From Verrucomicrobiia bacterium (GTDB lineage Bacteria > Verrucomicrobiota > Verrucomicrobiia > Chthoniobacterales > Chthoniobacteraceae), in assembly GCA_040374425.1 (NCBI GenBank), contig JBEIUI010000001.1, forward strand, positions 2,823 through 66,822: DNA of 64,000 nucleotides, given 5' to 3'. Both the position numbers and the translations under genes were made by a program. The notes beneath the pieces were generated by a model. That model worked only from the letters and a program-made list of their open reading frames with translations. It had not been told where the DNA came from and made no database searches. Positions within the stretch are counted from its first letter, which is position 1. Every line of letters starts with the position of its first letter. Positions 1 through 64,000 of the stretch are shown piece by piece.

Positions 1-531
1 CTGACCTCCCTTCTGGACTGTTTTGCCGCGCTCCCGGGCGACACGGATCTTTTCTGCAAAGCCGATGTGTCATCGATGCGCGACCTGGCGGGTGAAATCC
101 GGGAGTTCAACCTGCCTTTGATCACGCAGTTTGCGTTGTGCGCCTGCCCGGTGGACTCGCGAAACGGGGACCACCTCCGCATTTGGCGGCAGTGGGTGGC
201 GGCGGTGGCCGAGGACGTGGCCTCCCCCCTGCCCCGGGGCGAAGAGTTTGCCGCCGAAGGCAGCACGAGCTCAGCAAACGAACTCCACTCCGCGGAAAGC
301 CAGGTCAGACTTCTGGCGGCCTACCGCTGGATGCACCACAGGATGCCCGAACTTTTCCCAGACATCGAGGAAGCGCTGGCCGTGTGCGCCGACACCAACC
401 AGTTCATCTCCAACTCGCTCAAGAAAAAAATCGTTCGGCGCTGCCGCCGGTGCAGCAGCGGCCTGCCGGATCTCCACAAATTCGCGATCTGCGACCGGTG
501 TTTCTCGATGCGCTTTGAGCGCTCCGAATAG
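1..531 (+). CDS. 3' end of a helicase-related protein (SUV3-type C-terminal region plus terminal zinc-ribbon); the 5' end lies outside the window
   Basis: Frame 1 is open from base 1 to the stop at 529-531. The AESQVRLLAAYRWMHHRMPELFPDIEEA segment resembles the SUV3 helicase C-terminal domain. The C-terminus carries CRRC-x12-CDRC. Confidence 0.45.
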   Translation: MTSLLDCFAALPGDTDLFCKADVSSMRDLAGEIREFNLPLITQFALCACPVDSRNGDHLRIWRQWVAAVAEDVASPLPRGEEFAAEGSTSSANELHSAESQVRLLAAYRWMHHRMPELFPDIEEALAVCADTNQFISNSLKKKIVRRCRRCSSGLPDLHKFAICDRCFSMRFERSE

Positions 532-535
532 GGCC

Positions 536-3214
536 TCAAGCGTTCTTGCGCAGAATCTCAAGGGGGGCGGGCTTGCAGACCCCGCGGCTGAGCCAACCTC
601 CGCCCACCAGCGAAAGCAGCGGAGGCAGGAGCAATCCGAATGCGATGACTCGGGGTTCCGGCCAGGGCGCAGCTTTGAGAACGAAATGAGCCAGCGCCGC
701 ATGGGCGACCACAGCGAGTGCGGCTCCTGCGAGCCCTGAGAGCGCTCCCAGGCACGCGTATTCCACCACAAAAACGGAACGCACCTGGCGCTGGGATGCG
801 CCCAGCGTCCGCAACAGCACACTTTCGCTGAGCCGCTGGGTGTGGCCGTTGAGCAGGCAGCCTAGGAGAATCGGCACCCCCGCAAGCACCGTCACGCCAG
901 CCAGGACCTCCACCACCCGGCTGATCTGCTCCAGGATCCCGGTGACCGTCTCCAAAATGAGCGTCAGATCGATCGCTGAAACGTTGGGAAACTGCCGAAC
1001 CAAAGCCCGCTGCAACGCGCCGGAGGACGCCTCCCTGGGGATGCGGGTGGTCAGCACCGTGAACCCGGGGGCGGCCTCCAGCACGCCCGGGGGAAAGATC
1101 ATGAAAAAATTCAGGTTAAACCGGCTCCAATCCACCTTGCGCAGATTGGCTACTTTGGCCCGGAGCGGCACGCCCTGCACATCCAGGCCGAGCTCGTCGC
1201 CCACGCCCAGTTCAAGATCGCGGGCGATTTTCGATTCAAGGGAGACCGGCACGGGCTCAGTCCCGGGCTTCCACGGGAGGGAAGAAAACAAGGCCCCGGC
1301 GGTGAGCTCTTCGGAGCCGGTGAGTTCGGCGCGGTAACTGGAGCGGTATTCGCGCTGGAGAACCCAGCGCGGTGTGCCCTTGGGATCGCGTCCTTTTCCA
1401 CGGGCGACCTTCGCTCGCGCCTCGGCCTGCTGCTCGAGCTCCCGCACGGGCACACCTTTTACCGACGCAATCCGCATCGTGACAATGGGAGCGTCCTCCA
1501 GCAGAGGCAGGTCCAGCCCCGCCAAGAGCGCCTTCACCCCGGCGCGTTGATCCTCCTGCACATCCACGAGATAAATATTCGGGCTCCGTTGGAGATCCCC
1601 GGGCTTCAGGCTTTCCAGCAAAGTGCTGCGCACCAACAACACCGTCAGCAGCAGACAATTCCCCAGGCCCAGGGACAGCAGAAAAAGCAGCGTCTGGTTC
1701 TGCGGACGGAACAGGTTGGAAAAACCCTGCCGGACCACATACGGCCAGGAGGGCCGAGGAAGCCTCCGGGCGAGGGCGACCACCCCCGCAGCAGTCCCGA
1801 AAAGCAGGGCGAACACCAGCATCAACCCCGTCACCAGGAGCGCCGCCCGGCGAAGAGGTGTCCCGTGGAGCACGGTCAATCCCCAGAGGAAAATCATCAA
1901 CAACAAGGCGCAGATGATCCCGGCCGGGCGGGCCCAGAGCGGCCGCTGCGGCTCCACGGAGGCGCGCAGCGCGACCGAGGGCGGGATGCCGCGGATCTGG
2001 AGGAGCGGCAGCAAGGCGAATCCCATGCAGACGGCAAAGCCGGCGAATGTGGTTTGAGCGATCACCGTCCAAGCCGGAGCCGGAGGCAGTGAAACCGGGA
2101 GATGCCGGGCAAAAAGCGAGGCCGCCCCGTGTTGGACTCCGAGCCCGAGAGCGGCTCCGAGCAAAGCGCCGCCGGCAACCAGCACAAGGGCCTGGGCCAG
2201 ATAGATCGCGAAAGCCTTGGAAGCAGAGCATCCCAGACAGCGCAGGATCGCGATGGAATCAAGGCGCCGACTGACATGCGCGTGGATGGCGGCCGCCACG
2301 CCGATGGCGCCCAGCACCAGAGCGACCAAGGCCAGCAGCCCCAAGAACTCTTCCAACTGCTCCAGGGAGTTTCCGAGCGAATCCCGCCGACTCTCCGGCG
2401 TCTCAAACTGCCAGCGGCTTTCGGGAAACTGTTTGCGAAACTCGCTTGCCAGAGTGTCCCCGGGAGACGCACCGGCTGGAACCGCACCGGGATTCGCCCC
2501 GGAAAGCTCCGAGTGCAGCAGATGAAAAACCAAGCTGTTGGTCCCCAAAAGCCCGGTTTGGTCCAGCGCGCTGTAGGCGACAAAAACCTGTGGAGAGAAA
2601 CCGCCGAACCGGCTGCTGCGCGGCGCCCCCTTTTTTAATGAGCCCAAGATGGGCAGCTCAAGGTTCCCGAGTTTGACCAGGTCGCCTACGCCGACCCCGA
2701 ACTGGTCGAGTAGAGCGGGTTCCAGCACGATCCCGCCCTGTGAATGCAGGCGTTGCCAGGCTTCGGGGGGATCCGTTTCCAGCTTTCCATAGAAAGGATA
2801 GTCCGGCTCCACCCCGCGCACCTGGACCAGCCGGGCCGCATCGGCCTTGGGGAAGGAAAGCATGGAAGAAAAACTCGTCTCGCGCCGGACTCTCTTGGCG
2901 TGGGTCTGCATCCACGCCAGCGCATCCGCCGGGAAGGATTCGCGGGAGGACACCTGCAGATCCGAGCCGAGCAACGCATTGGCCTGAGCGCGGATTCCCG
3001 CCTCGAAACGGGCTTTGAGCGCGTGAATAGCCACCAGGGCGGCGATTCCGAGCACGATGGACAATGAAAAGAGCGACAGCCGCTTGCGCTGGGTCCGACT
3101 TTCCCGCCAAGCCATGCGCAAGGTCCATGCCTGGAAGAGCCCCGGCCACTTCTTAGGCGCAGGGGAGGCGCACCCTCGTTCCGCGCCCGCTCCGGAATGT
3201 TCAAGGTCGCTCAT
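536..3214 (-). CDS. ybbP: ABC transporter permease, FtsX-fold, YbbP-like (two FtsX modules with large periplasmic loops)
   Basis: Approximately 890-aa polytopic membrane protein immediately downstream of, and overlapping, the ybbA-like ATPase. The arrangement matches the conserved tesA/ybbA/ybbP cluster. The start is ambiguous: TTG 3232, ATG 3214, or ATG 3115 (MAWRESR). Confidence 0.85.
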   Translation of the reverse strand: MSDLEHSGAGAERGCASPAPKKWPGLFQAWTLRMAWRESRTQRKRLSLFSLSIVLGIAALVAIHALKARFEAGIRAQANALLGSDLQVSSRESFPADALAWMQTHAKRVRRETSFSSMLSFPKADAARLVQVRGVEPDYPFYGKLETDPPEAWQRLHSQGGIVLEPALLDQFGVGVGDLVKLGNLELPILGSLKKGAPRSSRFGGFSPQVFVAYSALDQTGLLGTNSLVFHLLHSELSGANPGAVPAGASPGDTLASEFRKQFPESRWQFETPESRRDSLGNSLEQLEEFLGLLALVALVLGAIGVAAAIHAHVSRRLDSIAILRCLGCSASKAFAIYLAQALVLVAGGALLGAALGLGVQHGAASLFARHLPVSLPPAPAWTVIAQTTFAGFAVCMGFALLPLLQIRGIPPSVALRASVEPQRPLWARPAGIICALLLMIFLWGLTVLHGTPLRRAALLVTGLMLVFALLFGTAAGVVALARRLPRPSWPYVVRQGFSNLFRPQNQTLLFLLSLGLGNCLLLTVLLVRSTLLESLKPGDLQRSPNIYLVDVQEDQRAGVKALLAGLDLPLLEDAPIVTMRIASVKGVPVRELEQQAEARAKVARGKGRDPKGTPRWVLQREYRSSYRAELTGSEELTAGALFSSLPWKPGTEPVPVSLESKIARDLELGVGDELGLDVQGVPLRAKVANLRKVDWSRFNLNFFMIFPPGVLEAAPGFTVLTTRIPREASSGALQRALVRQFPNVSAIDLTLILETVTGILEQISRVVEVLAGVTVLAGVPILLGCLLNGHTQRLSESVLLRTLGASQRQVRSVFVVEYACLGALSGLAGAALAVVAHAALAHFVLKAAPWPEPRVIAFGLLLPPLLSLVGGGWLSRGVCKPAPLEILRKNA

Positions 3215-3956
3215 GGGTCGTTTCGCGCTCAATGCTTCCTGCGCGCATTTGGACGATCCGCCGGGCGCGTGCAGCCAGGGTCGGATCGTGAGTCACGAGC
3301 ACCAGCGCCGTGCCGTGGGCCCGGTTCATCTCAAAGAGCATCTCGACAATGGGCGCGCTGGTATCCGCGTCGAGATTGCCTGTCGGTTCGTCGGCGAAAA
3401 GAATCCGGGGCCGCCGAATAAATGCGCGGGCGAGGGCAACACGCTGTTGTTCGCCGCCGGAGAGCTGGAGGGGGTAATGATTGAACCGGCCGCCCAAACC
3501 CACCTGTTCAAGAATGGCGCACGCCTGTGCGCGGGCCCCGGAGATGCCGCTCAATTCGAGGGGCACCAGCACATTTTCCAAGGCTGTCAGCGTGGGCAGG
3601 AGCTGGAAACTTTGGAAAACGAACCCGACCCCCTCATTGCGCAAAGCGGCGCGCTGATCTTCGTCGAGGTCCTCCAGAAAGCGACCCAGCAACCGCACGC
3701 TCCCCGAGGTGGCCCGGTCCAAGCCGGCGCACAACCCGAGCAGAGTGGACTTTCCGCTGCCGGACGGACCGACCACCGCGCAAGTGTCTCCCGCATGGAG
3801 CTTTAAATCGACGTTGCGCAGAATCTTTAACGTGCGCGAACCCGTGCCGTAGGTCTTGCACAGACCATGAATTTCGAGGATGGGTGAATCCGCGGCCTTC
3901 TGAGGGGCACACTCTTCACGGGCTGCGATGGAACGCTCCAACGACGATGGATTCAT
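3201..3956 (-). CDS. ybbA: ABC transporter ATP-binding protein (YbbA/LolD-like)
   Basis: Walker [12 protein letters not shown], signature [14 protein letters not shown], Walker [13 protein letters not shown]. The ATG at 3956 (MNPSS) is preferred over the longer ORF start at 4028. Confidence 0.9.
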
Positions 3957-4603
3957 CAAAGGCAAAATGGATTTGGCTGCTGCTTTTTTCGGCCTGCGCA
4001 CTATGGCCGCGCGACGCCGCTCATGCAAACGAGTCCGCGCGACTGCGCGTCGTGATCCTCGGGGACAGCCTCACCGCCGGATACGGTGTGGAGTCGGCAC
4101 AAAACTACCCGGCGCTTCTCCAAAAAAAGATCGACCGAGCGGGACTCCCTTTTGAAATCATCAACGCAGGCATCAGCGGCGACACCACCGCCGGAGGGCT
4201 CCGCCGGATCGACTGGATCCTGAGCAAAGGCGCGGCGGTCCTTGTCGTCGCACTGGGGGGCAATGACGGCCTCCGCGGACTTGCCCCTGCCCAAACCGCA
4301 CAAAACCTTGCCGCCATTCTCCAAAGGGCAAAACAACGGGTGCCCGACGCGTCTCTGGTTTTGGTGTCCATGAAAATGCCCTCGAGCATGGGCGCAGATT
4401 TCGTCCGCGCCTTCGAAGCCGTTTTCCCGCAGGTGGCGGCTGAAAACCAAGCGATTCTCTGGCCTTTTCTGCTCGAGGGCGTCGCGGGGGACCCGGAGCT
4501 CAACCAAGCCGACCTGATTCATCCCAACGCCCAGGGCCAGGAAAAGATCGCGGACAATCTCTGGGCATCCCTGCACGAGGTTCTCCTGGGGCGAGCCCGC
4601 TAG
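3947..4603 (+). CDS. tesA: Secreted SGNH/GDSL hydrolase, TesA-type arylesterase/thioesterase I/lysophospholipase L1
   Basis: Signal peptide [24 protein letters not shown] blocks are present: ILGDSLTAGYG, GISGDT, LGGNDGL, DLIHPN. It is divergent from ybbA as in E. coli. Confidence 0.85.
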   Translation: MDSSKAKWIWLLLFSACALWPRDAAHANESARLRVVILGDSLTAGYGVESAQNYPALLQKKIDRAGLPFEIINAGISGDTTAGGLRRIDWILSKGAAVLVVALGGNDGLRGLAPAQTAQNLAAILQRAKQRVPDASLVLVSMKMPSSMGADFVRAFEAVFPQVAAENQAILWPFLLEGVAGDPELNQADLIHPNAQGQEKIADNLWASLHEVLLGRAR

Positions 4604-4617
4604 TTTTTTGGAAAAAG

Positions 4618-7119
4618 ATGGACCGCAAAGATTTACCCCCAGCCATCGCCCCCTCGGCGACACCGATTGAGAACCAGGGAAGCCAGCGCCCGCCCGAGGG
4701 CACTCGCGGCTACCAATCTTGGGTGGACGAAAAAAAAACCGGGGTTTGGCAGGTCTCTTGCATCAGGGGGGCCCCTGTGATGCAAACTCCCCACAGCGAT
4801 CCGACTCATATTGAGCTGCTCCAGCAGCGCTCCTGCGCTTTCGAACACATCGAGGACGGGATCATCGTAACCTCGCTGGATGGCGTGGTTTTGGACTGGA
4901 ACAAGGGAGCGGAGCGGCTCTTCGGATGGAGCCGTGAGGAGATGCTGGGAAAAACTCCGGCAGTGCTGCACCGCCCCTGCGATGCGGACGAGCTCACAGG
5001 CTCCATCAACGCAACGGCGGCGCAGGAGGGCCGTTGGAAGGGGGATGTTTCGTTTGTGCGCAAGGACGGTTCCACGGGCATTTGCGAGACCACCACGGTA
5101 GCCATGCGGGACGAGCAGGGTCGGATTTTTGCGACCATGGGGATCAACCATGATGTGACGGCGCAGAAAGCGATCGAAGGCAAGTTGGTGGAAGAAAAAC
5201 AGATTCTGCGGACGCTCATCGACGCGCTGGATGACGTGATTTTTTTCAAGGACAGTGAAGGCCGCTACATCATGGTCAACGCCGCGCATCGCAAAATCTG
5301 GAAAAAATCAGAGCGGAGCCCCATTGGCCTGACCGATTTTGATTTCGAGGGGCTCCGGACCAACGCGGCGCGCTACGCGAAGGACGACCAGACCGTAATC
5401 GCAACCGGCAAGCCGATCACCAACCGGGAAGAACCCTTTACCCGGGACGACGGCAGTTCGGGCTGGTTTCTCACCTCGAAATATCCGCTCCATGATTCCG
5501 CTGGGCGGGTGATCGGCGTGGTCGGCATGGCCAGGGACATCACGGAATGGCGACGCACGGGACGGGAACTGGCCGACGAACGCGAGAGGTTCAAAACCAT
5601 CGTGGATGCCCTGCCTGATGCGCTCTTTCTCAAGAACCGGGAGGGCCGAATTACCCTCGAGAATAAGGCAATGGCCAAACTTTTCGGGCCGGAATCCGGG
5701 CGTGTTCTCAAGACGCCTTTCGAGGAGCCAATTCCCAGGGAACACGCGGAACGTTATGCCGCCGACGACCGCAGCGTCATCGAGACCGGCCAGCCCGTGA
5801 TCAATCGCGAGGAGCCTTTTCTGACCACGGCAGGCACGACGGGTTACCTGCTGACCTCCAAATACCCGATCCGCGACAGCGGCGGCGAGATCGTGGGAGT
5901 GGTGGGGGTTTCGCGGGAAATCACCGAAATACGCAAGGCGGCGGCGGAACGGCGGGCCTTTGAGCGCAAACTCCAGGAAACGCAGAAGCTCGAGAGCCTG
6001 GGGGTCCTGGCGGGCGGGATCGCGCATGACTTTAACAACCTCCTTACCGGCGTCCTCGGCAACGCCAGTCTGGCGAGCATGGAACTCCCCCAGGAATCCC
6101 CCGTGCAAGAGCTTCTCAAACAGATTGAAATCGCGTCGGTCCGCGCGGCCGACCTCTGCAAGCAGATGCTGGCCTACTCGGGCAAAGGCCGGTTTGTCAT
6201 GCAGCGGCTTGATCTCAACGCGGCGCTGAACGAGACGACCAAGCTCCTGCAGGTGTTCCTCAACAAGAACGCCGTCCTCAAGATGCAGCTGGCACCGGCG
6301 CTTCCGGCTGTGGTTGCCGATCCCACGCAGATGCGCCAGGTGATCATGAATCTGGTCATCAACGCCGCCGAGGCCATCGGCGAACGCAGCGGCTACCTGA
6401 CGCTCACCACCGGGGTCGTGCGGGCCGACGCCCGATACCTGGCCGAAACCCATCTTTCACCCGATCTGACCGAAGGCGACTACGTCTACCTCGAAGTCGG
6501 AGACACCGGCAGCGGGATGACCCCGGAGGTGGCTGCGAAAATTTTTGACCCGTTTTTCACCACCAAATTCACCGGCCGGGGCTTGGGCCTGGCAGCTGTC
6601 TTGGGGATCGTCCGAGGCCACCGGGGGGCGTTGAAGGTTTACACAGAACCGGGTGTCGGCACGACCTTCAAAGTCCTGCTGCCCTGCGCCGACGGTCCGG
6701 TGGACGATCCGGGCATGGAGCGCCCGGCAAGCGCCCAGTGGCGGGGCCGCGGCTTGGTGCTCATCATCGACGACGACGAGACCACCCGGGCCACCACGGC
6801 GCGGATGCTCGAGAGCATGGGCTTTGAGGTGCGCCTCGCTGCAGACGGTAGGGTGGGCGTAGAAGCATTCCGCCTCACTCCAGAGGAGTTTCAGGTGGTG
6901 CTGCTCGACCTCACAATGCCACGCATGGACGGGGCGGATGCCTTCACGGAAATCCGCCGGATCCGGCCCGATTGCCGGGTTCTGCTCATGAGCGGCTTTA
7001 ATGAAGCGGACGCCGTGGCGCGGTTTGCCGGGAAAGGGCTTGCCGGCTTCGTCCAGAAGCCTTTCCGGCTCCCGGATCTCCGGGAAAAAGTGCAACAAAT
7101 CCTGAGCGCCCCCGCCTAG
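4618..7119 (+). CDS. Hybrid sensor histidine kinase (three PAS modules, HisKA, HATPase_c, C-terminal receiver)
   Basis: H-box GGIAHDFNNLL, G-boxes DTGSGM and GRGLGLA, receiver LIIDDDE...LLDLTMPRMDG. The start could lie further downstream (MQTPHS). Confidence 0.85.
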   Translation: MDRKDLPPAIAPSATPIENQGSQRPPEGTRGYQSWVDEKKTGVWQVSCIRGAPVMQTPHSDPTHIELLQQRSCAFEHIEDGIIVTSLDGVVLDWNKGAERLFGWSREEMLGKTPAVLHRPCDADELTGSINATAAQEGRWKGDVSFVRKDGSTGICETTTVAMRDEQGRIFATMGINHDVTAQKAIEGKLVEEKQILRTLIDALDDVIFFKDSEGRYIMVNAAHRKIWKKSERSPIGLTDFDFEGLRTNAARYAKDDQTVIATGKPITNREEPFTRDDGSSGWFLTSKYPLHDSAGRVIGVVGMARDITEWRRTGRELADERERFKTIVDALPDALFLKNREGRITLENKAMAKLFGPESGRVLKTPFEEPIPREHAERYAADDRSVIETGQPVINREEPFLTTAGTTGYLLTSKYPIRDSGGEIVGVVGVSREITEIRKAAAERRAFERKLQETQKLESLGVLAGGIAHDFNNLLTGVLGNASLASMELPQESPVQELLKQIEIASVRAADLCKQMLAYSGKGRFVMQRLDLNAALNETTKLLQVFLNKNAVLKMQLAPALPAVVADPTQMRQVIMNLVINAAEAIGERSGYLTLTTGVVRADARYLAETHLSPDLTEGDYVYLEVGDTGSGMTPEVAAKIFDPFFTTKFTGRGLGLAAVLGIVRGHRGALKVYTEPGVGTTFKVLLPCADGPVDDPGMERPASAQWRGRGLVLIIDDDETTRATTARMLESMGFEVRLAADGRVGVEAFRLTPEEFQVVLLDLTMPRMDGADAFTEIRRIRPDCRVLLMSGFNEADAVARFAGKGLAGFVQKPFRLPDLREKVQQILSAPA

Positions 7120-7128
7120 CGCCGCCCC

Positions 7129-8742
7129 TTATTTGGTCCTATTCAAGAGCAGGATCCTCTTGAGCTCCTCAATGGTCTGGGGCAGCTCGTGGGATCCGTG
7201 CGGACCGGGCACGATGAGTTCGGACTCCGCGCGATCCAGATGCGAGCTCCAGTAGGGCACCACGCCGTCCGAACTCTGGGGCGAGTCGCCTTTCCCTCGG
7301 TCGCCGATGATGGAGTGATACGGGGCGCGGATGGGGATGCGGTCGAGCTCCTTGAGCGTGGGGTTTTTGGGGGAGAGACTGGTGATGCTGTTGGGGAGCT
7401 GCGTTTTTCCCGAAACGACCGAGAGCACGTCGCCTGCCGAGTCGGTGAGCGTTTTTACCAGGGAAGTGGGCAGCGAAATGATGCGCATGCCCAAGGCGCC
7501 AATGGAGCCCAGGGCCATTTCGCTTCCCCGGTGGGGCACGCAAATGAAGACGATGCGGTTCACCCGGGGATTGGATTCAACGATGAGCGCGCGCTTGATC
7601 AGGTTGTTCGCGGGCAACTTGCGGTCGAGTTGCTCGGCTTTGTCTTTCAAGTTCGCTTTCCAAAGGGCCCGGCCGGTGTCGACGACCTGCATCCGCGAGA
7701 CCAACCCGCCCATGCTGTGGCCCACCAGCACATAGCCCTTCGTCATCGGGTATTTGGCCTGGACCCGGTCCAGCTCCTCGCGGAAACGCAGGGCCGAATA
7801 CGACATCGGATTGCCGGTGGGATAATTAAACACCCAGAACTGGTAACGACTCCGAAGGTTCTCATCGGCATGCAGCTCGTTCATGGCGTTCAGCCACATC
7901 TGGGGAGTGGACATCAACCCGTGCACGAAAATCACCGGGATCCGGTTCGGGTCGTAGGGCTCAATCATGTAGAGCCCCGTTTTACTCAGATACTTCTCCA
8001 CGCGGATCATCGACACGAACCCGCGCAACAGCTCGTTCTGCTGGGGATAACGCGCCAGGGGCGCCGTGTAATCCGCAGCCAGAGGCTGGGATTTTCCGCC
8101 GATGGAAACCACGCTGCGTTTGTCTGGGTGCTGCAGGGCCAGGGTGGCGACGTTCTCCTTGAACAACAAAGTCGCGGTGACCGGCGCCATGGTGCCGCTG
8201 GCCGGCTCAAACGGAGCCTTCGATCCGAAACCCAAACCTTTCGTCTCGTGAATCCCCACAAACGGGGCACCAACCCCGGGACGCACGAAAGTGCTCCGCA
8301 GGTGCCGACGTCGGACCCGCGAAGCGGGCTCAAGGTCCGTGAAATAACTCGGAGCCCAGCTCCCCGCAACCTCAGGTCCCTGAAATTTCAAACCGTAGCT
8401 GTGCCCCTCGGCGGAGAAGCTCAGGGACTGATTCCACAAACGCCCGCCCTCGCCGTTAAAAAGCAACTCGGTGAGCTCCGCCGTAGCCGTGTTGTAGGTC
8501 CCAAGCGCCTCGCGATCCCCCGGCCGCACGGGAAAAACTTTCGCCGCCTCGTCTGCGGCATACAGGTAGGAACCCACACGCGTCTCCAGCGGCACCCGTG
8601 GTGAGCGGCCCTTTTTTAAACTCGCCGACGCATGTGCAAGGCACACGTCCCGCTCCGTCTTTTTGATGCCCGTGCTCGCGCAGCCCCCTAGGGCAATTGC
8701 GAACGAGATCATCGTGATCCGGCTGAAGATAGGTCTGAGCAT
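7129..8742 (-). CDS. Alpha/beta-hydrolase lipoprotein (lipase/esterase-like)
   Basis: Lipobox FAIALGGC after a basic N-terminus. Nucleophile elbow VLVGHSMGGLVSR. ATG at 8742. Confidence 0.7.
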   Translation of the reverse strand: MLRPIFSRITMISFAIALGGCASTGIKKTERDVCLAHASASLKKGRSPRVPLETRVGSYLYAADEAAKVFPVRPGDREALGTYNTATAELTELLFNGEGGRLWNQSLSFSAEGHSYGLKFQGPEVAGSWAPSYFTDLEPASRVRRRHLRSTFVRPGVGAPFVGIHETKGLGFGSKAPFEPASGTMAPVTATLLFKENVATLALQHPDKRSVVSIGGKSQPLAADYTAPLARYPQQNELLRGFVSMIRVEKYLSKTGLYMIEPYDPNRIPVIFVHGLMSTPQMWLNAMNELHADENLRSRYQFWVFNYPTGNPMSYSALRFREELDRVQAKYPMTKGYVLVGHSMGGLVSRMQVVDTGRALWKANLKDKAEQLDRKLPANNLIKRALIVESNPRVNRIVFICVPHRGSEMALGSIGALGMRIISLPTSLVKTLTDSAGDVLSVVSGKTQLPNSITSLSPKNPTLKELDRIPIRAPYHSIIGDRGKGDSPQSSDGVVPYWSSHLDRAESELIVPGPHGSHELPQTIEELKRILLLNRTK

Positions 8743-8872
8743 AAGTTTTGTCGGGTTGGCTCCGATCACCACGGCGAAAGCACTGGGATTTTTTTCAGGG
8801 GATTACGTCGACCAGCGGCATGACTAAGCGAACGGACCGTGGGTTGTTGCGATGTCCGGCAAGCGCAGCTAC

Positions 8873-10264
8873 TTACTGGCCTTCCCGGCGCTGTACGTCC
8901 TCGCCCGTGGCGCGGAGCAACCGCGAGTAAGCCACCGAATAATCCCGCAGCGCCTGCACGTAGTTGCCCCGGGTCTGGGTCAGAGCGGTCTGCGCGCTGA
9001 GGATGTCCACCTGGATGCCCGTGCCCGCCAGGTAGCGCTCCCGCGCCAACTGGACCGTGCGTTCCGCGCGCCCGATGTTTTCCTTCTGCGAATCCACCGT
9101 CGCCTTCGCGCTGAGAATGTCGGACCAAGCCGTGCGCACCTGGAGGGAAACCAGCCGACGTTGCTCCTCCATCTGGGCCTGCCTCAAGCCTCGGTTCGCC
9201 TGGGCCTCCGCCACACGGCCCTGGGTGAGGAACCCGTCAAAGAGCGGCCAGGACATCTGGACCCCGGCAATCGCCCCGTCCAGCGAGTCGCCCGCGTTTC
9301 GGGTCCGCACCCGGCTGGTGACGTCGTATCCCGCGAACGCCTGGACGCCCGGTTTGTTGCCGGCGCGAGCGGCGATGATGTTTTCCTCGGTGATTTTGAC
9401 CTGGGTGTTGAGCGACTCCAGCTCGGTGCGGTTTTTCCAGCCCGCGGCGAGTGCGCCGGGCAGATCGGCCGGGTATTTGCGAACCTGCAACGGGGTGTCG
9501 AGCCGGAGAGGCAAATCGTTCTTCGCCTCCTTGGGCACGTTGTAGCCGAGCAACTCCACGAGGGCTTGTTTGGCAGTGATATAGCTGTTGCGCGCCAGGA
9601 TGAGCGGCGGCTCGGCGTTGGATAACTCCACCTCCGCCCGCAGCTGATCGAACTCGGACACCACACCGGCGGCGAGCCGCGATCTAACGTTGTCGAGCTC
9701 CCCCTTGAGCAGGTCCACGGAGGCTTGGCGCACCTCAATCTGGGCCGAGGCCAACTGCACGTCGTCGTAAGCCGTGCGCACCTGTAGAAGCACCTGGCCG
9801 AGGGTCGTCAGGAAATCTTGCATGGCCTGTTCGCGGATGAGCTTCGAGACGCGCAAAGCCGAGAGCAGCCGCCCCCCTTGGTAGAGCGACTGGACCACGC
9901 GGGCGTCCCCCACCCATCGTTGGTTGTTCAATGTGGGTCCGGTCGCGTTGAACCCGGTGTTCAACTCCACCAGGGAGTCCTGAGTCACCGAGTAATCCAC
10001 GCGGCCAAGGACCTGCGGCAGAACAATAGCCCGGGTCTGCACGGCCACGCCAAGACGCGCTTCCACCGACTTGTGCGCCTGAAGAATGATCCCGTTCTGT
10101 TCGGTGGCGATATTGAGCGCGTCGACCAGCGAGAGAGGCCGCTGAAGGAGGGTTTCAAATGAGGGGGCTTTGCCTTTTTTTGCCTGGGGAACGCCCGCTG
10201 CCACAGCGCCTAGGGGAGCCAGGAGCAAAGCGAGTGCGACCAGTTTGGAAAATGAGGGGTGCAT
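8873..10264 (-). CDS. TolC-family outer membrane efflux protein
   Basis: Signal peptide, a duplicated coiled-coil/beta-barrel repeat architecture, and a position directly downstream of the RND pump. Confidence 0.85.
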   Translation of the reverse strand: MHPSFSKLVALALLLAPLGAVAAGVPQAKKGKAPSFETLLQRPLSLVDALNIATEQNGIILQAHKSVEARLGVAVQTRAIVLPQVLGRVDYSVTQDSLVELNTGFNATGPTLNNQRWVGDARVVQSLYQGGRLLSALRVSKLIREQAMQDFLTTLGQVLLQVRTAYDDVQLASAQIEVRQASVDLLKGELDNVRSRLAAGVVSEFDQLRAEVELSNAEPPLILARNSYITAKQALVELLGYNVPKEAKNDLPLRLDTPLQVRKYPADLPGALAAGWKNRTELESLNTQVKITEENIIAARAGNKPGVQAFAGYDVTSRVRTRNAGDSLDGAIAGVQMSWPLFDGFLTQGRVAEAQANRGLRQAQMEEQRRLVSLQVRTAWSDILSAKATVDSQKENIGRAERTVQLARERYLAGTGIQVDILSAQTALTQTRGNYVQALRDYSVAYSRLLRATGEDVQRREGQ

Positions 10265-10301
10265 AAGGGAAAAAACTCAGGACGGATCCACGCCGGTGGG
10301 C

Positions 10302-13300
10302 TCACGCATGCGGCTCGGGGAGGGGCACTGCCGGATGCGGCGGCGCCTGTTTTTTGCCGCCCCATTTCTCGACGAAATAAAAACACGCGGGGATCAGGAA
10401 GATGGCCAGCACCGTGGCGCCGAGCATCCCGCCGATGACAGCGAACCCCATGACCTGCCGGGAGAGCGAGCCGGCGCCTGCCGCTTTTGCCAGAGGCACG
10501 CAGCCGAGGATGAAAGCAAAACTTGTCATGAGAATGGGCCGGAGTCGGAGGCGCGCGCCCTCCAAAGCGGCGTCGAGCAGAGTGAGGCCCTGCTCGTAGC
10601 CCATCTTGGCGAATTCCACGATGAGAATGGCGTTCTTGGCAGACAACCCGATGAGCATGACCAAGCCGATCTGCGCATACACGTTGTTCTCGAACCCGCC
10701 CACCCAGAGTCCGGCGAACGCCCCGAACACGGCAATCGGGGTGCTCAGGAGCACGCTCAAAGGCAGCGACCAGCTCTCGTATTGGGCGGCGAGAATCAGG
10801 AACACGAACAGCAGCGAGATCCCGAAGATGACCCCGGGCTGGACCCCCTGCTGGGCCCGCTTTTCTTGATACGACATGCCCAGATAGTCGTAGCCCATTT
10901 CGCCGGGCATGGTTTCCGCAAAAACCTCCTCGAGCGCTTTCATGGCCTGAGCCGAGCTGTATCCCGGCGCGGCCGAACCATTGATCTGGGCGCACCGATA
11001 GAGGTTGTAGCGCATGGTGAACTCCGGGCCTGCCGTGGGCCGGGTGGCCGTGACCGCGCTCAGGGGCAGCATGTTGCCGTCCAAGTTTTTTACGAAAAAC
11101 TGGCCCACATCCTCCGCCCGGGTGCGGTATTCGCCCTCGGCTTGGATGAACACCTGCCATTGCCGGCCAAACCGGTTGAAGTAGTTCACAAAATAGCCGC
11201 CCATGTAGGTCTGCAGCGTCTGATACACCGCCCCGAGATCCACCCCCTGCTTGAGCACCTTGTCCCTGTCCACGTCCATAGCCAACTGCGGCACTTTGGG
11301 CAGAAACGTGGTGTTGACCCCGGACAACTCCGGGCGTTTCCGCGCGGCCTCGATGAACTTCTTCACGTTCGCATCCAGGAACGCCAGGTCCTTGCCCGCG
11401 CGGTCCTCCAGCATGAAAGTAAACCCGCCCGAGGCGCCCACGCCGGGGATCGCCGGGGGCGAAAAGGCGAAGGACACGGCCTCGGGAATCCGGGAAAGCT
11501 GCGCGTTGAGCCTGCGTTTGATGGCCTCGTATTTTTCCTCCGGCGCGGTGCGTTCGTGCCAGGGCTTGAGGGTGACAAAGAAAAAGCCGTTGTACGTGTT
11601 TTGGGTACCGCTGAGCAGGCTGAACCCCGCCACGGTGGACGTGTGCGCCACGCCCGGAGTCTGCGCGAGAATAGCCTCCACTTTTTTGCACACCTCATCC
11701 GTCCGCTGCAAGGAAGCCGCGTCAGGCAGGGACACCCCAACATACAAGTAGCCCTGGTCTTCATCCGGAAGAAACCCCGTAGGCACACGGCTCGCGAACA
11801 ACCCGGCGAGCACGGCAAACCCGGCCAGCAGGACGAGGCTCACCGCAGTCTTGCGCACGAGAAACCGGCACACGCCCACGTAGCCGTCGGTCGCCACGCC
11901 AAACACCCGGTTAAACCCGTCAAAGAAGCGTTGGAGAAGGCCCGTGCTTTTTTTCTTGGGCCGCAGAAGCAGCGCGGAGAGCGCCGGGCTCAGCGTCAGG
12001 GCGTTGAGGGCGGAAATCACCACCGAGATGGCGATGGTCACCGCGAACTGCTGGTAAAGCCGACCCGTGATTCCCGGGATAAACGCCGTCGGGATGAACA
12101 CCGCGGAAAGGATCAGTGCGATGGCCACCACGGGGCCGGACACCTCCTGCATGGCCTTGAGTGTGGCGTCCCTGGGCGAGAGCCCCTTCTCAATGTGATG
12201 CTCCACAGCTTCGACCACGACAATGGCGTCATCAACCACCAGCCCGATCGCCAGCACGAGCCCGAAGAGGGAGAGCGTGTTGATGCTAAATCCAAAGAGC
12301 GGAAACAGGGCGAAGGTGCCGATGAGCGACACCGGCACGGCCAGCAGTGGGATCAGTGTCGCCCTCCAGCCTTGGAGAAAGACAAACACCACGATGAGCA
12401 CCAACACGACCGCTTCAAGCAGGGTGTGCAGGATTTCTTTGACCCCCTCGGTCACAGCCAGCGTGGTGTCCAGCGCGATCACGTAATCCAGGTCGGCCGG
12501 GAACCGTCCCTTGAGCTCTTCCATGAGCCGCTTGGCGCCGTCGGCGGCCGCAATCGCGTTGGAGCCGGGCATTTGATAAAGGGCGATCAGCGCGGCGGGT
12601 TTCCCGTCCAGGCGCCCCTTCATGTTGTAGGTCTGCGCGCCGAGCTCGATCCGGGCCACGTCCTTAAGCCGCACCAGGGAGCCGTCCGCGTTGGCGCGCA
12701 CCACCACCTCGGCGAATTCTTCCTCCGTCTGAAGACGGCCCGGGGCGCGCACGGCGTAGGTGAACTCCTGGCCTTTGGGCACGGGCTCGGCACCCACCTG
12801 ACCAGCCGGGTTCACGTTGTTCTGTTTCTGGACCGCTTGGACGATCTCCGGAATGGTGATCTGGAGTTTGGCGAGCTGATCGGGCTTCACCCAGAACCGC
12901 ATGGCATACTGGCCGGCTCCGAACACCGTGACACTGGCAATGCCCGGGACGCGGGTAAGCTGGTCGTTGATGTTGATGAAACTGTAGTTCGCCAGGAAGG
13001 TGCTGTCGTAGGTGCCCCGGGGCGAGTAGAGCGCAAAGAGCATCAATGGCGCGGAGGTGGACTTCTGCACTGTGACCCCGGCCTTGGTCACGTCGGCGGG
13101 CAGCTGCGAGTTGGCCTGCGAGGCCCGCATCTGGGAAAGGATCTGGTCGGTGTTGGCGTCGGTCTGGATGTCGAAGTTCACCGTCAACGTCATCGCCCCG
13201 TTGTTGGCGTTGACGGAATACATGTAGTTCATGTTGTCCACGCCGCTCATCTGCTGCTCGATGGGCGTGGCCACAGCCTGCTCAATGGTCTGCGCATCCG

Positions 13301-13454
13301 CCCCCGTGTAGGTGGCGCGCACCTGCACCTCCGGCGGCACGATGTTGGGGAACTGCGCCGTCGGCAGCCCCAGCATGGAGACCAGGCCGATGATCACCAG
13401 GATCAGCGACATGACGATGGCGACAATCGGACGCCTCACAAAAAAACTGCCCAT
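10302..13454 (-). CDS. RND multidrug efflux transporter permease (AcrB/MexB family)
   Basis: 1050 aa with a typical N-terminus MGSFFVRRPIVAIVMSLILVIIG. 12-TM architecture with two large periplasmic loops and AcrB-like motifs throughout. Confidence 0.95.
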   Translation of the reverse strand: MGSFFVRRPIVAIVMSLILVIIGLVSMLGLPTAQFPNIVPPEVQVRATYTGADAQTIEQAVATPIEQQMSGVDNMNYMYSVNANNGAMTLTVNFDIQTDANTDQILSQMRASQANSQLPADVTKAGVTVQKSTSAPLMLFALYSPRGTYDSTFLANYSFININDQLTRVPGIASVTVFGAGQYAMRFWVKPDQLAKLQITIPEIVQAVQKQNNVNPAGQVGAEPVPKGQEFTYAVRAPGRLQTEEEFAEVVVRANADGSLVRLKDVARIELGAQTYNMKGRLDGKPAALIALYQMPGSNAIAAADGAKRLMEELKGRFPADLDYVIALDTTLAVTEGVKEILHTLLEAVVLVLIVVFVFLQGWRATLIPLLAVPVSLIGTFALFPLFGFSINTLSLFGLVLAIGLVVDDAIVVVEAVEHHIEKGLSPRDATLKAMQEVSGPVVAIALILSAVFIPTAFIPGITGRLYQQFAVTIAISVVISALNALTLSPALSALLLRPKKKSTGLLQRFFDGFNRVFGVATDGYVGVCRFLVRKTAVSLVLLAGFAVLAGLFASRVPTGFLPDEDQGYLYVGVSLPDAASLQRTDEVCKKVEAILAQTPGVAHTSTVAGFSLLSGTQNTYNGFFFVTLKPWHERTAPEEKYEAIKRRLNAQLSRIPEAVSFAFSPPAIPGVGASGGFTFMLEDRAGKDLAFLDANVKKFIEAARKRPELSGVNTTFLPKVPQLAMDVDRDKVLKQGVDLGAVYQTLQTYMGGYFVNYFNRFGRQWQVFIQAEGEYRTRAEDVGQFFVKNLDGNMLPLSAVTATRPTAGPEFTMRYNLYRCAQINGSAAPGYSSAQAMKALEEVFAETMPGEMGYDYLGMSYQEKRAQQGVQPGVIFGISLLFVFLILAAQYESWSLPLSVLLSTPIAVFGAFAGLWVGGFENNVYAQIGLVMLIGLSAKNAILIVEFAKMGYEQGLTLLDAALEGARLRLRPILMTSFAFILGCVPLAKAAGAGSLSRQVMGFAVIGGMLGATVLAIFLIPACFYFVEKWGGKKQAPPHPAVPLPEPHA

Positions 13455-13460
13455 GGCGCG

Positions 13461-14654
13461 CTATTTCGCCTCCGATTGGGGTTGTGCCTCCGCCTGCGCC
13501 CCCCAGGGCTTGGCGCTCACCGGCATCCCGGGACGCACTTTCTGGACGCCCTCCACCACCACATTCTCACCGGGCTTCAGCCCCTCGGTGACAATCCACA
13601 GGGTCCCCACCCGCTCGCCGACTTTCACTGGCCGCACCTCCACTTTCCCGTCCGCACCCACCACGGCAATCTGGTAGTTCCCCTGCAACTCCATCACCGC
13701 CCGCTGCGGCACCGCCAGCGCCGCGTCTTCCTTGCGCGCCACCCCTCGGATGCGCGCAAAGAATCCCGGGCGCAAAACGCCGCCGGGGTTGGGGAAAAGC
13801 GCCTCCAACCGCAGCGTGCCCGTCTTGGAGTCAATCTGCCGGTCGGCTGCCGAGAACGCGCCTTTCTGCGGAAACACACTTCCGTCGGCGAGGATCAGCT
13901 CCAAGTTGACTTGGGGTTTCGCGCCGGGCTGAGCCGCGGCGCCATTGAGCCGCTCGGCGATGCGGTAATACTCCTGTTCACTGATCTGGAACTTGGCCTT
14001 AATCGGATCCACCGTGGAAATCGTGGTGAGATCTCCCGAAGTCGGTCCGACCAAGTCGCCCACACCGGGGTTTGCGAAGCCGACAATGCCATCAACCGGG
14101 GCGGTCATCTTGGTGAAGCCCAAGTTGATTTCTGCCGACTGCACCGCCGCCTGCATCGCCGCCACACTGGCCTTGGCGGCCGCGTTGTTCTGAACCGCCG
14201 CGTCCCGGTCCGCAGCACTGCCCGCTTTGGATGCAAAAAGTTGATTCTGGCGGCCCTCATCGAGTTCCGCCTTGGTTTGAGTGGCCTGCGCCTTGGCCAG
14301 ATCCGCCCGGGCTTGGGCCAAGGCCGCTTCAAATGGGCGCGCATCGATGGCAAAGAGCAGGTCTCCGGCTTTGACCTCACGCCCCGGCTGGTAGTCTTTG
14401 CTGCTTAGGTAACCCTGTACCCGCGCTCGCACCGCCACGTTCGCGGAGCCGTCGAGGGTCCCGATCCACTCTTTGTAGATCGCCAAAACCTGCGGTTGGA
14501 CTTTCGTTACGAGCACTTCCGGAGGGCCGCCCACCCCCGCAGTGGGTTTGGGCGGGTTGCAGCCCCCAAACGCCAGAAGGCTCACCCCGCCGAGGATTCC
14601 AGCCCAAATCGGGCGCTGAGAACCGGGCGACGAACAAAAGAGGAGTCTTTTCAT
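13461..14654 (-). CDS. RND efflux periplasmic adaptor (membrane fusion protein, AcrA-like lipoprotein)
   Basis: Lipobox LLAFGGC, a coiled-coil hairpin region, and beta-barrel/MP domains. It lies immediately upstream of the RND permease. Confidence 0.9.
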   Translation of the reverse strand: MKRLLFCSSPGSQRPIWAGILGGVSLLAFGGCNPPKPTAGVGGPPEVLVTKVQPQVLAIYKEWIGTLDGSANVAVRARVQGYLSSKDYQPGREVKAGDLLFAIDARPFEAALAQARADLAKAQATQTKAELDEGRQNQLFASKAGSAADRDAAVQNNAAAKASVAAMQAAVQSAEINLGFTKMTAPVDGIVGFANPGVGDLVGPTSGDLTTISTVDPIKAKFQISEQEYYRIAERLNGAAAQPGAKPQVNLELILADGSVFPQKGAFSAADRQIDSKTGTLRLEALFPNPGGVLRPGFFARIRGVARKEDAALAVPQRAVMELQGNYQIAVVGADGKVEVRPVKVGERVGTLWIVTEGLKPGENVVVEGVQKVRPGMPVSAKPWGAQAEAQPQSEAK

Positions 14655-14746
14655 AGAAAATCGAGAGCTCCCACCCGTTGACCCGCCTGCGGATCCGCCT
14701 GGGAGCGGGGCGACTTCTACCCGGAATCTGGACGCAAACAGGAGAC

Positions 14747-14772
14747 AAAAATCAGGGTTTCCCCTGATTTTC
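14747..14772 (-). terminator. Intrinsic terminator hairpin flanked by A5/T4 tracts (potentially bidirectional)
   Basis: aaaaatcaggg-tttc-ccctgatttt forms a perfect stem. On the minus strand it is followed by TTTTT. It lies about 100 nt downstream of the lipoprotein gene stop. Confidence 0.6.
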
Positions 14773-14868
14773 TGCGCGTTTTGAGCGGACTCGGGGGTTC
14801 AAGTTGCCGAGCCACGGCAGTTGCCCGGGTCGGCGCACGCTTCCCGGGCCGTTTTTGACTCCGCGAGT

Positions 14869-16308
14869 TTACCGCATTTCAGAGGGCAGGGAGAGCAAGG
14901 CCTCCTTGAACACCTCGTTCATCTTTGCGGCCTCGGCGGTGAGTTTCTTGGACTCGGAAACTCTGCCGATAAACCCCGCATAAATCCCCAGATGCCATTT
15001 GCGGTGGGCTGCCAGGAGAGGGGGAAGGTCTTCGGGAATGAAAGATTGCGCCATCGCAAAGATGGTTTCAGGAGCCACGTTGGTCCACGGCACGGGCGTG
15101 GGCTCCGGCTTGGTTTTGATCTGGAGCCCAAGATCATTGCACATGGCCACCCCACCCGCCAGCGGCAACCCTTTTTTGAGCTTCACCGGTTCCGCGTAGC
15201 CCTTTGCAGTGAGATCCTCGATGAGGTTGCTTTTAAAAGTGTCCAGCCACTGCGTGCGCGTCAGGAAAACATCCTGCTGATCCCGGGCTTTCTCCGTGCG
15301 CAACTCCAGCGCTTTCATCAGCTCGAAAGCCTCCCGGAAACGCAATTGCGCGAGCAGCTCCCCGCGTTTGGCCAGTGCCGCCGGCAAGGCCTCGGCGTCG
15401 AACACTTCGTTCTCGGCGGTCTCCCGGGCTTTCGACTCCAACGCCAGGTTGGCCTCCCCTCCCACCTTGATGATCTGCTCTTTTAACGCCGCCGTTTGTT
15501 TGGCCAAAACCCGCATCTTCGGCAGCGCCGCGACGGCATACTCCACAGCCGCTTTTTTTTCCTCAGGCGCACTCGCGGCTTCGATCCTCTCACTGGCCCG
15601 TTTGTATTCATCCAGGCCTGACTCAAACTGCCTCGCCATTTGCTGGAGTTTTTTGAGCTGCTCCTCCGATCCCAGCCATTTTTTGGGGGCGTTCACGTTC
15701 GAATCGGCAAAATCGAGCAGCAGCACCTTGGCTTCCTCGTATTTCTCCAGATTCCAGTTTTTGGCCCCGTAAAGGAGGAGTGCAATGGCCTCGTAGTTTT
15801 CCCTGGCGTAGTCCTTGGAAACTTGGGGGGAAACGAGCTCGTCGCGACACACCGTCTCGGACAGCGTCACGAAAAACTTCGCGAGCCGCTCTTCACTGGG
15901 CAAGGCATCATTCCCCGTCCACGGATGATCCGAGAGGCCTTTAAGCAGCGTCTTGGCCTCGGCGTCTTTGCTCGCCAAAATCAGTGCCAAAGCCTCCTGC
16001 ACGGTAAGCCAACTCCGGTAAGGCTCTCCGCACTGCTTCTGGCGTCGCAACCTGCCGAAACGGTCGGCGGCATCGGAGAATTTACCGGCCAAAAGCAAAT
16101 CGCTGGCCACCCCGTGTCGCACCTCAATCTCCTTGAGACTGAGCTGTTCCTCCGCCGCCACGGGCGGTGTGAATTTCATGGGCTTGGGTTTCCCGCAACC
16201 CCCGAGCCCACAGCTCAATGCGACTCCAGCCAAAACCACTACCATACGGGAAAAGGCGCGCAGAATTCGAAGCGCCCGTAGGAGACGAAGAAAAGGTAAC
16301 CTCAACAT
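14869..16308 (-). CDS. Hypothetical alpha-helical lipoprotein
   Basis: Basic N-region followed by the lipobox LSCGLGGC. The composition looks coding-like (K/E/A/L-rich). I recognised no family. The start is ATG 16308 or 16245. Confidence 0.6.
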   Translation of the reverse strand: MLRLPFLRLLRALRILRAFSRMVVVLAGVALSCGLGGCGKPKPMKFTPPVAAEEQLSLKEIEVRHGVASDLLLAGKFSDAADRFGRLRRQKQCGEPYRSWLTVQEALALILASKDAEAKTLLKGLSDHPWTGNDALPSEERLAKFFVTLSETVCRDELVSPQVSKDYARENYEAIALLLYGAKNWNLEKYEEAKVLLLDFADSNVNAPKKWLGSEEQLKKLQQMARQFESGLDEYKRASERIEAASAPEEKKAAVEYAVAALPKMRVLAKQTAALKEQIIKVGGEANLALESKARETAENEVFDAEALPAALAKRGELLAQLRFREAFELMKALELRTEKARDQQDVFLTRTQWLDTFKSNLIEDLTAKGYAEPVKLKKGLPLAGGVAMCNDLGLQIKTKPEPTPVPWTNVAPETIFAMAQSFIPEDLPPLLAAHRKWHLGIYAGFIGRVSESKKLTAEAAKMNEVFKEALLSLPSEMR

Positions 16309-16549
16309 AATCAACGAGCAGAAGGGGAGTTGTATAGCCATTACCATGCCTCGCTCCCTGCACTAGATGGACGGCAAGACAGGGTCAACCTTCTAGACAC
16401 CGTCCACGCCCCGCCCGCTGCTCAAAGTCTTTCCCTTCGCAGCCTGCGGTCAATGTTGCGAGCTATCCGACACAGCAATTCATGGAAGCCCAGCAGCCAG
16501 AGCCGTCAGAACTTCGGAGAGCGGCCTGCTGCGGCATCGCACCCCGGGG

Positions 16550-17329
16550 TTAAACCTCAATCTTGAGGCCGTCGTAGGCGATTTTAACGCCTTCGGGCAG
16601 TTGTCGCTGGGTCTCGGCGTGGCCCAAGTCATGGCAGAGATGGGTGAACCACGCCTGCCCGGGCTGAATCTTGCCGATGATCTCCAGCGCCTCGCTCACG
16701 TTCATGTGGGTCGGATGCGGCTGATGCCGGAGCGCGTCCACAATCAGGTGACGGACCCCGGCAATCTGCTCCAAGCAGTTTTCCGGGATCGTTTTGCAGT
16801 CGCTAAAATACGCCACGAGGCGTTCGCCGTTCCGGCTCAGAAGATACCCGAAAACGTGGGCGCGTCCGTGGGGCACGGCAAAAGGGGTGATCGCTGTTTC
16901 GCCAAGTTGAAAAGGGCCGCTGATGGTCCGGGGATCCGGACGCAGATACCCTGGGAAATGGTTTTTCCCGTTGAACGCGAAAAGAAAAGCCCGCTGGAGA
17001 TCGTCCATGGTTTCCCGGGACGCGTAAACCGGCAACCCGCCGTCCCTGGGGCAGAAGGATCGCAGGTCGTCAAAACCCATCATGTGATCGGAGTGGGAGT
17101 GAGTGTAAACCACGGCATCGACTCGCCGAACGTTTTCCCGCAGGCATTGGCTGCGGAAATCAGCGCCGGTGTCGATCACCCAAGCGCACTCGGGGCTTTG
17201 AATGTAAAGCGAGGCGCGGGAGCGTTTGTCGCGAGGATCCTCCGAACGGCAGACTGCGCAGTCGCAACCAATCATGGGCACGCCTTGGGAGGTGCCTGTC
17301 CCCAGAAATGTAATCGTCAGTTCGCCCAT
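16550..17329 (-). CDS. MBL-fold metallo-hydrolase, PhnP-like phosphodiesterase
   Basis: FLGTGTSQGVP, Cys cluster GCDCAVC, HSHSDH metal motif. Confidence 0.8.
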   Translation of the reverse strand: MGELTITFLGTGTSQGVPMIGCDCAVCRSEDPRDKRSRASLYIQSPECAWVIDTGADFRSQCLRENVRRVDAVVYTHSHSDHMMGFDDLRSFCPRDGGLPVYASRETMDDLQRAFLFAFNGKNHFPGYLRPDPRTISGPFQLGETAITPFAVPHGRAHVFGYLLSRNGERLVAYFSDCKTIPENCLEQIAGVRHLIVDALRHQPHPTHMNVSEALEIIGKIQPGQAWFTHLCHDLGHAETQRQLPEGVKIAYDGLKIEV

Positions 17330-17423
17330 GCTCCGGTCACCCTAGCAAAGCGTTTGCGGCTTTCCAGTCCGAGCACGCCCGCTTCCACAAGGAGGAGGCC
17401 CGGGATGTGCTGTTTTTTGGCCC

Positions 17424-17630
17424 ATGAACCTGTCCCCTGTTTCAGGCTCCCCTGCGACAAATCCGTCCACCCCAAGTGACCGCGTGAATATCGCGGTTGC
17501 GAAAAAAGCCCAAGATCAGGTGAAGCTGGAAGGGGCCGCGATGATGAAGGTGCTCGAATCCATCCCGGCGGCGGCGGCAGGCGGTCCCCCGAAAGCGGAG
17601 GGGGCGAGAGGGTTCGAGGCCTACGCTTGA
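17424..17630 (+). CDS. Small YjfB-like (putative motility protein family) protein
   Basis: 68 aa. The VNIAVAKKAQDQVKLEGAAMMKVLES segment matches the conserved core of YjfB-family proteins (xSIAVLKKALDxxxxxGxxLxxLL). Confidence 0.55.
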   Translation: MNLSPVSGSPATNPSTPSDRVNIAVAKKAQDQVKLEGAAMMKVLESIPAAAAGGPPKAEGARGFEAYA

Positions 17631-17674
17631 AACTGGAGGAAGCCGCCGGCCCCAGTGACCACCGGCTTGCCGGT

Positions 17675-17711
17675 CCAAAAAGCAAAGGAGCGCTCCGGAA
17701 AAGAGCGCTCC
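17675..17711 (-). terminator. Intrinsic terminator downstream of the 1327-aa gene
   Basis: ggagcgctc-cggaaaa-gagcgctcc forms a 9-bp perfect stem. On the minus strand it is followed by TTTGCTTTTTGG. Confidence 0.7.
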
Positions 17712-17744
17712 TCGCGTTGGGAAGAATCGAAGGGGCCCGGGCCG

Positions 17745-20700
17745 TTAGGGCTTTAAGATCTGGCTCGCCGGGTTCGCCGCGGCGGCTGTGGTCTTCTCGT
17801 TGAGGAATTTGTCCACGTCCGGCGTCACCACCATCTTACCCCACATGATCATCCAGTGACCCGGGAACGTGCAGACGTACTCATATTCCCCGGGTTCTTC
17901 CGGGGCATTGAATTTGAGGGTCTGTTTCTGGCCGGGCTCAATGATCTTTGAGGCTTCGAGGATCTTTTCGCTGGCGGGCACGTAGGCTCGCCCTTTTTTG
18001 TCCAGTGTTGTCGGGGACATCGTTTGGGCGGCGGTGGCGACGGATTCCCGGGACCCCGGCGTCACGAAGACGAGGTTGTGCGGCATGGCATCGAGGTTTT
18101 CGAAGATGACTTCGAGCGGTTTTCCGGGCTCAACCACGATGCGCGGGGTGTCATACCGCATCTGTTCATGCACGGTTTTGATCACAAAAACCGGGACCCC
18201 CAGTGCGCGAAGTTGCCGACGCAGCCCGTTGGCGCTCTCGGGCGGCAGCAACGCCGCCAGTTCCTGGCCCACTTGCAGGGTCTCCACGTAGTCCTGGCCG
18301 GTCCGGGATTTCTCCGAAACGGATTTGCCCCAGCTGATGATGGACTCCACCACCGGGGCGGCCTCCTCCCGACTCCATGCGTCCTTGGGCAACTGGGTGA
18401 GAGCGCGGGCTGCGATCGAACGGTTCCGGCCCGCCTTCATCTCTTTGGTGAGGAGCGCAAAGGAGGCTTTGGCGAATTCCGGGCCTGTCAGGGGGAGGGC
18501 TTTGAGTGCCGCGGAACGCACCGTGCCGGGCAGGCCGGCGGCGGCGAGGGATTCCGTCAGCACGGGATGGAACTTCGCGCGCAGCCCGGGATCGGGCACC
18601 AAGCCTAGGGAATCGAGCAGAGCGGTCCGGCCTTTGGCGTCGGTGGCCGTCTGCGCCCAGAGCGCATCGGGCTTTCCATCGGCCACAATCAGGGCGGCGT
18701 AAGCGCCCCGCAGCACCGGTTGGATCCGGGCTTTCCCGACCAGGGCCACGAGAGGGGCCCGGGCCCCGGCGAGTTCGGCCGGTTTGGAGAGCACCAGCGC
18801 CTTGGCCAGTTCCGTGGCGACAGTGGGCAAATCACCGCGGTTCTCATCGTTGCGTTCCAGTGCCGCGAGGAGTTCGCCGACCCGGTGGCTCTGACGCGCT
18901 TTGGACAGAAGCCCCAGGGCGCGTTCGCGCACGCCGGGGTCGATGCCTTTGCGGTCGATCTGCGCCTGCCAGACCGCCTCGTGTGCGGGGGCTTGGGCCA
19001 GCTCCGCATTGGTCAGCCGGTTGAGCACGAAGCTCAGCGCCGCCGGGTTCTGCGGCAGGATCATTTTGGCCGGAACTTTTTCCAGCTGCTGAAGCGCCTC
19101 ACGGGCGGTGTATTCGAGGTAATAATCGAGCTCTTTGCCCAGAGCGGCGTGCACAATCTCCACGGCGGGCAGGGTATCCGCGCCCGAGAAGAAACTCGCG
19201 GCCCGGACCGCCTGCAGCCGCACCCGGGAATCCGAGTCGGTGGCGGCGGTTTTGAGGAGAGCCAGGGCGTTGGGCACCCGGTCCCGCCAGTAACAAAGCA
19301 CCCGCACGGCAGCGGCGCGTGCGCGGGGTTCGGGCGACTCCAGCACGGCAGCGAGCAACCCGGTATCCACCCGGTTCTGCCATTGATGCACCCAGAGACC
19401 TTCCAAGCGGTGATGTTCGTATTCCGGGTCTTTCGGGTCGAGTTTTGCGACCCAGGCTTTGGCGGCCGCCACCACCTTTTCCGGGGCGTGTTTTCCCAAC
19501 TCCACCTTCGCCAGTTCGCGGGTGCCGTCTTCCGGGGTCTTGAGCAGTTCCAGCAGGGCTTCCACGTTCTGGCCGTGGATCCGCGGTTTGTCCACCAGCG
19601 GACGGCCCTCATAGGTCACCCGGTAAATCCGGCCGTGTTTGTCGTCCCGGTTCGGGTCCCGCAGGTGATGCTGCATGTGGCCGATGATCGCGTTGCTCCA
19701 GTCGGCGAAATACAGCGCGCCATCGGGGCCCACGTTGACTTGGGAGGGCCGGAAGTTCGGGTTGTCCGAGGGCTCCGATGTGACGAGGTTTTCGAGGGTC
19801 TCGCCGATCAATCCCGAGCCGTCCTGAGTGACGCCCACCCGGAAGATCCCCAGGATGCTGATCACGTTGCAGTCGAGGAAATTGCCTTGGAACGCTTCCG
19901 GAAAATGCCGACTGGAGAGCAGGCCCGTGCCGGGACAGGGCCGCGAAGGCCGGGCCCAGAACTGCTTAATCGCGGGATGTTTGCCCTCGTCGAGCCGACC
20001 CGAAATGGCCGGCCCAAAGTAGGAGGCATTCCCGGTGGCATCGGTGATGATGTCGTTCCCCCATCGGTCAAACACACGCCCGTGCGGGTTGGCGAATCCG
20101 TAGGAGGCGTAGGTCTCGAATTTGCCGGTGTTGGGCTCAAACCGGAAAATGGCACCGTCGTTGTTGCGCACCACGCCCCGGGCGGCTTCAACCTGGGAGC
20201 GGTGGAACACGCCGTCGCTTAAATACACAGCGCCCCCCGGCTCCAGAGCCATGGCGTTGGTTTGATGATGCGAATCGGCGGAATCCAGCCCCATGAGAAT
20301 CCGCTCCCGGGTGTCGGCCTTGCCGTCGCCGTCGGTGTCGCGGGCAAACCAGAGATCCGGAGCCTGCATCACCAGAACGCCGTCTTTATAGAACTGGAAT
20401 CCGGTGGGCCCGTTGAGATCGGCGAGGAACACCGTCTTTTTATCGGCCTTCCCGTCGTGATCGGTGTCTTCGAGGACGAGCAGGGTATCGCCCGTTTCCG
20501 AGGACGGGGTGCGGCCCGGGTAGTTGGGCCAACAGGCCACCCAGAGCCGGCCCCGGGTGTCCCAAGCCATCTGCACCGGATTGACCAGCTCGGGAAACCG
20601 GGTTTCATCGGCGAAAAGGCTCACCTTCATGGCGGAATGCACCTTCATTTTGGCGATGGCCTCCTCGCCGCTCAGGAAGGTGTGCTTGAGATCCGGCCGG

Positions 20701-21728
20701 TCACCCGGCTTGTTGGTGCCGACGGGGATGGCGGGCGGCAGGTTCTCGTCTTTGAGCGCCAAGTCGCGTCCCTGCGCGGTCGCCCAGAGCCGGGCGTCGC
20801 GGTTGGCGGTCAGCGTATCGCGTTGCTGCATCTCCCGCTGCATGACCTCGTTGTTGGAGAGCTTGGCCGTCTCGGTGCCGTCGGGCAGTTTCCCCGTAAA
20901 AGCCAGCCGGGAACGGCCGCCATAGACGTTGTATCCGTCGATGGTCCGGTAGCGCTGATGCCATTGGTGGTTCTTTTCCAAAACGGCCGTGCGCAGCCGG
21001 GAAAGATCCCCGGCGGCGGGGGCCTTTCCAAAGAGACTCTCAAAGAGCAGCGGGGCGAGCGCTTTTTCCCCGGCGTCAGTGAGGTAATGCCCGTTCAAGG
21101 TGAGGGGTTCCTTGGCGGCCGCGTAGGCTCTCTGCGAGAGGCTCAACGCGTCCACAAATGCCACGCGGTTGGCTTGCGCCACCTCGGCCATCGCGCGGGT
21201 GTAGAGCTTCAGGTTGGCGTTGGTTGCCTCCGGATCGGCAATGTTCGGGTCGGAATGTTTTTCCTGCGCAATCGGCGAGAAAAGCACGACACGCGGCGCA
21301 CCTTTCCCGCTGTAGTTCTGCCGGGCGGTGTCCTTGAGGAACCCGTCGAGGGCCCCTTTGAATTGCTCCAGCCCCTCCGGGCCGGCGCTCGCTTCGCCAA
21401 AACCGTAAAAGGCGAAGATCACATCCGTGGCCGTCCATGTCAGCCATTCGTCCCGGGACCCAAAATCCTGGGAACGATGCCAGGTGGCCACCTCGTCCCC
21501 CGCGGCCGCCAGGTTCCGCACCACGAGTTGATGCTGAGGGAACTGGGCGTGAAGGAGCGTTTCCAGCCAACCGGAATGCTGGAGCCGGTCGGCCAGCGCA
21601 TTGCCGAGGATGGAGATGTGATCCTGTGGACGGAGCTCGACCGCAGGGGTTTGCGCAACAAGCGCGGACGCAGGCGCCAGCAGAGCGGCGGCCAGCAGCG
21701 CGCCGCGCGGGGGAATGAAACAATTCAT
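17745..21728 (-). CDS. PVC-type multidomain protein: signal peptide, degenerate SGNH-like domain, membrane-bound-dehydrogenase (beta-propeller) domain, HEAT repeats, C-terminal azurin-like cupredoxin
   Basis: Signal peptide MNCFIPPRGALLAAALLAPASALVAQ. Dehydrogenase-domain signature GRLWVACWPNYPG...DGKADK. A long helical repeat region follows. The C-terminus has MPHNLVF and YEYVCTFPGHWMIMWG, i.e. H...C-x4-H-x3-M type-1 copper ligands. There is no CxxCH motif. Confidence 0.85.
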   Translation of the reverse strand: MNCFIPPRGALLAAALLAPASALVAQTPAVELRPQDHISILGNALADRLQHSGWLETLLHAQFPQHQLVVRNLAAAGDEVATWHRSQDFGSRDEWLTWTATDVIFAFYGFGEASAGPEGLEQFKGALDGFLKDTARQNYSGKGAPRVVLFSPIAQEKHSDPNIADPEATNANLKLYTRAMAEVAQANRVAFVDALSLSQRAYAAAKEPLTLNGHYLTDAGEKALAPLLFESLFGKAPAAGDLSRLRTAVLEKNHQWHQRYRTIDGYNVYGGRSRLAFTGKLPDGTETAKLSNNEVMQREMQQRDTLTANRDARLWATAQGRDLALKDENLPPAIPVGTNKPGDRPDLKHTFLSGEEAIAKMKVHSAMKVSLFADETRFPELVNPVQMAWDTRGRLWVACWPNYPGRTPSSETGDTLLVLEDTDHDGKADKKTVFLADLNGPTGFQFYKDGVLVMQAPDLWFARDTDGDGKADTRERILMGLDSADSHHQTNAMALEPGGAVYLSDGVFHRSQVEAARGVVRNNDGAIFRFEPNTGKFETYASYGFANPHGRVFDRWGNDIITDATGNASYFGPAISGRLDEGKHPAIKQFWARPSRPCPGTGLLSSRHFPEAFQGNFLDCNVISILGIFRVGVTQDGSGLIGETLENLVTSEPSDNPNFRPSQVNVGPDGALYFADWSNAIIGHMQHHLRDPNRDDKHGRIYRVTYEGRPLVDKPRIHGQNVEALLELLKTPEDGTRELAKVELGKHAPEKVVAAAKAWVAKLDPKDPEYEHHRLEGLWVHQWQNRVDTGLLAAVLESPEPRARAAAVRVLCYWRDRVPNALALLKTAATDSDSRVRLQAVRAASFFSGADTLPAVEIVHAALGKELDYYLEYTAREALQQLEKVPAKMILPQNPAALSFVLNRLTNAELAQAPAHEAVWQAQIDRKGIDPGVRERALGLLSKARQSHRVGELLAALERNDENRGDLPTVATELAKALVLSKPAELAGARAPLVALVGKARIQPVLRGAYAALIVADGKPDALWAQTATDAKGRTALLDSLGLVPDPGLRAKFHPVLTESLAAAGLPGTVRSAALKALPLTGPEFAKASFALLTKEMKAGRNRSIAARALTQLPKDAWSREEAAPVVESIISWGKSVSEKSRTGQDYVETLQVGQELAALLPPESANGLRRQLRALGVPVFVIKTVHEQMRYDTPRIVVEPGKPLEVIFENLDAMPHNLVFVTPGSRESVATAAQTMSPTTLDKKGRAYVPASEKILEASKIIEPGQKQTLKFNAPEEPGEYEYVCTFPGHWMIMWGKMVVTPDVDKFLNEKTTAAAANPASQILKP

Positions 21729-21744
21729 GGGGGGCCGGCTGGGA

Positions 21745-22779
21745 TTACTTCTTGGACTCGGGGGTGATTGGAGGGAGGGACCGGCCTAGGGCGTGGTCGT
21801 CAGGGGTGACGCCTTTGCGGAATTTGTTAAATCCGTAGGGAAGCGGATGAAACGGATCCACGCAGGTCACGTCGGCGGCGGCAGGCACTTCGAGTTCCAG
21901 GCCCCAATAAACCGCGTTGACGACCAGACGGCGCAGGTCAGCGCTTTGGAGATCGGTCGCCGCTCCCATGGTGGTGCAGAAGACCCGGTTGGGTTTGCCC
22001 CCCTCGTTGGGTACGGTGCGGGTCCACGCCACGGGTATCATGGGCGTGTTGACGTCCTGTTCAGCGTTGTCCGTGGCGCGTTTCTTGACGTAGGCCGCCG
22101 GCGGATCGTTGGGATCCATCCCTTTCAGCACCTGGCCCCGCAGCAATATCCGCACGTCCTGGGGCGGATGCGCCTCATACACATCGGTAGGTCCGAACAC
22201 CTCTTTCACCCCGCGCAGGATGGGCTCATTTTCCGCGCCGGGCTCGATCAACCCCCGGGTGGCTTCGAAAGCGTGTTTTCCCCAGTGGGACACCCAGCCT
22301 TCCCCGAGCACGTCCTTGCCGAACTGGGAGTAACCCTTGAAGGCGCCCTCCGAGACCCGGAAGGCGTGGGTGGAAGTGCGTAGCGCCACAATGGGCACCC
22401 CGCGCTTCCGGGCGGCGTCAAACCGGCGGAAGGTCTCTTCAGGCCAGTTCCGGAACCGGTTGAGCATCACGATCCCGTCAGCGGTATCGAGGGCTTCGGG
22501 TTGGGAAAGCGACTTCTGGTTGTTCGGGTCGATCGTGCCATCTTCTCCCAGTGAAAAAAGCACGGTGCAACGGAACCCGTGCCGCTGGCTGAGAATCTTG
22601 GCCAGCATCGGCAACCCCTCTTCGGAGCGATATTCCTCGTCTCCGGAAAGAAAAACGAGGTGTTTGCCCTGACCCGCCCCGGGCTGGGCGGCGTAGGTGA
22701 TGCTGGGATTGGCGGCTTGGGTGAACGGCGCGGCAAGGGTAAGCAGCGCCCCGGTAAGCAGGAGGAGGGGAAGTTTCAT
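21745..22779 (-). CDS. ThuA-like (trehalose-utilisation domain) secreted protein
   Basis: Signal peptide MKLPLLLLTGALLTLAAPFTQA. The KHLVFLSGDEEYRSEEGLPMLAKIL segment is typical of ThuA-domain proteins. These commonly partner the PVC dehydrogenase genes. Confidence 0.8.
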   Translation of the reverse strand: MKLPLLLLTGALLTLAAPFTQAANPSITYAAQPGAGQGKHLVFLSGDEEYRSEEGLPMLAKILSQRHGFRCTVLFSLGEDGTIDPNNQKSLSQPEALDTADGIVMLNRFRNWPEETFRRFDAARKRGVPIVALRTSTHAFRVSEGAFKGYSQFGKDVLGEGWVSHWGKHAFEATRGLIEPGAENEPILRGVKEVFGPTDVYEAHPPQDVRILLRGQVLKGMDPNDPPAAYVKKRATDNAEQDVNTPMIPVAWTRTVPNEGGKPNRVFCTTMGAATDLQSADLRRLVVNAVYWGLELEVPAAADVTCVDPFHPLPYGFNKFRKGVTPDDHALGRSLPPITPESKK

Positions 22780-22901
22780 CGAGGAGGACCCATCGCGGGT
22801 GCCGGAACAACCCGCTTCACCCGACAAAACCGGACAGAATTTTTTCAAAAAAATGAAGCCGCCCTCGGCATGCCGGGCGCGCAAGATTCCCGGCCCCTCC
22901 C

Positions 22902-22930
22902 TCGACATCGACTGAATCCCGGGCTATAAT
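22902..22930 (+). promoter_or_regulatory. Near-consensus sigma70-type promoter (TCGACA-N17-TATAAT)
   Basis: -35 TCGACA at 22902-22907, a 17-bp spacer, and a perfect TATAAT at 22925-22930. It points toward the Csp3-like gene about 310 nt downstream. Confidence 0.4.
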
Positions 22931-22996
22931 CACTGCGTGAGCGTTACGCGCTTTCTCCCGGCCGAGCCCCCCGCGCTCAACCCGGAGCGAGCATTT

Positions 22997-23046
22997 GGGC
23001 CAAGTTCGGGCCAAGTTCGGGCCAAGTTCGGGCCAAGTTCGGGCCA
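22997..23046. repeat. 11-bp tandem repeat GGGCCAAGTTC, 4 full copies plus a 6-nt partial copy
   Basis: Read directly from the sequence as a perfect head-to-tail array. It is intergenic, and the period is not a multiple of 3. Confidence 0.95.
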
Positions 23047-23245
23047 GGGGTTGCCCTCCCGGAAAAAGCACACTGTCCGGCGCAGCCAACCATCCATCGG
23101 CGATCCCTCCATCGCCTTCCACCGCACAAAACAGCAAAAACGGGATCCGCCCGGCCAATCCCCGGGCCCCACAACCCATGCGCCCGCGTTCGCAAACCGC
23201 AGAGCGCACCCGAGCATCCGCAATCGGGAAAACGATACGAGAGTG

Positions 23246-23644
23246 ATGAAAGACCTCGAGCGCCTCTGGAAATCGCATCCGCTGGATCCCCAAAAAAACC
23301 GGGCTTCCCTGCTGGCCTGCATCGAAGCGTGTTCCGACTGCGCGGAACTCTGCGGCGCCTGCAACGACGCCTGCATCGCGGAGAAAGACCCGGCGTCGGT
23401 CCGGGGCTGCATCCGGGCCACGGCCGACTGCGCCGACATTTGCCTGGCCACGCTGCGCATTTTGCTGCGCCTGAGCGCGACCCACGCGGAACTGCTCAGA
23501 TCCCAGCTGCGAACCTGTCAAACGGCCTGTGAGATCTGCGCGGCAGAGTGTGATCGGCTCCATGCCACCCACCCGCATTGCCACGTCTGCGAGGAGGCCT
23601 GCAAACGCTGCTCTCAAGCGTGCTGGGAACTGGCCTCCTGCTGA
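23246..23644 (+). CDS. Cys-rich four-helix-bundle protein (DUF326 / Csp3-like cytosolic copper storage protein)
   Basis: 132 aa with 19 Cys, mostly in CxxxC/CxxC heptad-like spacing (ACIEACSDCAELCGACNDAC..., CQTACEICAAEC, CHVCEEACKRCSQAC). No signal peptide. Confidence 0.75.
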   Translation: MKDLERLWKSHPLDPQKNRASLLACIEACSDCAELCGACNDACIAEKDPASVRGCIRATADCADICLATLRILLRLSATHAELLRSQLRTCQTACEICAAECDRLHATHPHCHVCEEACKRCSQACWELASC

Positions 23645-23667
23645 GAGACCAGGCCCCCCGCATCTTC

Positions 23668-24960
23668 TTACAGCCAGGTCCCGTCGGGAATCACCGCCCC
23701 CTTGGGCACCACAATGATGCCGTCCCGGACATAGAACAGCGGGCCGTCGAAGTTCTCAGGCTTTCCTTCGGGGGTGATCACCACGCCGTTCCCGATCCGG
23801 GCGTTCTTGTCGATAATCGCGCGGTCAATCACGCAGTTGTGGCCGATTCCCAGATCCGGCCCGGGCAACCGCAGGGCATTGTCCACGTCGTAAAAATCCG
23901 CCCCCATGACGATGCTGTTGCGGATGGTGGACCCGCTCTTGATGTAAGAACGGATCCCGATCACGGACCGCTCGATGTGCGCGTCATCGATGATGCAGCC
24001 GTCGGAAATAATCGCCTGCCGCACCGTGGCACCGTTGACCTTGCTTCCCGGCAAAAACCGGGCGTGGGTGTAAATGGGAGCGCCCGTGTCGAAAAAGCTG
24101 AACTCCGGCACCGGGGTGGTGAGGTTGAGGTTCGCCTCAAAAAACGAGCGGATCGTGCCGATATCCTCCCAGTAGCCCTGGAAGATGGACGCCATCACCC
24201 GGGAGTTGTGGATCAGGTCGGGGATGATGTGTTTGCCGAAATCCACATGGGTGTTGTCGAGAGCCCGGATGAGCGTGGCCCGGTTGAAGATGTAGATGCC
24301 CATCGACGCCTGATAGAGCTCCGCGTCGGCCGGTCGCCCCAGCGCGGGGAGCAGTTCCGCGGGAATCCGCAGCTCCTCCAGCAAGGCCGGGTCCTTCGGC
24401 TTCTCCACGAACCGCACAATCCGCCGGGACGCGTCCGTGTGCATGATCCCGAACTCCGTGGCCGCCTCACGCTCCACGGGCAGGGTGGCGATGGTCAGTT
24501 CCGCCTGAGAATCGATGTGCTGTTTGAGCACCTCGCGGAAGTCCATCCGGTAGAGCTGATCCCCGCTGAGGATCACGTAGTACTCGTAGGGATACTGGAG
24601 GAACTCCCGCAGGTTTTGGCGGACGGCATCGGCCGTGCCCTGATACCAGCTCGTGTCGGTCGGGGTTTGCTGGGCGGCAAGGATCTCGACGAAGCTGCGG
24701 GAAAAATTGTCGAATTTGTAACTCGAAGAAATGTGCCGGTGCAGCGAGGCGCTGTTGAACTGGGTGAGCACATAAATCCGCTTGAGCCCCGAATTGATGC
24801 AGTTGCTGATGGGAATATCCACCAGTCGGTATTTGCCCGCCAACGGCACGGCGGGCTTGGAGCGCTCTTTGGTCAGGGGAAAAAGTCGGGTCCCGGCGCC
24901 GCCACCCATAATGATGGCGAGGGTTTTTTCGTGGATGGAGGTCCAGTTGGAGTTGCTCAT
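23668..24960 (-). CDS. glgC: Glucose-1-phosphate adenylyltransferase
   Basis: IIMGGGAGTRLFPLTKERSKPAVPLAGKYRLVDIPISNCINSG plus a C-terminal left-handed beta-helix region. Confidence 0.95.
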   Translation of the reverse strand: MSNSNWTSIHEKTLAIIMGGGAGTRLFPLTKERSKPAVPLAGKYRLVDIPISNCINSGLKRIYVLTQFNSASLHRHISSSYKFDNFSRSFVEILAAQQTPTDTSWYQGTADAVRQNLREFLQYPYEYYVILSGDQLYRMDFREVLKQHIDSQAELTIATLPVEREAATEFGIMHTDASRRIVRFVEKPKDPALLEELRIPAELLPALGRPADAELYQASMGIYIFNRATLIRALDNTHVDFGKHIIPDLIHNSRVMASIFQGYWEDIGTIRSFFEANLNLTTPVPEFSFFDTGAPIYTHARFLPGSKVNGATVRQAIISDGCIIDDAHIERSVIGIRSYIKSGSTIRNSIVMGADFYDVDNALRLPGPDLGIGHNCVIDRAIIDKNARIGNGVVITPEGKPENFDGPLFYVRDGIIVVPKGAVIPDGTWL

Positions 24961-25154
24961 AAAGACGGGTGGCGCAGCCTACAGTCCGTCTTGCGCGGAT
25001 TCCTAGGAGGAATTCGGCTCAGAGACAGAGGCGCCGGCCCGGGAGGGCGTTGATCAGGCATTTTCCCGACCCGTCTGCTGGGTGGCTGGAACGCGAAAGT
25101 CCGTTTGCCGCGCACCCCGCCCACTGCTAAAGCTGCCCACTCGCGTTCTCTATT

Positions 25155-27005
25155 ATGTGCGGAATTATTGGCTACATCGGCAAAAACACGGCGGTCCCGA
25201 TCCTCTTGGACGGTCTACGGAGGTTGGAATACCGGGGCTACGACAGCGCGGGTGTGGCGGTTCTCAACGAGGGCCAAATCTCGGTGCGCAAACGCACGGG
25301 CCGCATCGCCAACCTGGCCGAGCTGCTTAAGCAATCCCCGGCGGACGGCCAGGTCGGCATTTCCCACACCCGCTGGGCCACCCACGGCGGCGTCACCGAC
25401 GCCAACGCCCACCCGCATTTTGACCAGAGCGGCAAACTCGCCCTCGTCCACAACGGGGTCATCGAGAATTACGCCGCGCTCCGCGAACAACTCGTCGAGG
25501 AAGGCCACGTGTTCCATTCCCAGACGGACACCGAGGTGCTCGCCCATCTCATCGGCAAGCATTACCAGACCCTCCCGGGCGAACCCTCCAAGGCACGCCT
25601 CATCGAAGCTCTTCGGGCCGCCCTCAAACAGGTCATCGGCACTTACGGCATCGTCCTGATGCACCGGGACATTCCCGACGCGATCGTCGGCGCCCGGCGC
25701 GGCAGCCCTCTGGTGCTGGGGCTCGGGAAAGGCGAGAACTTCTTCGCCAGCGACGTGAGCGCCGTAGTCGCTTACACGCGGGAAGCCGTTTATTTGAAAG
25801 ACTACGACATCGCCGCCCTGAGCCGGGATGAGTTTGAGATTACCAGCCTGCTGGGAGGCAACTCCGGGTTCGAGGTCAGCAAAGTGGAGTTCACCGAGGA
25901 AGACGTCAGCAAAGGCGCCTACCCGCACTACATGCTCAAGGAGATCTTCGAGCAGCCCGGCTCCATCCGCGACGCCATGCGCGGCCGGCTCAGCCGCGAG
26001 GACGCCACGGCCGTGCTCGGCGGCCTGGAAATGACCAACGCGCAGCTGCGCAACGTGGACCGGATTATTCTGACGGGCTGCGGCACCGCCAGCCACGCCG
26101 CCATGTGCGGGGAATACATCATCGAAGCCCTGGCCCATCTGCCCTGCGAAGTGGAGTTCGCCAGTGAGTTCCGCTATCGCAACATGCCGCTGACCCGTGA
26201 CACCCTGGTGTTCTGCATCAGCCAGAGCGGGGAAACTGCAGACACCCTGGCCGCCCTGCGCGAAAGCCAGCGCAAAGGCCTGCGCACCCTGGGCATCTGC
26301 AACAATGTCGCCAGCACGATCGCCCGGGAAAGCGACGGCGGCGTATACATGCACGCCGGCCCGGAGATCGGCGTGGCCGCCACAAAATCATTCACCTCCC
26401 AGGTGACCATCCTCACCCTCATCGGGCTTTTGCTTGGCCGGATCCGCCATCTGAGCACCACCGCCGGGCTGAGGATGATCGACGAGATGGAACAAATCCC
26501 GGACAAAGTTGCGGAGATCCTCACCCTGAGCGACCAGATCCGGTCAGTTGCCCGGAAGTACGCGCACACCTCGGCGATGATGTTCCTGGGCCGACAGTTC
26601 AATTACCCGGTGGCTCTTGAGGGAGCGCTGAAGATGAAGGAGATTAGTTACATCCACGCCAACGGCCATCCCAGCGCCGAGCTCAAACACGGGGTCATCG
26701 CGCTGATCACCCCGGAGCTCCCCAGCGTTTTCATCGCGCCCGACGACAGTGTGCTTGAGAAAAACATCTCCAACATCGAGGAGGTCAAGGCCCGCAAAGG
26801 CCCCATCATCGCCATCGCCACGGCCGGCTCCTCCAAACTCGAGAAAGTCGCCGACGACGTGATCTATATCCCGCGCTGCCCGGATTATCTCTCCCCCATT
26901 CTCACGTCCATCCCGCTGCAGCTCCTGGCGTATCACACCGCCGTCGAGCTCGGCTGCGATGTGGACAAACCGCGGAACCTGGCCAAGAGCGTCACCGTCG
27001 AGTAA
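25155..27005 (+). CDS. glmS: Glutamine--fructose-6-phosphate aminotransferase (isomerising)
   Basis: N-terminal MCGIIGY nucleophile, two SIS domains, C-terminal KSVTVE. Confidence 0.97.
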   Translation: MCGIIGYIGKNTAVPILLDGLRRLEYRGYDSAGVAVLNEGQISVRKRTGRIANLAELLKQSPADGQVGISHTRWATHGGVTDANAHPHFDQSGKLALVHNGVIENYAALREQLVEEGHVFHSQTDTEVLAHLIGKHYQTLPGEPSKARLIEALRAALKQVIGTYGIVLMHRDIPDAIVGARRGSPLVLGLGKGENFFASDVSAVVAYTREAVYLKDYDIAALSRDEFEITSLLGGNSGFEVSKVEFTEEDVSKGAYPHYMLKEIFEQPGSIRDAMRGRLSREDATAVLGGLEMTNAQLRNVDRIILTGCGTASHAAMCGEYIIEALAHLPCEVEFASEFRYRNMPLTRDTLVFCISQSGETADTLAALRESQRKGLRTLGICNNVASTIARESDGGVYMHAGPEIGVAATKSFTSQVTILTLIGLLLGRIRHLSTTAGLRMIDEMEQIPDKVAEILTLSDQIRSVARKYAHTSAMMFLGRQFNYPVALEGALKMKEISYIHANGHPSAELKHGVIALITPELPSVFIAPDDSVLEKNISNIEEVKARKGPIIAIATAGSSKLEKVADDVIYIPRCPDYLSPILTSIPLQLLAYHTAVELGCDVDKPRNLAKSVTVE

Positions 27006-27021
27006 CCCGGGCGGCGTCCGT

Positions 27022-27804
27022 TCAAACCGGGCCTTGGCTGCCGTTCCCGTACCGCAACCGGTAGGCCCTGGGTGTCATCCCCATCTGCGCCCGGAACGCC
27101 CGTGTAAACGCGCTTTGGTCACAAAAACCGGTCTCCTGCGCAATCGCAGCCAGGGACTCGTCGCTCTTGAGCAGCGCGTCCGCCGCCGCATGGGTGCGCA
27201 GCTTGATGACAAACTCCGCAATCCCCATCCCGAACTCCTCCAGAAACCGCCTCCGCAACTGGCGTTCGGAGAGCCCCGCAACCCTCGTCAAATCGCCCAT
27301 GGGCGTCACCTCGCTAAAATGCGCCCTCAAATACCCCGACACCCTCCCGATCGGGGTGTCCTTGAGCAAACCCCGCCGGGTTTTTTCTGCCGCCCGTAAA
27401 ACCCCCATGATCCCGATGGCGCGCCCACCCTTCCCCAGCACCGGGTATTTGTTCACCACAAACCAATCAAACACCCCCTGCTCGGTCATCCACACCTCCA
27501 GCAGCCCCACCAGCGGCAGACCGCTCTCAAGCACCTGCCCGTCGCTGCGCCGGTATTGATCGGCAATGTGCGGTGGAAAAAGGTCGCTGTCGGTTTTACC
27601 CACCATGTCCGCGCCCGAGGAAAAACCGAGCCGTTTCCAGATCCCGGAACTCACGTAGAGCCGCCGTCCGAGGGTGTCTTTTACGAAACACTCGATCTCC
27701 GGCAGATCCTCAAAAAGCCGGGCGAACACAAACGGATCTTCAAGGCCGTCGAGAAACTCCTGCACGAGGGGGGGACGCATTGGGCCTGAAACGGGCATAG
27801 CCAA
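27022..27804 (-). CDS. AraC-family transcriptional regulator with an N-terminal PAS-like sensor domain
   Basis: C-terminal dual HTH (GFCDQSAFTRAFRAQMGMTPRAYR). The N-terminal half has PAS-like features (FVKDTLGRRLYVSS...NKYPVLGKGGRAIGIMGV). Confidence 0.85.
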   Translation of the reverse strand: MAMPVSGPMRPPLVQEFLDGLEDPFVFARLFEDLPEIECFVKDTLGRRLYVSSGIWKRLGFSSGADMVGKTDSDLFPPHIADQYRRSDGQVLESGLPLVGLLEVWMTEQGVFDWFVVNKYPVLGKGGRAIGIMGVLRAAEKTRRGLLKDTPIGRVSGYLRAHFSEVTPMGDLTRVAGLSERQLRRRFLEEFGMGIAEFVIKLRTHAAADALLKSDESLAAIAQETGFCDQSAFTRAFRAQMGMTPRAYRLRYGNGSQGPV

Positions 27805-27894
27805 CCTGAGATAAAGCCGAAAGGCGGGGTGTGCAGGGATAAACTCGCGGCGGGCCGCGCCTGCGGGGGCATTGTCCGGGACCGGAGATTTGCT

Positions 27895-28596
27895 TCAGCC
27901 CATGTAAAGGATCTCAAACGCTACCCCGCGGATGGCGGGGTAAACAAAACCGAAAAGTTTGAAGGCGACAAAGAGCCCGAGCAGATGAAGGGAGCCGCCG
28001 GACATAAATTCGCGGTATTTGGCGGCGGCTGCCTGGGGCAGAAAGAGCAGAGGCAAGTTGCTCCCGTCCAGGGGCGGCACAGGCAGCAGGTTAAAGGTAA
28101 GCAGCAGCAGGTTGAGCGAGAACACCACGCTGAGCACTAGGGCGATGAACTCCCAGAACGGACCGCCCCCGCCTTCCACAAGATGCATGGAACCGCCCCA
28201 GGGCAGACCGGGTGCGAGTGTCCCCACAGCCATGCCCAAACGGATCAGCAGCCCGGCCCCCAGCACAAGGGCCAGGTTGGCGGCCGGGCCGGCCATCGCC
28301 ATCCATGCCGCACGTTTGGGATAACGCTCGGCCCATGCGGCGTTGTAGGGCGCGCTGGCCCAGCCCAGCATCCAGCCTCCCATCAGATAGGAAAGGATCG
28401 GCACCACCACCATGCCGAAGGGTTCCCGGCGGACATGCGGCACGGGATCCAGGCTCACCTGCCCGCCGTCGTATGCGGTGCGGTCGCCCAGCCGGTAGGC
28501 GCACCACGCGTGGGCAGCCTCATGGCAGATGGTGGAGTAGAGAAAAACAACGTACCAGATGACGCCGTCGGAAAGGTCGGGGATGGCCATGTCCAC
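27895..28596 (-). CDS. Site-2 protease family (M50) membrane metalloprotease
   Basis: HEAAHAW (HExxH) in the first TM region; polytopic membrane protein. Confidence 0.8.
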   Translation of the reverse strand: MDMAIPDLSDGVIWYVVFLYSTICHEAAHAWCAYRLGDRTAYDGGQVSLDPVPHVRREPFGMVVVPILSYLMGGWMLGWASAPYNAAWAERYPKRAAWMAMAGPAANLALVLGAGLLIRLGMAVGTLAPGLPWGGSMHLVEGGGGPFWEFIALVLSVVFSLNLLLLTFNLLPVPPLDGSNLPLLFLPQAAAAKYREFMSGGSLHLLGLFVAFKLFGFVYPAIRGVAFEILYMG

Positions 28597-28677
28597 CCTG
28601 ATGTAACCTAGGTCAGCGGTCCCTGCCAGCGTCTAGCCGGGCAACCGGCCTTGAAAAATCCGCGGCACCCCGCCGCA

Positions 28678-29823
28678 TCACCTCACCCGCAGCGCGTGAG
28701 AGAGATAATAGAGGCCGCCCAAAGCCACCGCAAAGGAACCATACCGCAACGCGCCCGCCTGAAACGCGCCCTGCCATTGACCACGGCCCAATCGCAACAG
28801 CCCGAAAAGGGGAAGCACGACGCACTGATGCCCCAGTTCCACGCCGAGACTAAAAGCCAGGATCGCCACGCTCATCCCGAGTTTGGGCAGGCCCTGCATG
28901 GCCTCGAGCAGCCCGCCTGCGAACCCCAGCCCGTGGATGAGCCCAAACCCGAAAGCCATCCCCAGACGCAACCCGACTCGGCCGGGCCAGAAAATGTTCT
29001 CCAACGCCACCACCACAATGCTTGCGGCGATCAGCGGCTCCACCACGGATTCGGGCAGACGCACCACATCCAGCGCCGAGAGGGCGAGCGTCAGCGAATG
29101 GGCTGCGGTGAATGCGGCTACCAACCGCACCATTTCCCAGAAGCTCAGCGCGGCCAACACCAGCGCACAAACAAACAGCAGATGGTCGTAGCCGGTGAGG
29201 ATGTGCCATACCCCTTCCAAGAGATACTGGCAAAAAGGCGGGGCGTCGCTTCCCACACCGGCCGCCGCCGCCACGGGAAGTTCGAGGCTCTGGGAGCGCC
29301 TCAGGAGAAAGGCCTCCACGGGCGCTGACGGCCCGCGTTTGAAGCGCACGACATAACTCACATCCCACGGTTGCCCCGGTGTTTCCGAGAGCCCCTCAAG
29401 CATCCGTTGGGAGATCCGGATCGGCTCGGCGACCGCCGGCTCCCAACGGTAGCTCAGCTCGTATTGGTAGAAGGTTTTTTCGCCGTCCCCGAAAACGGAG
29501 GGCTCGGTCAACCGCTCCAATGCTCCTTTCAAAATGCGATCCCCAACGCCGAGGGTCAGATGGTCGAGCACATAAACGCCGTGTTTCCGGGCGGCAACAC
29601 CGAGACTCTCCGGCGAAGCCTCCGCAGGCACCCCTTGGACAGCGGCAATTTCACGCGCCGACACCTGCACCGCCACTTGCGCACGGCCCGGCTCCAGCAG
29701 CAACCAGAGCGGGTTCTGGATCATCGGATGGGCTTGCACCGCCGTTCCTCCGGCCCACAGGGTCAAGAGCAGCAGCCACAGCGGCAAACACGCGCACGCT
29801 GGACGTCGCGGTGGGAAACCCAT
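28678..29823 (-). CDS. HupE/UreJ-family membrane protein with a large N-terminal periplasmic domain
   Basis: The C-terminal half has HILTGYDHLLFVCALVL and AAHSLTLAL, typical of HupE/UreJ. There is a signal-like N-terminus. The start is ATG 29823 or 29850. Confidence 0.7.
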   Translation of the reverse strand: MGFPPRRPACACLPLWLLLLTLWAGGTAVQAHPMIQNPLWLLLEPGRAQVAVQVSAREIAAVQGVPAEASPESLGVAARKHGVYVLDHLTLGVGDRILKGALERLTEPSVFGDGEKTFYQYELSYRWEPAVAEPIRISQRMLEGLSETPGQPWDVSYVVRFKRGPSAPVEAFLLRRSQSLELPVAAAAGVGSDAPPFCQYLLEGVWHILTGYDHLLFVCALVLAALSFWEMVRLVAAFTAAHSLTLALSALDVVRLPESVVEPLIAASIVVVALENIFWPGRVGLRLGMAFGFGLIHGLGFAGGLLEAMQGLPKLGMSVAILAFSLGVELGHQCVVLPLFGLLRLGRGQWQGAFQAGALRYGSFAVALGGLYYLSHALRVR

Positions 29824-29854
29824 GGGCGCGGAGGCAAACCAGACGTCCATGCCG

Positions 29855-30634
29855 TCAGCGCCCCGCCTCCGTGCGGGGCACCACGGCAAGGTAGTTCCTC
29901 ACCTCTTTTCCCTCGGGCAACGACAGCGCGGCTGCGGCTCCCTTCCCCCGCAGCCAAAAACCCGTCGAAGAGCCGCCATCCAAGTTAAGCGCCCGGGTGA
30001 TCCGGCGCCCCGGCCCGGTCAGCCCCGGGGTGACCAGGATCTGAGCCGTCTCCGCCAGTGTGGCGGCATCGCACACCAGCAGACCGAAACGACCGCCATC
30101 TTCTGTAAAAACCACCGTCCGCGCCGCAACCCGATCGGCGTTAAGCCCGGGCACGGGTCTGCCGCCGTCAACGAGGAATGGCCCGGCCTGCAACGCCGCA
30201 GTGAGGGAAGCCGGCCTCTTGAATTCATGAACCCGCACCAGCCCGATCTGCGAGGACGTGGCGTAAACCAGGCCACTGAGCAGACGCGCCTTTTCCATGC
30301 CGTGCAGTTCGCGCCCCTGGCGCACCACCAAACCCAGAGGGGTCCGGTCGGGGTGAAAATAACCGCCGTTGACCGCCGCCAACGCCCCCCGTTTTTGCGC
30401 CGCGGTAGCCAGGGTCCATTCCCCGGTGGGATTGTCCATTACCGCCAAGGTGAACGTTTTGGGGCCAAAAGCCGCCAGATGCACCTCCACCGAGCGCCCC
30501 TCCCGCGAGACCGACCGGCGCAGCCCCTCAATCCCTTCCGCCGCTTCCAGCCGCGCCCCATGCCCCAGAGTCCACTGCGCCGACGCACCAAGGCAAAGGC
30601 CGAGAAGACACAATAGCGCGAGCAGGGTTTTCAT
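29855..30634 (-). CDS. Phosphodiester glycosidase family (DUF2233) secreted protein
   Basis: Signal peptide MKTLLALLCLLGLCLGASA. Motifs AVNGGYF and ALNLDGGSSTG. Confidence 0.75.
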   Translation of the reverse strand: MKTLLALLCLLGLCLGASAQWTLGHGARLEAAEGIEGLRRSVSREGRSVEVHLAAFGPKTFTLAVMDNPTGEWTLATAAQKRGALAAVNGGYFHPDRTPLGLVVRQGRELHGMEKARLLSGLVYATSSQIGLVRVHEFKRPASLTAALQAGPFLVDGGRPVPGLNADRVAARTVVFTEDGGRFGLLVCDAATLAETAQILVTPGLTGPGRRITRALNLDGGSSTGFWLRGKGAAAALSLPEGKEVRNYLAVVPRTEAGR

Positions 30635-30799
30635 CCCCCAAAAACAAACGAAACCCGGCCCCCGCTGGCAGCAACAAAATCGGGAAAAACGCGGGGAAAC
30701 GCTCGGCCATGCACCTTCCGCAATAGGCGCCGCCAACACACCGGCGAGGTCGTGGACGGGAACGAGTCGCGGCATCGGCGACCGATTTCCACATGCCGG

Positions 30800-31747
30800 T
30801 CAGGGTTTGACGCCCGTCGCCAGCAGGGTTTGGAACTGGGGATTCTGATCGTCGCGCGCCACCACGGAGACTTCCACCGAACGGAACCCGGCGTCCTCAA
30901 GAAAATGATGGAGATCCGCCTCGGTGAACCCGAGCCAGATGTCGGCATAGAGTTCCCGGGCTTTTTCGAACTGATGCTGGAGCAGGTCGAGCACCGCGAG
31001 GCGGCCCCCGGGCTTGAGGATCCGGTAAGCGGCCATAACGGCCCGCGCGGGGCTTGCGGCGTGATGCAGGGCCTGGCTGAGCACGGCCAGATCCACCGAC
31101 TCCGGCTCGATCGGCGGCTCCTCAATGTCGCCCAAGCGGTAATCCAAATTCTTGATCCCGTGTTTTTTGGCCAGCTCTTCGCCGAACTCCACCATCTTCT
31201 CGGAGTTATCCACGGCAATCACCCGCTTGGCGCGCTTAGCCAGGAGCTGCGCCAAGGTGCCCTCGCCCGCGCCCAGATCCGCGATCGTGCATTCCGGCAC
31301 CAGCAAAAGGAGCATGTGCGCGAGGCCGTTCCAAGTGCGGCCCGGACAGTAGGTCCGTCCAAATTTGCCGGCCAACTCGTTGAAATACTCGCGCGCCATG
31401 TCCTGGCGGTTGCGCAGCAGCAATGCCAAGGCCTTGGCGTCACGCTCCGTCTCGGCAATCTCGCCCGCGCCGGCGGAAATAATCGGTGCCAGATCTTTCA
31501 GCACAGGATCCTGGGCTAGGGCATAATAAATGTTCTTCCCAGCACGTCGGTCCTGCAGCAGGCCCGCCCGCCGCAGTTGGGCGAGGTGACTTGAGATGCG
31601 GGACTGGCCCATACCGAGGACTTCCTGAAGCTCCACCACGGAGAGCTCTTCTTTCTGTAAAAGCAGCAGGAGGCGCAACCGGGTTTCATCGGCGATGAGG
31701 CGGAGGGAATTTAAGATTGACGCCATGGGATCCGCCGTGGGATACAT
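30800..31747 (-). CDS. ArsR-type HTH fused to a SAM-dependent-methyltransferase-like domain (SahR-like regulator)
   Basis: N-terminal LRLIADETRLRLLLLLQKEELSVVELQEVLGMGQSRISSHLAQL (ArsR wHTH). C-terminal motif I IADLGAGEGTL plus VIAVDNSEKM. It is divergent from metK. The start is uncertain (TTG 31768, ATG 31747 or ATG 31726). Confidence 0.8.
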   Translation of the reverse strand: MYPTADPMASILNSLRLIADETRLRLLLLLQKEELSVVELQEVLGMGQSRISSHLAQLRRAGLLQDRRAGKNIYYALAQDPVLKDLAPIISAGAGEIAETERDAKALALLLRNRQDMAREYFNELAGKFGRTYCPGRTWNGLAHMLLLLVPECTIADLGAGEGTLAQLLAKRAKRVIAVDNSEKMVEFGEELAKKHGIKNLDYRLGDIEEPPIEPESVDLAVLSQALHHAASPARAVMAAYRILKPGGRLAVLDLLQHQFEKARELYADIWLGFTEADLHHFLEDAGFRSVEVSVVARDDQNPQFQTLLATGVKP

Positions 31748-31845
31748 CACCGCATCATGATTGGTCAATACATTCGCCGATCTGAAAAACCCCTCTCATT
31801 TCTCGGAATCCTCGCAGTTTCAATCCTCTAACCTCTCCCTCTCTC

Positions 31846-33018
31846 ATGGCTCGTCGTTTCATTTTCTCCTCTGAATCTGTCGGTGAAGGTCATCCCGACA
31901 AAGTCTGCGACACGATTTCCGATGCGGTGCTGGACGCATGCTTGGACCAAGATCCCAAGAGCCGGGTGGCCTGTGAGACCTACGCAAAGAGCAACATGGT
32001 CGTTGTAGGCGGCGAGATCACCACCTCGGCCAAGCTCGATTACGTGCAACTCGTGCGCAGCGCAGTCCGCGAGATCGGCTACGTGCATGACGACGACGTA
32101 TTCCACGCCGACAAGATTTTCGTGATGAACATCATCACCGCACAATCGCCCGACATCGCCCAAGGCGTGGACGAGGCGGCCGCAGATGGCAAAGCCACAG
32201 CCGAACAGGGAGCGGGAGACCAGGGTTTGATGTTCGGATACGCGTGCTCGGAGACGCCGGAGCTGATGCCCGCGCCGGTGATGTTTGCGCACCGGTTGGG
32301 GCGCGAGCTCACACGGATCCGTAAGAGCGGTCAGGTAGCGTGGCTGCGACCGGACGCGAAGAGTCAGGTGTCGGTGATCTACGAGGGCGACCGCGTGATA
32401 GGGATCTCCAACGTGGTCATCTCCACTCAGCACGCCGAGGACGTGAAGAACAGCGAGATCCGCGACTTCCTCATCAGCGAAGTGATTCGCAAGGAGCTGC
32501 CCACAGAGCTGCTGACCAACGAGACCGAATTCCTGATCAACCCGACGGGCAGATTTGTGGTGGGCGGTCCCCAGGGCGACACCGGGCTGACCGGGCGCAA
32601 GATCATCGTGGACACGTATGGAGGGATGGGACGGCACGGGGGTGGGGCGTTCTCGGGCAAAGACCCCTCGAAAGTGGACCGCAGCGCGGCCTACATGGGG
32701 CGGTATGTGGCGAAGAACGTTGTGGCGGCCGGACTGGCCGCCCGGTGCGAAGTGCAGTTTGCGTATGCGATCGGCCATCCACAACCCGTGAGCGTGCATA
32801 TCGACACGTTTGGCACCCACACGGTGACCGAGGAGAAGATTGAGAACGCCGTGAAAGCCGTGTTCAGCTTCAAGCCGGCCGACATCGTTCGGCAGCTGGA
32901 CCTGCTGCGCCCGATTTACTCGAAGACAACCAACTACGGCCACTTTGGCAAGGCCGACCCCGACATCACTTGGGAGCGCACGGACAAAGCCGAGGCGCTC
33001 CAAGCCGCAGCCCGTTAA
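31846..33018 (+). CDS. metK: S-adenosylmethionine synthase
   Basis: [44 protein letters not shown]. Confidence 0.97.
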
Positions 33019-33044
33019 CACCGCAGCTTCAAAACCATCCATCT

Positions 33045-34478
33045 ATGAGCATAGCAACCCTTCACGCATCTCCGACCCACGACTTCAAAGTGGCTGATAT
33101 CAGCCTCGCCGATTGGGGCCGCAAAGAAATCACCATCGCCGAGCAGGAAATGCCCGGACTGATGTCGATCCGCCAGAAATACGCCGCCTCAAAGCCTTTG
33201 GCCGGCGTGCGCATCACCGGGTCCCTGCACATGACCATCCAGACAGCGGTGCTCATCGAGACGCTGGTGGACCTCGGCGCGAGTGTGCGCTGGGCGAGCT
33301 GCAACATTTTCTCCACGCAAGACCACGCCGCGGCGGCGATCGCTGCGGCGGGCGTGCCCGTGTTTGCGTGGAAAGGCGAGACCCTCGAGGAATACTGGTG
33401 GTGCACCTACCAGGCCGTCATGCATCCCGGCGGCAAAGGCCCGCAGCTCGTCGTGGACGACGGCGGCGACGTGACGCTGCTCCTGCACAAGGGCTGCGAG
33501 CTCGAGGAAGGCGACACCTGGGTTGAGACCCCCAGCGAAGGCCACGAGGAGGCGGTGATCAAAAACCTGCTCAAGGAGTTGCACGCCGAAAACCCCCTCC
33601 TCTGGAGCCCGCTCGTCAAGGAATGGCGCGGGGTTTCCGAGGAAACCACCACGGGCGTGCATCGCCTCTACAAGCTGCACGAGGCCGGCAAACTGCGCGT
33701 CCCCGCCTTCAACGTCAACGACTCGGTCACCAAGTCCAAGTTCGACAACCTCTACGGCTGCCGCCACTCCCTGGTGGACGGACTCAACCGCGCGCTCGAC
33801 GTCATGATCTCCGGCAAGGTGGCCGTGGTCATCGGATACGGCGACGTGGGCAAGGGCTGCGCGCAGTCGCTGCGCGGCCAGGGGGCCCGGGTCATCGTCA
33901 CCGAGATCGACCCCATCAACGCCCTCCAGGCCGCCATGGAAGGCTACGAAGTCACCACGCTGGAGGACACCCTCGGCCGGGGCGACATCTACGTCACCAC
34001 CACGGGCAACGTGGACGTGATCACCATCGAGCACCTCTCCCACATGAAAGACCAGGCCGTGGTGGCCAACATCGGCCATTTCGACAACGAGATCCAGGTC
34101 GACAAACTCAACAACTTTACCGGCATCCAACGCATCAACATCAAGCCCCAGGTGGACAAGTACCGGTTCCCGGATGGACGCGAGATCTTCCTGCTGGCCG
34201 AGGGACGTCTGGTGAATCTGGGCTGCGCCACCGGGCACCCGTCCTTTGTGATGAGCAACAGCTTTGCCAACCAGACCCTCGCTCAGCTTGATCTCTGGAA
34301 GAACAAAGACCTCTACAAGCCAGCTGTCTACGTTCTGCCTAAGAAACTCGACGAGGAAGTGGCTCGGTTGCACCTCGAAAAAATCGGGGTGAAACTCACC
34401 AAACTCACCCAGCGCCAGGCCGAATACATCGGCGTGCCGGTGGAAGGGCCCTACAAGCCCGAGCATTACCGATACTAA
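33045..34478 (+). CDS. ahcY: Adenosylhomocysteinase
   Basis: [17 protein letters not shown], the NAD site [12 protein letters not shown], and a C-terminal YKPEHYRY. It lies 26 bp downstream of metK. Confidence 0.97.
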
Positions 34479-34520
34479 GAACGGCTCTCGCCGGTCCCGG
34501 GCGGTTTATTGATTAAAAAA

Positions 34521-34550
34521 GGCGCACCTCCGGGTGCGCCTTTCCTTTTT
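34521..34550 (+). terminator. Rho-independent terminator after ahcY
   Basis: ggcgcacc-tccg-ggtgcgcc forms a perfect 8-bp GC stem followed by TTTCCTTTTT. Confidence 0.8.
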
Positions 34551-34638
34551 CGCGTACCCGGGCCGATTTTCACGCCCCGAACAGGCCTCTATCACCCGCC
34601 GCGGCGCGACTCCTGCTTCTCTCACAGGAATTGATTTG

Positions 34639-37203
34639 ATGATTCATCCCTCCGCTCACCCCGCAGATCCCCGCGCAGAAAAAAAGAGGCTCGCGGCGCT
34701 CTCATCACTCCAGATTCTCGACACCCCCCGCGAAGAGCGTTTCGACCGGATCACGCGGATGGCTGCGCGGCTGCTGGGAATGCCCATCGCACAAATCACC
34801 TTTGTCGACGCCGAACGCCAATGGGTGAAGTCCAGTTTCGGAGTCGAAACGGCCCAGACCCCGCGCGCCGCCTCAATGTGTGCCCATGCGATTCTCGGCG
34901 AGGACACGTTTGTGGTTTGCGACACGGCGGCGGACCCCCGTTTTTCAGGAAACCAGGTAGTTTTGGGGAAAGGGCCGGTGCGCTTTTACGCCGCGCACCC
35001 GCTCAAGACCCTCGAAGGCCAAAGGGTCGGAGTTCTGTGCGTGAAGGACCACCAGCCGCGGGAGTTCAGCGCGGACTGGGCGGCGGTTTTGAAAGATCTA
35101 GCCGGGCTCGCGGAGGACGAACTCAACTCGATCGACCTGCAGGACGCCCTGCGGCGCCTCGCGGAAAGCGACCAAGCCTGGCGTGAGGAACGCCAGGCGT
35201 TTGAGGCGTTTATGAACAACAGCCCCAGCGTGGTGTTCATCAAGGATCATCAAAGCCGCAACCTTTTCATGAACCGGCGGGGGGAGGAACTCTTCGGCGT
35301 GAGTTCCGCGCTCCTGCACGGGAAACGCGATGACGAATGGCTGCCCCCGCAGATCGCTGCCGCCACCATGGAACACGACCGTATCGTATTTGCCTCGGGC
35401 CACATGAACGAGGTCATCGAGTCTATGCCGGGCGAAGACGGCCGACTCCGGCAATGGCTGGTCCTCCGATTCCCGATCCAGCGCCAGTCGGGCGACCGGA
35501 TTCTTGGGGGAATCGCCGTGGATATCACCGCCCGGATCGAGGCGGAACATGCGCTCAACGACATCAGCACCCTTCAACGCGCCATCCTCGACAGCGCCAA
35601 CTGCACGATCATCTCCACTGACGCCCAGGGCCGGGTGCGCACATTCAACTCCACCGCCGAGCAATGGCTGGGCTACCCCGCCCAGGAAGTAATCGGCAAA
35701 GCCCGTCTCACCGATTTTCACGATCCCTCGGAGATCGCTTGGCGCTCCCGGGTTCTAAGCGCACAGGGAGGCTCCCCCCTGGAACCCGGGTTTGAGACCC
35801 TCGTCGCGGGTGCCGCCTCGGCCCAGGTATCGGAGGGCGAATGGACCTACGTGCGCAAGGACGGGAGCCGTTTTCCGGTGATGCTTTCCGTCACCTCCCT
35901 GCGCGACGCCAAGGGCGAGATCACCGGTTTCCTTGGGATCGCCCGCGACGTCACCATCCGCAAACAGGCGGAGGAAGCCATGCGTCGAGCCAAGGAGGAG
36001 GCCGAGCATGCCAACCGGGCCAAGTCGCAGTTCTTAGCCAACATGAGCCACGAGGTTCGTACGCCCCTCAACGGAATCATCGGCGTCAACGCGATGCTCC
36101 TGGAAACGCCACTCACCCCCGAGCAACTCACCCTGGCCAACACCGTCCAATCCAGCGCTCATTCGCTGCTGACCATCGTCAACGACATCCTGGATTTCTC
36201 GAAAGTCGAAGCGGGCCACATGGAAATGGAGTCGAGCGATTTTGTGCTCTCGGAGCTGCTGCGGAGCGTCGTCCAACTCAACACCGCCCGGGCGGTGTCC
36301 AAACAACTCAGCCTCGTGCCCCTGCTCTCGCCGGAGGTGCCCGGCGTCCTCTGCGGAGACTCCGGTCGCCTGCGCCAGGTGCTCAACAACCTCGTCGGCA
36401 ACGCCATCAAGTTTTCCGAAAAAAGCCAGATCCAGATCAGTGTGAACGCTGCCCAATGGCTCGCCACGGGGATCCTTCTCAAGTTCTCTGTCACCGATGA
36501 AGGCGTCGGGATCCCTCTGGAGGCACAGTCCCGGGTTTTTGATCCGTTCGCGCAGGCCGACGCATCAACGACCCGCCAGTCCGGGGGCACCGGCCTTGGG
36601 TTGTCGATTTCCAAGCAGCTCGTCGGACTCATGGGGGGCGAGATCGGCCTCAGGAGCATCCCCGGCAAAGGCTCCACCTTCTGGTTCACCGCGCACTTCG
36701 GAAAAGCCACAGCCAGCCTCACCGCGCAACCCACGCAGGCGGCCTCGGAGGGATCCCTGCTCCGGGAAACGCGCCCGGTGCGCGTGTTACTGGCCGAGGA
36801 CAGCGAAGTCAACCGCATGGTGGCCGTCCATCAGCTCCAGAAAATGGGCTACGAGGTGGAGTCGGTTGAGAACGGGCAAGCGGCGCTCGAGGCCTTGGAA
36901 CGAGCACCATTCGAAGTGGTCCTCATGGACTGCCAGATGCCGGTCATGGACGGATACACGGCCACCGCCGAGATCCGCAAGCGGGAGGGCGCTGAACGCC
37001 GCACCTACATCGTGGCGCTCACGGCGAACGCCATGAAAGGCGAACGCGAGAAATGCATCGGAATGGGCATGGACGACTACCTCAGTAAACCCTTCCAGCG
37101 CAAAGAACTCAGCGACATCATGAGCCGCGCACTGGTAATCCGCGGCAAGCTCAGCGGAACCCCAAGCGCGAGTGCCACGTCTCCTCAGCCGTCTCGGGTT
37201 TAG
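34639..37203 (+). CDS. Hybrid sensor histidine kinase (GAF, two PAS, HisKA, HATPase_c, receiver)
   Basis: H-box MSHEVRTPLNGIIG, G-boxes DEGVGI and GGTGLGLSI, receiver VLLAEDSEVNR...VLMDCQMPVMDG. ATG 34639 (MIHPSAH) is preferred. Confidence 0.85.
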   Translation: MIHPSAHPADPRAEKKRLAALSSLQILDTPREERFDRITRMAARLLGMPIAQITFVDAERQWVKSSFGVETAQTPRAASMCAHAILGEDTFVVCDTAADPRFSGNQVVLGKGPVRFYAAHPLKTLEGQRVGVLCVKDHQPREFSADWAAVLKDLAGLAEDELNSIDLQDALRRLAESDQAWREERQAFEAFMNNSPSVVFIKDHQSRNLFMNRRGEELFGVSSALLHGKRDDEWLPPQIAAATMEHDRIVFASGHMNEVIESMPGEDGRLRQWLVLRFPIQRQSGDRILGGIAVDITARIEAEHALNDISTLQRAILDSANCTIISTDAQGRVRTFNSTAEQWLGYPAQEVIGKARLTDFHDPSEIAWRSRVLSAQGGSPLEPGFETLVAGAASAQVSEGEWTYVRKDGSRFPVMLSVTSLRDAKGEITGFLGIARDVTIRKQAEEAMRRAKEEAEHANRAKSQFLANMSHEVRTPLNGIIGVNAMLLETPLTPEQLTLANTVQSSAHSLLTIVNDILDFSKVEAGHMEMESSDFVLSELLRSVVQLNTARAVSKQLSLVPLLSPEVPGVLCGDSGRLRQVLNNLVGNAIKFSEKSQIQISVNAAQWLATGILLKFSVTDEGVGIPLEAQSRVFDPFAQADASTTRQSGGTGLGLSISKQLVGLMGGEIGLRSIPGKGSTFWFTAHFGKATASLTAQPTQAASEGSLLRETRPVRVLLAEDSEVNRMVAVHQLQKMGYEVESVENGQAALEALERAPFEVVLMDCQMPVMDGYTATAEIRKREGAERRTYIVALTANAMKGEREKCIGMGMDDYLSKPFQRKELSDIMSRALVIRGKLSGTPSASATSPQPSRV

Positions 37204-37339
37204 CCACCGCCCCCCAGCCGCACCTTCCCCTTGAGCCGCGGCAGTTGGGTGTACCCGCAAAAACTCGAAGATCACAAAGGGATCTTGGCTCAGAAATTCT
37301 TTACGGTCCCGGCGTTCTCCGGGGTGGCTGATTCAGGGG

Positions 37340-40123
37340 CTAACCCGTGGTCCGCAGGCCGCTGGCAATCGCATTGATGGTCAACTGCAGCGACGGCAGC
37401 AGGGCGTCGGATTCTAAGTCGTTGCCCACGGCCCGCAACGCCCGCCACTGCCGCAGGAGATGGATTTCCTGGTGGTGAAGAATCTTGAGGGCCTCGCTGC
37501 GGAGCTGCAGGGTTTTGATCATCCGCGGCCGACGTTCCGCCATGGCGCCGCCTCGAACCTTCTCCAACATCTGCCGAGTCAGCTCCCATTCGGCCAAGAT
37601 CTGCGTCCAGAGACGCTCCCGGAGCGCGGGGTCATCGACCAAGTCGGTGTAGGCGCGCATGAGCTCCGGGTCGGAGCTGGCGATTGAAGACTCGATGTTG
37701 GTGAGCACATACCGCAGGAAGGGCCAGGAACGCAGATGCTGACGCAGGGCTTCGAACTCTTCATCGCTGAGCTGGCTGAGCGCGCTGCCAGCCCCATACC
37801 AACCGGGAACGTAGAACCGCGCCTGGTTCCAGCTAAACACCCAGGGGATCGCCCGAAGATCGGCAAGACTGGCTTGACCCGTTCGGCGCGACGGCCGCGA
37901 GCCGATCCGGCTGTGTTCGAGGGCGTCGATGGGAGTTGCCTGCCGGTAAAATGTAAGAAAACCGTCGGCATCCAGCAGGGAGCGGTAGGCGCGCCGGCTT
38001 GACTCGGCGAGTTTCTCAAGAACCGGATCGAGTTCATGCCGGCCATCGGCGGAAACGCCATGGCGCAAGGTGGTGGCGGTGACACCTGCGAGCAGCAGCT
38101 CCAGATTGTAGGCGGCGGTGGCGTTGTTCCCGAATTTCTGGGCGATCGTCTCCCCTTGCTCGGTGAGCCGGATGTCGCCGCTGAGCGACCCCTGGGGCAG
38201 CGCCTCCAGGAACCGGTGTGTGGGACCCGCACCGCGGCTCACCGTGCCGCCGCGTCCGTGGAAAAACCGGATTGCCACCCCCATCTCGCGCCCGACACCG
38301 GCGAGGCGGGACTGCGCCTTCTGGAGCGCCCATTGGCTGGCGAGAATCCCCGCGTCCTTGTTGCTGTCACTGTAACCCACCATCACCTGCTGAAGAAGCG
38401 ATCCGGGGCGCCCGGCGCGTTTGGCGTGAAACGCGAGGCTGGTCCGGGTCACCGGGGTCTGCAGGAACGCCCCGAGAATATCCGGGCCGCGCTCCAGGTC
38501 GTCGATGGTCTCAAAAAGGGGCACCACCGGCAGAAGGCAAACCAAGCCCTCGGGGAAGCTGCGGAGCAGTCCGGCCTCGCGTGCGAGCAGATAAACCACC
38601 AGCAGGTCACTGAGACGCCGGGTCATGCTCACGATAAGGGAACCAAGCCCCTCGGCGCCGTATGTGTCGATGTGGGACGTGAGAACCCGGTAACAGGCCA
38701 GCACGGTGTCGGCCTCCGGGCCGGCTGAGGCGCTCGGATGCAGGAACGGGCGCGGTGAGCGCAGTTCTTTCTCAAGGAACCGTAACCGCTCCGGCTCGGT
38801 CCACTCCTCCCATTGGCTGCCGTCGAGGCCGGCGGCCACCATCAACTGAGAAAGCGCCTTGGAATGGAAAGCCGAGTTCTGACGAACATCGAGCTGGGCG
38901 AGATGAAAGCCGAACACCTCCAGACTCCGAATCACGGGCTGGACATCGGTTTCGATAAGGCGCTGGGCGCCCACCTCGCGAAGCGACTCGCTTAGCGCTT
39001 CCAGATCGGTCCTGAGTTCGTGGGCGAACCGGTAAAGACCCGAGCCCTCACGCACCTGGGCCAGTTGCCCCGGCACCACCTCCACCGGCAGCCGCGCCAG
39101 AATGAGCTGAACCAACCGACGCCAGGGCTCGTTTTGCGGAGCCGCCAGCAGCGCCTCCGCATCGGGCCCAAGCAAACCCGCAATTCGATTGCGGGCTTCA
39201 ATCAAAGACGGCGGCGGCGGCTGCAGCCATTCGGAAAGACTCAGGCGCTCCGCCAACTGCGTGAGGTGCCGGTGCAACACCACCAGGGCATTGGCCCGGA
39301 GCCGGTCGAGCGTCTCGGCGCTGACTTGGGAAGTCACCCCGGGATGCCCGTCGCGATCGCCGCCCACCCAGGTTCCAAAACGGATGCGCGGCAGGTGCGG
39401 AGCGCCGACAAGCGCCTCGGGATCCAACCCGGAAGAACGCCAAGCGAGCTGGAGACGCCCGTCGAGTTCGGGCAAAACGGCCGGAAAAACGTCGCGCAAA
39501 TAATGGAGAAGATTGCGGCGTTCGTCGGTGAGCGTGGGTTTCTCAAGCAGGATCTCGCCGGTGCGCCAGAGCCGTTCGAGCCCGGCTTTCATCCGGTCAC
39601 GCAGGGAAGCACTCTGGCTGGGGGTCAACCGGAGCTGGTCGCGGGTGACGAGCAGGGCGTAGAGGGCCCGGTGCTGGTCGAGCACCGCAAGGCGCTTGGC
39701 TTCCGTCGGGTGCGCCGTGAGCACCGGTTCCACACGGACCTGCGAAAAAGCGCGGGCGATCGCCTCGGCGCTAAATCCCTCCTCGCGGAGCAAAGCGAGC
39801 TGGTTGCCCCAGAGCCCGCGCTCGGAGGGAAGCCCTTCGTTGGTCTCGCGCAGCGCGCGCATGTCCGCGGCGGCGTTCTCTTCCACCATATTGAGGAGCT
39901 GAAACGCGACAGCGTAAACAAGGCCCAGGTGCGGCGGCAGCTCGTCCACCGGCGTCGGTTTGGGCGACCCGCCCCAAGGCAGCTGATCTGCGAGTTCTTT
40001 TTTCCCCAAGCTCTCGAGCACCTCCCGGAAACAGTCCATGAGGAAGGCGAGGTCGCCATCAATCTTCTCGAATCCGAGTGTGAGGTAGTCCGGCAAAATT
40101 TGTCCTTCGGTGGTTGTGCACAT
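37340..40123 (-). CDS. ppc: Phosphoenolpyruvate carboxylase
   Basis: VLTAHPTE, VMVGYSDSNKDAG, FHGRGGTVSRGAGP, and a C-terminal GLRTTG. Confidence 0.95.
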   Translation of the reverse strand: MCTTTEGQILPDYLTLGFEKIDGDLAFLMDCFREVLESLGKKELADQLPWGGSPKPTPVDELPPHLGLVYAVAFQLLNMVEENAAADMRALRETNEGLPSERGLWGNQLALLREEGFSAEAIARAFSQVRVEPVLTAHPTEAKRLAVLDQHRALYALLVTRDQLRLTPSQSASLRDRMKAGLERLWRTGEILLEKPTLTDERRNLLHYLRDVFPAVLPELDGRLQLAWRSSGLDPEALVGAPHLPRIRFGTWVGGDRDGHPGVTSQVSAETLDRLRANALVVLHRHLTQLAERLSLSEWLQPPPPSLIEARNRIAGLLGPDAEALLAAPQNEPWRRLVQLILARLPVEVVPGQLAQVREGSGLYRFAHELRTDLEALSESLREVGAQRLIETDVQPVIRSLEVFGFHLAQLDVRQNSAFHSKALSQLMVAAGLDGSQWEEWTEPERLRFLEKELRSPRPFLHPSASAGPEADTVLACYRVLTSHIDTYGAEGLGSLIVSMTRRLSDLLVVYLLAREAGLLRSFPEGLVCLLPVVPLFETIDDLERGPDILGAFLQTPVTRTSLAFHAKRAGRPGSLLQQVMVGYSDSNKDAGILASQWALQKAQSRLAGVGREMGVAIRFFHGRGGTVSRGAGPTHRFLEALPQGSLSGDIRLTEQGETIAQKFGNNATAAYNLELLLAGVTATTLRHGVSADGRHELDPVLEKLAESSRRAYRSLLDADGFLTFYRQATPIDALEHSRIGSRPSRRTGQASLADLRAIPWVFSWNQARFYVPGWYGAGSALSQLSDEEFEALRQHLRSWPFLRYVLTNIESSIASSDPELMRAYTDLVDDPALRERLWTQILAEWELTRQMLEKVRGGAMAERRPRMIKTLQLRSEALKILHHQEIHLLRQWRALRAVGNDLESDALLPSLQLTINAIASGLRTTG

Positions 40124-40235
40124 GCCGGGGTCCTTCTCTGCCCATCCAACAGCCTCAGAGCAAGCCTTTCGACGCAGCAAACCCGCTTTGCTCTTCCCGT
40201 GCGGGGTTCAAATTTGCACAGATGTGCCCTTTTCC

Positions 40236-41378
40236 ATGAATACCGTCCGTGTCGATGTAGATCTTGGCCCGCGTAGTTACCCCGTTTTGATCGGCCCGGA
40301 TTTGTTGCGAGGTTTGGGGGACCTGCTGCGCAAACACGGGCTCAATCAAACCCAGGCGTTTGTGATCACCAACGCGGCGGTGGGCGCCCTCTACTTTGAG
40401 CGCGTGGAGGCCTCCCTCCGGGAAGCGGGCTTTCTGCGGGTGGTCCGCCATGACATCCCGGCAAGCGAGGAGGGCAAGAACTGGGAGGAGTTTTCGGGGA
40501 GCTGCGCCGCGCTCCTCGAGGCGTTTCCAGAGACGGGCTCCGTCCCCCTGGTGCTCCTGCTCGGCGGCGGCGTTGTTGGAGATCTCGGCGGGTTCGTGGC
40601 CGGCGTGTTTCGGCGCGGGGTGCCCTTTGTTCAGCTCCCCACCACGCTGCTCTCGGCGGTGGACTCGAGCGTCGGCGGCAAGGTCGCCGTCAATTTCGGC
40701 GGAGTAAAAAACATCATGGGTATCTTCAACCAACCGAGTCTGGTCGTTTGCGACCTCTCCACGCTCGCAACGCTCAGCAGCAGGGAACTGCGCAGCGGCA
40801 TGGCCGAGGTCGTCAAATACGGCGGGGTCTGTTCGCGCTCCCTTTTTGAGCAGCTCGAAGGCGACCACGGCCGGGGTGCCCTCGAAAAAATGCTCGCGCT
40901 GGATCCGCCCACCCTCACCGACGTGGTCGCCCAGTGCGTCAGGCTCAAAGCGGGCGTGGTAGCCCAGGACGAGTTCGACAAAAAAGGGATCCGCAACGTG
41001 CTCAACTTCGGACACACGATCGGACACGCCCTCGAACTCTCCGCCGATTACGCGCTGGCGCACGGGGAAGCAATCGCCATCGGCATGATGGCCGCCACGC
41101 GGTTGGCCCTTTCCCTGGGACTTTGCGAGCCGGCGTTTTTATCCAGGCTCGAATCCCTGCTCCAACGCGCTGGACTGCCCCTGAGCCACCCCGATCTCCC
41201 GGGCCTGTTTGAGCGCGTCCTCAGAGCCATGCAGATGGACAAGAAATTCAAGGACGGCAAAAACCTTTTTGTTCTGCCGACGGGCGTGGGCACTTGGCAA
41301 CAGGTGCAGAACGTCCCCTGGGGCCTCGTCCATGCCGCTGTGCGCTCGGTGCTGCTCAACGTCACTGGGGACAACTGA
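40236..41378 (+). CDS. aroB: 3-dehydroquinate synthase
   Basis: LLGGGVVGDLGGFVAG, LPTTLLSAVDSSVGGKVAVN, and NFGHTIGHALE metal ligands. Confidence 0.93.
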   Translation: MNTVRVDVDLGPRSYPVLIGPDLLRGLGDLLRKHGLNQTQAFVITNAAVGALYFERVEASLREAGFLRVVRHDIPASEEGKNWEEFSGSCAALLEAFPETGSVPLVLLLGGGVVGDLGGFVAGVFRRGVPFVQLPTTLLSAVDSSVGGKVAVNFGGVKNIMGIFNQPSLVVCDLSTLATLSSRELRSGMAEVVKYGGVCSRSLFEQLEGDHGRGALEKMLALDPPTLTDVVAQCVRLKAGVVAQDEFDKKGIRNVLNFGHTIGHALELSADYALAHGEAIAIGMMAATRLALSLGLCEPAFLSRLESLLQRAGLPLSHPDLPGLFERVLRAMQMDKKFKDGKNLFVLPTGVGTWQQVQNVPWGLVHAAVRSVLLNVTGDN

Positions 41379-41534
41379 CCCGAAAAACTGCGGAGAAACG
41401 CCGGGAAGGGCGGCAGCCTTTCGCGTCCGGAAATGCGGCGGGATCGGGGCAAACCCGGGGCTCGACAAGGAACGTTACCTTTTGAGACCGGGTGCCTTGC
41501 CAAGCCCGTTGCGCAGGTCTAAAACGCTCGCCCC

Positions 41535-42593
41535 ATGAAAACCCTTCGCGAGCAGTACGACGGCGTCGAGCGCCTTCTCGAATTCGATTTTGTCCGGGCA
41601 ACCGAAAACGCCTCTCTGAACTCTCTTAAATGGCTGGGACGCGGGGAGAAAGAACTAGCCGACGCGGCCGCCTGCGACGCGATTCGGGGGATGTTCGACA
41701 ACATGGACATCAGCGCGGAGGTGGTGATCGGGGAAGGCATTAAAGACAACGCCCCGGGTATCTTCAAAGGCGAACACCTGGGGTCTTGGAAGCCGGGAAC
41801 CACCCGTTTTGACATCGCGCTCGACCCAATCGACGGCACGACCAACATCGCCAAAGGCTCGCCCAACTCGATTTCCTGCATCGCGGCGGCCATTGTTCAG
41901 GAGGGCGAAAAATACTCCCTCAAAGACATCCCGTCTTTCTACATGATCAAGCTCGCTTACGGCCCGGAGGTGGTCAATCACATGGCCCGCACCGGGGTGA
42001 GCTCCCTTTCCCTGCTCAGCCCCGTTTCGGAGAACATCCAGGCCGTGGCGGATATCCTCAAAAAACGCGTGCAGGACGTTGTGGTGCTGGTCATGGACCG
42101 GCCACGGCATCAGAAACTCGTGGAGGAAATCCGGGCCACCGGAGCCGCGCTGCGGATGATTTCCGACGGCGACATCGCGGCAGCGCTCGCTCCGTCCATT
42201 CCCGACTCGGGGGTGGATCTTTTTGTGGGCACGGGCGGGTCACCGGAGGCGGTGCTGGCCTCCGCCGCGCTCAAATGCCTGGGAGGCGACATGCAGTCCA
42301 TGATGTGGCCGCGGGACGAGGCGGAGCGCAAAGAACTCATCGAGCAGGGATACGGAGAGGAACTCTCGAAGCTCTTTTACGCCGGGGACCTCGCCCAAGG
42401 CCCCAACATCATCTTTTGCGCGACGGGCATCAGCGACAGCCCACTACTGCGCGGGGTGCGAGTCCACAAACACCGGGCCATCACCCAGACCGTGCTGATG
42501 CGGGCCAAAACCCATTCCCTGCGCTACATCGAGACGCATCACGAGTTACGCACCAAAAAAATCCCGCTCCGGTCCGAAAACCGCGACCAATAG
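41535..42593 (+). CDS. glpX: Class II fructose-1,6-bisphosphatase
   Basis: RATENASLNSLKWLGRGEKELADAAA, IGEGIKDNAPGI, LDPIDGTT, GTGGSPEAVLAS. Confidence 0.93.
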   Translation: MKTLREQYDGVERLLEFDFVRATENASLNSLKWLGRGEKELADAAACDAIRGMFDNMDISAEVVIGEGIKDNAPGIFKGEHLGSWKPGTTRFDIALDPIDGTTNIAKGSPNSISCIAAAIVQEGEKYSLKDIPSFYMIKLAYGPEVVNHMARTGVSSLSLLSPVSENIQAVADILKKRVQDVVVLVMDRPRHQKLVEEIRATGAALRMISDGDIAAALAPSIPDSGVDLFVGTGGSPEAVLASAALKCLGGDMQSMMWPRDEAERKELIEQGYGEELSKLFYAGDLAQGPNIIFCATGISDSPLLRGVRVHKHRAITQTVLMRAKTHSLRYIETHHELRTKKIPLRSENRDQ

Positions 42594-42608
42594 CGGGCCC
42601 CAGCTCTC

Positions 42609-43349
42609 ATGGGGACTCCCGCACTGGAAACCCGCATGGCTCTGCGCGAACGCCCCGCGCAGACCCCCGTCATGTTCCAACGCTGGGAAGACCTCCTTTT
42701 CCTCCATTGGGAGGCCGATCCGGAAGCCCTTCAGCGCACGTTGCCTCCGGGCCTCCATGTCGATCTCTTCCAAGGCCGCGCCTACCTCGGGATCGTGCCG
42801 TTCCGGATGCGCCGGGTCCGCCCACGGGGATTCCCGGCGCTGCCTTGGGTCTCCGATTTTCTGGAATTCAACGTGCGCACCTACGTCCACGACGAAAACG
42901 GCCAGCCCGGCGTCTGGTTCTACAGTCTCGACTGCAACCAACCCTTGGCAGTCTGGATCGCCCGCACTTTTTTTCACCTCCCGTATTTCCGCGCCGCGCT
43001 CTCTGCCAGCAACGAATCGGGCACACTTCGGTTCGAGTCCCGGCGTCGGACAGGGCCCCCTGCGGAGGCCGCTTTTGCCTACCGCTGCGGGACGGTTTTG
43101 GAGAGGGCGGCCCCGGGCTCCCTGGAGTTCTTTCTGGTTGAACGCTACCTGCTGTATGCGTTCCGAGCCGGGCAGCTGCGACGCGGCCGGGTGCATCACC
43201 CGCCCTATCGCCTTTGCAACCCCGAGTTGCAGACTTGTGATTTAAACGGAATCACGCCCGCCGGGCTCTCCGCGCTACCCGACTCCTCGCCACACGTCTT
43301 GGCTTCGCCGGGAGTCGATGTGGAGATCTTCGGCCTGGAACGAGCCTGA
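42609..43349 (+). CDS. YqjF/DUF2071 family protein
   Basis: MFQRWEDLLFLHWEADPEALQRTLPPGL...AYLGIVPFRM is typical of DUF2071. Confidence 0.7.
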   Translation: MGTPALETRMALRERPAQTPVMFQRWEDLLFLHWEADPEALQRTLPPGLHVDLFQGRAYLGIVPFRMRRVRPRGFPALPWVSDFLEFNVRTYVHDENGQPGVWFYSLDCNQPLAVWIARTFFHLPYFRAALSASNESGTLRFESRRRTGPPAEAAFAYRCGTVLERAAPGSLEFFLVERYLLYAFRAGQLRRGRVHHPPYRLCNPELQTCDLNGITPAGLSALPDSSPHVLASPGVDVEIFGLERA

Positions 43350-43457
43350 CGACAACTTTTACCGCCCAGGGGATGCGTCCGCTCCGGGAACACCGTTTGA
43401 GTGGTGAATACCGGAAACATGCCTCGCCCGCCCACCCTCGCTTCCAGACAACCTGCT

Positions 43458-44138
43458 CTAATGGCGAGTCACAAAAGTCTTGGAGCCCGTGCGCAGATCC
43501 TTGATCACGGTGCAGAGATAAACCGGGGCCGGGTAAACCTCGCGGTATTTGGTGATCTCAGCCTTGTTGAACACCCGGAATCCGTAGCGTTCGAAGAGTT
43601 TCGCGCCGCGCCGCTCCTCGAACACGACCATTTGGCCGTAAACGGCGGGCACACCGTGCTGGCGGAGATGATCGAGGAACCCCTCCACCAAGGCCCGCGT
43701 GGTGGCGAGCTGGCGGGCTTCTGGGAGGAGATTGAGATGGAAATGCGCCATGCGCCGGGGGGCGTCGGGCACTTCTTTCCGTGCCCGGCGCAAAATCCAG
43801 CGCACAAACTTCTTCGATGCGGGGTTATACCGCGGATACCGGGCGACCCCGCGCAGGAAAAGGCTGAGCGCCTGGAAAACTCCGTGGCACTGCTGGCGAA
43901 ACCAGCGCCGGGCGCCGAGCAGGTAACCGCAAATCTCGCCGTTGACGAGCACGACAAACGCCGACTCCGGCTCCCAATCGGTGTAGTAAGCCGTCAGATA
44001 ATCGGCGAAGAGCTCCAGATCCTCGAACACCGGTGCGATGGAGTTCCCCAGAAACCCCGTGGCGCAGCACAGTTCCCTGACCCGAGCCCGATCGCCCGGC
44101 TCATACCTGCGGATCTCGATGTGGCGCGGGGTAGTCAC
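43458..44138 (-). CDS. GNAT-family N-acetyltransferase
   Basis: IEIRRYEPGDRARVRELC at the N-terminus and RRGAKLFERYGF as the acetyl-CoA loop. It overlaps the upstream GT4 gene by 4 nt. Confidence 0.7.
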   Translation of the reverse strand: MTTPRHIEIRRYEPGDRARVRELCCATGFLGNSIAPVFEDLELFADYLTAYYTDWEPESAFVVLVNGEICGYLLGARRWFRQQCHGVFQALSLFLRGVARYPRYNPASKKFVRWILRRARKEVPDAPRRMAHFHLNLLPEARQLATTRALVEGFLDHLRQHGVPAVYGQMVVFEERRGAKLFERYGFRVFNKAEITKYREVYPAPVYLCTVIKDLRTGSKTFVTRH

Positions 44139-45337
44139 AGTTTTGAGCCGCGCCGGGCGAAGTCGCGGACGACTTCCCGGTAGATTTCAAAAAGGCGCCC
44201 GAAAACTTCGGGCCATCCGTATTGGGAGGCGACCCGGGCGTGCAGACCCAGGGGATCGGTTTTTGAAGGCTGTCGCGTGGTCTCATCGATCGCCGCCGCC
44301 AGAGCCTCCGCCGAGTTTTCACGGGCCCAGAGGGTTTGGTCACTGTGCACGATCCGGTCCATGTAACTGCCCCGGATGCCGAGGACCGGGGTGCCGCAGG
44401 CTTGGGCTTCCAAGGTGACCAGGCCGAAGGTTTCCTGAACGCCGGGATGCACGAAAAGATCCGCCCCGCGATAGATCCGGGCCAGCCGTTCGGGCTCTTC
44501 GCAATGCGACATCCAATGCACCGGAGAGCCGGCCCCGTCGCTGAGATCCCGTTGCAAAGCCTGGAGTTCGCCTCTTTGGAGGCCGTCACCGACCACGAGC
44601 AGTTGGAACCGGCCGGGGCAGCGGCTATGGAGCAGCCGAAAGGCTTGGAACAACGTGTGGGTGTTTTTCTCCTGCGCCAGCCGCCCGACATAGAGCAGCA
44701 GAATCGGCCCGGCGGGGATGCCCCATTCGGCCCGGACATCCTCACCGGGCTGCGGCTGCGGCCGGAAACAGGCCGCATCCACCCCCAGATCCGTGGTGAC
44801 GAGATTTTCCACACCCCATTGTTTTAAAACCTCGGCCAATGCCGGGGCGGGCACCAAGGTCCGCTCAAACCGGTTGTAAAGCTGGCGCACATAACACCGG
44901 GCAAGGCCCATTGAAAATTCCGTAGCCGTGCGGCCCAGGAACTTCTGGGCGGAGCGCAAATAGGCTTCCGGGAAATGGGAATGATAAAAGCCCACGACAG
45001 GGATCCGGAGGGCGGCGCCGGAAAACACTGCTTTCCAAGCGAGCTGATACGGGTCCCCGGACTCGATCAAATCGGGGCGTTCCTGCTCCAGAACCCGCGC
45101 CACCGCCTGGAGCCGGACCAGTGCCCGGTACTGCGAGGTGCGGGAGATCAGCGGGGAACGCACGGTGTAAACCCGGGAACGATCAGACTGGGACACCTCA
45201 TCGCGGTCCCCGGGGATGATGAGGACGTGTTCGTCGGCCGTGGTGTGCTCGCGCACGTAGCGCACCTTCTCAGACACGTACCGCTTCACCCCTCCGCTTA
45301 AAGGGGAATAAAACTGCGTAAGATCGCAGATTTTCAC
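44135..45337 (-). CDS. Glycosyltransferase family 4 (GT-B fold)
   Basis: MKICDLTQFYSPLSGGVKRYV at the N-terminus and a C-terminal E-x7-E region (ETFGLVTLEAQACGTPV). Confidence 0.85.
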   Translation of the reverse strand: MKICDLTQFYSPLSGGVKRYVSEKVRYVREHTTADEHVLIIPGDRDEVSQSDRSRVYTVRSPLISRTSQYRALVRLQAVARVLEQERPDLIESGDPYQLAWKAVFSGAALRIPVVGFYHSHFPEAYLRSAQKFLGRTATEFSMGLARCYVRQLYNRFERTLVPAPALAEVLKQWGVENLVTTDLGVDAACFRPQPQPGEDVRAEWGIPAGPILLLYVGRLAQEKNTHTLFQAFRLLHSRCPGRFQLLVVGDGLQRGELQALQRDLSDGAGSPVHWMSHCEEPERLARIYRGADLFVHPGVQETFGLVTLEAQACGTPVLGIRGSYMDRIVHSDQTLWARENSAEALAAAIDETTRQPSKTDPLGLHARVASQYGWPEVFGRLFEIYREVVRDFARRGSKL

Positions 45338-45418
45338 TCCAGGAAAGAACTGGCAACCGGGCGGAAACCGGGCGGGGCGTTGCCCCCGGCCCGATACACC
45401 CGGCTTTTTCGGCCCGGG

Positions 45419-46345
45419 TTATTCAGCCCCGAGATCCGCCAGGTAACGCTCCGCATCCAGAGCGGCCGCGCACCCCTGTCCCGCTGCTGTGATGGCTTGG
45501 CGGTAGACGTGGTCGGCCACGTCGCCCGCGGCGAACACCCCGGGCACGTTGGTCTGAGTGCCTTTACGCTGGAGCAGGTAACCGTTTTCGTCCATGTCGA
45601 GCTTGCCAACACACGGCCGGGTGTTGGGCACGTGGCCGATGGCCACAAACACGCATTTGACCTCCAGATCGCGGGTTTCCCCGGTCTTGAGGGAGCGAAT
45701 TTTTAGGGCCCGCATTTCGCCAGTCTCATCCGTGAGATACTCCACGGGGGCGGTGTCCCAGAGCGGCTCGATCTTGGGATTGGCCAGCGCGCGTTCGGCC
45801 ATGATCTTGGAAGCGCGCAGGGTGTCCCGGCGATGGATGAGATATACCTTGGAAGCGAACCGGGTCAGAAACGAAGCCTCCTCGCAGGCGGAATCCCCGC
45901 CGCCCACGACGCACACGGGCACATTCCGGTAAAACGCGCCGTCGCAGGTGGCGCAGGAAGTCAGTCCGTGGCCGACGAGCGCTTTTTCGCCGGGCAACCC
46001 CAGCCACCGGGCGGATGCCCCGCTGGCCACGATGAGGGTGCGAGTGTCGACCCATTGGTCGTCGAGTTTCACACGGACAAAATCGTTCTGCGGCTCAAAA
46101 TCTGTAACCCCGGCGTATTGGAACCGGGCACCGAACCTCTCGGCCTGAGCCTTCATGTTCATAATGAGTTCGGGCCCCTCGATGCCCTCCTTAAACCCGG
46201 GGAAATTTTCCACCAACGTAGTGGTGCTGAGCTGGCCGCCGGGTTCGTGGCCCTCGAGCACCAGGGGAGAGAAATTGGCGCGTGCCGCGTAAATTGCGGC
46301 AGTCAGGCCGGCGCAACCGGTTCCGACGATGATCATCTTTTCCAT
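45419..46345 (-). CDS. trxB: Thioredoxin-disulfide reductase
   Basis: IVGTGCAGLTAAIYAARA, redox-active CATCDG, GGGDSACEEA, GVFAAGDV. Confidence 0.95.
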   Translation of the reverse strand: MEKMIIVGTGCAGLTAAIYAARANFSPLVLEGHEPGGQLSTTTLVENFPGFKEGIEGPELIMNMKAQAERFGARFQYAGVTDFEPQNDFVRVKLDDQWVDTRTLIVASGASARWLGLPGEKALVGHGLTSCATCDGAFYRNVPVCVVGGGDSACEEASFLTRFASKVYLIHRRDTLRASKIMAERALANPKIEPLWDTAPVEYLTDETGEMRALKIRSLKTGETRDLEVKCVFVAIGHVPNTRPCVGKLDMDENGYLLQRKGTQTNVPGVFAAGDVADHVYRQAITAAGQGCAAALDAERYLADLGAE

Positions 46346-46514
46346 AATGGGCGCAGAGTTAAGCGGAGCGACTCGGGAGGCGCAAACGCCTTCTCAATCC
46401 GCGCCCGGAAAGGGTTTTCCCAATTCCGCTGCCTGAATACTCGACGCATTGGCAGGAAACTGGCTCATTCCGAAAGTTGTCGTGAAACGTCTCCGCCAGA
46501 ACCTGCCCCAAAAA

Positions 46515-48008
46515 ATGAACAAACCGGCGCCCGCAAGCTCAGCCAAGCATTACGTGCTGGATACCAACGTGCTGATCCACGACCCGCAGTCGATGTTTCA
46601 GTTTGAGGAAAACAACGTCTGGCTGCCCGTGGAAGTACTCGAGGAGCTCGACCGGTTTAAATCCGAGTCCACAACCCGGGGCGCAAACGCACGCGAAGTG
46701 CACCGGCGCTTGAACGAGCGTTTCAGCACCACAGAACACATGAAAGCTGGGGTGCCTCTGGAAAACGGGGGCCGGCTCCGGGTGTGCATCAACCCGCACA
46801 TCAAATTTGACGAGCGCGGCTGGCAGATTCTTAACGCGTCCTCCCGGTTCAAGATGGTTAAGGCGCTTTTCCCGGACCTCACCCTGGCCGACAACCGGAT
46901 CCTGGCCAGCGCGGTGTACGTGGCCGACACCCAGACCTCGCAGACCATCCTGGTCACCAAGGACATCAACATGCAGCTCAAAGCCCGCACCCTGGGGCTG
47001 GAGGCGGAGGATTACCGGACCGACCGGGTGGAGGACAATGACATCCGGCGCAGCCAACGCCCGAGTGCCAGCGAGGAGGTCGAAACCATCGATATCCCCG
47101 GCTACACCCTCCAGGCATTTGCGAGCCAGGAACATCTCGCGCTCAAGGACTGCGCGCAACTCTTGCCCAACCAATACGTGCTCCTTCGCAACGAAGAAGA
47201 ACACAGCCACGGAGTCCCGGCCCGGCACTTTCGCGGAGGCGAGTTCCGCAAGCTGCGGCACGACCACATTACCATCCGCGGGGGACGCACCTTTCAGGCC
47301 GCCAACCTCGGCCAACGTTTCCTGCTCGACGCCCTCTACGACCCCGAGATCACCCTGGTGACCGTCTACGGCAAAGCCGGCACGGGAAAAACCCTGCTCA
47401 CCGTGGGAGCCGCCCTCGAGCAGGTTCAGAACGGGGATTACGAAAAAATGCTCATCACCCGGGTCATCATGCCGACCGGGCGCGACATCGGCTTTCTGCC
47501 CGGGCGTATGGAGGAAAAAATGCAGCCCTGGGTTCAGCCCGCCTACGACGCTTTGGAGCAGCTGCTTTCGCGTCCGCGCAAGCCCGAGCAGTTCGACAAG
47601 AAAAAGCAGAGCGCGCGCAAAACCAACACCGCGCCGGCAAAGCCGCAGCCGCCGACGCCCGGCAAAGTCGCGCGGCCTTACGAACCGCTGATGCAGGCGG
47701 GACTGCTGGAGATCGAGGCCATCGCGCATATCCGCGGGCGTTCGATCCCCCGGGCGATTTTCATCGTGGATGAAGCCCAGCAACTCACCCCGCACGAGGC
47801 CAAAACGCTGGTCACCCGCATGGGCAAAGGCAGCAAAATCATCATGATCGGGGACTTGGCGCAGATCGACAACCCGTATGTGGACGCCCACACCAACGGT
47901 CTGGTTTACACGCGCAACCGGCTGCAGGGAGAGAATTTCATGGCACACGTGAACCTCTTCAAGGGCGAACGCAGCGAGATGGCGGAGGTGGCCGCCAACC
48001 TCATGTGA
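46515..48008 (+). CDS. PIN-domain plus PhoH-like ATPase (YlaK family)
   Basis: YVLDTNVLIHDP (PIN), Walker A GKAGTGKTLL, Walker B IFIVDEAQQLTPHE. Confidence 0.9.
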   Translation: MNKPAPASSAKHYVLDTNVLIHDPQSMFQFEENNVWLPVEVLEELDRFKSESTTRGANAREVHRRLNERFSTTEHMKAGVPLENGGRLRVCINPHIKFDERGWQILNASSRFKMVKALFPDLTLADNRILASAVYVADTQTSQTILVTKDINMQLKARTLGLEAEDYRTDRVEDNDIRRSQRPSASEEVETIDIPGYTLQAFASQEHLALKDCAQLLPNQYVLLRNEEEHSHGVPARHFRGGEFRKLRHDHITIRGGRTFQAANLGQRFLLDALYDPEITLVTVYGKAGTGKTLLTVGAALEQVQNGDYEKMLITRVIMPTGRDIGFLPGRMEEKMQPWVQPAYDALEQLLSRPRKPEQFDKKKQSARKTNTAPAKPQPPTPGKVARPYEPLMQAGLLEIEAIAHIRGRSIPRAIFIVDEAQQLTPHEAKTLVTRMGKGSKIIMIGDLAQIDNPYVDAHTNGLVYTRNRLQGENFMAHVNLFKGERSEMAEVAANLM

Positions 48009-48028
48009 TTCCAGCTGCGCCAGACTCC

Positions 48029-48409
48029 ATGCGGCCTCCACCCAAAAAACGCATCGACACCCAGGCTGCCGTGTCGGTTCAGCCCGGGCTCAACGCGGCA
48101 TTTTCACAGATCAACCTCGGAGGTCTACCGCCCGGCCCGGAAACTCCCCCGCCCCGCCCCGCCCGGCTTGGACGCGTCGTGCTCCGCCGGGAAACCGCCC
48201 ACCGCGGGGGCAAAACGGTGATCGTGCTCGACGGGTTTTCCGAGCAGCTCTCCGAGGAGTTCATCACCGCACTGGGTAAAAAACTCCGGGCCGCCTGCGG
48301 CAGCGGAGGAACTCAGAGGGAGCGCGTCCTGGAGATCCAGGGAGAACACGCACCCAAAATCCGACAACTCTTAACCGAAGAAGGGTTCCAAGTCGCCGGG
48401 GTCAAATAA
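48029..48409 (+). CDS. yciH: SUI1/YciH-family translation initiation factor
   Basis: RRETAHRGGKTVIVLDGF...LGKKLRAACGSGGT...LEIQGEH matches the SUI1 fold signature. An alternative GTG start at 48005 overlaps the PhoH stop (ATGTGA). Confidence 0.8.
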   Translation: MRPPPKKRIDTQAAVSVQPGLNAAFSQINLGGLPPGPETPPPRPARLGRVVLRRETAHRGGKTVIVLDGFSEQLSEEFITALGKKLRAACGSGGTQRERVLEIQGEHAPKIRQLLTEEGFQVAGVK

Positions 48410-48962
48410 CCCCTTCCAACAAAGCGCGAATCTGGGCCTCGCGCGCCTGGTGCGTCGGCTCGTCCAACACCGCCTCCCCTGCCGACCAGGAAACCGCGTC
48501 CCCGTCGGGGATCGTCACCCAGGAGCGGCATCCGCCGTATCGGGGGGAATCGGCAAACACCAGGGGGGCAGCGAGCCGGTACACCCGCACAAAGGCGAGA
48601 CACACCCCCTGTTTTTCGTCGTAGCGGAAGCGCTCTTGAATGACTTCAGGCCGCCAAATGTGGAGAGGTTCCAGGCGGCGCACCACCTCCCAGTCGGAGA
48701 GGTCCCTGGTCCATTCCACCTGCACGGCATACCGCAGCTCGTGCTGACCGTCCCCGCGCGGCGCGGGAAGAAGCGTGTCCACCGGGAGCTTGAGCTTGGA
48801 GACTTGTTCATGGAAAAGCGTGGGAAAGAGGAGGAACTCCGGATGCTCAAAACGAAATCCCGCGCGGCCCTCGGCGATTCCGCCTTTGCGCAGGATGATG
48901 CTCTGGGTGCCGGAACCAAGAGCTTCGCAAACGAGGGTCCATTCTTTAAAACCGATACTCAT
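48402..48962 (-). CDS. DUF1802 family protein
   Basis: The N-terminus GFKEWTLVCEALGSGTQSIILRKGGIAE is typical of DUF1802. It overlaps the SUI1 3' end convergently by 8 nt. Confidence 0.65.
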   Translation of the reverse strand: MSIGFKEWTLVCEALGSGTQSIILRKGGIAEGRAGFRFEHPEFLLFPTLFHEQVSKLKLPVDTLLPAPRGDGQHELRYAVQVEWTRDLSDWEVVRRLEPLHIWRPEVIQERFRYDEKQGVCLAFVRVYRLAAPLVFADSPRYGGCRSWVTIPDGDAVSWSAGEAVLDEPTHQAREAQIRALLEGVI

Positions 48963-49077
48963 GGAGGGAAGGCTAGAGGGGAGGAGGGCCCGGGCAGAAG
49001 ACGGAAATCACCTGGAAATTCGGGATCCCTTCAGGAAGGTTGTTTGAGAGCGTTGTTTTCATCACACTGCAAAACAC

Positions 49078-49806
49078 ATGGCTTACAAGATCGACCTGCA
49101 CTGCCACTCCTGGTTCTCGGCGGACGGCGTCAGCAGTCCCGAGTCAATGGTCGCCTCGGCCCGGCGCAAGGGCGTGGACGGGCTGGCGCTGACCGATCAT
49201 AACACCTGCGAGGGCTATTTTGACCTGGTCGACCGCGGCCTGGCCCGGACCGACGGCCAGCCCGTCGACGGTTTTCTGGTGATCCCGGGCGTGGAGATGA
49301 GCACCGCCGAAGGGCATCTGCTCTGCCTCGGGGTGACTCTGCCCAATTTGAAGGGAACCCCGGCAGCCGAGGTCTGCCGCCAAGTGCATGCGCTGGGGGG
49401 CCTGGCGATTCCCGCGCATCCCTACGACTTTCTCCGAGCCGGCATCCGCGAGGCGGTGCTGGAGACCCTTGAGATCGACGCGCTGGAGGTGTTCAACGCC
49501 GCCACCACTTTGAAGAGCTGCAACCAAAGGGCCCTCGAATTCGCCCAACGCCGTCAACTCCCCATGACGGCCGGGAGCGACGCCCACCACAACGCCGCTG
49601 TGGCTACGGCTTACACGATCCTGCCGACCGACAACTTTTCTGTGCGCGGCATTCTCGACCAGATCCTGCGGGGCACGCAGCGGGAGGAAAAATACCTCAC
49701 CGCAGCCGACGCGCTTCGCAAGACAATGAACAACTGGTTGCGGCTTCGGAAAAAACGGGTGCGTCGGGGCGGGGGCCATGGGCCAGGGGGGAGGAGCCAG
49801 GGGTGA
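49078..49806 (+). CDS. PHP-domain metal-dependent phosphoesterase
   Basis: KIDLHCHSWFSADG, LALTDHN, AHP, and GSDAHH motifs. Confidence 0.85.
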   Translation: MAYKIDLHCHSWFSADGVSSPESMVASARRKGVDGLALTDHNTCEGYFDLVDRGLARTDGQPVDGFLVIPGVEMSTAEGHLLCLGVTLPNLKGTPAAEVCRQVHALGGLAIPAHPYDFLRAGIREAVLETLEIDALEVFNAATTLKSCNQRALEFAQRRQLPMTAGSDAHHNAAVATAYTILPTDNFSVRGILDQILRGTQREEKYLTAADALRKTMNNWLRLRKKRVRRGGGHGPGGRSQG

Positions 49807-50022
49807 GCGAAGTGGGAAGAAAGTCGTTCCTCGCGGGGTCTGACCGGCACGGAGCGATGCACCCGGCATCGGGGCTGGGGTTTACCTGAAACCCGAGGCT
49901 CAGGCGGGACTGCAGAGCGACCGGAAGGAAACGGCTCTGGCGTTGGGTGATTTCCAAAAAGTTCTCCGCGTCTCAGATTCTCCGCGTGAGAATGGTCTTT
50001 CTCTGCCGTCCCGGGGTTCGGT

Positions 50023-51180
50023 TTACAAGAGCCTTCCTGAGAAGAGCAGTAGACCGAAACAAACGGCGTGGAAAGTGAGGAGGACGTTCACCCAGCGCCA
50101 GACCGGGCCTTCGGGCCAGCGTTTCTGGTGTTTATCCCACCTCGCAAACGCGTCGTAACCGGAGAGCAGAGCGGCGTGGTAGATCCCGTAGAGGATGTAA
50201 TGGAGCTGCGTGCCGTGCCAGACGCCCATCAGGCCGAAAGTCAGAAACAGCCCGAGATAGGAGGAGGTGTATTTGCCCTTAAACCATTTGCCCTTGGAGG
50301 CGGCTAAAAGGAACCGCATGTAAACGTGGTCCCGGAACCAGAAGGAGAGCGACATGTGCCAGCGATTCCAAAAATCGCGGATGTTCGCCGCAAGGAACGG
50401 CAGGTTGAAGTTCTCGGGGGTGTGGACCCCGAAGAGATAACTCACGGCAATCGCAAACGCGCTGTAGCCCGCAAAATCAAAGAAGAGGTAGAAGCTGTAG
50501 GCATACATGGAGCTCAACAGCTCCAGCACGCCCCCGCCCGTGCCTACCCGGTCTAACCAGTAAGTTTTGATGAGCGCCGCGAGAATGAATTTGTAGAGGA
50601 ACCCCCGGAAAACCCGCTCCACCGCCCCGTCGAGATCCTGGAGAAACTCCTGGCGGTTCCGGCGCCGATTCCAGTCCTGCGTGAACCGGCGATAACGATC
50701 GATCGGGCCGGAGGAAAACGTCGCAAAGAAAAACAGGTAGGCCGCGAACTGGGCCGGGGAGAGGGATTTGATGACTCCATCGTGGATGCTGAAAATGACA
50801 TCCAACGCCCGAAACGTGACGTAGGAGATGCCGAGAAACCCGAAAGCGGTGCCCGGCCAGAGCTCGGGCAGGAACTTCGCCGCGGCGAGAGGCGCAATGG
50901 AGAAAGCCAAGGCCCAGGGGAAAAGCCGGCGGGATTTCCATTTTAAAAACGCCCAGCTCAGCGCGCCTTGATAGACGAGGAACCCGAGCGCGATGGTCAA
51001 CTCGCGCACCGCGATGCCGGGGCGAACGACCAAGGGATGGTTGAGATGCACCAGGAGCATGGCCCCGCTCGCCAGGAGCGCCCAACGCGCGTTGGCCTTT
51101 CCGAAAAGCCCCAACACAACGGTGGGCACCAGCAGATAAAGCAACAGCCCGAAATAGGTGAAATCAGCGTAGGGGCTCAT
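50023..51180 (-). CDS. dltB: MBOAT-family D-alanyl transfer protein DltB
   Basis: The N-terminus MSPYADFTYFGLLLYLLVP is DltB-like. MBOAT core FWNRWHMSLSFWFRDHVY with the conserved His. Polytopic. Confidence 0.9.
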   Translation of the reverse strand: MSPYADFTYFGLLLYLLVPTVVLGLFGKANARWALLASGAMLLVHLNHPLVVRPGIAVRELTIALGFLVYQGALSWAFLKWKSRRLFPWALAFSIAPLAAAKFLPELWPGTAFGFLGISYVTFRALDVIFSIHDGVIKSLSPAQFAAYLFFFATFSSGPIDRYRRFTQDWNRRRNRQEFLQDLDGAVERVFRGFLYKFILAALIKTYWLDRVGTGGGVLELLSSMYAYSFYLFFDFAGYSAFAIAVSYLFGVHTPENFNLPFLAANIRDFWNRWHMSLSFWFRDHVYMRFLLAASKGKWFKGKYTSSYLGLFLTFGLMGVWHGTQLHYILYGIYHAALLSGYDAFARWDKHQKRWPEGPVWRWVNVLLTFHAVCFGLLLFSGRLL

Positions 51181-51260
51181 GGGTGGGCAGGAGTGCTACA
51201 TGATTCCAGCCTCAGGAGCCCACGGTTTTTTAACCAAACCGCCCAGGCGCACCCTCCGGA

Positions 51261-52727
51261 TCAGAGCAGCTCGGCCAGTTTCCGACGATCGGCCTTGCCG
51301 TTGGCTGTCATCGGGAACGCCTCCAAAAACCTGAACTTCCGGGGCACCATGTAGGCGGGCACGCGCTCGGCCAGTCCGGCCTTGAGCCGGCTCGAAAAGT
51401 CGAACTCCGAGCCCTCCCAAGCCACGGCCGGCACGACAAACGCCATGAGCGATTCGATCCGGTCGCCCTTGCTTACAGGCAACACCACGGCATCGGCTAC
51501 TTCGGCTAAGGCGCGCAGGTTGGCTTCCAGATCCCCCAGCTCAATCCGGTACCCATTGACCTTCACCTGTCCGTCCATGCGCCCCTCAAAAAAGAGGAGG
51601 CCGTCGCGTTCCCGCCCCCAATCACCCGTGCGATAAGTGCGTGCAGGCGCCTCGTCGAAAAACACCTTGGAGGTGAGATCTTCCCGCCCCAGGTAACCCG
51701 GGCTCACGTTGGGTCCCGCGATGAGGATCTCGCCGCGTTCGCCTTCCGGCGCCCTCTGGCCGTCTTCGGAGCAAATAAAAACCCGGGTCCCGCGCATCTC
51801 GCGGCCCACCGGCAGGGGCGAATAACGCTCCAACACATCGCGAGTCACCTGAATGGAAGTCGTGGCCACGGTCGCCTCGGTCGGGCCGTAGGTGTTCCAC
51901 AGGGACGCCTTGGGAAACCGCTCCAGCAACTGGGAGGCGGTCTCAGGAGCGAGCGTTTCTCCGCAGAAAAGAAACCGGCGCAGCGTCGGCACCATCGCCT
52001 CCCTGAACCCGCGCTCGATCAAACACATCTGGGCAAAGGACGGAGTGGAAACCCAAGTGGTCACCCCCGAACGCCCCAGCGCTTCGTAGAGTTTTTTGAG
52101 GTTAGCCACCTCCTCCTTGGTGATGCTAAAGAGCGTGCCGCCAGTGACGAGGCTCAGGTAAAGGTCCATCACCGAGAGATCGAAGGAGAACGGGGCCTGG
52201 TTGAGAAAGGTTTCGCCCGGAGCAAGGAACGATTGTTCGTCGCACATCCAATCCACAAACACCTCGAGATTGGCCAGGGTGATAATGACCCCCTTGGGTT
52301 CGCCGGTGCTACCCGAGGTGAAGAGGATATAGAACGGGTCCTGCCCCTCCACCCGGTTCAACCCGCCCCCCCCCCCCGCCGCAGTCTCCGCGCACAGCGT
52401 GGCGATCCGCTCCGGGTTCAGCACCACAGCCGCTCCGGAGCTCTGCACAATGCGTTCGATGCGATGCGCAGGGATCGATACGTCGATCGGCACATACGGA
52501 CGCCCCGATTTCACGGCTGCCAGGAAAGCGACGAGCATTTCCGGCTCTTTATGCCCGGTCACCGCCACTGGCGCGCGGCTGCCCGGGAACTGGGTCTCAA
52601 GCCAATGCGCCAGGGAATCGGACCGTTCGAGAAGTTCGCCGTAGGTGAGCTGGCGGCCCGCACTCACATGCGCAAGGGACTCCGGCGCGACTCGCCCCCA
52701 ATGATCAATGCGATCGAGCAGATGCAC
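51261..52727 (-). CDS. dltA: D-alanine--D-alanyl carrier protein ligase DltA
   Basis: FTSGSTGEPKGV, QAPFSFDLSVMDLY, TWVSTPSFA, YRTGD, and a C-terminal NGKADR. GTG start, 5 nt after the dltX stop. Confidence 0.9.
   Translation of the reverse strand: MHLLDRIDHWGRVAPESLAHVSAGRQLTYGELLERSDSLAHWLETQFPGSRAPVAVTGHKEPEMLVAFLAAVKSGRPYVPIDVSIPAHRIERIVQSSGAAVVLNPERIATLCAETAAGGGGGLNRVEGQDPFYILFTSGSTGEPKGVIITLANLEVFVDWMCDEQSFLAPGETFLNQAPFSFDLSVMDLYLSLVTGGTLFSITKEEVANLKKLYEALGRSGVTTWVSTPSFAQMCLIERGFREAMVPTLRRFLFCGETLAPETASQLLERFPKASLWNTYGPTEATVATTSIQVTRDVLERYSPLPVGREMRGTRVFICSEDGQRAPEGERGEILIAGPNVSPGYLGREDLTSKVFFDEAPARTYRTGDWGRERDGLLFFEGRMDGQVKVNGYRIELGDLEANLRALAEVADAVVLPVSKGDRIESLMAFVVPAVAWEGSEFDFSSRLKAGLAERVPAYMVPRKFRFLEAFPMTANGKADRRKLAELL
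52366..52377. repeat. C12 (G12 on the coding strand) homopolymer inside dltA
   Basis: Counted directly: 12 consecutive C at 52366-52377. They encode the GGGGG run in ...TAAGGGGGLNRVEG.... Confidence 0.9.
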
Positions 52728-52732
52728 AGCGC

Positions 52733-52876
52733 CTAGAACCCTTGGTAAACAAACGAGGGTGTGGAAAAATCGCCGCGCCCATAGATGGCGAGCAACCCCG
52801 CGATGATCGCGAAGTAATAGAGCGCCAGAAGCGCGATCCGTGCACGAGGCCTCGCCTCAAACCAAGAAACTGTCAT
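52733..52876 (-). CDS. dltX: DltX-like small membrane protein (47 aa)
   Basis: MTVSWFEARPRARIALLALYYFAIIAGLLAIYGRGDFSTPSFVYQGF has a single TM helix and ends in F-V-Y-x-x-F, like the DltX FIYNEF C-terminus. It sits 4 nt after dltC and 5 nt before dltA. Confidence 0.7.
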   Translation of the reverse strand: MTVSWFEARPRARIALLALYYFAIIAGLLAIYGRGDFSTPSFVYQGF

Positions 52877-52880
52877 CCCG

Positions 52881-53138
52881 CTACGCGGCCAAGCGGCCAA
52901 GCACGTCAGCCACCAGTTGACGAGGGGTGGCCCAGTTTTCCCGTTCAAATTCAGCCGGCGAGATTTCCACGCCAATCTCAGCTGAGAGCGCGACAATGAG
53001 CTCCACGGTCTTCATGGAATCGAGCACCTGCAGATCATACAAGGCAAGGTCCGGATTCGAACACACCTCATAGCTTTCAGCGACGTTGGCGAGGACTTCG
53101 AGGATGCGTTCAGCGGTATCGGGGGCTACGAGGTTCAT
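52881..53138 (-). CDS. dltC: D-alanyl carrier protein DltC
   Basis: 85 aa. LDSMKTVELIVALSAEIGVEISPAEFERENWATP parallels the B. subtilis DltC segment LDSFGTVELLLAIE...EFDRDVWNTP. The Ser in DSM is the phosphopantetheine site. Confidence 0.88.
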   Translation of the reverse strand: MNLVAPDTAERILEVLANVAESYEVCSNPDLALYDLQVLDSMKTVELIVALSAEIGVEISPAEFERENWATPRQLVADVLGRLAA

Positions 53139-53223
53139 AGGGATGAGGGGAGGATGGGGGGCTGGGGGTACTGGGTTCCGGAGGAGGGAATTCGGGAGAC
53201 GGGGGAGGGGAATCTTAGGGGAC
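53139..53223. other. Polypurine, G-run-rich tract on the + strand (polypyrimidine leader on the dlt mRNA strand) directly upstream of dltC
   Basis: About ten runs of at least 3 G within roughly 85 nt, read directly from the sequence. The region abutting the dltC ATG has no purine-rich Shine-Dalgarno on the coding strand. Confidence 0.85.
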
Positions 53224-53421
53224 TTGCCTTTAACGTATGATCGAATCCCTTGAAAACTTGGAGCTTTTTTTTACGGCGGGAAAAAACCCGGTGCCGCATC
53301 GGGCCCGCGAACTGGAAACATTGCTTTATCTGGCAAGACAACACATTGGGAACACTCGAAAGTTAAGCGTTCAATGCCTCTGACGTGCCGCAGACGCTCT
53401 CTGCGCTTCAATCCGCCTCGA

Positions 53422-54702
53422 TCAAGGCTTCTCCGGGACCTCACCGGAGGCCGGTGCGGAAAGAAATCGCCCGTGATAAAAGTCATCGAGTGCCTTGTTG
53501 TAATAAAGCCAGCCCTCGCCGCTGAGGTGATCCAGGAAATCCACGGTGAATCCCGGGCTGGCTTCGCTGGCCGGGAAATCCGCCAAGGGGATGTTGTATT
53601 TCGTGGCCAACTTGCGCAAACGTCCCGTGTAAGCGGCGCGGGAAGAAGCCGAAATTCCGTACACCTCCAGGCGAATATCCTCGATGGGAATACTCAGGAG
53701 AAGCGGCTGGGCACCTAATTCAACAAACGTCCGCAGCAGCAGCTCAAAATCGGTCCATTCGCGGGCCCTGACGAGGGACTCCATGAAAACGAGATCCCGG
53801 GAGGACTTCGGGATTTTTTTCTTGGCGATCTCTTTGAGTTTGGACTGAACGGCGGCGGCATTGACGAATTTGGCGGCCTTTTTGAGCAGCTCGCTCCAAT
53901 TGAGCCCGCGCAAGCCACGCCGGGGAGTGGGGTTGAGTTTTTCATCCCACTCGAGGATGTACAGAGCCGACTCTACGTGATCCTGCATCCGGGCCACACC
54001 GGAGTGGAGTTTGCCGAGGGGCCAGACCAGCCCGTAAAGAATGCGATCGAGCCAGCGGTCTCTGGCGAGGTGACTCAGGGTAAATCGGAGAAGGGGCCGC
54101 GAATTGAGCGTTTTCGGAAAAGCCAACATGCGCCGGGCGACGTCGCGCTTGAGTGCGTGACTTAACTCCGAGCTAAAGGCCATTTCATAGGCCTGCATTT
54201 CTGAGAAATTGCCCTCGTAAAACGAGGGATCGAAAACCTCGGTAAAAAACCAGCCCGGTGAGATGGAGAAAGCCAGTTTTTTTCCGCGCACGCCAGCCCC
54301 CACCCCGGCCACCTTCTGGAGCACCGCCAGCGAGGTTGTCCCGGGTTTACCCACGGGAAACACCCGGAACCCGGTGGGATAATCCGCGAAGAACTGGTTG
54401 GCGTTGTTGGGCATGGTTTTGTGCAGCTCGGAGCTGCCGTAAAACACGAGGAGCTCGGGCTCTTCAAACGCGTGTCTCTGGAGGACGACCCCCTGAAGTT
54501 TCTCGGCGTTAAACTCCGGGGCCAGTGCATGAATGTAGCGCTTTTCGAGGCGCTCACACCAAGTCCAGCAAGCCCACACCAGCAACGCCCCCAGCAGCAA
54601 TGCACCCCCTGCGGCGATCAAATTCCTGGCGCCCGCATCGGCAACCGCCGCCTTCCGGGGGGCCACCGGGCTACCTGGCTTTTCTGAGGAAGAATCGCTC
54701 AT
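53422..54702 (-). CDS. dltD: DltD-like (SGNH-like) D-alanyl transfer protein
   Basis: N-terminal TM anchor, LVFYGSSEL (the DltD GSSE nucleophile motif), and C-terminal FTVDFLDHLSGEGWLYYNKALDDF (the D-x-x-H motif). Confidence 0.8.
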   Translation of the reverse strand: MSDSSSEKPGSPVAPRKAAVADAGARNLIAAGGALLLGALLVWACWTWCERLEKRYIHALAPEFNAEKLQGVVLQRHAFEEPELLVFYGSSELHKTMPNNANQFFADYPTGFRVFPVGKPGTTSLAVLQKVAGVGAGVRGKKLAFSISPGWFFTEVFDPSFYEGNFSEMQAYEMAFSSELSHALKRDVARRMLAFPKTLNSRPLLRFTLSHLARDRWLDRILYGLVWPLGKLHSGVARMQDHVESALYILEWDEKLNPTPRRGLRGLNWSELLKKAAKFVNAAAVQSKLKEIAKKKIPKSSRDLVFMESLVRAREWTDFELLLRTFVELGAQPLLLSIPIEDIRLEVYGISASSRAAYTGRLRKLATKYNIPLADFPASEASPGFTVDFLDHLSGEGWLYYNKALDDFYHGRFLSAPASGEVPEKP

Positions 54703-54783
54703 TTTTTCTCGGCTCCGGGCATCGCTCGGCCCAACTTCGCCACCCAGCGGGAGGTCCCCCTCGCGGAAGACGCGCGGAGGCGG

Positions 54784-56559
54784 CTACAAGCGGGACACGA
54801 GCAGTTCACGCTGGAAAATGAGCTCTTTGGGAAACCGGTCATGCAGGGTGAGGAACAACTCGGTTTGAGAGATGAGTTCCCGGTGCCATTCGCCCCCGTC
54901 AATACGCATGCATTCGTCGAATTTCTCCCGGGGATAATCGATCCCCGTCCAGTCAAACTCCTCGTAATGTGGCATCCAACCGATCTGTGTTTCCCGCGCC
55001 TTGGCCCGGCCGTGGCATCGGTCGATGACCCACTGCAAAATCCGGAAGTTTTCCCCGAACCCGGGCCAGAGGAACTGGTCTTCGGCGTCTTTGCGGAACC
55101 AGTTCACGTGGAAAATACGGGGCGGATCGCTCAGATCCCTGCGGATCCCCAACCAGTGGTTGAAGTAATCGCCCATGTTGTAACCGCAGAAGGGTAGCAT
55201 CGCCATCGGATCGCGGCGCACCTGACCGAGGCTGCCCACAGCTGCGGCCGTGGTTTCCGATCCCATGGTGGCCCCGAGATACACGCCGTGGACCCAGTTA
55301 AAGGATTGAAAAACCAGTGGCATGGTGGTGGCGCGGCGGCCCCCGAAAATAATCGCACTGATGGGCACCCCGGTCGCCTCCAATGCTTCGGGTGCCAGCA
55401 CCGGGTTGTTGGTCATCGGGGCGGTAAACCGGCTGTTGGGATGCGCCGCTTTTTCACCTGATTCGGGACTCCACGGCTGGCCCTTCCAATCCAACGTGCC
55501 GGGAGGCGCTGGCTCATCCTTGCCCTCCCACCAAACGTCGCCGTCGGGAGTGAGCGCGACGTTGGTGTAGATCGTGTCCCGGGCAATGGTCAGCATCGCG
55601 TTCGGGTTGGACTTGTAGTTGGTGCCGGGGGCGACCCCGAAATATCCCGCCTCCGGGTTGATGGCGTAAAGCCGGCCATCGGCGCCCGGCTTCATCCAAG
55701 CGATGTCGTCTCCGATGGTGGTAATCTTCCATCCCGGGAACTGGTCCGGGGGAATGAGCATGGCGAAATTGGTCTTTCCGCAGGCGCTGGGAAACGCGGC
55801 TGCCACGTAGGTTTTCTCCCCAGCGGGCGATTCCACGCAGAGAATCAGCATGTGCTCGGCCATCCATCCCTGGATGCGGCCCAAATAACTGCCGACACGC
55901 AAAGCCAAACATTTCTTACCCAGCAACACGTTGCCGCCGTAGCCGGATCCGACCGAGATGATGGTGTTATCCTGAGGGAAATGGCAGATGAAGCGCCGTT
56001 CGGGGTTGCAATCGAGCACGCTGTGGATGCCCCGGTTGAAATCGTCGCCATCGCCGAGCTGCTCCAGAGCCACCCGCCCCATGCGCGACATGATGCGCAT
56101 GTTGAGCACCACATAGATCGAGTCGGTCAGCTCCACGCCGATCTTGGTGAGGGGCGACCCCTGGGGGCCCATCAGATAAGGCACCACGTACATCGTGCGC
56201 CCCTTCATCCCGCCCCGCAGCATCCCGTAGAGCTTCTCATACATGTCCCGGGGCGGCGCCCAGTGGTTGGTCGGCCCGGCCTCGTCCCGTGCCGGGGTGC
56301 AGATGTAGGTGCACTGCTCGACTCGGGCCACATCGTTCGGGTTGGACCGGTGGTAATAACACCCGGGCAGTTTCTCCTGGTTCAGCTTCAACAAAACCCC
56401 CTGCGCCACGGCGGCCTCCAAAAGACCCGCTTTTTCCTCCTCACTGCCGTCGCACCAAAACACCTGGTCCGGCGTGGTCAATGCGGCAATCGTCTCCACC
56501 CATTTTTTGAGGGTCACGTTATTTGAGGTGGAAGTTCCAAAGGTGGTCCCGGTTTCCAT
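54784..56559 (-). CDS. pckG: Phosphoenolpyruvate carboxykinase (GTP)
   Basis: FPSACGKTN kinase-1a motif, GDDIAWM, NWFRKD, and overall GTP-PEPCK architecture. ATG at 56559 (METGTTF). Confidence 0.95.
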
Positions 56560-56777
56560 AGGAAAAGTATTAATCGCCAACCCTTCTCCGGAAGGCAAGG
56601 CACGGGAATTTTTTCAAAAGTGAATCCTCAGCCGGGCCCAACTCCTCTCGCAGTCCTCCCAGGGCCCCCTTTTTCCTCCCGGGGATGCCGACCGACGCGG
56701 ATGAATTCCCGCCCAATCCCCCCCTGTTGATTTGGCAGTTTGCTCCCATAGCCCAAAGCCCGTATGTTCGAGACAGC

Positions 56778-57650
56778 ATGCGCATGACGTCGAGTTCCAG
56801 CGATTTTCAGCCTCTTGGCTCTCTGGGCCGGCTGCCCATTTACCTCACCACCGTGCTTTCAGCGCTCTACGTGCTGGGCATGCTCGTCACCGCCGTGCTC
56901 GGCGCCTCCGCGGCTTCCGTGCGCGGGCTGAGCTTTTCCACCCACGATTTCTTCTCCCTGGGCTGGGTGTGGGAACCGCTCACCTGTTCCTTTCTCAATC
57001 CCCCCGATTTCTTCTTCCTCTTCGGCATCTTCTTCTTCTACTCGGCGGGCTTGGAGGTGGAACGTTATCTCGGCCGGACCCAGTTTCTGAAGTTTTACCT
57101 GCTCTGCCTGGGCGTTGTCCCGATCGTGCTCGGGATCTGGCATGGGCTGGGGATCCCCGGAAACCATGCCGGCATGGGCGGCATCACCATCGCGCTTTTT
57201 GTGGCGTTTGCCACGCTCTACCCCGGCCTCCAATACATGGGCTGGGTGCCCCTCAAATACGTGGCCGGCGCCTGTTTCGCCATCGCCTGCCTAGGCTATC
57301 TCCCGGCGCGCAACTGGACGGCTCTCTCCACCGTCGCCGCCGAAGGCGCAGTGGGCTTCTTTTTTGTGCGCTATCTCCAAGGCGGCGGCGCCATAGACTG
57401 GGCCGCTTGGAAGGAAAAAATCTTCGGTCCCCGGCGCAATTTCAAGGTCCTGCCGACCCCAAAAAACCCAACGCATCCCCGCGAAGCTGCCTCAAACACC
57501 CGGGATTCCCGGGACCCCGTGTTCGGATTCATCGATCCGTTGCTTGAAAAAATCGCGCGGAGCGGGCTTGCAAGCCTCACCAGCAAAGAACGCGAGCAAC
57601 TTGAAAAAGCGCGGGAATCCCTGCTCAAAAAAGATCAGCACAAGAAGTAG
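56778..57650 (+). CDS. Rhomboid-fold membrane protein lacking the catalytic dyad, with a C-terminal soluble helix
   Basis: Six predicted TM segments. A rhomboid-like FGxxxxxxxGxxxExxxG segment is present (LFGIFFFYSAGLEVERYLG). GMGG replaces GxSG, and AAEGAVG replaces AHxGG. The C-terminus is DPLLEKIARSGLASLTSKEREQLEKA. Confidence 0.6.
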   Translation: MRMTSSSSDFQPLGSLGRLPIYLTTVLSALYVLGMLVTAVLGASAASVRGLSFSTHDFFSLGWVWEPLTCSFLNPPDFFFLFGIFFFYSAGLEVERYLGRTQFLKFYLLCLGVVPIVLGIWHGLGIPGNHAGMGGITIALFVAFATLYPGLQYMGWVPLKYVAGACFAIACLGYLPARNWTALSTVAAEGAVGFFFVRYLQGGGAIDWAAWKEKIFGPRRNFKVLPTPKNPTHPREAASNTRDSRDPVFGFIDPLLEKIARSGLASLTSKEREQLEKARESLLKKDQHKK

Positions 57651-57781
57651 CGCCCATCCCCAGCCTACTCCGATGTCAGACACCCCCGCCCGGACGCATC
57701 CTGGCGGCGGACGGAAGGGCAAGCCCCCCCAGATCAAAAACAAATCGAGCGGCGCGCTCGAGTGCTGCTAGAGGTTCCATC

Positions 57782-58483
57782 ATGATCGACACGCCTCCGA
57801 GCGACACGTCCCGACGGATCTCCCGGTTCGACAACTCCTACATCACGGCGATGTCCCATTTTTACCGGGGCGAACTGGGCCGGATCATGTCCTGGCGGGC
57901 CCGGCTCGATATCACCACCAACTGGGCCATCACCACCTCCACCACCATCTTCACCGTCGCGTTCTCCTTCGAGCGCGTCCCGCACATCATCTTCTTTTTC
58001 AACGTGGCGATTGTCTGGATCATGCTCTGGATTGAGGCGCGCCGGTACCGATTCTACGACGCGTTCCGCGCCAGGGTCCGCATGCTCGAAGCCCATTTCC
58101 TGGTGCCGATCGTGGCGCAGAACACCCAGCTCCTTCAGGGGGAATGGCAGAAGCTGGTATGCGAGGATCTCCTGCTGCCCTCCTTCAAAATCAGCAGGTT
58201 TGAAGCCTTCGGCCGCAGGCTCAAACGCAATTACACTTTCATCTTCCTGGTCATCCTCGTGGCCTGGATCACCAAGATCTTTCTTCACGCCGAAAAACCC
58301 ATCACCGATTTCGCCTCCTTCTACGCCGCCCTCCAGGTCGGCACCTCCATCCCCAGCTGGCTGGTGGCCACCATCTTGGTCGCCACTTTCACCTCCGTCA
58401 TCGCCATCACCGCTTACATCAGCAGCCGATCCAACGGGGAAATCTCCGAGTTCGGCACCCACCGCTCCCTGTGGCGGATTTAA
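57782..58483 (+). CDS. DUF2270 family membrane protein
   Basis: MSHFYRGELGRIMSWRARLDITTNWAITTS is typical of DUF2270. Confidence 0.65.
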   Translation: MIDTPPSDTSRRISRFDNSYITAMSHFYRGELGRIMSWRARLDITTNWAITTSTTIFTVAFSFERVPHIIFFFNVAIVWIMLWIEARRYRFYDAFRARVRMLEAHFLVPIVAQNTQLLQGEWQKLVCEDLLLPSFKISRFEAFGRRLKRNYTFIFLVILVAWITKIFLHAEKPITDFASFYAALQVGTSIPSWLVATILVATFTSVIAITAYISSRSNGEISEFGTHRSLWRI

Positions 58484-58487
58484 CCCC

Positions 58488-59288
58488 ATGTCATCCCTCC
58501 CGCCCTCTTCCTCCAATGAAAGCCTCCATCATCTCCGCCAAATTGTCGCCCGGCTGCGCGCCCCGGACGGCTGCCCTTGGGACCGCGAGCAAACCCACAT
58601 GAGCCTGAGGGCCAGCCTCCTGGAGGAGGCCTATGAAGTCGTCCACGCCATCGAAGAGCAAGACCCCACTCACCTCTGCGAGGAACTCGGGGATTTGCTT
58701 CTCCAAGTGGTTTTCCACTCCCAACTCGCCCAGGAAACAGGCCAGTTCACCTTCGAAAACGTCGCCGCCGGCATCGCCGAAAAATTGGTCCGTCGCCACC
58801 CTCACGTCTTCGGGGCAGATCACTGCGCGGACTCCTCCGAGGTGCTCCAACGCTGGGAAGACATCAAACGCGCCGAGCGCGGTAAAGAAAACGCCCCGGA
58901 ATCCGCGCTCGACGGCGTGTCCGGTGGTTTACCCGCCCTGATGCGTGCGGAGAAGATCCAGAAGAAAGCCGCGCGGACTGGGTTCGACTGGTCGGAAATC
59001 GGGCCGGTGCTCGACAAGGTGCGAGAGGAACTCGCGGAGGTTGAGGCGGAGGTCGGGATGGACCCTGAAAGACTGGAGGGGGAAATCGGCGACCTGCTCT
59101 TCAGCGTGGTGAATCTGGCGCGTAAACTCAAAATCGACGGGGAAGTGGCGCTCCATCGCGCCACCGAAAAATTCACGACCCGGTTCCAATCCCTAGAGAA
59201 ACTGGCCGTTGAGAAGGGGCTCGTCCTGGAAAAACTTTCGCTCCCCGAAATGGACGCCCTCTGGGATGAAATCAAAACCCGGCCCTAG
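58488..59288 (+). CDS. mazG: Nucleoside triphosphate pyrophosphohydrolase MazG
   Basis: LRAPDGCPWDREQTH and EEAYEV...ELGDLLLQV, followed by a second MazG repeat EELAEV...EIGDLLFSVVNLAR. Confidence 0.92.
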   Translation: MSSLPPSSSNESLHHLRQIVARLRAPDGCPWDREQTHMSLRASLLEEAYEVVHAIEEQDPTHLCEELGDLLLQVVFHSQLAQETGQFTFENVAAGIAEKLVRRHPHVFGADHCADSSEVLQRWEDIKRAERGKENAPESALDGVSGGLPALMRAEKIQKKAARTGFDWSEIGPVLDKVREELAEVEAEVGMDPERLEGEIGDLLFSVVNLARKLKIDGEVALHRATEKFTTRFQSLEKLAVEKGLVLEKLSLPEMDALWDEIKTRP

Positions 59289-59382
59289 CCGCTGCCGTCG
59301 GGCACAGCTCAAGCCGGGACCGGGCGGGCGAAGTTGCGCTTGTCCGTCCCGGGAGCACTGGTAGCGTCGCCGCACGTTTCGC

Positions 59383-60972
59383 ATGGCTGATCACGGATAC
59401 CTCGCGCTGGTTCTTCACGCACACCTCCCCTACGTGCGGCATCCGGAATATGATGAATTTCTGGAGGAAGACTGGCTGTATGAAGCCATCTCCGAGACGT
59501 ATCTGCCGCTCTTGGAGGTGCTCTACGGGCTGAGCGACGAGAAAATCCCCGCGCCGATCACGCTGTCACTAACCCCGCCGCTCTGCCACATGCTGCGGGA
59601 CCCGCTTCTTCAGGAGCGCTATGGGCGGTACTTGGAACGGTCGATTGATCTGGCCCGCCGGGAAACCGAACGCACCCGGGGCCAGGACCGCCTCGAATCC
59701 ATCGCGTCGTTTTATCTCGATCGGCTCCTCCACATTCAGACCGCCTACGAGACGCGCTGGAAACGGGATCTCGTCGGCGCTTTTGCCGAACTCCAAAACC
59801 GCGGCGCCATTGAGATCATCACCTGCGCGGCGACCCACGGGTTTCTGCCCCTGATGGAGAACTTCCACGAGGCCGTGCGCGCCCAGGTGCTCATCGCCTG
59901 CGATCATTACCGGGAAATGTTCGGGCGCCCACCGCGCGGCATCTGGCTGCCGGAATGCGCCTATGTGTCCAGCCTCGACGAGGTGCTGCGCCAGGCCGAC
60001 CTGCGCTGGTTTGTCGTCGACGCCCACGGGCTGATGTTCGGCGCTCCCAGACCCCGCTACGCGATTTACGCCCCCTGCTTCACACCGGCCGGCCCCGCCG
60101 CATTCGGCCGGGACCGGGATTCGAGCCGCCAAGTGTGGAGCGCCGAGGAGGGTTATCCCGGCGACCCGGCCTACCGCGATTTCTACCGCGACATCGGGTT
60201 TGAGCTGTCGGTGGATTACCTGCGCGACTTCCTCCCCGGGGATGGCACCCGCAAATTCACCGGGCTCAAGTATCACCGGGTCACCGGGCCGACTCCGGAC
60301 AAGGATCTTTACCGCCGGGACTGGGCGCTGGGGGCGGCGGATCATCACGCCGGGCATTTCATGGCCAGCCGGGCGGCGCAAATCTCCAACCTGCGCCAGC
60401 ACATGAACGTGCCGCCGATCGTCCTCAGCCCGTTTGACGCCGAGCTCTTCGGCCACTGGTGGTTTGAGGGCCCGGAATTCATCAACCTTTTCCTGCGCAA
60501 AGCGGTACACGACCAGCGCGAGTTTGTCCTCACCACGCCCTCCCAATACCTCACCCGGCACGACACCCATCAGCTCGCCGTTCCGTCCGCCTCAAGCTGG
60601 GGCCACAAGGGCTACTGGGAGGTCTGGCTCGATGACAGCAACTCCTGGATCTATCCCCATCTCCATGTCGCCGCCCGCCGGATGACGGAAATGGCGCGCA
60701 CCCACGCCCAGACACCGCCCTCCGGGCTTCTCGACCGCGCCCTGCGGCAGATGGCGCGCGAACTCCTGCTCGCGCAGTCGAGCGACTGGGCGTTTCTGAT
60801 GAAAACCGGTACGGCAAAAAACTACGCAACCAAGCGCACCAAGGATCACATCCTGCGGTTCACCCGGCTCTACGACCAAGTCCGCGCGGACGCCATTGAC
60901 GCGGCGTTTCTGGAAAACTGCGAATGGCGCGACAACATCTTCCCAGATCTCAATTGGCGGCACTATGTCTGA
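59383..60972 (+). CDS. GH57-family 1,4-alpha-glucan branching enzyme
   Basis: YLALVLHAHLPYV, WLPECAY, and a C-terminal DUF1957-type helical domain (QSSDWAFLM). Confidence 0.9.
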   Translation: MADHGYLALVLHAHLPYVRHPEYDEFLEEDWLYEAISETYLPLLEVLYGLSDEKIPAPITLSLTPPLCHMLRDPLLQERYGRYLERSIDLARRETERTRGQDRLESIASFYLDRLLHIQTAYETRWKRDLVGAFAELQNRGAIEIITCAATHGFLPLMENFHEAVRAQVLIACDHYREMFGRPPRGIWLPECAYVSSLDEVLRQADLRWFVVDAHGLMFGAPRPRYAIYAPCFTPAGPAAFGRDRDSSRQVWSAEEGYPGDPAYRDFYRDIGFELSVDYLRDFLPGDGTRKFTGLKYHRVTGPTPDKDLYRRDWALGAADHHAGHFMASRAAQISNLRQHMNVPPIVLSPFDAELFGHWWFEGPEFINLFLRKAVHDQREFVLTTPSQYLTRHDTHQLAVPSASSWGHKGYWEVWLDDSNSWIYPHLHVAARRMTEMARTHAQTPPSGLLDRALRQMARELLLAQSSDWAFLMKTGTAKNYATKRTKDHILRFTRLYDQVRADAIDAAFLENCEWRDNIFPDLNWRHYV

Positions 60973-62266
60973 GCGCGTTTTTTGGTCGTTGTTCCTCCGG
61001 GCCGTCCCGCTCGGACTGCTCTGCGCACTCTGCCTGGGCGACCTGCCCCCGGCCCGCGCCCAGGACGAGGAACGGCCTCCGGCAAAAAAGCCCGGGGTGC
61101 GCATCACTTTTCTGCCCCCGCCTTTGGAGGGGAACTTAAGCCTGGGGATCTACGACAAGACGGGCAAACTGGTGCGCACCCTGCACCAAGAAGCCACGGA
61201 AAAAGATTTCGTCGCGGGTTTAAACGGGTTCATCACCCATTGGGACGGCAAGGACCAGGCGGGGCGGCCGGTTCCCGCTGGAAAATACTCCGCACGCGGC
61301 TACGCCGTGGGCCGGTTTGAAATCGAGGGCATCGCGTTCTACGCCAACGACTGGCTTGGCGACGAGTCACTGCCCCGGGTCGAGAAAGTCGAATCCCTTG
61401 CGTGGAACCCCGCAGGCTTTCTCTCCCTGCGGGTTCGTCAACCCGGCGGTGCCCCGGCCGCTCTGCGCATCGACCGCGAAGGCCGCGCCACCCAGGCACC
61501 TCCCGGTGAATCCTTACCGCCCGTTCCTGGTCCCTCTCCCTCGATACTCGGCGCGCTGCCTGGCATCGAATCGCTTCAAGCCTCCTGCCTCGGAAACAAC
61601 AACGGCGTGTGGGTGGTGGACAAAACCGCCGCCGGCTTCGAGGTAAAGGAATACTCCACCTCCGGCGAGTTGCGCCGGCGGATGAGTATTCCCAGCGATC
61701 AACCTCCGCCCGTCCAAATCGCCGCGGCCACCGACAGCGATCTGCTTTTCCTCCTCGAAGAAAACGCCTCCCTCCAAAGGGTCCGCGGTTTGTCGCTTGA
61801 ACCCGCGCCCTCCGCGCAACCCGCCCCGTCAGAGAGCACCGCCCCAGCGGAGGGACCGGTGAGTTCGGTCTGGAAAACCTTCCTCTCGAAATCCTGCACC
61901 GTCACCGACCGCTTTGAGGCCGTCAAAGACCAGCTCAGCCGGGAAAAACCGTTTAAACCGGAGGAAAAACTCCGGGTCAGGCTGCTGCCCAACCCGCTCT
62001 TTAAAGACGCGACGCAGGACGTGGACCTCCGGCTCCAGATCGACGAGCAAGGCTCTTATTTCGCCACAACCGACGGGCTCCTCCTCCAGCGGGTCACCGA
62101 AACCCCCTTTCTCAAATGGGCGGTTGCTGGCCGTGAAGGCGGCAGGGCCGTGACCTTTTTTGAAAGCAACGGCGCTGGGGTAGCCGAGTTTCGGGCCAAT
62201 CGGCTCGCCAACATGATGGCTTTTGACGCGGGAGACTACGAATGGTCGCCCGGCAAAAACCCTTAA
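60965..62266 (+). CDS. Secreted hypothetical protein with an N-terminal FlgD-Ig-like domain
   Basis: Signal peptide MSERVFWSLFLRAVPLGLLCALCLG. LSLGIYDKTGKLVRTLH...WDGKDQAGRPVPAGKYSARGYAVG matches the FlgD-Ig/FlgD_ig-type fold signature. The start overlaps the GH57 stop (ATGTCTGA). Confidence 0.6.
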   Translation: MSERVFWSLFLRAVPLGLLCALCLGDLPPARAQDEERPPAKKPGVRITFLPPPLEGNLSLGIYDKTGKLVRTLHQEATEKDFVAGLNGFITHWDGKDQAGRPVPAGKYSARGYAVGRFEIEGIAFYANDWLGDESLPRVEKVESLAWNPAGFLSLRVRQPGGAPAALRIDREGRATQAPPGESLPPVPGPSPSILGALPGIESLQASCLGNNNGVWVVDKTAAGFEVKEYSTSGELRRRMSIPSDQPPPVQIAAATDSDLLFLLEENASLQRVRGLSLEPAPSAQPAPSESTAPAEGPVSSVWKTFLSKSCTVTDRFEAVKDQLSREKPFKPEEKLRVRLLPNPLFKDATQDVDLRLQIDEQGSYFATTDGLLLQRVTETPFLKWAVAGREGGRAVTFFESNGAGVAEFRANRLANMMAFDAGDYEWSPGKNP

Positions 62267-62355
62267 CCCATCGGCTCCCGCGCCTAGGTTCGCGTTCCAT
62301 CGGGGCGACAAAGACGGCCTTGCGCTTGGGGGCGGTGATTTCCTAAAAGGCGCGC

Positions 62356-62895
62356 ATGTCCCGAGACATCGTCTATTTCGACCTTGAAACCCAGCGCACC
62401 GCCAACGACGCCGGGGGCTGGGACAAGAAACGCGACATGGGCATGTCGATCGGCGTCACCTACAGCACCGCGCGGGGCGAGTACCAGATTTACTCGGAAA
62501 AAAACGTCAACGCCCTCATCGATCAACTGCTCCGGGCCGATCTGGTCGTGGGCTTCAACGTGATCAACTTCGATTACGAAGTGCTCATGGGCTACACCAT
62601 CCTTGACCTGCCGCATCAGTGCAAAACGCTGGATCTCCTGGTGGAAATCGAGGCCAAACTCGGCCACCGACTCGGACTCGACGCCGTGGCCACCGCCACG
62701 CTCAAGGTGGGCAAAACCGGAGACGGCCTGGACGCCATCCGGTGGTGGCGCGAGGGGCGTCTTCTGGAGATCGCCGAGTACTGCTGCTTTGACGTGAAAT
62801 GCACCAAACTCGTGCACGAATACGGGGTGGAACACCGGCAGCTTTTCTACACCGACCGTTTCCAGCAGCGCAAAAGCGTGGCTGTGGACTGGTGA
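62356..62895 (+). CDS. RNase H-fold / DnaQ-like 3'-5' exonuclease domain protein
   Basis: IVYFDLET (Exo I-like), GFNVINFDYEVL (Exo II-like), and YCCFDVKCT (Exo III-like). Confidence 0.6.
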   Translation: MSRDIVYFDLETQRTANDAGGWDKKRDMGMSIGVTYSTARGEYQIYSEKNVNALIDQLLRADLVVGFNVINFDYEVLMGYTILDLPHQCKTLDLLVEIEAKLGHRLGLDAVATATLKVGKTGDGLDAIRWWREGRLLEIAEYCCFDVKCTKLVHEYGVEHRQLFYTDRFQQRKSVAVDW

Positions 62896-62943
62896 CGGGC
62901 CGCTTCGGCCCGGACTTGGAACGGCCCGAATTCCGGGCTTCGC

Positions 62944-63390
62944 CTAAGGATTTAAGTTACGGCGATACACCGGTCGTTTGCCGGCCGGAGTTTTGGAGCA
63001 GCGCCTGGCCCACGCTATCGACGCTAATGACATCGCCCGGGCGGTGATCACGCTCCCGATCTCCCGCATCACGCGCTCGCTTGGTTCCCCGCCATCGGTC
63101 ACCCCGGCGATTTCACAAATCTCCCTCGGGTTATCGTCCGCGCTGAGATGACCGTCGGCCTTGCCGAAAGCGCCGCTTCCAGTCTTACCTGCGAGCCGAT
63201 GGTTGCAGATGTTGGCCGCCACCGTGGCGGGATTCGAGAGGTACGCGCCCTGATCGGCCAGCAAAACCAACGCGGTCCCGGCGCAGCGGGCCATGGCCTG
63301 CTGCCGCGCCAATGCAGCCAAATCCGCCAACAATTTGTCCCTATTCCTTGAAGCCTGGGCCCGGACAGAAATTGGCGGTGGCTGGCGCAA
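62944..63390 (-). CDS. Hypothetical protein (very weak resemblance to GlcG/HbpS-type proteins)
   Basis: This is the only ORF in this gap with non-degenerate amino-acid composition. The segment [20 protein letters not shown] loosely recalls the GlcG IGAVGVSG...D motif. No firm family call. Confidence 0.3.
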
Positions 63391-63690
63391 TCAAAGCCGC
63401 CGCAACGCAGAGAATGCACCGTGAGCAGTTCCAAAAGCGAAGAAGCCGATCCACCTGCCGGGTTCGGCAGAAAAAGCGGCATCATTCTGCTTGAAACCGC
63501 CGGTCCGGCTCCACAGCCTCCGGGCCGTCCGGCGACTGCTTTCCCTTTTTTCCAGTCCCTCACGCTCTCAAAGCCGCAACCATTCGCGACAGACCGGGTT
63601 CCACCGGCCTCCACCCCTGCCCTGTATGACTCTCCACCCCTGGCCCTTGCGCTGCGCTCTCCATTTCCCGGGGAGCCGCCTGATTTTCCC

Positions 63691-64000
63691 ATGAACATCG
63701 TCTCGGCTTCTCTGAGGCGGCCCTTGACGGTGCTGGTGCTGGTGGCCGCCGTGGCTTTAGGGGCACTGCTGGGCCTTCAGCGGATGTCGCGCGACGTCTT
63801 TCCGCCCCTGGGAATCCCCACCATCTACGTGGCGCAACCCTACGGCGGGATGGATCCGGCCCAGATGGAGGGGTTCCTCACTTATTATTACGAGTACCAC
63901 TTCCTCTACATCACCGGGATCGAACACGTGGAATCGAAGTCCATCCAGGGCGCTTCGATCATGAAACTCCAGTTCCATCCCGGAACGGACATGGCTCAGG
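63691..64000 (+). CDS. RND efflux transporter permease, 5' fragment (continues beyond the window)
   Basis: My own translation is [62 protein letters not shown]..., a typical AcrB/CzcA-family N-terminus. The frame is open to base 64000. Confidence 0.85.

Follow-up and report, generated by a model that had tools for sequence, protein, structure and literature searches.

The stretch of DNA analysed here (64 kb, referred to as the window) comes from a soil-dwelling Chthoniobacter species (Chthoniobacterales, Verrucomicrobiota) and carries five co-directional genes for Dlt proteins in the order D-C-X-A-B, with junctions of 283, 4, 5, and 80 nt (Table 1). These genes, together with pckG and a PHP phosphoesterase as their neighbours, had been described in a first-pass annotation of the sequence. 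An ORF check returned exactly the same coordinates and spacers, and both neighbours were located. The lineage proposed at that stage, Opitutales, has to be replaced by Chthoniobacterales. The host had also been described as a diderm of the PVC group with TolC/RND genes, and a TolC–AcrB–MFP operon does lie on the same contig; tripartite RND/TolC efflux in a PVC-group bacterium implies a diderm envelope.

Table 1. Positions in the window of the dlt genes, their flanking genes, and the efflux operon.
Feature	Position	Strand	Description
TolC-family gene	8873-10264		adjoins AcrB
AcrB	10302-13454		between TolC-family gene and MFP
MFP	13461-14654		efflux operon with TolC and AcrB
PHP phosphoesterase	49078-49806	plus	flank
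dltB	50023-51180	minus	385 aa; MBOAT D-alanyl transferase
dltA	51261-52727	minus	488 aa; GTG start
dltX	52733-52876	minus	47 aa counted from first ATG; membrane microprotein
dltC	52881-53138	minus	85 aa; D-alanyl carrier protein
dltD–dltC spacer	53139-53421	minus	283 nt
dltD	53422-54702	minus	426 aa; membrane-anchored SGNH-like D-alanyl transferase
pckG	54784-56598	minus	flank

Apart from near-identical contigs, which share it, the spacer between dltD and dltC is conserved in L034 alone, and there in part; the corresponding gap is 10–120 nt in other Chthoniobacterales. The spacer holds a short GC stem followed by a T-run, as well as a C-rich leader. Its folding z-score is −1.57, and an Rfam search of the spacer gave no match at E ≤ 1. 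It may be the boundary between two transcription units.

The five proteins were searched against curated models (Pfam, TIGR, and NF), each with its own cut-off. The set is complete, as had been claimed, with all five proteins matched by models for their families; DltA, DltB, DltC, and DltD scored above curated cut-offs, and DltX, the exception, fell just under that of Pfam.

DltA scored 568 bits against NF003417 (cut-off 476) and 553 bits against the DltA equivalog model TIGR01734, 7 short of its cut-off of 559.85. The top PDB sequence matches, aligned end to end, are the DltA proteins of B. cereus (E 1e-151; 47–49% identity) and B. subtilis (6e-142), followed by a glycine-activating LgrA domain (425 bits). 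The D-Ala pocket residues Asp197, Cys269, Val301, and Lys492 (B. cereus numbering) are identical, as is the pocket strand FSFDLSVMD; position 303 is Thr, not Val. In a phylogeny built without proteobacterial Dlt sequences, the protein falls inside the dlt-linked DltA clade with 100% bootstrap against NRPS-like outgroups. The pocket residues point to D-alanine as the probable substrate.

DltC scored 73.7 bits against NF003464 (cut-off 68) and 67.9 against TIGR01688 (cut-off 52.35). DltC proteins are its top PDB sequence matches, and its phosphopantetheine Ser sits in LDSMKTVEL. DltX reached 22.2 bits (E 1e-4) against PF12459, under the gathering score of 25. It has the expected size, a single hydrophobic transmembrane helix, and a C-terminus, F-V-Y-Q-G-F, that fits the acyl-shuttle motif FxYxxF (defined in PMC12148441). 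DltX is present at the same position in twenty-eight loci and shares 45% identity with the annotated B. cereus protein over 29 aa. Its gene was missed by gene callers on L080–L082, and the exact DltX sequence was absent from the protein collection we searched.

DltB (433 bits against TIGR04091; cut-off 375) matches S. thermophilus DltB (6BUG, E 4e-71) in an end-to-end alignment and keeps both conserved MBOAT histidines (NRWH, GVWHG); its translation has no C-terminal shuttle helices fused to it. DltD scored 178 bits against PF04914 (cut-off 22.7) and 164.6 against TIGR04092 (cut-off 150), and its best match in a PDB sequence search is DltD. The twelve best PDB fold matches of its AF2 model (pLDDT 71) are DltD crystal structures. 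Ser90 (in GSSEL) and His392 are conserved. The motifs quoted in the first-pass annotation were found in the translations apart from a C-terminal D-x-x-H in DltD: the sequence is V-D-F-L-D-H, that is D-x-x-x-H (D388-F-L-D391-H392), with the second Asp adjoining the His. The model is low-confidence near Ser90 and Asp388, and the geometry of the catalytic triad is putative. This Asp motif, in place of the SGNH D-x-x-H, is the sole deviation among the catalytic residues of the Dlt proteins, which are all present.

Purifying selection acts on all five genes (dN/dS 0.06–0.18 against L034; dltD 0.128, dltC 0.063, dltX 0.175, dltB 0.064), at values similar to that of pckG (0.063). The GC content and GC3 of the dlt genes are those of adjacent genes, so the cluster has not been imported recently.

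About thirty loci from four phyla carry the conserved five-gene module. A synteny survey of relatives, which had been suggested as a check, found the D-C-X-A-B order again in about twenty Chthoniobacterales and other Verrucomicrobiota genomes, and a sister order, C-D-X-A-B, in Chloroflexota and Gemmatimonadota. The pckG–dlt–PHP arrangement is kept across the genus; one locus (L001) has no dltB nearby and another (L084) has D-C-X only. Metagenomic relatives number in the hundreds, and NCBI and JGI label them DltD, 'D-alanine transfer protein', or 'membrane protein involved in D-alanine export'. The locus is neither rare nor unnoticed at the annotation level, as pipelines already assign DltB, DltC, and DltD. 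No paper on verrucomicrobial dlt genes turned up in our literature search, in line with the earlier impression that none had been characterised there.

Firmicute dltXABCD (Bacillus, Staphylococcus, Streptococcus), which D-alanylates lipoteichoic and wall teichoic acids, shares with this locus the five protein families, the catalytic residues, the FxYxxF shuttle of DltX, and an adjacent X-A-B core. Identities to the B. cereus proteins are 47% for DltA, 45% for DltB and DltX, 30% for DltC, and 27% for DltD. The Firmicute order is X-A-B-C-D, as confirmed in an annotated B. cereus record, DltD lacks the one-residue insertion in the Asp motif seen here, and the Chthoniobacter host is instead a diderm with no known teichoic acid. 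The gene order had been called rearranged. It does differ from that of Firmicutes, but is a lineage trait common to other phyla and not peculiar to this genome. The known Gram-negative precedents, Dickeya/Pectobacterium dltXABCD and Bordetella pertussis dra, are likewise Dlt modules in outer-membrane bacteria, with a non-teichoic, still undefined acceptor and a presumed role in cationic-peptide resistance; the host phylum differs, and Dickeya retains the Firmicute order.

The nearest relatives outside Verrucomicrobiota are the loci of Chloroflexota, Gemmatimonadota, and Planctomycetota (MAG annotations only), in which DltA is 54–63% identical. They share the DltX tail YGRGDF..P.F[IV]YQxF and the D-x-x-x-H of DltD. 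As here, X-A-B is preceded by D and C, but these are swapped (C-D-X-A-B), and in one Planctomycetaceae locus C is placed after B. The MBOAT–SGNH O-acetylation pairs (PatA/PatB, AlgI/AlgJ/AlgX, WssH) use the same relay from MBOAT to tyrosine shuttle to SGNH serine across the inner membrane of diderms. Those systems take acetyl-CoA as donor, fuse the shuttle motif to the MBOAT protein, and lack an adenylating enzyme and a carrier protein, whereas the locus here has DltA, DltC, and a separate DltX alongside a DltB with no fused shuttle. Vibrio cholerae AlmEFG, which places glycine onto lipid A, pairs a DltA-like ligase with a DltC-like carrier for charge modification of a Gram-negative envelope. 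AlmG is a lipid A acyltransferase of the cytoplasmic face and not an MBOAT/DltD pair, and the window genes that were scanned include no member of its family.

Judging from sequence, this Chthoniobacter species very probably has a functional Dlt pathway; the tight packing of C-X-A also speaks for it. By homology with the Firmicute system, DltA would adenylate D-alanine in the cytoplasm and load it as a thioester onto the phosphopantetheine arm of DltC. DltB, in the inner membrane, would then pass the D-alanyl group across the membrane to the tyrosine of the DltX motif FVYQGF, and from there it would reach Ser90 of membrane-anchored DltD at the periplasmic face. DltD would finally esterify a hydroxyl on an envelope acceptor.

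Two readings depart from this pathway. The cluster could be a horizontally acquired relic, decaying or silent, as its fragmentation in some relatives (L001 and L084) might suggest; five intact ORFs under purifying selection, native composition, and synteny kept across the genus make this very improbable. It is also quite unlikely that DltA activates another small acid (glycine, L-alanine, or D-serine) and that the modification is not D-alanylation. The shortfall against TIGR01734, the LgrA match, and Thr303 lean that way, but the B. cereus-like pocket, including the enantiomer selector Cys269, and the placement of DltA inside the dlt-linked clade argue for D-alanine.

A classical wall teichoic acid is ruled out as the acceptor of the proposed D-alanylation pathway. 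Because none of the genes around the cluster is conserved across phyla, the neighbourhood gives no hint of the acceptor, and in none of the phyla surveyed is an acceptor-making or acceptor-defining gene linked to dlt. LPS is one tentative candidate; lipid A or core would receive D-alanine on the periplasmic side of the inner membrane, ahead of Lpt export. The host is diderm, and the lipid A charge modifiers ArnT and EptA work at the same face. Dickeya papers place dltXABCD among LPS-modification genes, and D-alanylation of LPS has been proposed for soft-rot enterobacteria. Close whole-module orthologues (DltA 57–63% identical, with the same X-A-B core) nevertheless occur in Anaerolineae and other Chloroflexota, which are commonly considered to lack LPS. 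None of the loci surveyed has a linked LPS gene, and even the Bordetella acceptor is still described as unidentified in PMC9410548. A membrane glycolipid or polymer bearing glycerophosphate is a comparably tentative candidate. It could be an LTA-like molecule, a periplasmic glucan with glycerophosphate groups, or a lipid derived from phosphatidylglycerol, and would be shared by the diderm phyla and the Chloroflexota of this dlt lineage. One conserved module spans the Verrucomicrobiota, Planctomycetota, Gemmatimonadota, and Chloroflexota clade, which favours an acceptor independent of the outer membrane, and DltD conserves its fold and nucleophile with LTA-acting enzymes. Against this, no LtaS-, TagF-, or OpgB-type gene was found in the window or consistently near dlt in other loci. 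One Planctomycetaceae locus has a membrane-anchored sulfatase-family gene near dlt, but its sole counterpart at L030 is an ordinary soluble sulfatase. We also know of no report of teichoic-type polymers in Verrucomicrobia. A protein acceptor is unlikely: a precedent is cited in PMC9410548, but the cluster has no co-occurring gene for a candidate substrate.

Our best guess for the acceptor is a glycolipid or glycan that bears phosphate and is handled on the periplasmic side of the inner membrane, perhaps LPS core or lipid A before export, or an LTA-like or periplasmic-glucan-like molecule carrying glycerophosphate. The proposed D-alanylation would place free amino groups on an anionic envelope component and lower the surface charge, and cationic peptides such as polymyxins would bind less to the cell.

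The gene set is confirmed. An ORF listing across 47-58 kb of the window returned exactly the five co-directional minus-strand genes of the first-pass annotation, with the gaps it had reported (283 nt between dltD and dltC, 4 nt between dltC and dltX, 5 nt between dltX and dltA, and 80 nt between dltA and dltB). Its claim about gene order also held, the order being D-(283 nt)-C-X-A-(80 nt)-B here versus X-A-B-C-D in the annotated B. cereus record. The peptide motifs it had quoted were all found in the translations, but its D-x-x-H reading of DltD was wrong, and the real motif is D-x-x-x-H. The GC content of the dlt genes (0.59-0.61, with 0.60-0.65 in the surroundings) and their GC3 (0.66-0.79) both fit the neighbourhood.

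Positions of the dlt genes and of other features in the window.
Feature	Position	Strand	Remark
Efflux operon with preceding ORF	8873-16347	-	
TolC-family (OEP) gene	8873-10264	-	contiguous operon with AcrB and MFP
AcrB	10302-13454	-	
MFP	13461-14654	-	
ORF preceding efflux operon	14869-16347	-	492 aa; no Pfam/NCBIfam family match
DUF7133 protein	17745-21728	-	1327 aa
GlgC	23668-24960		
PEP carboxylase	37340-40180		
GlpX-type FBPase	41535-42593		
ORF overlapping GT4 gene by 4 nt	43458-44138	-	226 aa; no family match
GT4 glycosyltransferase	44135-45337	-	
PIN-PhoH fusion protein	46449-48008	+	
PHP-domain metallohydrolase	49078-49806	convergent with dlt	dlt flank
dltB	50023-51180	-	385 aa
dltA	51261-52727	-	488 aa, GTG start
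dltX	52733-52876	-	47 aa counted from first ATG
dltC	52881-53138	-	85 aa
dltD-dltC spacer	53139-53421		283 nt
dltD	53422-54702	-	426 aa
pckG (GTP-dependent PEP carboxykinase)	54784-56598	-	other dlt flank, strand of dlt genes
GH57 branching enzyme	59383-60972		

The interpretation as a Dlt D-alanylation pathway is supported. In line with the first-pass reading, DltA, DltB, DltC, and DltD each exceeded curated profile cut-offs. DltA reached 568 bits against NF003417 (cut-off 476) and 553 bits against the narrower equivalog TIGR01734, 7 bits short of its cut-off of 559.85. Its top PDB sequence match was B. cereus DltA (E 8e-151), aligned end to end (residues 1-485). Asp197, Cys269, Val301, and Lys492 of the pocket (B. 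cereus numbering) are all kept, with Asp197 in the strand FSFDLSVMD. Asp197 binds the amino group, Cys269 is the chief enantiomer selector, and Lys492 binds the carboxylate (PMC4176424); judging from these residues, DltA is probably specific for D-Ala. A neighbour-joining tree placed all dlt-linked DltA sequences, that of the window among them, together with 100% bootstrap against NRPS-like adenylation enzymes. Within it, Verrucomicrobiota, Planctomycetota, Chloroflexota, and Gemmatimonadota grouped at 70%.

DltC scored 73.7 bits against NF003464 (cut-off 68) and 67.9 bits against TIGR01688 (cut-off 52.35), and its phosphopantetheinyl serine, within LDSMKTVEL, aligned with that of known DltC. 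DltB scored 433 bits against TIGR04091 (cut-off 375). Its residues 2-384 align with S. thermophilus DltB (6BUG), both histidines are kept (NRWH and GVWHG), and the C-terminus, ...LLLFSGRLL, has no FxYxxF and no fused shuttle motif.

Many Chthoniobacterales DltB proteins carry a conserved C-terminal extension of ~105 aa, made up of a proline-rich linker and a domain with the pattern C..I.G..WDR...VDIY.D....RV.A..FR.DL..RG.G.G.H.F. It lies at the 3' end of dltB in related loci L002, L003, L007, L008, L010, L011, L013, L017, L019, L026, and L028, and matched nothing significantly in Pfam or among PDB sequences (chance-level matches at E 0.03-0.5 only). The extension is missing from L034, from L004-L006, and from the window, where no remnant follows dltB. 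For the dltB of L083 (9213-10682) it is suggested by the called length alone, 489 aa.

DltD scored 178 bits against PF04914 and 164.6 bits against TIGR04092 (cut-off 150). Its serine is Ser90 in GSSEL, and both Ser90 and His392 are invariant. The C-terminal V-D-F-L-D-H places Asp at both -4 and -1 of the His; the Firmicute Asp is at -3. This one-residue insertion is common to nearly all non-Firmicute relatives, and all 31 Chthoniobacterales DltD sequences compared have D388, D391, and H392. The twelve top PDB fold matches of an AlphaFold model (pLDDT 71, pTM 0.74) were all DltD crystal structures (6PFX, 6O93, 3BMA, 7DXM; E 3e-11 to 1e-7), and generic SGNH esterases matched only at E>0.2. The protein is a DltD by family and by fold; the geometry of its triad is a prediction from a model whose confidence is low near Ser90 and Asp388. 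Three of the related loci (L012, L018, L028) each encode a pair of DltD paralogues, possibly a sign that there is more than one acceptor.

The fifth protein, DltX, is a microprotein with a single hydrophobic helix and a C-terminal FVYQGF. Its score against PF12459 was 22.2 bits (E 1e-4), under the gathering score of 25, and a PDB sequence search gave no meaningful match. The motif and the position of the gene are kept in 28 loci and also in Firmicute loci, where the tails in our set read GGGF[IV]YNEF. FxYxxF is the 'acyl shuttle', whose Tyr takes D-Ala from DltB and hands it to DltD (PMC12148441). The gene is called in two relatives and left uncalled on near-identical public contigs L080-L082 (site 8300-8454 in L080), and the exact DltX sequence of the window was not found in a collection of 15 billion proteins.

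DltB, DltC, and DltD are familiar to databases. A DltD search of 5.8 billion proteins gave 303 matches, the best 120 of 303 being 55-100% identical, and several already bore the name 'D-alanyl-lipoteichoic acid biosynthesis protein DltD [Chthoniobacter sp.]' or 'D-alanine transfer protein'. In the DltB cluster, members go by 'membrane protein involved in D-alanine export', in the DltC cluster by 'D-alanine--poly(phosphoribitol) ligase subunit 2'. Automatic annotation thus already recognises the locus, dltX excepted, and the locus is common in its lineage. The first-pass annotation was aware of no characterised verrucomicrobial dlt locus; our literature search likewise found no paper tying dlt to Verrucomicrobia, Chthoniobacter, or other environmental phyla.

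Scanning one genome per species, we found the full module in ~30 loci. The order D-C-X-A-B occurs in ~20 MAGs of Chthoniobacter, Chthoniobacteraceae, Udaeobacter, and other Verrucomicrobiota, and in three Chloroflexota loci (L023, L030, L032). C-D-X-A-B is the arrangement in the majority of Chloroflexota loci (Anaerolineae, Chloroflexia), in every Gemmatimonadota locus, and in a single divergent Chthoniobacterales MAG (L029). One Planctomycetaceae locus reads D-X-A-B-C, and (X)-A-B-C-D is found in both Firmicute loci and on the annotated B. cereus plasmid. Change of gene order is a habit of lineages. The dltX-A-B-C-D order is a family habit and no functional requirement, and its X-A-B core is kept in the window. 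In two cases the module was incomplete: in L001 (7470-9549) a citrate transporter comes after D-C-X-A and no dltB was found within 8 kb, and L084, a 2-Mb contig, has D-C-X alone at 6001-7751.

DltA of the window shares 49% identity with its B. cereus counterpart and only 38-39% with those of Lachnospiraceae and Streptococcaceae. Across the annotated B. cereus operon, identity was 45% for X, 47% for A, 45% for B, 30% for C, and 27% for D, the acceptor-facing enzyme and the most diverged of the five. Against L034, Nei-Gojobori dN/dS came to 0.064 for dltB, 0.092 for dltA, 0.175 for dltX, 0.063 for dltC, and 0.128 for dltD, with pckG at 0.063. All five dlt genes, the tiny dltX included, are maintained by purifying selection.

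The locus sits in a core-metabolism neighbourhood and not in an envelope island. Genes of gluconeogenesis and glycogen metabolism cluster around it (GlgC, PEP carboxylase, GlpX-type FBPase, GTP-PEPCK, and the GH57 branching enzyme), and the pckG-dlt-PHP-DUF1802 context is kept within the genus Chthoniobacter. The PIN-PhoH fusion gene is followed by a SUI1-family gene and then by the DUF1802 gene, which with the PHP gene remains beside dltB genus-wide. The dltD-dltC spacer is specific to the species group and contains a short GC stem, then a T6 run and an A8 run, with a strongly C-rich leader preceding dltC. A regulatory RNA was considered for this spacer and rejected (no Rfam match at E<=1, folding z-score -1.57, unconserved outside the species), and a scan for promoters and terminators gave nothing exceeding shuffled expectation. 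dltD may be transcribed with pckG, apart from dltCXAB. About 5 kb from dlt, the GT4 glycosyltransferase matched NF053787 ('N-acetylglucosaminyl phosphatidylglycerol synthase') over its full length at 272 bits (E 4e-81), missing the cut-off of 480; it may represent another membrane-lipid headgroup modification.

The genome closest to the window is a MAG carrying the label Chthoniobacter flavus (DltA 90% and PckG 96% identical, nucleotide identity 85-91%), and near-identical contigs are present in ENA and Logan metagenome assemblies. Chthoniobacter belongs to Spartobacteria/Chthoniobacterales, which replaces the Opitutales placement of the first-pass annotation. Its claim of an outer membrane stood, given the Verrucomicrobiota lineage and a tripartite MFP-AcrB-TolC efflux operon (1080 bits to PF00873 for AcrB; 167 bits to PF02321 and E 7e-46 to TIGR01844 for the TolC-family gene). 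The window also encodes a protein whose N-terminus resembles a GDSL lipase and whose C-terminal domain is a cupredoxin, with DUF7133 and HEAT repeats as well. This protein type is common in PVC genomes, and a ThuA-like gene comes after the gene that encodes it. Because of the efflux operon and the PVC-type DUF7133 protein, the outer membrane is well supported.

Read onto the observed parts, residues, conservation, and selection, the Firmicute system suggests a route for D-Ala. DltA and DltC would work in the cytoplasm, and DltB would relay D-Ala onto Tyr44 of DltX, from which it would pass to Ser90 of a periplasm-facing DltD. DltD would then esterify an anionic envelope molecule and make the surface charge less negative.

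Other systems share some of these parts. MBOAT-SGNH O-acetyltransferase pairs (PatAB/AlgIJ) have a shuttle fused to the MBOAT, take acyl-CoA as donor, and use no ligase or carrier (PMC12148441); unlike these pairs, the locus has a separate DltX as well as DltA and DltC. In AlmEFG, the ligase and carrier are paired with an AlmG/LpxL-like lipid A acyltransferase, whereas here the partners are an MBOAT and DltD, and no member of the AlmG/LpxL-like family was among ~45 window proteins scanned with Pfam. Firmicute dlt, in its X-A-B-C-D order, acts on teichoic acid. Gram-negative dlt/dra loci, like this one, belong to hosts with an outer membrane, and the window locus is in the same situation as the proteobacterial ones, not a new kind of system. 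A search for Gram-negative dlt on plasmids for comparison matched Firmicute plasmids alone.

For the acceptor, genes within ~8 kb of dlt in 33 loci were called by GC3 and clustered. No non-dlt family in this set travels with the module across phyla. The recurrent non-dlt neighbours were genus-level synteny (pckG, PHP, DUF1802) and generic two-component sensors only, and the immediate neighbours in distant loci were, by Pfam, unrelated housekeeping genes (citrate transporter, ThiC, glutamine synthetase III, MFS sugar transporter, phosphoesterase). Teichoic-acid synthesis, LtaS, OpgB, and lipid A-modification genes were not recognisable in the 64-kb window. With no acceptor gene linked or co-travelling, the dlt module therefore behaves as a self-contained cassette. 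A membrane-anchored sulfatase-family gene in the Planctomycetaceae locus L014 (~2 kb upstream of dltD, ~3.5 kb from dltA) was followed as an LtaS-like lead and dropped because the only 'relative' of this gene, at L030, proved to be a soluble sulfatase of the SGSH type.

LPS is a tentative candidate. Gram-negative dlt genes are well established, and Dickeya and Pectobacterium carry a dltXABCD that is thought to act on LPS; against LPS stand the Chloroflexota, which share the dlt lineage and which are usually regarded as lacking LPS. Since the same lineage is found in LPS-bearing phyla and in Chloroflexota, either DltD switched acceptor within it or the acceptor is something other than LPS. We rate a glycerophosphate-type glycolipid or glycan about equal to LPS, and equally doubtful, and below both comes a protein, which we think improbable. 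One speculative reading, to which we give limited credence, is that the D/C-first dlt lineage (Chthoniobacterales, Planctomycetota, Gemmatimonadota, Chloroflexota) D-alanylates a hitherto unrecognised acceptor independent of Gram-positive wall architecture, for instance an LTA-like glycolipid or a glucan that bears glycerophosphate in diderms of the soil. In that case, D/C-first dlt would be a widespread determinant of intrinsic cationic-peptide resistance in bacteria that are among the most abundant in soil.

The finding brings abundant soil diderms into the range of Dlt. The acceptor question is not opened anew by it, because the enzymes are conventional, linkage gives no acceptor gene, and the hosts are less tractable than proteobacterial models. 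To that question, which concerns outer-membrane bacteria in general and still applies to Bordetella, the lineage does add broad and phylogenetically independent cases, and it offers a comparative handle, with one module in both LPS-bearing phyla and Chloroflexota. Chthoniobacterales, including Candidatus Udaeobacter, rank among the most abundant soil bacteria, and conserved charge masking in this order would bear on their tolerance of the cationic antibiotics, polymyxin-type ones among them, that their neighbours produce.

Follow-up and report, generated by a model that had tools for sequence, protein, structure and literature searches.

The dlt operon and the homopolymeric tract in dltA

The minus strand of the window (the whole 64-kb stretch of DNA analysed here) carries a complete dltD-dltC-dltA-dltB operon, in which all four genes lie within 4.7 kb and the DltB, DltC and DltD profiles score above their cut-offs. 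The gene for the D-alanine--D-alanyl carrier protein ligase, dltA, occupies positions 51261-52727 (488 aa, GTG start) and is followed 80 nt downstream by dltB at 50023-51180, which encodes an MBOAT-family membrane protein of 385 aa (TIGR04091, 433 bits, cut-off 375). Upstream lie dltD at 53422-54702 (426 aa; TIGR04092, 164.6 bits, cut-off 150) and dltC at 52881-53138 (D-alanyl carrier protein, 85 aa; NF003464, 73.7 bits, cut-off 68), the latter placed by mapping the gene call of conspecific contigs to the window. An 87-aa ORF at 52733-52996 was considered for dltC and rejected, as it has no family match. The window belongs to a 3.33-Mb metagenome-assembled genome (MAG) of 193 contigs, 61% G+C and 84.8% completeness, and the host is a soil or freshwater Verrucomicrobium of the Chthoniobacteraceae; a complete dlt operon (50023-54702) is found in this diderm. 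The named relatives of the DltA protein come from Chthoniobacteraceae and Chthoniobacter (Verrucomicrobiota), and a search of 24 family genomes recovered full-length orthologues of 62-91% identity in 12 of them.

Judged by its sequence, the ORF at 51261-52727 is DltA, with a predicted role in D-alanine activation and the loading of DltC. It scores 567.3 bits against NCBIfam NF003417, above the curated family cut-off of 476, and 553 bits against the equivalog TIGR01734, slightly below the cut-off of 559.85. The structures of Bacillus cereus DltA (3FCC/3DHV) align with it over the full length (E 1.5e-150), and the adenylate-forming core motif is present as the P-loop FTSGSTGEPKG at residues 136-146 (pattern TSGSTGxPKG). 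The enzyme resembles its Bacillus cereus and Bacillus subtilis counterparts (PDB 3FCC, 3DHV, 3E7W) in its whole-enzyme alignment (E ~1e-150), in all core motifs and in its DltB, DltC and DltD partners. It differs in its diderm host, in the gene order dltD-dltC-dltA-dltB, and in the loop before the P-loop strand, which is shorter here and composed of five Gly.

These five residues are encoded by a G12 mononucleotide tract. On the plus strand, it reads as twelve C at positions 52366-52377, bounded by a G at 52365 and another at 52378; on the coding (minus) strand of dltA, the sequence is GCG GCG GGG GGG GGG GGC GGG TTG. The tract covers nucleotides 351-362 of the 1467-nt coding sequence, 24% into the gene, and starts at the third base of codon 117 and ends at the second of codon 121, within the codons for Gly118-Gly122. 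In the translated context, ETAAGGGGGLNRVEGQDPFYILFTSGSTGEPKG, the Gly run precedes FTSGSTGEPKG by 14 residues. An earlier note on this DNA had described such a run, its Gly coding and its place just upstream of the motif, and both the sequence and the ORF translation agree. It is the only G/C run longer than seven bases in the window, and it is of the kind (a mononucleotide tract of about eight or more bases within a coding sequence or promoter) that simple sequence repeat (SSR) phase-variable loci carry. The longest A/T homopolymer of the window is an A9 at 4730-4738.

The description of the site as a variable loop in other DltA enzymes also holds. None of 13 DltA orthologues from other species (49-91% amino acid identity) has the homopolymer, and the segment, bounded in them by ...RIA... 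and ...R-V-x-x-x-D-P-F-Y..., varies in both length and sequence. The three closest protein clusters have ERVKK, ERLKK and GGRLGG at the site of the Gly run. In the alignment to Bacillus cereus DltA, the Gly-run segment falls in a gapped, low-confidence stretch right before the strand that leads into the P-loop. Because no orthologue (n=13) has the homopolymer, the tract is, on this comparison, young and species-specific, and it is sited in what appears to be a change-tolerant loop. The nearest (sister) species has GGC GGG CGG TTG GGC GGA there (G G R L G G), a G-rich but interrupted stretch, to which a few changes could have yielded the G run. Although just 27% of the Gly codons in long ORFs are GGG, a pure G12 underlies two of the nine Gly5 runs there, which suggests that the Gly run derives from the G run and not the reverse.

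Length alleles and a probable slipped-strand hotspot

The conspecific set comprised all recorded contigs with an identical DltA, DltC, DltB or DltD, which gave four assemblies besides the MAG and five in total, at nucleotide identities of at least 99.6%. Searching via dltC, dltB and dltD is independent of the dltA frame and thereby removes a bias toward intact DltA. The comparison of tract length among related strains, which the earlier note had proposed, reveals polymorphism: three of the five consensus assemblies carry G12, one G9 and one G13, a small sample in which three members have adjacent ENA analysis numbers and perhaps come from one study. Besides the MAG, G12 is found in ERR9973201 (Logan; 99.94% identity to the window over 8.2 kb, 5 mismatches) and in ERZ17175178 (MEGAHIT; 99.92% over 13.5 kb, 11 mismatches, coverage 24.7). 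The G9 allele of SRR28411067 (Logan; 99.82% over 13.5 kb, 21 mismatches) is in frame and encodes four Gly. The G13 allele of ERZ17175176 (MEGAHIT; 99.63% over 2.2 kb, 7 mismatches) is the only OFF allele, the other four assemblies being in frame, and it lies on a 2,181-nt contig at only 6x coverage that ends 231 nt past the tract. In each of the four conspecific alignments, the tract alone holds indels relative to the window. The haplotypes carrying G9 and G13 have private SNPs, so these two alleles cannot be put down to noise in the consensus of one population. At the protein level, the DltA 90% cluster has three members, one of which is 487 aa long with four Gly instead of five.

Further conspecific contigs were sought via DltC, DltB and DltD and their 90% clusters, and none was found; the other members of the DltB cluster differ by at least 14 residues. 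A search for fragment ORFs of frameshifted alleles, with the C-terminal 363 aa as query, matched only the full-length cluster and other species, and there is no record of the 139-aa G13 product as a called protein. An exact scan of genome and metagenome contigs for the two 17-nt flanks with a gap of 4-24 nt gave no match. Over 13.5 kb, the five conspecific assemblies differ at 33 single-base sites, 7 of which fall in the dltD-dltC spacer (window 53139-53421, 283 nt), and this spacer holds a T8 run at 53265-53272.

The consequences of a length change follow from the reading frame. G9, G12 and G15 are in frame and alter the loop by one Gly at a time (four with G9, five with G12). G11 and G14 are predicted to stop at 122-123 aa, and G10 and G13 at 138-139 aa, in all cases before the P-loop, so that the claim of the earlier note that a slip of one base in either direction would truncate DltA is upheld by the predicted products of 122 or 139 aa. 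Truncated products would be without the whole nucleotide-binding and C-terminal parts and should be inactive, judging by how adenylate-forming enzymes are built.

Taken together, the tract is real and is probably an incidental slipped-strand hotspot in a tolerant DltA loop, able to turn dltA off. The G12 run would have arisen within the G-rich stretch of a structurally tolerant, hypervariable loop, and slipped-strand mispairing in replication would make its length differ between strains. Gains or losses of three bases would lengthen or shorten the loop by a single Gly in an otherwise intact enzyme, whereas one-base changes would be frameshifts that terminate DltA at residue 122 or 139, ahead of the ATP-binding P-loop, presumably abolishing D-alanine activation and, with it, envelope D-alanylation. 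Such frameshift alleles may arise and then be mostly purged, with the tract not being maintained by selection as a contingency locus. We infer the slippage mechanism, the loss of function of the truncated products and the purging of OFF alleles. The site, as a mutational hotspot, can behave as an ON/OFF switch; any adaptive phase variation there is putative.

If the instability is real, the tract would be a built-in hotspot that repeatedly yields cells without D-alanylation as well as enzyme variants with a shorter or longer loop. It would also offer a natural handle for studying the function of the dlt pathway, and its D-alanyl acceptor, in a diderm Verrucomicrobium. Transcriptional slippage or programmed frameshifting at the tract could in principle cause leaky expression; G runs tend to slip less readily than A/T runs.

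Genomic background of G/C runs and the contingency-locus reading

The 3.33-Mb assembly contains 169 G/C runs of at least 8 bases, 47 of at least 9, 17 of at least 10, 8 of at least 11 and 4 of at least 12, leaving out three poly-C runs (61, 62 and 87 nt) at contig ends. With a continuation ratio of ~0.28-0.29, approximately 1.0-1.2 runs of 12 bases or more are expected. The four observed include two within ~110 nt of a contig end and two internal ones, in dltA and in a gene for a PilQ-like secretin (Pfam Secretin). Runs of at least 12 bases also occur in 11 of 24 related genomes (12 of 25 with this one), usually as one to six tracts per genome. The run alone is no statistical anomaly in this lineage. 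At the genome scale, the scan for long runs, also proposed earlier, does not place the dltA G12 clearly above chance, and the suggestion that such a run is by itself the signature of a contingency locus finds no backing: run-length decay predicts about one, about half of the relatives have such runs, and the 13 orthologues are without the tract, so that neither over-representation against the genome background nor retention across lineages is seen.

The genes that carry long tracts are equally disparate. Tracts of at least 10 bases elsewhere in the genome fall in the secretin gene (78% into the gene), a MoxR-like ATPase gene (87%), the genes of a transglutaminase-like protein, a DUF1552 protein (at its very last residues), a PAS histidine kinase, a DUF7133 protein and a HAD hydrolase (at its start or ahead of it), and ORFs that match no family. 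The relatives' tracts of at least 12 bases lie in genes for a PAS/GAF histidine kinase, an FGE-sulfatase-domain protein, planctomycete-type PSD/PSCyt proteins, the tail of RNase HII, a Gly-rich RRM protein and an HlyD-like protein, or outside recognized genes. No dlt gene is among these tracts of the relatives and no gene class recurs, which argues for sporadic, apparently mutation-driven tracts. A phasome, that is many long tracts in surface genes, was rejected, the tracts in this genome and its relatives being in unrelated genes at varied positions.

The second internal G12 (G000:C188:12909-12920; L042:6910-6921) codes for Gly5 in the PilQ-like secretin and serves as a control. Twelve G are called there in each of the four assemblies that extend that far, namely the MAG, ERZ17175178, ERR9973201 and SRR28411067, while the contig of ERZ17175176 starts 89 nt after it. 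Its invariance, even in the strain with the dltA G9 allele, counts against an incidental hotspot, as not every such tract is unstable. The instability at dltA could instead hint at relaxed or diversifying selection at dltA specifically, and a path from G12 to G9 via single-base slips crosses two OFF states, which would fit tolerated switching. As a side observation, the secretin gene clusters with Amuc_1100-, Amuc_1102- and PilM-like genes, an arrangement that resembles the type IV pilus-like locus of Akkermansia.

A rival reading takes the tract as a selected contingency locus, in which reversible slippage would toggle envelope D-alanylation at high frequency within populations, the ON state providing resistance to cationic peptides or metals and the OFF state an escape from phages or agents that need a D-alanylated surface. 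We regard this as unlikely. It gains from the three length alleles in five conspecific assemblies, one of them a frameshift, from the position of the tract in the first quarter of a gene for a surface-modification pathway, where OFF alleles are predicted to be null, and from the unchanged secretin G12 in the same strains. It loses from the absence of the tract in the orthologues of 13 other species and in the nearest protein clusters, from the lack, here and in related genomes, of either an excess of long tracts or a phasome-like group of surface genes, and from the alleles themselves, four of five consensus alleles being ON and the sole OFF allele lying on the 6x contig. The phase-variation switch put forward in the earlier note is therefore upheld in part: the length polymorphism, one out-of-frame allele and the truncation by a one-base change speak for it, whereas the run as a signature does not stand, orthologues lack the tract and most alleles are in frame.

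Phase-variable genes with homopolymeric tracts are well known from Neisseria, Haemophilus, Campylobacter and Helicobacter, including poly-G tracts in the surface-glycan genes of Campylobacter jejuni and poly-G/C tracts in opc, porA and lgt of Neisseria. The dltA tract is similar to these in being a long G/C run in the 5' part of a surface-modification gene, in varying in length between close strains, and in the truncated null product predicted for a one-base change, a likeness at the level of consensus sequences. In contrast to those genes, the host here is a free-living Verrucomicrobium with 61% G+C, in which chance alone would give about one such run per genome, and the tract is neither accompanied by similar tracts in surface genes nor conserved in related species, with most alleles in frame.

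The porA and opc tracts are mentioned in a study of Streptococcus pneumoniae (PMC5361624), which also provides the closest precedent for dlt. There, dltA, dltB and dltD gather loss-of-function mutations, including frameshifts, in invasive isolates (Lees et al. 2017, PMC5361624), and loss of D-alanylation can thus be tolerable or even favoured. Such recurrent losses lend weight to a contingency role, as dlt can be dispensable and under fluctuating selection; the likeness lies in the inactivation by ordinary mutations, frameshifts among them. However, the pneumococcal mutations are scattered over dltA, dltB and dltD with no link to a repeat, whereas the indels observed here trace to a single hotspot tract. 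Among the papers of the searched library, none describes a repeat-driven phase switch in dltA, which also weighs against a contingency role, none deals with dlt in Verrucomicrobia, and none mentions the sample accessions. That the G tract is a real contingency switch of envelope D-alanylation in a free-living diderm Verrucomicrobium seems very doubtful; if true, no earlier case of a dlt operon under repeat-mediated phase variation would precede it, and it would be evidence that environmental Chthoniobacteraceae vary their surface charge by phase variation, for example against phages or cationic antimicrobials.

Assembly breaks at long tracts and dltA annotation

The length differences could also be technical, with a tract that is stable in cells and calls that vary through polymerase stutter in library PCR, Illumina errors at long G runs (in two-colour chemistry, no signal is read as G) or assembler choices at low coverage. 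The MAG itself gives grounds for this, with five of its eight G/C tracts of at least 11 bases within ~110 nt of a contig end, and so does the G13 call, at 6x and close to the end of its contig. Poly-C runs of 61, 62 and 87 nt stand at or near MAG contig ends (G000:C22:18188-18248, G000:C58:1-62 and G000:C167:1-87). They resemble poly-G artefacts of two-colour Illumina chemistry that escaped trimming, and G runs in this assembly therefore need care. The Logan assembly of SRR28411067 also breaks at long tracts. At the secretin G12, one of its contigs starts 4 nt before the tract and another stops 10 nt before it, and at the C11 in the MoxR-like ATPase gene (C137:7761-7771), a contig ends 4 nt short. 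The contig that stops before the secretin G12 (contig 90302; end of L045) shows read-through of the Nextera transposase adapter at its end. The earlier warning that the tract is an assembly risk is thus borne out by both the MAG and the Logan assemblies. Since these data sets seldom get across tracts of 11-12 bases without difficulty, the risk is a real one, and the G13 call at 6x is provisional.

A technical origin of the polymorphism as a whole nonetheless appears quite improbable. The difference between G9 and G12 is three bases, unlike the usual error of a single base, and the G9 call comes from a 15.9-kb contig of the most divergent haplotype (21 SNPs). The SRR28411067 assembler failed at tracts of 11-12 bases yet crossed that of dltA, which fits a truly shorter G9 there. 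Behind the G13 call stands a consensus haplotype that carries five private SNPs over 2.2 kb, and the secretin tract is called as 12 in four assemblies, so that length is reproducibly callable.

For annotation, the tract has a practical side, as a one-base error or variant at the tract makes an intact dltA look like a pseudogene. Because the tract flips the apparent integrity of the gene, calls of dltA as absent or broken in MAGs of this species deserve a check at this site. A congeneric genome has its dltA spread across several frames (L015, G008:C2:470265-474149), with TGA and TAG stops within the match; this genome has ~10 contigs and 54% completeness, and the split may reflect indel errors of a long-read assembly rather than a pseudogene. 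A further small polymorphism in repeat length concerns a His/Asp-rich repeat (HDHDH...) in a CobW-like gene beside cobN, which differs between two strains by an in-frame 3-nt indel and several substitutions (L049:2816-2875 versus L043:10633-10689).

Follow-up and report, generated by a model that had tools for sequence, protein, structure and literature searches.

The locus examined here raises the question of whether the short interval between dltC and dltA in the dlt cluster of a verrucomicrobial genome is a spacer or holds a gene of its own, and whether that gene is dltX, which the Dlt pathway of Firmicutes requires. Throughout, "the window" refers to the whole stretch of 64,000 nucleotides that was analyzed. 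We consider it very probable that a 47-codon open reading frame (ORF) in this interval is the dltX of a complete dltD-C-X-A-B cluster, with its carrier role assigned by homology and its probable translational coupling by the spacing of the genes. The features that bear on this assignment, in order of their position in the window, are as follows.

50023..51180, minus strand: dltB, a short-form MBOAT of 385 amino acids (TIGR04091, 433 bits, positions 2 to 380 of 380)
51261..52727, minus strand: dltA, D-alanine--carrier protein ligase of 488 amino acids with a GTG start (NF003417, 567 bits)
52733..52876, minus strand: dltX, 47 codons from the ATG plus a TAG stop at 52733-52735 (translation, DltX homology, orthologs, and codon-position diversity)
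52736..52753, minus strand: C-terminal "acyl shuttle" hexapeptide of DltX, F42-V-Y44-Q-G-F47, with the Tyr44 codon at 52745-52747
52781..52837, minus strand: predicted single transmembrane helix of DltX, I14-Y32 (hydropathy, AlphaFold2, and the layout of the Bacillus thuringiensis 407 [Bt407] DltX)
52877..52996, minus strand: spurious 5' extension of the 87-amino-acid ORF, out of frame with dltC
52881..53138, minus strand: dltC, D-alanyl carrier protein of 85 amino acids (NF003464, 73.7 bits; TIGR01688, 67.9 bits; both above the cutoff)
53422..54702, minus strand: dltD, a membrane-anchored SGNH-like transferase of 426 amino acids with GSSEL (PF04914, 178 bits; TIGR04092, 165 bits)

A 47-codon frame packed between dltC and dltA

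Translation of the minus strand from the ATG at 52876 runs through 47 codons to the TAG at 52735-52733. The internal start, the 47-residue product, and the coordinates given in the original prediction all hold. The frame is closely packed between its neighbors. The dltC stop codon, TAG at 52883-52881, is followed by CGGG, which leaves a 4-nt gap before the dltX ATG, and the dltX TAG is followed by GCGCT, which leaves a 5-nt gap before the GTG start of dltA at 52727. Gaps of 4 and 5 nt had been claimed at these junctions, and they can be read directly in the sequence. No clear Shine-Dalgarno motif precedes the dltX ATG. From the conservation of the frame and its start among orthologs and from the packing with dltC and dltA, we infer that initiation takes place at the ATG at 52876, and it is most likely that dltX is translated by coupling to dltC and dltA.

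Upstream of this ATG, the same frame stays open as far as a TTG at 52996, giving an 87-amino-acid ORF at 52733-52996. The longer ORF had been described as masking the shorter one and as overlapping the 3' end of dltC. It does exist; it starts with the TTG and shares 116 nt with the 3' end of dltC in a different frame. The choice between the two forms is taken up below with the comparative data.

Relationship to the DltX family

The Pfam DltX model, PF12459, had been named as the appropriate check on the identity of the ORF. All 14 of the aligned sequences, comprising the window protein and 13 orthologs, match this model, with a best E value of 1.7e-8, but the window protein's own score of 22.2 bits lies 2.8 below the gathering cutoff of 25. 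The 13 orthologs come from a six-frame search of 40 related genomes, 13 of which carry dltX at an E value of 5e-6 or better. In the window protein, residues 15 to 47 fall on profile positions 11 to 43 of 43, with an E value of 1e-4. Judged from these alignments, the proteins clearly make up an orthologous group within the DltX family, the window sequence itself being a subthreshold member. With a Pfam score this close below the cutoff, the ORF would go unnamed in domain-based pipelines even if it were called, and none of the NCBIfam models matches the 47-residue microprotein. Position 22, where Leu is invariant in Firmicute DltX (Kamar et al., PMC5541007), is occupied by Phe here and in a minority of the orthologs, with Leu in most orthologs. 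Phe22 may be the cause of the low Pfam score.

Alignment to a Firmicute DltX, also proposed beforehand, gave a direct result. The query was the Bt407 DltX sequence, taken from the figure legend of Kamar et al. (PMC5541007). By BLASTP, 15 of 40 aligned residues are identical (38%) in a gapless alignment that reaches both C termini, with an E value of 1e-9. When a profile of the 14 sequences was compared with the Bt407 DltX using hhalign, the probability was 98.1% and the E value 7.7e-14. A profile search of solved structures returned no DltX chain and only chance matches to transmembrane helices.

Conservation of the frame and alternative readings of the interval

A scan of species-representative genomes yielded 139 further matches, 80 of which were compared. 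The records of those 80 genomes are named Chthoniobacter, Candidatus Udaeobacter, Chthoniobacteraceae, or Chthoniobacterales, which places the window in a Chthoniobacter-like member of the Verrucomicrobiota. The search pattern for the 80 loci was YGRG[DN]F[SA]TP, so that the constancy of those nine residues there follows in part from the search itself; neither the YY pair nor the terminal hexapeptide belonged to the pattern. In all 93 orthologous loci (13 plus 80), the frame is open and lies inside a dlt cluster, and in all 93 it ends in F[VI]YQxF directly before the stop codon (80/80 of the species-representative loci). Conservation of the 47-residue frame and of its terminal Y-x-x-F, on which the original prediction depended, is thus found in the 13 relatives and in the 80 species-representative genomes alike. 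The order D-C-X-A-B is found in 57 of the 80 loci, and the remainder either show truncated versions of this order, for which contig ends are responsible in at least some cases, or have D-C-X-B or C-D-X-A-B. The X gene stands between dlt genes in every one of the 80 loci, also where the order is C-D-X-A or D-C-X-B.

The nucleotide changes among the orthologs are those of a coding sequence. In the final 34 codons, the three codon positions have nucleotide diversities of 0.186 (first), 0.121 (second), and 0.530 (third). At the invariant Tyr, Phe, Gln, Thr, and Pro codons, positions 1 and 2 are unchanged and position 3 is highly variable. Judged from this substitution pattern, the 47-codon frame is under purifying selection and is a real gene.

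A different reading of the interval would be that it is a noncoding spacer between dltC and dltA, or that it is the plus strand that codes, through an 85-amino-acid ORF at 52742-52999, and that the DltX-like end arose by chance. Gene callers did leave this 153-nt stretch empty in three near-identical contigs, GC-rich DNA such as this often has open frames on several strands, and PF12459 at lax thresholds weakly matches many unrelated control genomes in six-frame translation. Against this, codon position 3 is three to four times as diverse as positions 1 and 2, the changes at the invariant codons are silent, a stop codon follows the final Phe in every ortholog, and the homology with characterized DltX is significant. 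In addition, all 81 sequences compared (the window plus the 80 orthologs) keep the sense frame open, but only 59 of the 81 do so for the antisense frame that contains the 85-residue ORF of the window, which was rejected as a coding frame on that count. Taken together, these observations make a noncoding or antisense origin of the interval hardly credible.

If the interval is coding on the minus strand, the true product might still be the 87-residue protein initiated at the TTG at 52996, with the 47 residues making up only its C-terminal part. The frame is open from 52996, TTG is possible as a start codon, and an open frame of 92 codons is also present in the closest relative. However, the extension is an out-of-frame reading of conserved dltC sequence, and upstream of the dltX ATG it is closed by stop codons in many orthologs. 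Across the 80 loci, stop-to-stop frames go down to 48 codons and do not exceed 60 in half of the cases (40/80). A start codon 42 to 54 codons before the end of the frame is present at every locus, giving ortholog lengths of 42 to 54 amino acids. The dltC stop and this start share 4 nt at 61 of 78 loci, and in most of those 78 loci the dltX stop lies 0 to 5 nt from the dltA start. The similarity among orthologs begins only at about residues 3 to 5 of the 47-residue form, and the 87-residue form was not produced by any gene caller. An 87-residue product is accordingly very improbable, and the 87-amino-acid ORF is an artifact of an open frame in GC-rich DNA. We proceed with the 47-codon frame as dltX.

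Layout of the protein and comparison with known DltX proteins

The 47-residue protein consists of a basic N terminus with three Arg within residues 9 to 13, one hydrophobic helix, and a 15-residue tail. Like other members of the family, it has fewer than about 50 amino acids, one predicted transmembrane helix, a basic N terminus, and a short tail. The single helix of the original prediction is recovered by both methods used. Hydropathy places the hydrophobic segment at residues 14 to 32, with a Kyte-Doolittle maximum of 2.38 in a 15-residue window, and an AlphaFold2 model built on 33 orthologs has a helix at residues 10 to 32 with a pLDDT of 94 to 95 and a less confident tail. By the positive-inside rule, the N terminus is predicted to face the cytoplasm and the tail to lie outside the cytoplasmic membrane. 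The Y-x-x-F motif had been placed at the extreme C terminus, and indeed the protein ends FVYQGF and then stops. In both ortholog alignments (A1 and A2), F42, Y44, Q45, and F47 are invariant.

The likeness to the Firmicute protein takes in size, layout, and sequence motifs. The protein has 47 residues here and 48 in Bt407, and both proteins are divided into a basic N terminus, one helix, and a tail, with 11, 22, and 15 residues in Bt407 and about 13, 19, and 15 here. Both contain YY-x-AI within the helix, YG where the helix ends, and a C-terminal F-[IV]-Y-x-x-F. The tail reads GRGDFSTPSFVYQGF here and GFHDTNTSTFIYNEF in Bt407. As in Firmicutes, the gene is encoded in the dlt cluster next to dltA, but the gene order is D-C-X-A-B here and X-A-B-C-D there. 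The residue at position 22 is a further difference, Phe here as against Leu in the Firmicute proteins, and so is the Gln that follows the Tyr, which is invariant in the 93 orthologs and predominant in the subfamily, unlike in Bt407. The DltX proteins of other Verrucomicrobiota metagenome-assembled genomes are 65 to 72% identical over their full length and have the same C-terminal motif and cluster context, which makes them orthologs.

A HMMER scan of 1.84 billion representatives returned 220 clusters at an E value of 0.001 or better. Among the best 150 of these 220 representatives, 134 are short and end in F-x-Y-x-x-F, most of the remaining 16 have Tyr for the first Phe or Tyr for the last Phe, and all belong to the [FY][VI]YQxF subfamily. 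From the alignments and the representative matches, the tail of this non-Firmicute subfamily can be written as Y-G-[RK]-G-[DN]-F-[ST]-[TA]-P-x-[FY]-[VI]-Y-Q-x-F. The Gln after the motif Tyr is nearly invariant in the subfamily, the corresponding residue being Asn in Bacillus, and a conserved W-x-x-x-[HR]-P precedes the helix.

Partner genes of the cluster

Each of the four neighbors, DltD, DltC, DltA, and DltB, passes at least one curated model. In DltC, the LDSM phosphopantetheine site is conserved in an alignment with solved DltC structures. DltA scores 553 bits against the TIGR01734 equivalog, just under its cutoff of 559.85, and 505 bits against the Bacillus cereus DltA structure 3FCC. Asp197 and Cys269 of DltA serve in amino group binding and in selection of the D-enantiomer (PMC4176424); their equivalents here, D183 and C255, are conserved. 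DltB aligns end to end with the Streptococcus thermophilus DltB structure 6BUG (243 bits), with the histidine motifs WHG and WNRWH conserved, and DltD conserves GSSEL and the C-terminal HL..GW in comparison with structure 6PFX. The C terminus of the window DltB lacks an FxYxxF motif. A short DltB without the shuttle motif is the case that needs a separate DltX microprotein (PMC12148441), and the shuttle would therefore be needed here as a separate protein.

With dltX recognized, all five dlt components are present in the cluster, which supports the view that it is functional. The original prediction had gone further and read the presence of dltX as a sign that the whole relay works. That claim stands as far as the motifs carry it: the catalytic motifs are intact in DltA, DltB, DltC, and DltD, which suggests a working relay at the level of sequence. 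A true DltB, defined as one near or above the TIGR04091 cutoff, occurs together with DltX in 13 of the 40 relatives, and one occurs without the other in three genomes. These exceptions are a 54%-complete genome with DltB alone at a separate locus, a genome with a visibly degraded dlt locus, and a fragmented genome in which the D-C-X-A contig stops before DltB.

Several features of the related loci are recorded here as observations in their own right. In one relative from the same genus (L117, G010:C58:5900-8530), the dlt locus is degraded or misassembled and is without DltX. DltD is split into two pieces there and DltC is incomplete; of DltA, only residues 123 to 169 are left, and these abut DltB from residue 34. 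In two genomes of the same genus (L116, G008:C6, and L118, G003:C7), DltB stands alone with no dlt gene nearby. Genome G003 carries D-C-X-A on another contig than DltB, from which it follows that the cluster can be split. Many Udaeobacter-type loci (L099:7596-9074 and about 40 others) encode a DltB of about 492 amino acids, compared with 385 in the window. Its first 386 residues align with the window DltB; the remaining 105 or so form a soluble extension at the C terminus that has no counterpart in the window DltB. A second MBOAT is encoded in the genome outside the window (G000:C77:12782-13564) and scores 157 bits against the DltB model. It is of the long AlgI/PatA-like kind, with an open frame of 603 amino acids.

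Two nucleotide-level features of the cluster itself may also be mentioned. The coding strand of dltA contains a run of 12 G residues at 52366-52377, and two near-identical contigs have a run of the same length. In a third near-identical contig, the run is 9 nt long and in frame, giving one Gly fewer and a DltA of 487 amino acids, and in a fourth, low-coverage contig, it is 13 nt long, with a frameshift and a broken dltA gene call. These differences are due either to true variation in length or to assembly errors at the homopolymer. The spacer between dltD and dltC (53139-53421) is 283 nt long and C/T-rich on the mRNA strand in a cluster that is otherwise tightly packed. Scanning the dltD-dltC-dltX region against Rfam returned nothing at E values up to 1, and a promoter and terminator scan that included 53139-53421 gave no signal above chance.

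Proposed relay

On the basis of homology with the Firmicute pathway, DltA would load D-alanine onto the phosphopantetheine arm of DltC, and the MBOAT DltB would then move the D-alanine across the membrane to Tyr44 of DltX. By way of the flexible DltX tail, the D-alanyl ester would reach the DltD catalytic serine, and DltD would place the D-alanine on an envelope polymer. The original prediction had assigned the motif tyrosine as the carrier of D-alanine between DltB and DltD, and this agrees with the literature as summarized in PMC12148441, where the FXYXXF motif and its Tyr are described and where the work of Schultz, Snow, and Walker (Nat Microbiol 2023) is cited for transfer of D-alanine from DltB to DltD by the C-terminal Tyr of DltX. 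By analogy, we infer that Tyr44 would receive D-alanine from DltB and give it up to DltD. As the residues of the DltA D-alanine pocket are conserved, the acyl group is probably the usual D-alanine.

Two other systems offer comparisons. The long-form MBOAT PatA, which works with PatB in peptidoglycan O-acetylation, likewise has an FXYXXF motif whose Tyr accepts the acyl group for transfer to a partner of the SGNH type; there, the motif is carried on two extra MBOAT helices and the donor is acetyl-CoA (PMC12148441). In the present cluster, by contrast, the motif is on a separate microprotein, the MBOAT is a short DltB, and the donor would be a carrier protein. The dlt genes of Dickeya and Pectobacterium (PMC5541007) resemble those of the window in forming a diderm dlt set that includes a small protein with one membrane pass and the same topology, and in having an acceptor presumed to be non-teichoic. 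According to Kamar et al. (PMC5541007), the Gram-negative DltX proteins that they examined lack sequence similarity to Firmicute DltX. Unlike the Dickeya and Pectobacterium DltX as described in that study, the window protein is clearly similar to the Firmicute protein.

Acceptor in a diderm host

The genome encodes LpxC, and the bacterium therefore has lipid A and an outer membrane. To our knowledge, teichoic acids have not been found in Verrucomicrobia, and the host, a diderm member of the Verrucomicrobiota, differs in this respect from the Firmicutes. A TagF-type glycerophosphotransferase (PF04464) was not found in the genome, which is 85% complete. For these three reasons the last step of the relay would not be the textbook one, and a classical teichoic acid is an unlikely acceptor. 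No extra neighbor gene is conserved across the 80 loci, in which only dlt genes and antisense shadow ORFs recur, and a literature search for dlt in Verrucomicrobia or Chthoniobacter returned nothing specific.

There is roughly an even chance that the protein is a true DltX in a relay that decorates another molecule of the diderm envelope, such as lipopolysaccharide (LPS), a protein, or a glycan of the outer membrane or periplasm. The lineage-specific YGRGDFSTP-x-FVYQ-x-F tail would then be adapted to that setting. The presence of LpxC and the failure to find a TagF-type gene fit this idea, as does the absence of any conserved extra neighbor that would point to a teichoic acid pathway. For the dlt genes of soft-rot enterobacteria, which are Gram-negative, a role in LPS modification has been proposed (PMC5541007), and the tail signature is kept across the 220 representative clusters, as seen in the best 150 of the 220, unlike the FIYNEF of Bacillus. 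On the other hand, the genome is only 85% complete, the absence of PF04464 is compatible with an LtaS-type or other polyol-phosphate polymer, the conserved DltA pocket makes the usual acyl group probable, and these data identify no acceptor. A non-teichoic acceptor would modify only the last step of the best explanation and would not replace the assignment of the ORF as the dltX of a complete cluster.

We tentatively extend that assignment to the lineage, at a little less than an even chance: the Chthoniobacterales may have a complete Dlt relay with a DltX subfamily of its own, marked by an invariant YGRGDFSTP-x-F[VI]YQ-x-F, that acts on a non-teichoic acceptor in a bacterium that makes lipid A. 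If the acceptor is indeed non-teichoic, a widespread soil and freshwater lineage would provide a natural model for Dlt in diderm cells. The question of the acceptor concerns the dlt cluster as a whole and not the micro-ORF.

Annotation status

The DltC, DltA, and DltB proteins of this contig are present in a collection of 15 billion proteins with NCBI, Logan, and ENA as sources. An exact look-up of the 47-, 55-, 71-, 80-, and 87-residue forms of the ORF found none of them in that collection. The ORF occurs with identical nucleotides in four other assemblies, and in the three of those with an intact dltC-dltA stretch, the 153 bases between dltC and dltA are without a gene call. The expectation that automatic annotation would miss a gene of this size is thus borne out for this genome and the near-identical contigs.

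Elsewhere, the family is well represented. A profile search returned 2,370 related proteins, with PF12459 assigned to most among the matches listed, and NCBI records give relatives the name DltX. Compared with the annotated Verrucomicrobiota DltX, the window protein differs only in its annotation status. The family is known and orthologs are annotated in the same bacterial family, and what is reported here is an uncalled member, an annotation correction and not a discovery. The value of the finding lies mainly in annotation, in that neither this genome nor the near-identical contigs have the 47-codon dltX among their gene calls. Some JGI records list orthologs as "hypothetical protein." In two JGI records (P0016 and P0066), orthologs are named "cytochrome bd-type quinol oxidase subunit 2," an apparent misannotation of a protein that is short and hydrophobic.
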